A stretch of 33,722 nt of DNA from Macrostomum lignano (taxonomy: Eukaryota). Numbering within the stretch: the first letter of the stretch is position 1; the number at the start of each line of letters is the position of its first letter. Location of the stretch: assembly GCA_002269645.1 (NCBI GenBank), contig NIVC01004838.1, positions 1-33,722 of the forward strand, in the 5' to 3' direction. Below the pieces are notes generated by a model. It was not told where the DNA came from. It worked only from the letters and a program-made list of their open reading frames with translations, and did no database searches. Made by a program: the position numbers and the translations under genes. Shown here in pieces: positions 1 to 33,722 of the stretch.

Positions 1-842
1 CCTCGCTCCCCCACGTTGGTGTTTGCGTCAGGCTGCTTTCGTGCTCCGAACGTGGAATTAACATCGGCGATAAGGAAACGTCAGTGTTGATGAGGTGGTA
101 AGACCTGCATGTACGAGCACAAGAACTGCCACCGATTCTTAGAAAAGAGGCTATAGGGGACATAGCGACATGGTATACACATGTATTGATGACTGACCGA
201 TGTAACTGTACCCCTACGTTAGAGTACATAGAAATGAAGACCTCTCATACCAGAAAAGCATGAGTTTAATATGTGGTTACTACCGGAAATTTTTTATTGG
301 GTGAATCCCTAGCTCTTTAGTAAGACTCTCTAGGACTCAATGCGATTCAGACAAAATCTGCCACGGAGCTAAATGCACTGCTGCAAAATCACATGGACCC
401 AAGCCTACCTACCTGCATTCAAACTTCGCAACTTGTAGCTCGATTTGTATTTTTTTGATTTTTTGTACCTATTCATGTTTGATCAGGAAAAATTTGATGT
501 AATTATAACTTGCCTGTCTAATATTTACATGTTACATATGTAATTTGCATCTGTAATTCCTGCCTCTCTGCCTCAAAAAAGCTTTTTAAGGGATAATTTT
601 TAACAGTACGTGTTTAAATGGAAGCTTGAATTCTGATTTGATTTTGAATTGTGGCCGATTTCTGTTGCCAAGTTCGGAAGTTCTGAGGACTTCGGTATTC
701 GATGTAGGCAGAGCCGTCTGACTCGCCCCGCGACCCCCGGGATCGGTTCAGTACGCGGCCACATGCATATCGGGCCTGTGCACGAAAGTTGGCCCAGGGG
801 GTTGTCCTGCGATTCTCGCCCACATGCGGGCCAAACCCCAAG

Positions 843-985
843 GCGCAGAGGGTGTACATCCCCTGACGATTAGAAAGTCAAAAAGGCCCTGTGTGAGCGT
901 GTGCACGAGTGCGTGCCTGCTTACAGTATTAGCGCGCTTGTGTGTGCTCAGGACTCGGCGGAATGGCCAGAATTGCCTCAGAATT
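843..985 (+). repeat. Unclassified dispersed repeat, copy A
   Basis: Core (g)cacagagagtgcacatgcctgacgattagaaagtcaa...gtgtgagcgtgtg...gtgtgctcagga..cggcggaatg..cagaattg.ctcag, shared with 15487-15611, 16250-16288 and 24628-24745 (reverse). Confidence 0.8.
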
Positions 986-1614
986 GCAGAAGAGCAGTAT
1001 AGTGGATGAAGCCACAACCCTTTGTAATTATTATTAATAATAATCTTGTTATAGGGAGAGCACTTAATCTTTCCTCTCCTAGCTACCATCAATTAACTAG
1101 CTAGGAAGAACTTTATTAATTATACACGGTTTCTGCTCTCGCTGAAATACAGACTGTTTACTCTGCAACTGAAGCAGATTTAGCGCCCAGCCATGGCAAC
1201 TGACGAACGGGCCGCATGGCTCGCTATTCAAATATTTGCCCAAACGTTAATTGCATTAGCAAAACGCCAAGCCTATTTCCATTGCCTGCATTTCGCGCTT
1301 GACTAGTGCGTATCCAATGGCAACGGTGACTAGTTACTTTCGTTTATTCAAGCCCTTCCGCGATTGGCATTAGCCTATGCATGAAAAAATTGATCACGCA
1401 TGTTTCACTACAGATCTATCTAGTCACTGCCCAAGAAGGCCCGGGGATCAATGCCTGTTTCCTAAATTCAGAGCTAAAAAATTCCGAAAATTCAATTCAG
1501 AAGATTATTCAGAAAATAAAACAAAAACCATTGCAAAGAGTATCAATGAATATGGTAGTCAATAGAATGCCAATGCCTTTCATAAGCATTCAAATCTCAG
1601 TTAGTCAAGTTTCA

Positions 1615-2902
1615 TTAAGAGAACTGAAGATACGGCCCCATCAGAAAGACTACAATTATGACGGCGGTAGCAACCACTCCTAACAGCGACAAGAATCTCT
1701 CGATAGCGCGGGTGGCCACCACCCAGTCTGAATCGACCGATTTCTCTTCCGCCGTAGGCGGTTTCCTCACGCAGTTGCCATCGCCCTCAGCTTCAGCCGG
1801 ACTCTGCTGGCCCACCTGTGGCGCCGCTGACGCAGAGCAGTCGGCCCAGGCATCGAACAAAGGCCGCCCGAGCGCATTCCGGCATGCGGCTGCCCTCCGG
1901 CCTGTAGTGGAACAGCATGACCAGCGATGTCAGCAGCAGCGACACGGTGGACAGCACCATGGCGGCCGTGATGAACAGGGCAATGGCGGGCATCTTCTGC
2001 GACTTCGGCAGAATTCCGTCCAGAAGCAGCAAGAACACGGTGTAGCTGAGCATGATTGTGATGCCGAATCCCAGCTTCTCACCGGACTCCAGGGGTACAA
2101 AGTACACCAACACCTGGAGCAAAGTCAACAGCAGCAAAGGCGTGATGATGTTGATGAAATAGTACGTTGACACTCGCTACAAGTGCAATCGCAGAACAAA
2201 GGTCGAAAGTTCGGTCTCATTGTGTCCTTCGATTATAAAATATTTTTTGGTTTCCAAATCTGCTGTAGCATTTTTCAATATCCACTCGTTGCTAGGCTTG
2301 TAGATTCCTGTCACCCGCATTGGCATTGCGCTGCGAACAGGCCGCACTGCATCAGGATTGGCCTGAGTTGCAAGGAAGAACAGCAGCTCGCAAGTGTGCT
2401 GGTCGTACGGAAAGTCGGACATGTTGAATTGACAAAAAAATTCGAACTCCCGGCGCCAGGATGAAGCAACCGTCGTCACGCTTGAATTTTTAGAAGCCAG
2501 TGTAAGTAGGAATCCGAGGAATCAGAATCTGTTCATCGCCGTTACCGTTGTATGTCATGATGATTGGGTACCAAATTTTCGCTGGGTCCCAGCTAGTAGA
2601 ACTGACGCCACCAAAGTCGGCAGGATTCCACACGAGTCGCTCCTCCTCCCAGCTGGCTTAAACGTAGGCAGCGATTTTGATGTTCTGCTTGGCAGTGTCC
2701 ACTGAGACTAATGGGCTGACCATGATGTCAAACGACACGTTGACTTTCTTTGTCTTGTTTAATATTGGCAGAATCATTGGCTGTATGTAGTTGCAATTTT
2801 GTTGTTTAGGTGCTGCATTAGCAGGACATCGAAATCAGTAGCTAGTGTCGAGGCTAAAAGCGAAACCAGCAGTATGAATGAGAATAGCATTTTATGTCTC
2901 AT
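1615..2902 (-). pseudogene. Intronless Cys-loop ligand-gated ion channel (nAChR-like) pseudogene, paralog 1
   Basis: Manual translation gives a signal peptide (MRHKMLFSFILLVSLLASTLA), WEEERLVWNP, WYPIIMTYN, Cys-loop CQFNMSDFPYDQHTC, M1-M2 VYFVPLESGEKLGFGITIMLSYTVFLLLL and M4 DWVVATRAIERF, collinear with the intact paralog at 6286-7590. Lesions: frameshifts near 2795, 2500 and 1800-1830; in-frame stops TAA 2658-2660 and TAG 2177-2179. Confidence 0.92.
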
Positions 2903-3112
2903 TTTCCAGTGCATTGCTGATCGCATTGACAACTGGTACGTCTGATAAAATAGTTTTAACGCCGTTTCACCCCGACCAACTACAGGTTGGGCTCAAAGAT
3001 AGCCTGAAAATCCGTTTGCTACTGAAATTCGATTGGACAGATAGCTTTCATCAATATGAAAGCATAAAGCAGCGCCAGTGTTATCACATTTCTAGCGAGA
3101 TATTTGATAAAT

Positions 3113-3153
3113 ATTGGCTTGAAAAAAATAGACTTGCTTTTTTTCAAGCCAAT
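3113..3153. repeat. Perfect 16-bp-stem hairpin overlapping the outer end of the left inverted repeat
   Basis: attggcttgaaaaaaa (3113-3128) / 9-nt loop tagacttgc / tttttttcaagccaat (3138-3153). Confidence 0.9.
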
Positions 3154-3327
3154 TGAGCCTAGGAGCAAGAAATTTAATCCTTAGTGGGAAGATCAAGCTA
3201 TTGAAGACAATTGCTTTTCATTGTCTAGCAATTTGACGATCATTATTCACATTTTTAATGCAGAACCATCCATTACTACAAGCAATGCATTTTCTTTAGG
3301 ATTGTCAAATAGAAAAACAATGCAAAG

Positions 3328-3422
3328 AATCAGCGGTCGCAGCACGTGGCAACGATTTGTCTATGGCTCGCGCCTACCGGCGCTCGCCAGACAATCGTTG
3401 TCACGCACTGGGACCGCTGATT
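3328..3422. repeat. Imperfect hairpin with about 34-bp arms, inside the extra segment of the left inverted repeat
   Basis: aatcagcggtcgcagcacgtggcaacgatttgtct (3328-3362) versus the reverse complement of 3389-3422, aatcagcggtcccagtgcgtgacaacgattgtct. Confidence 0.88.
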
Positions 3423-3560
3423 ATTTATCCATTGTCTATGGCCCGAAAGGGGGTCCATGGAACAACCAATTTGAGAATTTGGGCGCGCTATTAATCCTTT
3501 CCACAGTTGCGCAAGCCTTAGACCATAGAAAATAACAGATTTCATTAGACAAACATAGAC

Positions 3561-4723
3561 ATGGCAGACGAAGAATTTAGCGAGCAGAGCAGTGACGAAA
3601 GTTTTGCTACAGCCCAAGATGGAGTAGATGAGCAGAATCCTGCAGGGCGAGAACCCTATCGCAAGATAAGCAACGAAAAGTACGACCTGATTGTCGCTGC
3701 CATCGATAGAGGTGATAGTGCTGAGCACATTTCGCGATGGCTGGACGTAAAGAGAAAAACAGTTTATTCTATCAAGCGTCGCTTTGAAACCACGGGACGC
3801 CGGGACCGCACACGACGGGGTGGAGATCGAGCATCGAAACTGGAAGAGAAACACATCCAACTACTTCTTTCATCACTGGATAACAATCCTCTAATGACGT
3901 TGAAAGAGTTGCGACGCAAGTTGACTGACACCTGTCCAGGCCCCGAAGTGAGTACTACTACTGTAAGCCGGACCTTGGACAAGCAGCTGATTACATTGAA
4001 GTGCATTGGTCGAGACGCCGATGTGCCAGTGGTCAGGAATAGTCCTGAATATCGGGCACTCCGACGAGAATTTGCTCACTGGCTCACTGGTGTTCCACCT
4101 GAACGTCACCTCATCTATGCTGATGAGACCGGTTTCAACATTTGGACTCGCCGGTCCCAAGGACGCAGCAGACGTGGCCAGCGAGTCCGACCTGTTTTGC
4201 ACACGCAGCGTGGGGTTCAGGTCAATGTCCTGCAGGCAGTGGCACAAAGTTCGGCTTGGTACACCACAAGATTGTCGGTCACACACTGTCTGCAAACGTG
4301 TTTCAAGCATTTGTCGAGGAGTTACTCCATGCTGTCAACAATCGAGATGATGTAGACAATGCCGACAACTTCTTAGTCATCATTGATGGAGCTCGCTTCC
4401 ATAACGGACTGAGGATCCCCCAGCAGTTTGAGCTGAACTGGCAGGTTGTAGTACTGCCTCCATTTTCTCCATTTCTGAACCCGACCGAGTGTGCGCATTC
4501 CTGTTTGAAGGCGGCCATCAAGCGGCAGCTTGCACAGCCACAGGTGCAAATCGAATTGGACAATCCACCGCCAGAGACAACACTGCTCGAGTGGCGCGTA
4601 CTCGTTCTTCATCGGATTGCGGAGGAGGCAACGGCTGAGACCACAGTAGTCAAATTCGGTGGCTGGTTTTGGCAGATGCTTCGCTTCATCCCGCGCTGCT
4701 TAAACGAGGAAGAAATTCTCTGA
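3561..4723 (+). pseudogene. Transposase (HTH plus DDE), about 387 aa when repaired, with one 1-nt-deletion frameshift near 4245
   Basis: ORF 3561..4355 has HTH-like segments and IYADETGF. It continues in the frame of ORF 4142..4723 (KFGLVHHKIV...VIIDGARFH...LPPFSPFLNPTE). The junction is gtggcacaaagttcggc. Confidence 0.88.
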
Positions 4724-5161
4724 ACATTGATCGGGTTTGGTTTCAATCTGTCCAACACTGTTTTGAGAGACACGATTGTTCTCGGCTTATACTGTATGCC
4801 ATGACTTTTCCTTTGCCTGTTTGATTGGTTTCTCTGAAATCAAAGTGTTAATGTCAATCGTTTCTTGATATGCCATCTATTTGCAGACGCTATTTCAGTA
4901 AAGTTATTCGTGAAGGATATACGAGCACTGTGAAAAGGATTAATTCTCAAATTGGTTGCTCCATAGACCCCATTTTTGGGCCATAGACAATGAAAAGCAA
5001 GTCTTCAATAGCTTGATTCTCCCAATAAGGATTAAACTGCTTGCTCCTAGGCTCAATTGGCTTGGAAACTTCTATACTAAATTTGATTTATCATTTGGCC
5101 GTCAGGCTTTTTACAATATTGCAGCTCCCCTCAAAATGCATGTTTAATCCTCTAAACAGAG

Positions 5162-5504
5162 CATAGACATAAGGATTTTCCAGGATAATACGAGCGTATT
5201 GAATATAACCTAATAAAATCCCGGAATGGAAGTAATGTAAATCGTTATGTATCAGATTAAACATGCCTTTTGAGGGAGTTATTTGTATAAATCACGAGGG
5301 CCTGAGGCCCGAGGGATTTATGAAAATAACTCCCGAAAAAGGCATGTGTAATCTCGTATAAACCATAGACATAAAGACTTTACGGGATATTATTGAATAT
5401 TACCAAATAAAATCCCGGAGAACGCAAATATTGTCACGGAAAGTCTTTATTTCTATGGATTATATCTATGTTTTATATGAAGCTTTAGTTCTATGTCTAT
5501 GGTT
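5162..5504. repeat. MITE-like composite: direct repeats around a 101-bp palindrome, plus 13-bp inverted termini
   Basis: Palindrome 5254-5354 is centred on gggcct-g-aggccc. Degenerate direct repeats catagacata...aataaaatcccgga occur at about 5162-5225 and 5364-5418. aaccatagacata (5361-5373) is inverted at tatgtctatggtt (5492-5504). Confidence 0.7.
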
Positions 5505-6285
5505 ATAAGCTTGTAATTGGACTGAAGTGGTGCTGTTCCCCAGGGTTTTTTGGTTCTGTAGGGTAAAATACAGACTCAGTTTTTTTTTCTTCATCTAAAT
5601 TAGATATTTCTTCAAGATTAAACACACATTAACACAACACACACCATTACCCTCGTATATCCTTTACATAAAGCAATAGGAGTGGAGCTAGTATAATACT
5701 TCCCATTTACAATATTTTGTAATCTAGCGAGCAAGGACTCGAATGTCTTTGTCCCTGGACAACTAAGGTAAAATAATTGACGAATTAGGTGTACCCCCAC
5801 TGTCCCCCTAAGAAGTTAAAACAAAAACAAAATGCGCTGTCAGAGTTCTTAGATGGCAGCGTCACAAGGTCAAAATTAGAAGCGTCACATAAATCTGATA
5901 TATTCGTAAAATATCGAATGTATTATTTCAAAGATTTAGCTACGACAGAAAATTTTATGAAGATAGCGTTGAGAAAAAATTTATATTTAGCGAAAGGATA
6001 ATGTCCAAGAGAGTTAATTTAGATAGAGCATAATTGTGTGCAGCTGAGATTATAAACATTTCTTGGGCGTGACAGCGAGGGTACAAGTTGAAGACCAGTA
6101 AACTCCAATTATCGACTGATTTTCACCTCCTCAAATGTGTGAAAAAATTAAAACGATAATTTTCAAAAATAAGGCTCACTCTGAGTTATCAGTGGGTTAA
6201 ATTTCGAGCAAGATTATTTAAACAAACAGTCTTAAATTCACTGCGCGTTGATAGCTCGTAGATTCCTCTTACGCTCGTAAACAGC

Positions 6286-7590
6286 TTAGTCTTGATTTTG
6301 AATCATGGGTTTCAAAACAAACACTCCGATGATTGCAGCTGTGGCGAAAACTCCCAGAGCCACCATCAGCCTCTCAATCGCGTAGGAAGCCACAATCCAT
6401 TCCGACTTCGCCACGGGAGCTGAGTCGGCCATCTTGCGCACACTGGACTCGCTTGCCGCTGCGTAAGCAGTCGGAGTCTCACTGTCCTGCGCACTGGACG
6501 AGCCGTTCACGCAGAACACGCGTCCAAGGAATCGGACAAAGAAGCCTCGGGCGCATGCGGGCATCTTGGTGCCCTCCGGAGCGTAGTGAAATCGCATGAT
6601 TAGCGAAGTTAACAGCAGTGACACCGTTGACAGGATCATGGCAGACGTGATGAACGATGCAATAGCTGGTGTTGACTGCGACTTCGGCAGGATGCCGTCC
6701 AGAAGCAGCAGGAACACGGTATAACTGAGCATGATTGTGATGCCGAATCCCAGTTTCTCGCCGGATTCGAGTGGTACAAAGTACACCAGCACTTGAAGCA
6801 GAGTCAACAGCAACAGCGGAGTGATTACGCTTATCAAATAGTACGTTGAAACTCTTTTAAACTGCACCCTGATGATATAAGATGGGAGCATTTGCTTCGC
6901 AGCTACTCCGCGAATCAAATTGTAAGCCCTATATTCAGCTTTTGAGGATGCATTCACCAATGTCCACTCGCTGCTCTCTGTGTATAGCGCCTTTATATTG
7001 AATGGGTGATTGGTCTTCGCTATTGGAATTACCATCGAATTTCCGTGCCCCTGGTCGCTGAAGAAGAACTCCAACTCGCAGTCGTGCTGATCCCAAGGGA
7101 ATTTTGACACGTCAAATTGGCAGGCGAATTCGAACTCGCGACGCCACATTGCAGTAACTTGCGTACTGTTCACTGTTGTCGACAAAAGATCTACCGGCAT
7201 CTGCGGCGCGAGAACCTGTCCGTCTCCAATGCCATTATACACCATGATAACAGGAAACCAGACCTCTGACGCGTCCCGGTTAATCACTTTCACGCCGCCA
7301 AACTTTTTCGGATCCCAAACCAGTCGCTCCTCCTCCCACACAGCCTGAATGAATGCTGATATTTTTATGCTCTGCTTTGCCGTGTCCACAGACACAATCT
7401 GAGACAGAAGCGAGTCCATCACGATTTGGATCACCTTGTCCTTGTTAATTCTTGGTAACAGATTCGGGCTGAAATAGCTGATGTTGTTCTTTAAATACGT
7501 GTCAAGTTCACCCTCGAAGTCCTGCTGTCCCTGGACACCAGCCGCTGTCAGCAATAGTGTGACGACAGTCACAAATAGAGCCGGCGTCAT
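6286..7590 (-). CDS. Intact intronless Cys-loop ligand-gated ion channel subunit, nAChR-like non-alpha, predicted cation-selective (434 aa), paralog 2
   Basis: Single ORF with a signal peptide, WEEERLVWDP, WFPVIMVYN, C-x13-C Cys-loop (CQFDVSKFPWDQHDC), four TM helices, GEK before M2, 9' Leu and a short M3-M4 loop. No loop C Cys-Cys. Confidence 0.96.
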   Translation of the reverse strand: MTPALFVTVVTLLLTAAGVQGQQDFEGELDTYLKNNISYFSPNLLPRINKDKVIQIVMDSLLSQIVSVDTAKQSIKISAFIQAVWEEERLVWDPKKFGGVKVINRDASEVWFPVIMVYNGIGDGQVLAPQMPVDLLSTTVNSTQVTAMWRREFEFACQFDVSKFPWDQHDCELEFFFSDQGHGNSMVIPIAKTNHPFNIKALYTESSEWTLVNASSKAEYRAYNLIRGVAAKQMLPSYIIRVQFKRVSTYYLISVITPLLLLTLLQVLVYFVPLESGEKLGFGITIMLSYTVFLLLLDGILPKSQSTPAIASFITSAMILSTVSLLLTSLIMRFHYAPEGTKMPACARGFFVRFLGRVFCVNGSSSAQDSETPTAYAAASESSVRKMADSAPVAKSEWIVASYAIERLMVALGVFATAAIIGVFVLKPMIQNQD

Positions 7591-8826
7591 GTTTATCAGC
7601 TAGCTCTGCTTTGGTATGCCTCGGTTCTCAAGAGAAATTCAATCAACTTTGGTTATAAATATGGAGTTTGTCCAAACAATGGATTTGTTTCATGATTGGC
7701 TTGCTGTGTGGCTTCTGACGCGAGCCACACGCATACAGTATGCATATTTGAGAGGTGCTCCTAACACAACGGTTACCTGAGTGGTGAAAACTGTGCAAGT
7801 TGATTGATTGATCAGATTAGGAGAAGCAAGCAAACGGGCGCACGCAGTATATAGTAGAGCTGCTTTAATTATTAATTCTGCTAAAAATAAAATGAAAGTC
7901 ATGATTGAAAGCTTTCCATATAACGTTCAAACCAATTTAAGTGGCACTTTTAGTGCCTTTCATTTCTATTGTTAATTGCTTTGCTATCGCAACAATGAGT
8001 GGGTACGAATGAAAGTTAGACGGACGAGCCAAGCCAAATAAGCGCATATTAGTAACGAATACCGGATATTCGGTGCCTGGTTTTACTGTGTACTGGAGTG
8101 TTAGTGCCTGCGGTTAATTTACTCATTGAATTTACTGATGCTATTTGTTTAATGAGTGGAATTAATGTGGATTAGCAATTAGACAATAACTGCATAATAA
8201 ATTAAATAGTTTGCAATTTTTTGTAATACTGCTTTTAATATTTTGTCGAAGTTTCTACAAAACAAGTTTCTATGAATCTTCACTCGCTCTCACTTCTAGT
8301 TTGAAAAGTAGACTTTTACGAGTGGTTCTGAAAAAATAAAAAACCTTCGCTCCATCAAAAATATATTTAACTAAATAAACTAATTATATTAATTATACAT
8401 ATATAATTAATAATAATACACTTCTCTGAAACTCTCCTTTCTCACTTGCTCTGGCACCGAAATGTCTGGCAACGAAGTTTCTGGCTACATAACAACCAAA
8501 CTTTTCTTAGTTCACTCACTGAAGTTTCTCGTTTCATAAAAAGTTCGAAACTACTCTAAGTAGCTAAAAACGGATGGAAAAGTTTTGCTAACGACGCATT
8601 TTTTGGTGAAGTTATCGTTAAATTTAAGATTATCCAGCGACAAGAAGTACATGTGGACAGAAAATGTATAGCTGGTAGTAGTAGTGTTTGATTAGACGAA
8701 AATATTTATTTATTTAAACATTTAAAATATTGATGCGTGATGCGCGTTTTCTCGCGCTTATTCTTCCAAAAATAAAGGAAGATTTTAGCCTCAGTGAAAC
8801 TGTTAGCTGCCAATTGTGAAGCCAAG

Positions 8827-10129
8827 TCAGCACTTGTGCGGCGAACCCCAGTAGGGCCTGATGATGAGCCCGCCCAGGAAGGCGGCTGTGGCTGCAACGC
8901 CCAGCGCTACCATCAGCCGCTCGACAGACTTTGTTGCCACTGTCCAATCCGATTGAATCCGGCCGGCGTCTCCATCCACTTTTCTAACGTTGGTCCGGCT
9001 ATTGTCGCTATTTTCCGTCCGAACCGTGGCATTGCTACCTTTCACGCACAGCAGACGGTCTAGAAACCGGACGAGAACGACTCTAAGGCAGGTTGGCATT
9101 CCATCATCTCCAGGCGTGAAGTGAAGTCGCATGGTCAAAGAAGTCAGTAGGAGAGATCCTGTGGACAGAATCATCGCAGACGTGATGAAATATGCAACAA
9201 ATGGCAGCTTTTGTGACCGATAGAATGCCGTCCAGGAGCAGTAGGAACACAGTGTAGCTGAGCATGATTGTGATGCCGAATCCCAGCTTCTCACCGGACT
9301 CCAGTGGCACAAAGTACACCAGCACTTGAAGAACAGACAACAGAATGAGCGGTGCAATGATGTTCACGAAGTAATAATTTGATACTCGACAGATCTGAAG
9401 CCTTAATTCGTACGTTGGAAGCTGCGCCTTTCTCAGACCTTGAATCAGAGCGTACTCCTTGAACTCTTCAGACGTGGAGAAGTTCAGAAGTGTCCATTCG
9501 CTGCTCTTTTGGTAGAGAACTAGCGGGTTATACGGAAACAGCTTGTTGACCTCAGGTTCTACCCCAGAATTGTGCCGTTCAGGATCGATGAAGCAGAATG
9601 ATATAGAGCAGTCGTGCATGTCCACGGGAAACTGGCTTACGTCAAACTTGCAAGTGAATTCGAACACGCGACGCCATGGAGCCGTGACTTGGGTTAAGTT
9701 GGGTGATTGCGACGTTAGGAAAACTGGCGTTTTTGATTGCGGCACCTGATCCTGTCCTACACCGTTGTACATCAAAATCAAAGGGCTCCAGATTTCATCA
9801 ACTTTCCAATTAATAACGGTAACATCACCGAATTTGCTCGAATTCCAAACCAGCCGCTCCTCTTCCCATTTTGCCTGAAGCAATGCGCTCACTCGTATCG
9901 TCTGCTTCACCGTGTCAACCGCAGTTATGTGGGTCAGCAGAGGGTCCATCCTGACAGCAATTTTAGCATTCGGCTCTATCCTGGGCGGGAGCAGGGGACT
10001 GTAGTTGGTTATGTTGTTCTTCAAGTACTGTATCACGTTAGCCTGGTGGTCCGCCCAGACAAAGCTGTTGCAGAAGAAACAGACAGCAAGAACAGTGAGA
10101 ACAGCTGACAAATTTCGTAGTGGAGCCAT
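8827..10129 (-). pseudogene. Intronless Cys-loop channel paralog 3 with one 2-nt deletion after M2 (pseudogene or assembly error)
   Basis: ATG at 10129 (MAPLRNLSAVLTVLAV...), WSPLILMYN, Cys-loop CKFDVSQFPVDMHDC, PLESGEKLGFGITIMLSY. Relative to paralog 1 (ctg ccg aag tcg cag aag) it reads cta tcg --g tca caa aag, a deletion between 9217 and 9218. M3 and M4 continue in ORF 8827..9357. Confidence 0.9.
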
Positions 10130-10632
10130 GGCGCTAAGCTTTCTCTGCACGGATCAAAACAGTTCAGAGCTCCGCACACGCTTATCTACAGTTATATCCA
10201 AAATGAAATTATATCTTCGCTTATTTCCAGTGTTTGCGATCGATAGACTGCATATACAATTGCTAATGAAATGTTTGCCCATCAGCAGTCTCCATCAACT
10301 GCATCTGAGCCTTCCGACTCACAGTTAGAAAGCGCGATTGTCGTGTCAGTCTGTTTAAACTGCAATTTATTTCTCCGGCATTATCCTGCGCAAACAGTTG
10401 GCCATTAGCGTTGCCAAGCTGACAATTATCAGGTTCGCGACTTGGTTAAGTCAAACAGACGAACATGCAGGCGAGAACTCAGAATAAATTAAATAATTGA
10501 TAACAGCTACGTGGGTAGAATTGCTTTACTACAGTTTCACGTACATGTAACACTTCATTGCATTTAAGTAACTTCAACTGCGAGTAAACATGTTCAAAAT
10601 TTTATGTCAATTGACTGTAACAAAAGCTAGTA

Positions 10633-12004
10633 CTGGCGCCCCTGGTGCTGGCGCCCCTGGTGCTGGCGCCCCTGGTGCTGGCGCCCCTGGTGCTGGCGCC
10701 CCTGGTGCTGGCGCCCCTGGTGCTGGCGCCCCTGGTTCTGGCGCCCCTGGTGCTGGCGCCCCTGGTGCTGGCGCCCCTGGTGCTGGCGCCCCTGGTGCTG
10801 GCGCCCCTGGTGCTGGCGCCCCTGGTGCTGGCGCCCCTGGTGCTGGCGCCCCTGGTGCTGGCGCCCCTGGTGCTGGCGCCCCTGGTGCTGGCGCCCCTGG
10901 TGCTGGCGCCCCTGGTGCTGGCGCCCCTGGTGCTGGCGCCCCTGGTGCTGGCGCCCCTGGTGCTGGCGCCCCTGGTGCTGGCGCCCCTGGTGCTGGCGCC
11001 CCTGGTGCTGGCGCCCCTGGTGCTGGCGCCCCTGGTGCTGGCGCCCCTGGTGCTGGCGCCCCTGGTGCTGGCGCCCCTGGTGCTGGCGCCCCTGGTGCTG
11101 GCGCCCCTGGTGCTGGCGCCCCTGGTGCTGGCGCCCCTGGTGCTGGCGCCCCTGGTGCTGGCGCCCCTGGTGCTGGCGCCCCTGGTGCTGGCGCCCCTGG
11201 TGCTGGCGCCCCTGGTGCTGGCGCCCCTGGTGCTGGCGCCCCTGGTGCTGGCGCCCCTGGTGCTGGCGCCCCTGGTGCTGGCGCCCCTGGTGCTGGCGCC
11301 CCTGGTGCTGGCGCCCCTGGTGCTGGCGCCCCTGGTGCTGGCGCCCCTGGTGCTGGCGCCCCTGGTGCTGGCGCCCCTGGTGCTGGCGCCCCTGGTGCTG
11401 GCGCCCCTGGTGCTGGCGCCCCTGGTGCTGGCGCCCCTGGTGCTGGCGCCCCTGGTGCTGGCGCCCCTGGTGCTGGCGCCCCTGGTGCTGGCGCCCCTGG
11501 TGCTGGCGCCCCTGGTGCTGGCGCCCCTGGTGCTGGCGCCCCTGGTGCTGGCGCCCCTGGTGCTGGCGCCCCTGGTGCTGGCGCCCCTGGTGCTGGCGCC
11601 CCTGGTGCTGGCGCCCCTGGTGCTGGCGCCCCTGGTGCTGGCGCCCCTGGTGCTGGCGCCCCTGGTGCTAAAGCCCCTGGTGCTAAAGCCCCTGGTGCTA
11701 GCGCCCCTGGTGCTAAAGCCCCTGGTGCTAAAGCCCCTGGTGCTAAAGCCCCTGGTGCTGGCGCCCCTGGTGCTAAAGCCCCTGGTGCTGGCGCCCGTGG
11801 TGCTAAAGCCCCTGGTGCTGGCGCCCGTGGTGCTAAAGCCCCTGGTGCTAAAGCCCCTGGTGCTGGCGCCCCTGGTGCTAAAGCCCCTGGTGCTGGCGCC
11901 CGTGGTGCTAAAGCCCCTGGTGCTAAAGCCCCTGGTGCTAAAGCCCCTGGTGCTGGCGCCCGTGGTGCTAAAGCCCCTGGTGCTAAAGCCCCTGGGGCTG
12001 GCGC
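10633..12004. repeat. 15-bp GC-rich minisatellite (ggcgcccctggtgct)n, about 91 units
   Basis: Near-perfect array to about 11668, with one ttct variant near 10737. Variant units aaagcccctggtgct, agcgcccc... and ggcgcccgtggtgct cluster in the last ~335 bp. Confidence 0.99.
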
Positions 12005-12697
12005 AAAATACAATATTATATCAATTATGTATCTTTGAGACTTAAATCGCAAAATGAAATTTTTATTTAAAAAACATGAACGGTGTATCTTTTACTTAAA
12101 AACAGGCCTGCCATTTTTCCAGGAAATATGGTTTTTGGCGCAATTTAGCGGTTCTTGCTTTGTACAACAGCCGTGGGATTTTATTGCTCATTAGATGAAG
12201 AAGTGATGGCGGCTGTCAACCGATGAAACGTTTCGCCTCTGACTCTTCTTCTCATTCCACCCCTCCCTATTAGGCTTACTTTTCTCTAGGTAGCTACCTT
12301 CCTCTTTACTATTTAGCTACTTCAGTTGTTAGCCTTAGAGAGAAGAACTCTTACCCATGTCTGCCAATGGACTTAAATTGTCTTTGAGGCAATTTTTACA
12401 CAGTTGCACAGTATTGTAGAACACAAACACCCTTCTGGCAGCCCAGAGTATTCCCGCGGTAGCTTCTTCTATTCAAGAACTGATGCTTGAGTTAACTTGG
12501 AATCGACTCTTTTAGCATTAGAAAAAATACGCTTTTGCAGCTGTCATTTTTCAACATCCTGCTGTTAAAATAGAAAAAAGCGATGCGTTCCATCCTTAAG
12601 ACTTAGCCAGGTTCTTAACTATAAAACCCGACGCTTATTAGAGAACCAACGCGCAACATCTTAACTGAGAATTACAAATTTCACACTGAAGACACCA

Positions 12698-12785
12698 ATG
12701 CTGAGACTCCTTATTAGAATAATCATCACCTGCTGCAGCTCTGCAGGGGCAGCAGTTTGGGCCGCAGATGCTGAAGTGCAGATTG
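12698..12785 (+). CDS. Mosaic gene exon 1: signal peptide
   Basis: [29 protein letters not shown], then donor g|gtaaga (phase 1). Confidence 0.75.
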
Positions 12786-15700
12786 GTAAGAGCCGTGGAC
12801 AACTATTTTAGTTGGCCATGCTTTTATTTCGTCATATGTAGATAAGAAACGATTTTTTGCTCCGCTGGTTGCGAAACAATGTCCCCAAAATTCGTTCCCT
12901 GCATCGGCAGGTGCCCCCCAGCTCGACCAGCTCAGCCGGTCTCCGATGGGCCTCGGCCGCTACTTCCCCGTCTCCTGGGTCGTCCTCGGCAGCAGCGACA
13001 CTGATCAGGGCCTGATGTCGCTCAGCTTCCGAGCCGAGCCAGGCGGACCCACAGCTCAGGGTGCCCACCTGAACGGCGATAAATGGGTCCGGATCTACTT
13101 TCCTCTGAACTTCACGGTCACTGGCTTTCTGGTGTTTGGCAACAGCACCAGAGTGGAGAACCCGGGCCGGGTGACCCGTTTCTACGCTGGCCACTCGCCC
13201 AGGAAATCGCTGATGACCTCTTCGCCCGTGTACTCGGCTGACACCTTCAATAACAAGGTGACTCAGGCAGATTGCTCAAACCCAAAAAGCCTAATTCTAA
13301 GTGTCGGGACATGCAACTCACCTGTTACTACAGGACCCTTAAACGATTAATGAGCTGAAAATGGGACCTCTTAAGTTTAGGGCTCTAGACTACATGGAAT
13401 TAAAATTCACAGAGAGTTTTCTTGCTTGTCTTTTATCGGTATCAGAAAACAGTCTGAGGTTGGCATGCAGTCTTAGCCTAACATCCAATCCTCTGTATTT
13501 TGACCATTGTTGGTTTGTAAGTGCCTTAGCACTTTCATGGTGTCTGCTAACACTATTGCAACTATAGTTTAGTTGATAGTGTTAGCGGTGATATAGGCGT
13601 TTTTAAGATGCCTCGGCGGTTCTAAAATATTTCGAGGGTTCTAGCATGTCTCGAGGATGTCTCAGCGGTTCTAGAATGTCTGAAGCGGATATCCCCTTAC
13701 GAGCACATTAAAATCGACTCTGTAAAGCCTATTAGGCAGATTAAGCGAGTAGAATGCTTTCAGGCTTTGTAAAATTCTCCTGGGATGATTTCACTCGAAA
13801 TCCACCTCCGAGAAAGCCACCTCGAAAGTTGGCGTTAGCTTGTTTAATGCGTCAATCATTATCGATCATTCAGAATACTTAAGTACTTCGTAACTCTTTA
13901 TAGAATAATTTTTTTTAAATGAAACCATAAACGCAAGCTTGCAAATAAAGAACTGCCGTTTGAGATGACAGCCTGGATGACAAACAGCATTGAAGAGCAC
14001 TTCTGGAGCAATTCGACGTTAATACAACAATTACAAAGATGTTTTTCAATGAATTGGAGTAGTGGGGAAAAGCATGTGCTTCAGTTAAGTTATATGAGTG
14101 ATGGATGGCTGGATTATCAAATTGATGGATAGTTTTACCAATACATTATTAGCGTTTAACAAGCTTCCCAAACAAATAAAGTTTTGTTTACCAGTTGCTA
14201 AGGAAAATATTTTACGCTCTTCTAATCCGGACAGAGACTGCGGAATATGGGCTAAAGGGGAAGCCTGCCCCATCCCTTCTAATGAAGGTTAAAGTGGTCA
14301 AAGACCCCAAGCAAGAATAAAACCCCTCATGTAACGCTTAAATCTCACCTGAGTTGCGATTAATTTATCCATGAGTTCGTATTTACTGACTAGGAACTTG
14401 GACTTTTGACCCTTAGTCAAAATGACAATTATTTAGGAGTCTGTCCTATAGCAAATTAATGTTATTAGAACTCATAATACATACTTTTATATTACTATAC
14501 TAGGACTAAAGCGTTAGAAACAATAATTGATATATTTCTTGACATCGCATCCCTCAGATCCTGTACTACGTATCGTGCCCAGATGCCAAGAATTATCCGT
14601 GTCTCGTGCCGCTCAATGGCCCGATTGAAACTCAATTGGTTTATTTTGAGCCAAGAGGCTGGTCAAGTCGGTGCCTTCTTCAGCTTGACGTGGCCGGCTA
14701 TCCTAGTCCAAACGGTACGTCTGAATTTCTATTCTATTCTATTCCATTCTATTCTATTCTATTCCATTTTATTCTATTCTATTCTATTCTATTCTATTCT
14801 ATTCTATTCTATTCTATTCCATTCTATTCTATTCTATTCTATTATATTCTATTCTATTCTATTCTATTCTATTCTATTCTATTCTATTCTATTCTATTCT
14901 ATTCTATTCTATTCTATTCTATTCTATTCTATTCTATTCTATTCTATTCTATTCTATTCTATTCTATTCTATTCTATTCTATTCTATTCTATTCTATTCT
15001 ATTCTATTCTATTCTATTCTATTCTATTCTATTCTATTCTATTCTATTCTATTCTATTCTATTCTATTCTATTCTATTCTATTCTATTATATTCTATTCT
15101 ATTCTATTCTATTCTATTCTATTCTATTCTATTCTATTCTATTCTATTCTATTCTATTCTATTCTATTCTATTATATTCTATTCTATTATATTCTATTCT
15201 ATTCTATTCTATTATATTCTTTTCTAATATTCATTGCCTTTTTCCACTGAAGACATGCCTTTGACATACAGTACAAATGCAGCTTGAATTTTAAAATTAC
15301 ACAGAATTTAGCATCCCATTGTGAATGACTACTATTATGAGCGTAGTAGCATGCTAAGATTACATAAGTAGAGGGCTTAGTGGTAAACCTGCCTGATTTT
15401 TGCTCTACGACTCCTGGTTCGATTCCACGAAAAATTGGTCCAGGCGTTGTCGTGTGATTCACTTTCCATTAGGGCCAGCCCTTAAGGCACAGAGAGTGCA
15501 CATGCCTGACGATTAGAAATTAAAAGGGCCGTGCTGTACACCCCGTGTGAGCGTGTGTATGACGCACTTGCGTGTGCTCAGAAGTCGGCGGAATGAGCAG
15601 AATTGTCTCAGCGCCGGCTGTGGGACGCTGTCGCCGAGAGGGCGTTGCGCCAGAGGTGCCGGCAGCAGCCCTCCTGCAAATATTTAGTTACTTCAAGAGT

Positions 15701-18700
15701 AAAACTATTGCTTGAATAATTTCAAATCGTGCATATTCATTTTATTATTCATGAAAAACTTCGATATTGTTCCATAAAGTGAATAACGTGCACTGTCCCT
15801 CAGCTTGTCCGCTGATCGACAGCTCGGACTACTCGATAACAGCGCCCCTGAGTAGCGGCTCGGAGATTCTGGTGCAGCTGAACTTTACTCGACTCCACTA
15901 TGTAACCGCTTTCACAATGGGCAGCCTGCCAGCAAACAGCAGATTTTGGCTGTCCTACCAGCTGGTTGCTGGCGAAGACTTTGTTAATCTGACGCACGCC
16001 TGGAATGACAGCTTATGGACGGTGAGCTGAAGTTTATGGAAGCTGTCAACTTTTAAAAGCTTTCATAGCCGGCAAAGTAATACTCGTAACGCCATGCGCA
16101 AAAGGAGGGGCATAAGTTGGAGTTCTGTTCAATCAGGGTCTACGACAGTTATCTGCCGCAATTTGACAGCAGACCCTATCCATAACCTAAAGACCTAACC
16201 TAAACCCTACCTAACCCTAATCGTCGGAAGTCCGAAGGCCGACCACCAAGACACAGAGATTTTACATGCCTGACGGTTAGAAAGTCAATACACAACTGTA
16301 CATCTAGAATCTGCGCGCTTTTCTGTTAGCAGAATACGCTCGCAGGCAGAATCGACTTAGTTGTGAGACCGTGTGCCATGCTGTGGTGGCCCAAATCTCT
16401 TGCAGACATTAATTTTATATTATAAACAAGGCATTTTTCAAAAATCATAGAGGTCTACTAAAAATGATAAACATATTTATGGATCTTCTTCGGACTAAAA
16501 TTGATTCAATTACAAGACTCCGGGCATACGACAATCGTTTAGTTGAATCCCTCCTGTCCAGTTCCCAGTCACCTACACTAACGAGACCTTCATTATGCCG
16601 TTTTTCCTGACGCCGCTGAGTATAAAGTTTCACTTCGTCGATGCATCAGAAGAAATAACCGTTGACTCCGTGAAAGGCTGCAAAGTTAATGGTTAGTTCT
16701 GTTTTTTATGTTTTCTTCCAGCTAAAGATTCTGATGTTACTGTTCGTGGTTACTTGAAAAGTCATACTCATTTTGCTAGTCTGTCCTGACGGCTGGATCG
16801 CATCGATGCACAGCTGCTGGTACCCGGTGGAAAACCGAGTCACCTGGACCGCTGCCAACCAGTTCTGCTCCGAGCACACCTGGGGCGGCGTCAGGGGCCG
16901 CCTGTTGGACGCCAAGACTGCCGTGGAACGCAGCTTCATCACACCACCGTAATTTAAATAGTTTAATACCTTCTGCTTACTACTTCAGTATGCTTACAAC
17001 ACTCCGTGGGTGCTGTAACCCGAATCTACATGTACTTAAAGCTATAATGGACCAGAGGGTCAACGAAGCAAAACCTCGAAAGCTTGGTTCAGTAGCAGTC
17101 TAGTTATTCTGGTATGTACTAGATTTTTAGAAGGATGTTTTAGAAAGTTCAATATTAATACTAATAACTGATTACACCTGCCTTAATGGGCAGATGTGCA
17201 ACCGACAGCTCAGCCGCAGCTATTGCGCGGCAAATCTGAAGACTACATACTGCATACAAGGACTGGGGGGTCGCCACACACACCCTCAATTACCCCAGCT
17301 AATGCTGGCACCCATTTTACAGCTGGGTGGACTGAAGCAATGCAGAGTTAAGTGTCTTGCTCAAGGACACAAATTGTTCCAGTGGGATTCGGGAATCGAA
17401 CCACCGACCTTCAAGTAGTGAGTCCGACGCTCTAACCACGAGGCTACATCCCCTTTTCAGGAAGTCCAAGGAAAAGTCTATAATCGAATTGAGAGTTAAA
17501 GTAGCAATCAATATGGATTTGAGTATTAATAGATATGATGGATGATATCTGTGGTTCCCCAATCCTCTTGGACAAAGGGACTAAGTTATTTTTCGATAGA
17601 AGTGCCAAAATCTTGTGTTTGTGTCGCCATTAAGAGAAAGAAAAAATAGCAAGGGTACACCGGAAAGTTATTTGCTTTAAAGTAAGTGATTCCGTTCTTC
17701 CTTATTTTTCTTTTGAACCAAGTCGCTCTATTTTGAAACTACATGTAAAAGTAGAAATCGTAAAAATTATGACAGGTACTCAGGGAGTGAGAGAAGTTAC
17801 TTCAGTTATTTTCACACGGGTCTCAAGCGTAACGCCAGCAACAGCCAGTGGGTCTGGGGTGACGGCACCCAGCCTGAGGTTGGCGCCTTCTACATGGGCC
17901 GGCCCGCGCCCAACTGTGCCGCGCTGGACACTTTCACCGGAACCATGGTGGACGTCACCTGCGGCCTGCAGCTGAAATTCATCTGCCAGATCGACAAGTA
18001 CACACGTAAGTGCTCAAACTGATGGCATTTATTAATAATTTTGTTATTATTTTTTAATGTTTTTCTTTGCACATTTCAGCATCGAAAAGCGAGTGGCACA
18101 CCGTCCAACTGAGCTCTGGGGACAGCTGCAGCGTTGGGTTGGATGATGATATCAGCGATGTAGGCGGGCTGTTTCAGGCCATTCGTCTGCTGAATTTAGA
18201 TAGCCAAAGTAGTAAAATAGCTGCGTGTGCTTCCACTTGCACCTTTATTACAAGTTTACCGAGTGACTGCCATTCCGGGAGGTCGAATTACGTCACATAC
18301 CACCCACTGCAAGTGAAGCAAGGTGAGAGCTTATGTGCAACAATTTCATTAATTTGGTTATTGAGCTATTGCAATAGTGGCGCGAACTACTCGTAAATAG
18401 ATTTTTCATTTTCTCAACGTATGATACAGAAACATGTATCTTGCATTGAAACATAGATGGACTAAATAAACAAGTTCATGGACATCATTAATAGTGTATA
18501 TTATACTTTTATTTTTTGCGTTCAATGACAAAATTATTAATAAAATCAAAGTTGAAGTTAATTGGAATTTCGACTTTGCCATCGTCGCCATTTAGACTGT
18601 CTACAGCCTCTGCTGAACGGCATCACTGGCAAGCTTGATGTGGAAGTGTCGGCCTCCAGCAGCAACTACCGACGAAGTCCTGATGGTGCTTTGATTGGTG

Positions 18701-21700
18701 CGGCTCTGAAATATGAAGGTAGCTAATCTATATCTTTATGCGAAAAATTCATTGACTTTAGCTCCGACTTATTTCTAAGCCAATATGAATAACTGAACTG
18801 TACAGATCACTTAAAGTGCACGGTAGTTGGAGGAGATTCAAATTTCTACGACTATGGGATTACGATGACCGACTATGGACGAGCATGCGTGCCTTGGAAC
18901 GGACGGTACTCAAGATTCAATAGATCCTGCATCACTGGTGAGACTGGCCGGAGAGCTGACTTGCTTTGGCTTAATTTGGTTTAATTTTAGCAGTAAAGTG
19001 AGTCACCAAATATTGTGTCCTAATCTCATTATTCTACTTTCAGTTTCAACTGGAGGTTTAACAACGTGCCAAGTTACTAATTCAGGTGACACTCAAACCT
19101 GCCATAAGTCCAGGGACGACTTTTTGTGCTGTAAGATGACGTCATTCTAAGAGTTTTTTTAGCAATAAAATTGTCATTTATTACAGAAATTATTTCGCTT
19201 TTTAGCTCATTTTTACTACCCGCCATCGGGATCAAGTGCCGCAACGCAAGTGTTTTCCGTTACTTATCAAAAAACATTTTACTTCAACGATGTAATTATA
19301 TCCAATCCTAGCGAAAATATGGAGTACGTTTATTTGCACACTAACGGTATATCTTCTGCAACGCCAAGGCACTATTGGCGACTTCTCGTTGATTTAAAAT
19401 CCAGCCACTGCATTGGATACATTTACGCGGACCTTTCACTAAGTGAGTTTTCCATGGTTATGTTTTTTTTAGGGAATAATATGTTAGCCAGCCATGGTGG
19501 CGCCAAAATAAGGGAGTCAAGCCTATTGAGGGTCGCGGGTCACTTCTCTCCACCCCCCTCCTGGCAACGCCATTGGCGTCACTCTTCGAAAATATATTCA
19601 GAAAATTTTTGTTTTGTTTTTTTGTGTACATACATGTAGTTCACATCAAGAGAATTTATTCGAGTTTCCTATATATATATATATATAGGATTTGTCCTAT
19701 GTAGTCTATATAGTCCTATATATATATAAGGACGCAAAGATTATGGTAGGCGTCTTGCGCGCACGTACTCGCAGAAGAGACAAGAAGGACAGTTTGTGAC
19801 AGATTGCGGGGTCAGTTTAATGGCTTGTAGGTCAGACTCTAGCGTGGCGGTCAGCGTGGCGGTCCGGCCTTGGCCCCGTCGGAGACGCTCGGTTGGCTGA
19901 TGCAGCAGGGTGAGCGCCAGCGGGTTTTGCTCCCCTCTGCCGCAGCTGCGGAGGCAGTGGCCGACGAGCATTAGCCGGGGCTGGAGGGTGGCACTGAGCT
20001 GAGGCACGCGGGCTCTCGCCATCAGCAGGTCCGTTGGCAGGCGCTCTGGGTAATGTATGCTAACGGCGAACCGCAGCAGCGATTAGTAGGCAGCGTCCAG
20101 GGCTCGAGACCTCGAGTCGGTCATTGGCACTGCCTCCAGTCCGTACAGGAAGATTGGCTCTACGGCAGCGCGGAACAGGCGCATCTTCAGGTTGAGCTGA
20201 AGGTCGTTGGCAGTTGAGCTGAAGACCTCCCTGAGGAGATGAGCCGCGCGCCAGGCGCGTGACCTCCGGTCAGCGATGATGGAGTCAGGGCTCATCACGA
20301 AGGAGCCCAGGTACCGGAAGTCTCTGCAGACTGAAATGACTTGCCCATCTGGAAGGGTCAGGATTGGTGCTGCATCGGTGCCCACGTGCTGCACCTCCGT
20401 CTTGCGTGCGTTGATTTGCAGTCCGACTCGGCCGCTCTCCTCATAGAGTCTCGAGAGCGCTCTCTGGGCGGCAGTCGGACTGCGGTACAGCAGGGCGATG
20501 TCGTCGGCGTACGCGAGGGCGGGCAAATGGGCAGCACCGCGGCGGGAGCTCTGGCGTGACACCAGCAGGTAACTGTCCTCCTCTGTGAGGCTTCGGCGCA
20601 GCACGTAGTCGACGACAAGGATGAAGAGCAGTGGGGCCAACATGTCACCTTGGAGGACTCCGGTGCTGGTGCAAAAGGCTTTGCTGTTGTTGTAGAGGTC
20701 CATCACTGCAGAGATAAGAGCCGGGTGGACGCCATAGTGCTCGAGCAGCCACGCGATCGCGCGCCGGCACACTGAGTCAAAAGCTTTGCGGAAGTCCACA
20801 AAGACAATTGACACAGCTGTTTGGTGAGTTTTACAGGCCTCGACGACTGCTCGAAGGGCTGCAATCTGCTCTGTTGTCAAGCGGCCGGGCCTGAAGCCAC
20901 TTTGGAGGCTCAGGAGCCATTTGCCATTTGGTTGAGGCCAGGCAGCAGCCGATTACGCAGTATAGCATTGAGCAGCTTGGCCAGAGTGCATTCCAGATCG
21001 ATGCGAGCGTGTTTCCTAGTTTAATATAAAATGTATTAATATAAATGAAATCTGAAAGAAGTTTATCGCTAGCTACTAGGTACATGGTTACATCGGTTTT
21101 GAAGTCGATCGATCCATTAACAGATATTTTAGTCAATGTGTAGCTAAATATAGGCTATATGTTTTACTGAAATTGCTTTCCTTTCCGCTATGTAGAAGTC
21201 TCCCTTATCTAAAAAGATAGGCTTTTGTCATTAGAATATAGATTAAATTTATCAGCTTTAATAAAAACTTCAATCTTCAGCGACCAACAATTTCTCTGTA
21301 AAAGTTGGAAACAATTGGAACTCCAGTCTGAAAGACCTGGCGTTTGAATCCTGGCCTGAGTGCTACAGATTCAACCTACCTATGAGTGCGCCCTCGTCAC
21401 TGCAGATGCGATGCCTTAGCCGTCTCTGCGGTCGATATATTGTCTTTTTGCAGGGCGTTTCAACGGGAAAAATGGGTATCCGAAACTTGAAAATTCAAGC
21501 TGAAGAAGGTGAGCAAAATCACAATAATTTTACTGTAATATAAATTTTGGTTCAGTATCGTATGCAAAACACATTCGAATAGAACGAATTGTTCATTTTT
21601 GTCTACATTTCATCGTTTATTCATTCACCATGCGTACTGCCTGGTCAAGGTGATTTCAAATAACAAATACCGTGTAGAATCATTGACGGCCAGGCTAGGG

Positions 21701-24700
21701 GGGGGGTCGAACAATGCATGGTGTCAAGATATCAGTTGAACAAAGTTGCATTCAGGTAACATCGAGTTTGTAAGCTACAGTATAATATCGGATATATTTT
21801 ACCATTACCTGTAATTCTCATAATAGTTTACTTAATAACCATTAAATACCTGAAAATCGTATAACCTTATAGAAAAATTTGAAGAGGTTCGCACGTTTCC
21901 ATATCTGATTCGCCGAGTCCCTGCCATTGTGATGAGAAACGCCACCAGAGATCAAGTTTTGACGCTGCAGGCTCGGCTGAGGAGGACGGGGATCAAGCTG
22001 TGGCTGACAGAGCACTACGAACACGCTGACATACTCAATAATGTATGCTTGCTAGATTGTACGAAGAATTATTTAATAAGTGGTTTTGTTTTTTTTAAAG
22101 ATAGCGATACTGCTAAATTTTAACTTTGAAATAAAAGTCGTCCTTTTGCCTTTTTTTCAATTTTGCAGTTGCGCTGGGAAATCTCACTCGAAGGCAACGG
22201 CTCCTCCGTTGTCGCTACTGACTGCTCAATCCGCTTAGGTGACTCGGTCACCCAGACAAATCTAGCCGTTATGCAGGTGATCATCAACAACACAATCTCT
22301 GCTATCACCGATGACTACCTGCTAGTTAAGCTGTCCTGGACTCAGACGAGACTCAACATCAGCATCAGCGATGCACTCTTAGTCGATCTGTTTGTAACTA
22401 ACGCTAGTCACGCGGTTGACGTGAAAACTGTCGGCTACACGACTCTGGGGAGCGGCTCGGACGGCACCAGGGCGCACGTTCTGTTCGACATACCGAGTGA
22501 GTGTCGTTTTTGTAAAAAAAAATTTAAAGCAAAACTCTAAAGTTGCAAAAAGTATTACCTTAATCCTTACTTTCTAATTGATGGTATCAGCCAGTTTTCA
22601 ACTGCCTAGAGTGCTACACTTTGTGTTTTTATAGACGATCGACAACTCGGAATGTGGGCGCCTGGAAATATTAACTCTTATTGTGACTTCAGGGAGTACA
22701 TTCAGGTGAATTTTAACAGTTTTTTCTTCCTAAAACTTTGAGGTGAATGTCATTTTGTAGACTCTTCTGCATCGATTTACTTTTTAGGCAACCTTCTCCG
22801 AAATGGTCAATGTGTTTGTCATGGCTGTTCAACCAGGAACAGATCGAGCTGGGACTGATCCATCGTACTTTCAAATCAACTACGATTTGTATGTCTATTA
22901 CTCTACAGACGGCATCTCCTACTCACCGTACAGTCCGGTGGTGAGTTTAATGGGTCGATTCGTGCTAAAAAAGAAGTGTACATCTCCCTGTATCGAAAGT
23001 AGAGCATTGGATGAGTTTTTGGACCTAGGAAGGCATCAAAAGCAATTGAAATTACTCACAGGTCGAAGGCGATAAGAATCGATGAGATTTTTTGATAGAA
23101 AAGGTGGCAAGAGTTTCACAGTAAAAAACTACAATATAAAATCATTGGGTCAAATTTTATATCGTAATTTTTAAATTACTTGTTAACTGTTAACTGGGTC
23201 TGAACTGAGAGGGTCGGGAAGAGCTGGTGTGTACGTTTTTCTGTACAGACTTAAAAATTATTTAAGTCTGTACTTAAGGTCTGTTCTGTACAGAACAATA
23301 ATTTAAAACTTTATTGTTCTGTACAGAATAAAAATTTATTTAAAAGACTTTTTTATTGATCACTTCTAGGCATGAGCTAATCAAGGACTAATTAAGTAAA
23401 ATACGTTACTTTACTTCGCCCTTGTAGCTAATACGCTAGTTACGAATATAAAATTAAAATGCATGACCTGAAGGAGTGCCAAAGGCTATAAAAGATTTTC
23501 CACAGTAAGAATGTGATGTCACACATTTGACATGCAATGCAGATTCAAAAAGCCGGAGCAAAGCCACGGTTTGCTTCGTTCGTCAGCTTCATACCAGAGC
23601 TGGTTGCTAGGAGCTTCAGGCTGCATCGAGGCGGATACAGAAACCGATGGGAATCCCGCTGGATGCTGTATGGCTGTCTTTCAGGTGAGAGAAATTTAGG
23701 AGTTTAGGAGTGGTGATCAGTCACTCGAAAACCCCCACTTCCAGATCGCAAGTCTGGGAACAGAATTTAGTGATTACTTACTATCGCGGGCTCCTCTTCT
23801 TTGTCGGGCAGGTCCGTAGAGCTCGTCTTCTCAATGTAGTCTTCCTTCGGAGTTTCTTGAATTCTGAAGTCGGCCGAGTATGAGCACTTTAATGAACGTA
23901 ACAATTCAATCCGTCGACGTCAATGTATTCTTCGGAAGAATCAGTGATAAAAATCAGAGATTTGCCCTAGTAATAAAGTCAACTCTGTAACAATAACGAG
24001 GTCCTCCAAAAAGGCGTCTTCTTCTAGAACTAGCAGACAGAATCAGAGTCGTGTGCCCTTATCTGTTACTCTAGGGTACCAAAATCAATCCATCGTATTA
24101 AAATCGTTCCTCAGATCCTATCCAATCCCTTAAAAATAGGGAGGCCTCAAGTTCAATAACTCAATGAAAATCAACTAAACGATAACGGCCGGCAATAAGA
24201 CAACTCTCAATAATCAGATATCAAAGAGTTCGACAAAGGCTTACCAATTGGTTTACTTCTCCCTGGGAGATGTAGCCTCGTTTGGCTGCTCTAACAAAGC
24301 TCAAGATCTCTTGAGGCCGCTCCGAGTCTGAGATTTCAGCTCGGATCTTTCGCTTGTACTCATATTTATACACAAATTTTTCAAAATATAGATAGTAACA
24401 TGATTCATCTTCTCATTATATATAGAGTAACATGATTCATAGTTTAATTATTTCTGCGCATGTTTGCATTTACTCTACTTACAGTAGCATTCTATGAATG
24501 CATGATACTCTAAAAATTTATCAGCGGAATAAAACATAACAACATATATGCGCTCATAAATAGACACAGAGAACTTTGGACACCCTGGATTAGCGCCTTC
24601 GGAGACATCGTCCTACAACCAGCACTGACTCCTGAGCAATACAAGCGCTAATACTGTACGCAGGCACGCACTCATGCTCGCAGCTCGCACAGGGTGTACA

Positions 24701-27700
24701 GCGGTCCTGACTTTCTAACTATCAGACATGTGCACTCTCTGTGTCTGGGGGGGGGGGTGGGGTTGGCCGTCCACAACCCCGCGTCAGTTTTCATGGACTA
24801 GATCCAGAAAGTGGCCGCGCACGGAATGGAACCAGGGTTTAGTGGGACGAAAATCAGACTCGTTTTAAACTGAGCTACTCTGCTAAAAATAAAAGGGGGT
24901 TGTAGCCTAGTGTTATAGAGCGTCGGACTCCCAGCTGAAAGGTCGGGGGTTCGATTCTCGAACCACTCGAAGCGATTTGTGTCCTTGAACAAAACGCTAA
25001 ACTCTGCATTGCTTCAGTTCACCCAGCTGTAAAATGGGTGCCAGCATTAGCTGGGGTATGTGTGGAGGGTGTATGTGGCGACCCCCAGTCCTTGGACTGA
25101 ACAGCCGTACGCAACCTTCTATGCGCCGCGCAATAGCTGCGGCTGAGCTGTCGGTTGTACATCTGGCCAATAAGGCAGGTGTAATTTATTATCATTACTA
25201 TCAAAAATATAGGATAATCTGGCTCTTAACTTTGATTTCCTCAAGTGATACAATTGCAATTTCTTGTTTGAGCTTGTGAAACGAGCTTTTAAAAGGTAAT
25301 GTATTTGCTATTTCTCGCTAAAATCGATTACAGACCGAACAGTCTACAATCCGCCGGCCCTACAAATACACCGATATCGCCAAGTGATTGCCAGCAACAC
25401 AGCAGCAGCGGGACGAATCAATGATGGCGAGAGAAATGGTGCATACGATCGTAAAATTTGGAGCGACTCTGGTAGCCTACCATGGATTGCCATCGACTTT
25501 GAGGCCCTGTGCTATGTTGAATTTGTTCTTGTTTGGCCGTACCACGCCAGTGTCGCAAGTTAGTACTTAAGTTACTGTTAATGTCATGAACAACTCACAC
25601 TTTTGTTAAACTGAAATAAATAAAAGTTATAATCAAAAGTAAATCATACTTTAACTATTAGGGTCACAATTCTTGGCTTAGAGACTACTCTGCCAGGGCT
25701 AATACTAGCAGAAAGATAAACAATAGCTTGTAACAGAGCTGAAAGAGGACTCAATATGTGAGCACCGACTGAAGGCGGGCAGCAATTGGGTTGCCAAACT
25801 TCATTGTACCATGAAGGTGATGCGCAACACATGCAAAAATGAGTAATTTAAGCTAATTTCGTTTCAATATTTCGATGGTAATTTTAGACGATGTTTCCCG
25901 AGAGCCAAACGTAAACGTGGCCATCTTTATCAGCAACCAATCAAGGCATTCGCTTACAGATCGAATTAATGTAGCGGAAAACCTTCACGAAGTAATGAAG
26001 CATCCTTGGAGAAGCAACATTGGACAAGTATGGGCTTTGAATTGTTGTTTTGTACCTCATTTTACAGGAAGTTGCAGGTAATTTGAGGCTAACATATCAT
26101 GCTATATATTTTGCATTCAGTTGGCAAGGCTAGTCGGTGTTGCGAAGATAGCAGCTTGTGTACCGGCCTGCTCTCTAAAGATTGCCGAGTTGGAAGTCTA
26201 CGGATCGCTTCTTGGTAAGTTTGGCTACGAGCTAAAAATCGTAAATAATTGGGTCAAGGTATGTGGTATGAATTTATTAACAACTGCATCGATTGTATTT
26301 CCAGAATCCACAGAGGCTGATTATCTTCCCAAAGCCTATGACGTAGCCACCGGTCTTGGCACACGATATCCATCAACTGGAATTACTCACAATGGAAATT
26401 CATTTTATGACTACTGCTCGGATGCTTACTCAGTGCCGATTGAATTTCCCGGTGACGAGAGCTTTCATGAGAGCTTTTTAAATAGCAATTTGTATATTTA
26501 CTTGCCGCAAGCATTCGTACTGACCGGTGCACTGGCGAGAGGGAGCTATCAGTGGTACGGTCATTACGGCTGGCATTATCTGCGTGGCAGATGCCGCAGC
26601 ATGCGACTGCAGTACAGCCCGGATAGCAACAGAAATCGTCTGGAGTATTTCGTTAACGTACTGGAAAAGGGCACCGTAAGCATGCTTCATGGGTAAAATA
26701 AGGTAGAATGTGACCCGAGAAGCACACAAGGAAAATTAATTGAATAAAGTAAAACAAAACGGCTAAATTAAAAAATACTTGTTCAATTGAAAAAAAGTCA
26801 AATTTAGAAAGAAAATTGATTGATTAATTGTAAAGATAACCTTCCCAACAACGCTAGCAGACAAAAAGACATAATACTATTGTCTCTTGGCTTAGTGGAA
26901 CGAGGGACTGTTGCAAAGAACAGTTTACTCTTATGTTATGCGTTATTTACCGTAGACGAATCTTAAATTTTAAACCTATAACGATTTTTTCCTTTCTGCT
27001 CTTTCAAGAAAACTTAAATGAACATCTTACGCTTTAAGACTGCCTGATTGTCATTTTTTTAAATAAGTTCTTATAGAGGATTAGGAAAAATTTTATTTTT
27101 AGTATATGGATTGGGACTGGGAATTCACATTAGGATTTCCCGTCCAAGACTTGGCAGCTATATTAATAGCTTATATTACTAATTAGATTAGAACTATACT
27201 AGCTCGTAAAATCGGTGAACAATAGAAGCGTTAGTGCAAATACTGCATGATTTGATTAAATTGAAATTATATGCACGTAGCTGGCTTTTTTATATAAATA
27301 GTCAAGCAAACCGAAGAGTCGCTACAGATGTTAAACGTCCGAACGCTAAGTAGAAGCACGGGTAATTTTTTTCAGATAACACTCGATGCAACATACGACG
27401 ACGTTAACGTTATGCGAGTCAATTTTCAGCGCTCTATTCTGGCGAAGTTGCTCAAAATACACCTTTATAACTGCTGCTACTATAGGCAAATCAAGCTAGA
27501 CTTAGTAGGCTATCCTCAAGATCCAAGTGAGTTAAAATGGAAAGCCCAAGGTCTTTGTGTCAAGGTATCTTACGACAACAAAGACGCCCTCCCAAATAAT
27601 TTCTATTGCAGATGCAACCGAAATCGCTGACATAGGAAAAGCTATGACCGAGACAAACTCAATGCGCATCAGCTTCCGCTCCTTCTTCCACGTGAACAGA

Positions 27701-30700
27701 ATCGTGGTGAACAGGACTGCGGCTTCTTATCTGAGCTTCTACGTCTCTTATAGTGACATTGCAGGCGAGCCAGACTCGGTACTGACTGTGCGCAGCACAA
27801 AGTGGCTGGTGAGTTGATGATTGCTAATTTATTTTTACTGATCATATTGTGTACTCGTATTAATAATATGGAAAACAAAGTGTGTCAGTTCGGTGCATCA
27901 ATTATAGTAGTCCCAGCTAAGAGGGTTGAAGTGTAATAAACACAACGATCCAGTCCACTTCAGGGCACTGGAGGAAAAATACGCCCGTATACTAAACACG
28001 CCGCCTTGGAGAGGAGCAAATTTACTTACTACTGGCGGGTTAGGCCGCGAGGCTCCTATTGCAACCCCTGAGGTAGAAGAAGCCAAGGCCTAATCTTGGG
28101 GGCGCACCCAGCCCCCGCCAGTAAATGGCATGTTTGCAGGGGAGGAATCGGCAATCTTCATCAGGCCTGTCTCTGACGAAGGGGCGAAAATCACGGATGT
28201 TGTCTAGGGTGGTCAGCCAGTCCATCCGCTGGGGGTAGCCGAGATGCTTGTGCCGCGCCTTATTGAAGTAAGGGCAGTGAGGGTGTCGTGATGCTCCTTG
28301 GTCTCCTCTCCTATACCATACAAAAGACAGAACGGAGGGCAACCGATTTGCAACGAGATATGTCTCTGAAAGTGTTGTACTTTTCGTAGTAACGAAGACG
28401 AATGCAAGGTGCCGAGTTAGGAAGAGATCGTAGATGCATGCAGCGCGTATATTTTCCAGCAGCGAAGTAGCTGGCTGCTATACTTAAAATATGAATAAGG
28501 CTTCGCCCATAAACCATAGAACTTAAGTTCATACACAACACCCCCACATTTTAGCAATTAACCTGGAGAGAAATAAATGACTGTTTTCTATTTTGTCTAA
28601 CGATCAAATAAATCAGGAATAGGTCAGCCGATCAGGGGCTTTTCGGAGCCTCTGACTTCGACGAGAAACTTGGTACTCGGGACTTTGATCGCTGGTTGTC
28701 TCCACTTCAGCAGGAGTCGCAGTCTCCATTTCCTTCTCCTTGCTGCTGCCAACATGGGCAGGTCTAGGCGAGGTAATCTCTTGTGAGTTCTCTGTAGACC
28801 TTGGCGTTGCATCAGATGCATGGACAACCCGTCCTTTGCTTTCCAAATAGGTATTTGATCCATGAAGTCCTTGGATTTCTTCTGGGACCTTGTCTGACTT
28901 TCCTTCTACGTTGATGTAGACAGGAATTGGGGTAGTTAGCGGTTTGTCCCATTCTGTAAAGGTTGCAGTGAGGCGCGTTCTTGGGCGTCGCATAAACAGT
29001 TGTGCAGCAGGAATCGCTCCTTCGGAATTCGGTGTAGTGTTCTTCGAAAGGCAGAATGATATCAACACCTTCTCACATTCGGAACCTATGTCATTACTGT
29101 TCTGCTTCAGAGTCGCATTCAACTCTTGGATAGCTCTTTCCACAATCCCATTTGACTGGTGATGACCAGGTGGTGTTAGGACATGGTTAATTAGATTCTT
29201 CTTGAGAAATTCTGCGAACTCTTTTGATCGAAAATTGGTTTCATTGTCAGTCACAATGCACGTTGGAAGTCCCATGTACTTAAATGTTCGTCTGCATGCT
29301 GGAATAAGAGAGTTGGCTGTGAGATTTGACAGCTGATGTACATCAATCCACCGAGAGAAGGAGTCGATGAGAACCAAGAAGTGTTTCTCCTTGAAATATG
29401 CTATGTCCAGATGAACACGTTCGAAGAAAAACTTTGCATCCTCCCATGAATGCAGATTTGCATTTGTTCGCTTTCTCGAATTTAGTTGGCAGGAAGGACA
29501 CCTTTGAACGAAGCTATTGATCTGGGCGTCAATGTAAGGCCACCAGAAGTACTCTCGAGCTAGTCTGATCATGCGCACAATGCCCGGATGATTCTCGTGA
29601 AGAATTTGAAGAATTTCTCTGCGCATGGACTTTGGAGGCACGATTCGGATCCCTTTGAACAGAATCCCGTTTTGAATGGAGTATTCCGCCTTGGATTTGG
29701 TGTACGGAAGCAGCTGTTTAGAAATGTAGCTTGGCCAACCTTGAGTAACAAACTTCTTGATGGTATCAATTTCAGGGTCTCTGGTGTTGGCGACACGCCG
29801 AAGAATTGTCCCAGAAGAAGAAAATTCTACGAGAGAGTTTACCTCCAGCAGATTGACATCAAAATTTGAAAACGAAGTAGAAGCGTTTGTTGAAGGAATT
29901 CTGGACAGAGTATCTGCTGCGAGCATGGTGTCTCCTTTTGAGTAAGTGACAGTGTAGTCATAGGATCTGAGCAGCAATGCCCATCTCTGGAGTCTCGCAG
30001 AAACTCGGTCAGGAACTTTCGTTGTAGAGAAGATGTACTGCAAAGGTCTGTGATCAGAGATGATTGTAAAATGACGGCCTGCCAGAAATTGATGAAAATA
30101 TTTTACACCCTCGATAATTGCAAGAGCCTCCCGCGCAATGTTGGCGTAGTTGGCCTCAGCCTTGGTCAAAACTCTGCTTCCCAGCCATACAACTTCTTTT
30201 TGGTTCGTGTCGTGGGACAGCACAAATCCGACTCCACTCTGAGAAGCGTCGCAGGTTAGAAACAACGGCCTTTTTATATCATAAGAAACGATTCGACCTT
30301 CCGTTACAGCAGCTTTCAGTTGGGAGAACGCACTTGAGTGAACGACAGTCCATTTCCACTGAACCCCTTTCTTTAGGAGGTAATAGAGCGGCTTGGCGAT
30401 CAAAGAAAAGTTCCGACAAAAAATCCCGTAGTGTCTTAAGGTGCATATAGCACTTCTCAATTGATCCCGGTCTTTTGGCTCTGACAAGTTGGATAGAGCT
30501 TCCACTCTTGCAGGATCAGGCAAAAGTTTCCCATCTCGGAGGAGAAATCCCAGAAATGTGACTTCTTTCTTGCACTCCTGAGTCTTACGCTCATTGATCT
30601 TGAATCCATGCTTTTTCAGTTTTTCCTTGACTTGCACCAGGATCTGTCGATGCTACTCCACTATTTCAGTGCCTAGAATGATGTCGTCCTGATAAGAAGC

Positions 30701-33692
30701 AGTGCCTGGTATTCCTTTGAGCAAGATATCCATAACTTCCTGAAATATCAGTGGTGCTGCCGATATCCCAAATTGTAACTTGCGGAAGGCAAAATGTCCT
30801 ACGTGGGTGGATATACACGTAAGATCTAGACTTTCTGGCGTTAGGGGAATCTGCAAGAATGCGTCTTCGAGGTCGAGCACTGAATACACTTTCGAATTTG
30901 GGATCTTTTGAAGGATTTATTTCAAAGTTGGCAGTCGATATCGATCTCGGTCTATCAGTCTGTTGAGAGTGACTGAATAGTCTCCACACAGTCTAATGGG
31001 TCTCTTTGATCCTTCTGGTTTCAACACAGGAACAATAGGGCACGATACCTTAGGCGAGTGAACTGGGTAGATGATACCTGCACTTTCCAGTCTTTTCAGC
31101 TCCAGTTCAACCAAAGTTTTAATTGAGAACGGAAGGGATCTGGCAGGAAAGCACATTCCATCGGTAGAGGCCCCGTCCTTCAGGCGAAAGCTGGCCTGGA
31201 ATCTTGAATTTTCATCACACTGCACTGGATGGCACAGAAATTCGTCTACCGTCAATAGGTTGAAGGCACGAATAACATTTATTCCCAAAATGGCTTGACT
31301 AGATGGGTCCCCGACATATATGTCTCCGCATGCCGTTTTGCCGTTTCTCAGCTCAATTGTGACGTCCTTAGCCATGCCTCGTACGGAAACTGAAGCTCCC
31401 CCGAAAACTTTGAGTGATCGAATGTCCGCGTCAACCATGTGCAATCCGGCTTGCTCTACGATGGTTACTGGCAAAATTGTTACCTGACTACCAGAGTCGA
31501 CGCACATATGGACTGTGGAATCACCGATCGTGCAGACTATTTTCCAGAGTTCGTCGCATGGAGTAGCCTTGATCACCGAGTACACAGCTGAATCAGGTGG
31601 ATCAGCGTCGGTTGCTTCAACTTCCGCGTACGTGACTTTCTTGCTGCCACCGATGTTGGACCTGCATGCTCTGGCAATGTGCCCGGTTTTTCCGCACTTG
31701 TGACATGTCGCATTACGGAACTTGCAGGTATTTCTAAGATGACCCGGGTTACCACAGGAATGGCAGCTAGACTTAGAATGATTCGGCGTTGTTGGCATTG
31801 GCCTGGATACCGTTGGATACTTTTGGTTGCTGCCGGTCTTCTTGTGAGTGGTTTTCTGCACTGCTGCGACGGTTTTGCTCAAATCAGTGGCTTGAGATAC
31901 GGACTCCGATAAGAGACTATCCTTAACCGCAGTCTCTAGATCCAGCTTTTCCTTCACTAGTAATTTTTGATTCAGAGAATTATCAGCCAGTCCGAAAATA
32001 TACTGAGAAAGAATTAACTCTTCTCGCAGGTTGCCGAATTCGCATTTGTTGGCCTGTGTCTTCAGTCTCTCCAAAAACTTTGTCACCGACTCACCCTGTA
32101 TTTAGACCATGGTATGTAGCAGATGTCTGTCGTAGTGAAGAAGGCGCTTGGGTTTCAAGTGGCTCAGTACCGCTTCTTTGATGAAATCGAACGTACACTT
32201 TGTATCGTTTAAAATGTCTTCTGGCTGCACAAGTGTCTCAATCAGTGAAAATGCGGCATCTCCACAAGTAGCAAGTAGAACGGCTTTGCTCTGGTCATTC
32301 TTTTCCGTTGCGCTAATGTAAAAACCGAGGCGCTTGAAATACTGTTCGACATCGGGGTAGCACAGCGGCATCTCCCCCAGTCGGAAGTCGAGTCCGGAAG
32401 ACATCGGGATGAAGATTTGGTGACTGCAGTATCGTCCCGCGGCGAATTAAATTTTCCTCGTCGCCATGTTGTACTTTTCGTAGTAACGAAGACGAATGCA
32501 AGGTGCCGAGTTAGGAAGAGATCGTAGATGCATGCAGCGCGTATATTTTTCAGCAGCGAAGTAGCTGGCTGCTATACTTAAAATATGAATAAGGCTTCGC
32601 CCATAAACCATAGAACTTAAGTTCATACACAACAGAAAGAATCCATGGCCGGATAGATAATAAAAAGAAAGGAGTAAAACAACGCAAACAGCGAAAAACA
32701 AAGTATAAGACTCGATTCATATTCTGTGGAAGTTATTTTGCACAACAGAACAGCTCATATTCAAAATCGTACTGAAACAGCTAAAAAATCCATTTGATTA
32801 TCAAAAGCGTTGGTGCTTTATCAAATGCTCGAACAAATAACAGTCGCGTTAAAATCACGATTCTCAGTTCCAGACAAGCTCAGCCCGATGGATATTCGAG
32901 TTCCCGGTGCTGCTGACGCCGATCCATCTCACAATCCACGTCACCAACGGGTCTCTGCAGCCGGAGGAAGTGTCCCTCTGGGGCGTCCAGGCCAGCCCCT
33001 GTCCGCCAGGCTTCACCCCACACGGAGACATCTGCCTGCACTTCGGCGCCGTGAAGGCTCTGCAGAGCAGTGCACACAGATTGTGCAGCTCCTACTTCTG
33101 GGCTGGTGGCCGAGGCAGCTTACTGATGCCGAAGGACGCGGCCGTGATGAGCTTCCTGAGTGTTTGGTGAGTCTGATGTGGTATTAGGACTGCACTAGGT
33201 ATATGACTGTGGTATTAGTGCTGCGGTAAGTTAGTCATTCGAGTAACAACCATGGAGCAAAAAAACTGAAGCGTTCAACATTTCCCTCTCCGTTAGGAAG
33301 AGCATTCAGTTAATGAGGTGATAACTAAAATCGAGTTAGTGTAAAGATCATGCAGGACTTGTGATTCGGTTAAGATTGAGCGCTCGTAGAACAGATAAAA
33401 AACTTAGATAAAATTACAAAACAAACGCGTAGCTACAAATACAATTTACCGTGAAGTAATTTAATACTCTCCTCATTCAGGAACGATTTTGAATTTCACA
33501 TCGGGATGCAGCGGAACGACTCCGGCTGGTTCTGGTTCGACGGCACAGCGGTGCCAAACTCCCACTGGAAGCTCGGCCAGCCGTCTGAGATCTACGGCGT
33601 GTACAGCACAATGCAAGCGTCCATCGTTGCACACGAAGCTGGGACCAAGGAGATGTTCGCCTGCCAGCTGCCGCAGGCACCCCAACGAAACG
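12698..33692 (+). CDS. Large multi-exon secreted mosaic lectin-like protein: discoidin/F5-8C-like x6-7, C-type-lectin-like x2, kringle-like, F-type-lectin-like and further uncertain modules; at least 1529 aa, 3' end beyond the window
   Basis: 25 exons with GT/AG borders and consecutive phase compatibility, no internal stop, 4588 nt in total: 12698-12785, 12911-13257, 14558-14714, 15804-16021, 16562-16691, 16780-16948, 17806-18005, 18080-18322, 18596-18718, 18806-18937, 19044-19130, 19206-19346, 21873-22042, 22169-22496, 22635-22705, 22788-22940, 23543-23684, 25334-25558, 25888-26027, 26121-26214, 26305-26675, 27376-27526, 27612-27808, 32868-33166, 33481-33692. Manual model; some acceptors have in-frame alternatives (17776, 27328). 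Confidence 0.85.
12911..13257 (+). CDS. Exon 2: discoidin/F5-8C-like domain 1, N-terminal part
   Basis: Acceptor cggcag|; SPMGLG...[20 protein letters not shown]...VTRFYAGHS; donor aag|gtgact (phase 0). Confidence 0.8.
14558..14714 (+). CDS. Exon 3: discoidin-like domain 1, C-terminal part
   Basis: ccctcag|[52 protein letters not shown] g|gtacgt; resembles the F5/8C ending P-I-x-x-R...W...LRLEL-x-G-C. Confidence 0.82.
14727..15225. repeat. (ATTCT)n pentanucleotide microsatellite, about 100 units, with ATTCC/ATTTT/ATTAT interruptions
   Basis: Directly visible; starts about 12 nt after the exon 3 donor. Confidence 0.99.
15487..15611 (+). repeat. Unclassified dispersed repeat, copy B
   Basis: gcacagagagtgcacatgcctgacgattagaaa...gtgtgctcagaagtcggcggaatgagcagaattgtctcag. 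Confidence 0.8.
15804..16021 (+). CDS. Exon 4: reduced discoidin-like domain 2, N-terminal part
   Basis: ccctcag|(A)CPLIDSSD...[18 protein letters not shown]...FWLSYQ...SLWT|gtgagc, phase 1 to 0. Confidence 0.78.
16250..16288 (+). repeat. Unclassified dispersed repeat, short copy C, preceded by degenerate (ccctaa)-like units at about 16184-16221
   Basis: gacacagagatttacatgcctgacggttagaaagtcaa. Confidence 0.7.
16562..16691 (+). CDS. Exon 5: reduced discoidin-like domain 2, C-terminal part
   Basis: tgtccag|[43 protein letters not shown] g|gttagt, phase 0 to 1. Confidence 0.75.
16780..16948 (+). CDS. Exon 6: C-type lectin-like domain 1, N-terminal part
   Basis: [53 protein letters not shown], a typical CTL start (CPxGW...C...W..A...C); donor cc|gtaatt (phase 2). 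Confidence 0.85.
17151..17453 (-). mobile_element. tRNA-derived SINE with CORE-like central domain, copy 1
   Basis: Minus strand: ggggatgtagcctcgtggttagagcg (A box) ... ggttcgattcc (B box) ... gtgtccttgagcaagacacttaactctgcattgcttcagtccacccagctgtaaaatggg ... AT-rich tail; homologous to 24896-25200. Confidence 0.85.
17806..18005 (+). CDS. Exon 7: C-type lectin-like domain 1, C-terminal part
   Basis: [20 protein letters not shown]...PAPNCAAL...[15 protein letters not shown]; donor c|gtaagt. In-frame alternative acceptor at 17776. Confidence 0.85.
18080..18322 (+). CDS. Exon 8: Cys-containing module (weakly WSC-like, uncertain)
   Basis: atttcag|...[12 protein letters not shown]...[10 protein letters not shown]...SDC...QVKQ g|gtgaga, phase 1 to 1. 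Confidence 0.7.
18596..18718 (+). CDS. Exon 9: start of a discoidin-like domain
   Basis: catttag|[25 protein letters not shown]...KYE g|gtagct; C-x-x-P-L...A-S-S is a typical F5/8C start. Confidence 0.75.
18806..19130 (+). CDS. Exons 10-11 (18806-18937, 19044-19130): six-Cys kringle-like module
   Basis: [41 protein letters not shown]|[29 protein letters not shown], matching the kringle start C...G..Y.G....T..G..C..W; flanked by phase-1 introns. Confidence 0.7.
19206..19346 (+). CDS. Exon 12: probable continuation of the discoidin-like domain begun in exon 9
   Basis: tttttag|[47 protein letters not shown] g|gtatat, phase 1 to 1. Confidence 0.68.
19668..19729. repeat. (TA)n tracts bracketed by cc/gg, next to the LINE 3' end
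   Basis: cctatatatatatatatatagg (19668-19689) and gtcctatatatatataagg (about 19713-19731). Confidence 0.85.
19741..21005 (-). mobile_element. 5'-truncated, decayed non-LTR retrotransposon (RTE-like reverse transcriptase)
   Basis: [51 protein letters not shown] and an RTE-type C-terminus (LVGHCLR...RRGQGR). Frameshift from a 7-nt tandem duplication (caaatgg x2 on the minus strand, about 20920-20933); further break near 20083. Ends are approximate. Confidence 0.9.
21873..22496 (+). CDS. Exons 13-14 (21873-22042, 22169-22496): beta-rich module, weakly resembling the Methyltransf_FA (FAMeT-like) domain
   Basis: Phases run 1 to 0 to 1. [16 protein letters not shown]...[14 protein letters not shown] recalls the FAMeT-like W-I-S-W...V-x-Y-V-G-F-x-T-G pattern; the domain call is low confidence. 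Confidence 0.65.
22635..23684 (+). CDS. Exons 15-17 (22635-22705, 22788-22940, 23543-23684): discoidin/F5-8C-like domain
   Basis: MWAPGN...REYIQ|[15 protein letters not shown]...[11 protein letters not shown]|...[13 protein letters not shown]...WMLYGC; canonical YSxDG and terminal LYGC. Confidence 0.85.
23239..23330. repeat. Cluster of nested palindromes built from ttctgtacaga
   Basis: 13-bp stem 23243-23255/23261-23273, perfect 16-bp palindrome tgttctgtacagaaca at 23282-23297, and 18-bp stem 23284-23301/23311-23328. Confidence 0.85.
24628..24745 (-). repeat. Unclassified dispersed repeat, copy D
   Basis: Reverse complement reads gacacagagagtgcacatgtctgatagttagaaagtcag...gagtgcgtgcctgcgtacagtattagcgc. 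Confidence 0.78.
24896..25200 (+). mobile_element. tRNA-derived SINE with CORE-like central domain, copy 2
   Basis: ggggttgtagcctagtgttatagagcg...ggttcgattctc...gtgtccttgaacaaaacgctaaactctgcattgcttcagttcacccagctgtaaaatgggtgccagcattagctgggg...gcgcaatagctgcggctgagctgtcggttg...(tta/tca) tail; collinear with copy 1. Confidence 0.85.
25334..26214 (+). CDS. Exons 18-20 (25334-25558, 25888-26027, 26121-26214): F-type lectin/FTP-like domain
   Basis: AGRINDG...[21 protein letters not shown] and terminal LARLVGV...[12 protein letters not shown] match the FTP pattern A-x-D-G...P-W-x-x-V-D-L...L-x-L-C-E-V-E-V. Confidence 0.78.
26305..27526 (+). CDS. Exons 21-22 (26305-26675, 27376-27526): discoidin/F5-8C-like domain
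   Basis: [19 protein letters not shown]...MRLQYSPD...|...[14 protein letters not shown]...[12 protein letters not shown]; donors acc|gtaagc and a|gtgagt. Confidence 0.82.
27612..27808 (+). CDS. Exon 23: reduced discoidin-like domain, N-terminal part
   Basis: attgcag|...[16 protein letters not shown]...LSFYVSYSD...KWL|gtgagt, phase 1 to 0; paralogous to exon 4. Confidence 0.78.
28373..28540 (-). repeat. 3' LTR
   Basis: Matches 32467-32634; preceded on the minus strand by purine-rich aaaatgtggggg (PPT-like, 28541-28552). Confidence 0.97.
28613..32404 (-). pseudogene. Single-frame gag-pol polyprotein (1264 codons) interrupted by three in-frame stops
   Basis: Two CCHC knuckles ([28 protein letters not shown]), protease VDSGS, RT LDLEDAF/YQDD, RNase [10 protein letters not shown], integrase HHCC and DDE core. 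Stops at 32102-32104 (TAA), 30917-30919 (TAA) and 30653-30655 (TAG); no frameshift. Confidence 0.93.
32455..32466 (-). promoter_or_regulatory. Primer-binding site, complementary to the tRNA-Ser(GCU) 3' end
   Basis: TGGCGACGAGGA directly after the 5' LTR; animal tRNA-Ser(GCU) ends ...UCCUCGUCG-CCA (from memory). Confidence 0.8.
32467..32634 (-). repeat. 5' LTR
   Basis: 167/168 identical to 28373-28540; the only difference is atattttcc versus atatttttc. Confidence 0.97.
32868..33166 (+). CDS. Exon 24: end of the reduced discoidin-like domain plus C-type lectin-like domain 2, N-terminal part
   Basis: ttctcag|[21 protein letters not shown]...[23 protein letters not shown]...[29 protein letters not shown]; donor tg|gtgagt. 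Confidence 0.85.
33481..33692 (+). CDS. Exon 25: C-type lectin-like domain 2, C-terminal part (gene probably continues past the window)
   Basis: cattcag|...[31 protein letters not shown]...MFACQ; probable donor g|gtgcgt at 33693. Confidence 0.82.
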
Positions 33693-33722
33693 GTGCGTTA
33701 AACACTTAAGCATTTTGCAAAA

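Follow-up and report, generated by a model that had tools for sequence, protein, structure and literature searches.

We analyzed a 33,722-nucleotide stretch of DNA from the flatworm Macrostomum lignano (contig NIVC01004838.1, positions 1 to 33,722), hereafter called the window. A tblastn search of the window revealed exactly three Cys-loop receptor homologs, all lying on the minus strand and arranged head to tail, at positions 1615-2932 (g1), 6286-7590 (g2) and 8827-10129/10150 (g3). The three copies span 8.5 kb, as against 6.2 kb, likewise on a single strand, at the reference locus of M. lignano (L001, on scaffold NIVC01000059.1). No tRNA gene was found within the window. The features of the array are listed below.

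1615-2932, minus strand: g1, pseudogene of a paralogous nAChR-like subunit with a likely ATG at 2890, from nucleotide alignment to the intact 440-residue ortholog at L001 12783-14105
1820/1821: g1 lesion, 8-nt deletion
2177-2179: g1 lesion, TAG stop
2515: g1 lesion, 1-nt insertion
2658-2660: g1 lesion, TAA stop
2776/2777: g1 lesion, 1-nt deletion
3141-5068, plus strand: Tc1/mariner-type DNA transposon between g1 and g2, from Pfam HTH_32/DDE_3 matches and long terminal inverted repeats (I1, I4, I6, I8)
6286-7590, minus strand: g2, intact intronless nAChR-like Cys-loop subunit gene of 434 residues, a single ORF with the Pfam ligand-binding and transmembrane domains
6694-6765, minus strand: g2 M2 pore helix, SGEKLGFGITIMLSYTVFLLLLDG, with the -1' Glu at E278 and the 9' Leu at L288, from alignments
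6877-6936, minus strand: g2 loop C, 4-5 residues longer than in alpha7, lacking the vicinal Cys (Leu-Ile instead) and with Leu at the Tyr195 position, from alignments
7054-7068, minus strand: g2 loop B, FFFSD, with S178 at the position of the Trp that makes the cation-pi contact with ACh (alpha7 W149), from alignments
7078-7122, minus strand: g2 Cys-loop, C157 to C171, CQFDVSKFPWDQHDC, with 13 residues between the Cys and FPxD retained, from alignments
7249-7260, minus strand: g2 loop A, W111-F-P-V114, the canonical WxPD with Val for Asp, from alignment to human alpha7 and column counts in the family alignment
8827-10129, minus strand: g3, third paralog, with a disabling 2-nt deletion at 9217/9218 in codon 312, from alignment to its intact ortholog

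Only g2 is uninterrupted in the window. Its product comprises a signal peptide, the extracellular domain, M1-M3, a short M3-M4 loop and M4. It is 95-96% identical in amino acids to the M. lignano protein PAA92206.1, with zero indels against the corresponding CDS. Pfam assigned Neur_chan_LBD followed by Neur_chan_memb to this protein (E = 1.5e-25 and 3.1e-21, both above the gathering scores), and its AF2 model (pLDDT 75) displays the nAChR fold, with the beta-sandwich and the M1-M4 helices.

The two flanking copies are broken. When compared with the intact M. lignano orthologs, g1 carries five disabling lesions, namely three frameshifts and two in-frame stops; tblastn recovers it split over three reading frames, and only ORF fragments are left. 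In g3, the frame is lost directly after M2, the rest of the copy being collinear with the intact 441-residue ortholog. An error of assembly is conceivable for this frameshift, though its site lies outside any homopolymer. Introns were ruled out as an explanation for the shifts of frame in both copies, since alignment with the intact L001 ORFs shows no gaps other than indels of 1, 2 and 8 nt, the two stops being point mutations. A sequence-only reading of this DNA had described three head-to-tail, intronless Cys-loop genes. The number of homologs, their strand and their order were all recovered by tblastn and Pfam, but only g2 stands as an uninterrupted gene in the window. A coding sequence running in a single exon from the signal peptide to the end of M4 is found for g2 in the window and for g1, g2 and g3 in L001. 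No clear AATAAA signal or poly(A) remnant was found 3' of g2, so that a retroposed origin is suggested by the absence of introns alone.

The window shows about 90% DNA identity to scaffold NIVC01000059.1, with roughly 78-93% nucleotide synteny that includes non-coding DNA. At this reference locus g1, g2 and g3 are all intact single ORFs of 434-441 residues, and a C-terminal fragment of a further, fourth copy is present at L001 16369-16671. The transposon found between g1 and g2, whose transposase ORFs (3561-4355 and 4142-4723) are frameshifted, is missing from the reference locus and appears as a gap in synteny with it. Because g1 and g3 are broken here while all three genes are intact in the reference scaffold, the window appears to be a duplicate of the NIVC01000059.1 locus undergoing decay. 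It would be either a paralogous subgenome copy or a copy from a very close relative; three subgenomes with extended paralogous regions have been reported in M. lignano (PMC10733133). Among public proteins, the g1-type P0003 is frameshifted and apparently represents a third copy that is also decaying, and P0002, a fourth paralog type, is intact. The g1 and g3 orthologs of the reference locus carry no annotation in the public proteome, so that protein databases undercount the family.

Between the window and the reference locus, dN/dS is 0.25-0.30 (0.25 for g2 and 0.28 for g3) at a dS of 0.07-0.11. Between paralogs, the region from preM1 to M3 shows 80-88% protein identity with a pS of 0.52-0.57 and a dN/dS of 0.07-0.16, while the extracellular domains share just 37-50% identity. 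Altogether, the ratios between loci and the conservation of the pore despite near-saturated synonymous sites establish that these genes are real, constrained and under purifying selection. The same near-saturation identifies g1, g2 and g3 as old paralogs, with strong conservation of the pore and divergent extracellular domains. The M2 protein sequence is the same in all three, and gene conversion could be ruled out as its source by the pS of preM1-M3 and a nucleotide identity of about 78%.

Neur_chan_LBD and Neur_chan_memb were also detected by Pfam in the L001 orthologs of g1 and g3 and in P0002. In the PDB, the best sequence matches are nAChR alpha3 and alpha7, with E of about 1e-40 versus about 1e-24 for 5-HT3A. 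The best 50 Foldseek matches are all nAChR chains (TM-score normalised to the target of 0.7-0.84), the best of them being alpha4beta2, alpha7 and alpha3beta4. Sequence and fold thus agree on the nAChR derivation that had been claimed. In a neighbour-joining tree the family is monophyletic in 100 of 100 bootstraps, on a stem of 0.64 substitutions per site. Its nearest neighbours in this tree are taxonomically scattered (proteins from Aplysia, amphioxus, Nematostella, Lingula and similar), precise placement of a clade on so long a branch being beyond the reach of neighbour-joining.

A search of 1.84 billion representative proteins returned P0002, P0003 and P0013 as the only close relatives, the remaining matches having about 34% identity or less, and M. 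lignano is the source of every close relative that is named or that matches the reference locus. A profile search for more members yielded just P0001 and P0002, plus one rotifer alpha7 at 27% identity. The clade is known from Macrostomum alone, and no one-to-one ortholog was found elsewhere. The proposed lineage-specific expansion in a lophotrochozoan is thus right as regards the host, a flatworm, and the lineage restriction, but its size is modest: four paralog types and one fragment are visible in protein databases and at the reference locus, and two of the three genes in the window are pseudogenes. No publication describing the family was found, either under the gene identifier or among papers on nAChRs and ligand-gated channels of Macrostomum; one gene of the array has an existing GenBank entry, annotated as a hypothetical protein.

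The essentials of a pentameric cation channel are kept in the family. They include the signal peptide, a beta-sandwich extracellular domain, a Cys-loop whose 13-residue spacing and FPxD core are invariant across members, M1-M4, an M3-M4 loop of about 60 residues and, in the M2 of every member, the SGEK motif with its -1' Glu ring and the 9' Leu gate. Judging from these motifs, the channels would be cation-selective. In contrast, none of the hallmark ACh-contact residues is left, and aliphatic side chains have taken most of their places. The principal face has lost the loop A Asp (WYPI, WFPV and WSPL for WxPD), the loop B Trp (A, S or I in FFLAT, FFFSD and FCFID), the loop C Cys-Cys pair and Tyr195, and the complementary face has lost the loop D Trp. 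Within the aromatic box, W149 has become A, S, I or N and Y195 L or I across the family, and just Y93 and Y188 (Y or F) are retained. Every member has I/L and I/F in place of the vicinal Cys pair of the loop C tip, and the loop D Trp position (W55/W57) holds Y, I/F, L or F. The alignments thus confirm the sequence-only description of subunits that lack the canonical ACh-binding residues but keep a cation pore, and show the loss on both faces of the site.

The distance from classical receptors can be appreciated by comparison with the vertebrate alpha7, alpha3 and alpha4 subunits, which have in common with the Macrostomum proteins the Cys-loop, the SGEK intermediate ring, the 9' Leu, the loop A Trp, Pro and Tyr93, and the topology. 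However, identity is only about 22-25%, and their D89, W149, C190-C191, Y195 and W55 are all replaced in Macrostomum. Their M3-M4 loop is well over 100 residues, their loop C is shorter by 4-5 residues, and the Macrostomum gene is intronless.

We propose, with a probability of about 0.55, that the locus holds intronless nicotinic-type Cys-loop subunit genes, highly divergent, arrayed in tandem and specific to Macrostomum, whose products would form cation channels that no longer bind ACh in the canonical way and are opened by another ligand or cue. According to this proposal, the intact proteins would assemble into homomers or combine among themselves, canonical ACh binding would be lost at their orthosteric site, and opening would occur through a ligand or cue other than ACh. 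Such non-ACh gating is plausible. On the other hand, the aliphatic replacements might fill the pocket instead of reshaping it for a new ligand.

One could also assume that these proteins are non-alpha structural or accessory subunits, which would co-assemble with canonical alpha-type flatworm nAChR subunits into heteropentamers gated by ACh, with a part in the pore and in modulation but none in agonist binding. We regard this as unlikely, while acknowledging that much of the evidence is compatible with it. Neither the loop B Trp nor the Cys-Cys pair is present in the vertebrate muscle beta, gamma, delta and epsilon subunits, ordinary non-alpha subunits of ACh-gated heteromers do without them too, and the loss of the residues in question is not rare among nAChR-like proteins: 18 of the 99 nearest homologs lack W149, 21 lack D89, 12 lack both, and 47 have no Cys-Cys. 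An extremely conserved, nAChR-like M1-M3 region and purifying selection over the whole protein would also suit an accessory role. Against this, the loop D Trp has gone as well, a residue that subunits on the complementary side usually retain to bind ACh and that 70 of the 99 homologs possess. Moreover, the proteins form an old clade of their own, with at least four members whose extracellular domains have diversified, rather than one conserved accessory ortholog.

Parallels can be drawn with nAChR-like receptors of other lophotrochozoans. The intronless expansions of molluscs and annelids (Jiao et al. 2019, PMC6896357) are also nAChR-type, lineage-specific and highly divergent, and form head-to-tail arrays of 2-12 genes with some degenerate copies, as in Macrostomum. 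The present host, however, is a flatworm, a group outside the coverage of that study, which among its own species reported intronless nAChR genes only in molluscs. Copy numbers differ too, with 99-217 nAChR genes in bivalves (PMC6896357) versus at least four paralog types here, and no ortholog of the Macrostomum family was seen in these expansions in the neighbour-joining tree. Another relative in kind is Alpo4 from Alvinella pompejana (PDB 8BX5, matched by g2 with E = 1.1e-25), an orphan on an isolated branch that also lacks the vicinal Cys and is silent to ACh and serotonin (PMC10338036). Alpo4 retains the aromatic box including the loop B Trp (W159) as well as the loop D Trp (W65) (PMC10338036), both of which are missing from the Macrostomum proteins.

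The cephalopod chemotactile receptors, of the CRT1 and CRB1 families, are likewise nAChR-derived and intronless, have lost the ACh-binding residues and function as non-selective cation channels (PMC11526382). By analogy, the Macrostomum array may be a chemosensory family that evolved independently, expressed in sensory cells and responding to environmental, possibly hydrophobic ligands. We consider this improbable, and a chemosensory role for the array is speculation. The combination of nAChR ancestry, lack of introns, clustering, loss of ACh residues and a preserved pore is certainly common to the chemotactile receptors (PMC11526382, PMC10338036), and the pocket replacements are mainly aliphatic and hydrophobic and vary among paralogs, with a fixed pore and a diverging extracellular domain. 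Yet this same combination is found in many nAChR-like genes of molluscs and annelids whose function is unknown or non-sensory (PMC6896357; Alpo4, PMC10338036). The family is also small, its duplicates are decaying in the window and apparently in the third copy P0003, and dN/dS for the extracellular domain between the duplicated loci is 0.20-0.34, which indicates constraint and not diversifying selection. In octopus, for comparison, up to 26 such receptors exist with a pocket under diversifying selection and with proven sensory expression and ligands. No chemotactile receptor chain is among the top 60 matches by sequence in the PDB or the top 50 by fold for the Macrostomum protein, and the family appears to lie outside the cephalopod clade, as judged from these lists and from a tree built without chemotactile receptor sequences. 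It seems equally doubtful that a nAChR retrogene lineage was independently turned, in Macrostomum, into a small non-cholinergic cation-channel family for environmental chemosensation. If true, this would constitute a second, convergent origin of chemotactile-like receptors, outside molluscs.

Finally, that all copies are non-functional relics of a dying gene family is very improbable, for although two of the three window copies, the public P0003 and the C-terminal fragment of L001 are disrupted or incomplete, the three ORFs of the reference locus and P0002 are intact and the low dN/dS, both between loci and in the pore region of near-saturated paralogs, speaks against it.

At present, the array is a finding at the level of annotation, and intronless tandem nAChR-like arrays as well as orphan nAChR-like receptors have already been described in other lophotrochozoans. 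The pairing of an intact locus with a decaying duplicate illustrates gene loss following recent genome duplication in Macrostomum. Lophotrochozoans have many orphan nAChR-like subunits, and a ligand is known for almost none of them. Being compact, with about four members in a flatworm model amenable to transgenesis, and having lost both faces of the ACh site while strongly conserving the cation pore, the Macrostomum clade offers a tractable case for finding out what such orphan receptors sense.

A tblastn search with the 434-aa product of 6286-7590 found exactly three Cys-loop homologs in the whole window, all on the minus strand, to which Pfam assigned Neur_chan_LBD and Neur_chan_memb:

1615-2932, minus: g1, spread over three reading frames in several short ORFs
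6286-7590, minus: g2, a single uninterrupted ORF of 434 aa, the only such copy in the window
8827-10129, minus: g3, split over two overlapping ORFs

The sequence-only reading had described three intronless genes; the number holds and g2 fits the description, but the broken frames of g1 and g3 do not. Nothing independent supports a 170-aa ORF antisense to g1 (1658-2170, plus), which is most likely a side effect of GC-rich coding sequence on the other strand.

At the protein level, g2 shares 95-96% identity with PAA92206.1 of M. lignano (BOX15_Mlig033226g1, annotated as 'hypothetical protein') and 98% with the fragment A0A1I8GG98. The contig bearing PAA92206.1 holds a locus, here termed L001, that is collinear with window 1-16950 at about 78-93% nucleotide identity, non-coding DNA included:

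GCA_002269645.1 NIVC01000059.1, 185128-206432: L001
L001 7863-9188: g3 ortholog, intact single ORF, 441 aa
L001 10001-11305: g2 ortholog, intact single ORF, 434 aa
L001 12783-14105: g1 ortholog, intact single ORF, 440 aa

One array gene has thus already been deposited as a hypothetical protein, and no annotation appears to exist for the orthologs of g1 and g3. L001 16369-16671 (plus) holds the C-terminal part of a fourth copy (M3-M4 region, about 44-54% identity), which is evidence for a further, degraded array member; in syntenic terms it falls just past the left end of the window. The neighbouring gene at L001 19062-21305 (plus) encodes a GIPC1-like PDZ protein, and its called range exceeds its coding length, so adjacent genes have introns, unlike the single-exon receptor genes. 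Since M. lignano is a neopolyploid for which three subgenomes and extended paralogous regions have been reported (PMC10733133), the window is most simply a paralogous (subgenome) copy of L001, or else the same locus in a very close relative.

Lesions were called by nucleotide alignment of the window copies with the intact L001 coding sequences. g2 is 97.2% identical to its ortholog with zero indels. g3 (95.8%) carries a single 2-nt deletion between 9218 and 9217, at codon 312 directly after M2 and outside any homopolymer; barring an assembly error at this site, it is probably a pseudogene. g1 (95.0%) has an in-frame 3-nt insertion and, in addition, the following lesions, which make it unambiguously a pseudogene:

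2776/2777: 1-nt deletion
2658-2660: TAA stop
2515: 1-nt insertion
2177-2179: TAG stop
1820/1821: 8-nt deletion

Over residues 1-217, a public g1-type protein of 255 aa (P0003, UniParc UPI0007A18BAA) shares 93% identity with L001 g1; beyond that point it is out of frame. Since it is an exact match to neither the window nor L001, it indicates a third copy of g1 in the genome, likewise disrupted or mis-assembled.

The surroundings include mobile elements:

3141-5068: Tc1/mariner-type DNA transposon between g1 and g2 (Pfam DDE_3, inverted repeats, synteny)
30917-32086, minus: gag-pol ORF with zinc-knuckle and aspartyl protease
28613-30637, minus: gag-pol ORF with RT tail, RNase H and integrase

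The terminal inverted repeats of the transposon are long and structured, with 68-nt outer arms and further repeats inside them, and a frameshift divides its HTH/DDE_3 transposase into ORFs 3561-4355 and 4142-4723. The element is missing from L001, so its insertion postdates the duplication. The two gag-pol ORFs belong to an LTR retrotransposon (28613-32086, minus) whose frame is broken between 30637 and 30917, inside the RT region. The isolated RVT_1 ORF fragment at 20083-20880 (minus), lying in a kilobase with a locally high GC content of 60%, probably represents a truncated non-LTR retrotransposon, and the 191-aa ORF at 26121-26696 (plus) has no Pfam match. A 15-nt minisatellite (CTGGCGCCCCTGGTG) occupies 10633-12004 with 91.5 copies, 95% matches and about 75% GC, and produces artefactual long ORFs (GAPGA, LAPLV) in several frames; L001 has just about 140 nt in the syntenic interval, which means that the array was expanded in the window or collapsed in the reference assembly. 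A (TTCTA)n microsatellite of about 100 copies, which gives spurious 'SILFY' ORFs, is conserved in position between the loci (window 14727-15226, L001 4468-5241).

The best PDB sequence matches of g2 are nAChR alpha3 and alpha7 (E about 1e-40), with other nAChR subunits next, and further matches to the annelid orphan Alpo4 (8BX5, 1.1e-25) and 5-HT3A (about 1e-24). Its AF2 model (pLDDT 75, pTM 0.64) shows a beta-sandwich and the helices M1, M2, M3, MX and M4, as expected, and the best 50 Foldseek matches are all nAChR chains, with target-normalised TM-scores of 0.7-0.84. Exhaustive searching of 1.84 billion representatives with phmmer found as close relatives only a fourth intact paralog (P0002, 52%), a g2 fragment (P0013) and P0003 (45%), all of which, where they have a name or matching reference locus, are from M. 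lignano; all remaining matches are at or below about 34% identity, and a family-profile search added no members. In a neighbour-joining tree (5-HT3A outgroup, 100 bootstraps) the family is monophyletic in 100/100 replicates; its stem measures 0.64 substitutions per site, a branch so long that the exact attachment point is not reliable. The sequences closest to it in the tree come from a variety of phyla (Aplysia unc-29-like, amphioxus alpha7/alpha10-like, Nematostella, Lingula, Ridgeia, chiton, mite), and with close relatives in Macrostomum only, the family has no one-to-one ortholog outside that genus. Nesting within a conserved one-to-one nAChR clade, which would have spoken against the sequence-only reading, was found neither in the tree nor by phmmer.

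The family was aligned to human alpha7, and five family sequences were then aligned with four 5-HT3A sequences and the 99 nAChR-like homologs closest to the family. Both alignments agree with every residue reported earlier from the sequence. In g1, g2, g3 and P0002, loop A keeps W-x-P and Tyr93 and replaces the Asp by I/V/L/E; in loop B the cation-pi Trp becomes A/S/I/N and the Gly before it F/F/C/F; the loop D Trp gives way to Y, I (window copy: F), L and F. Loop C is 4-5 residues longer than in alpha7, with I/L plus I/F for the vicinal Cys pair and L/I for Tyr195. All members share a 13-residue Cys-loop, SGEK with its -1' Glu, and the 9' Leu; the M3-M4 loop measures about 60 aa. Of the 99 homologs, the loop B Trp is missing from 18, the loop A Asp from 21, both residues from 12 and Cys-Cys from 47; such losses are unusual, though not unique.

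Between paralogs, synonymous sites are at or near saturation (pS 0.52-0.80), which marks the duplications as old and rules out recent gene conversion as the source of the common M2. The preM1-M3 region retains 80-88% protein identity (dN/dS 0.07-0.16; M2 identical), so the pore is under strong purifying selection. Identity is just 37-50% in the extracellular domain and 36-41% in the M3-M4 loop. Between window and L001, dN/dS is 0.30 for g1, 0.25 for g2 and 0.28 for g3 (dS 0.07-0.11).

The clade is therefore small, old, Macrostomum-restricted and nicotinic-type, with a cation pore that is conserved and an orthosteric site whose ACh-contacting residues are missing on both faces. We favor, with a probability of about 0.55, that its members would be orphan cation-channel subunits not gated by ACh via a canonical site. 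The main rival, which we hold to be possible but doubtful, is that, like the non-alpha subunits of muscle, they play an accessory part in ACh-gated heteromers; the missing loop D Trp and the presence of several diversified paralogs speak against it. A chemosensory role could be proposed by analogy with cephalopod chemotactile receptors (PMC11526382), but it seems improbable for a small family with decaying duplicates, whose extracellular-domain dN/dS of 0.20-0.34 indicates constraint, not diversification. That the family is a pure relic is very hard to reconcile with the dN/dS values and with intact ORFs at the reference locus.

Intronless, tandem and highly divergent nAChR genes, some degenerate, are known from molluscs, and expansions also from annelids (PMC6896357); among the species covered by that survey, which did not extend to Platyhelminthes, intronless nAChR genes occurred in molluscs only. 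Alpo4 retains the loop B Trp, whereas the Macrostomum family lacks it. What is new with the subunits described here is Platyhelminthes as a host phylum of intronless tandem nAChR-like genes, and an ACh site stripped on both faces, loop B Trp included.
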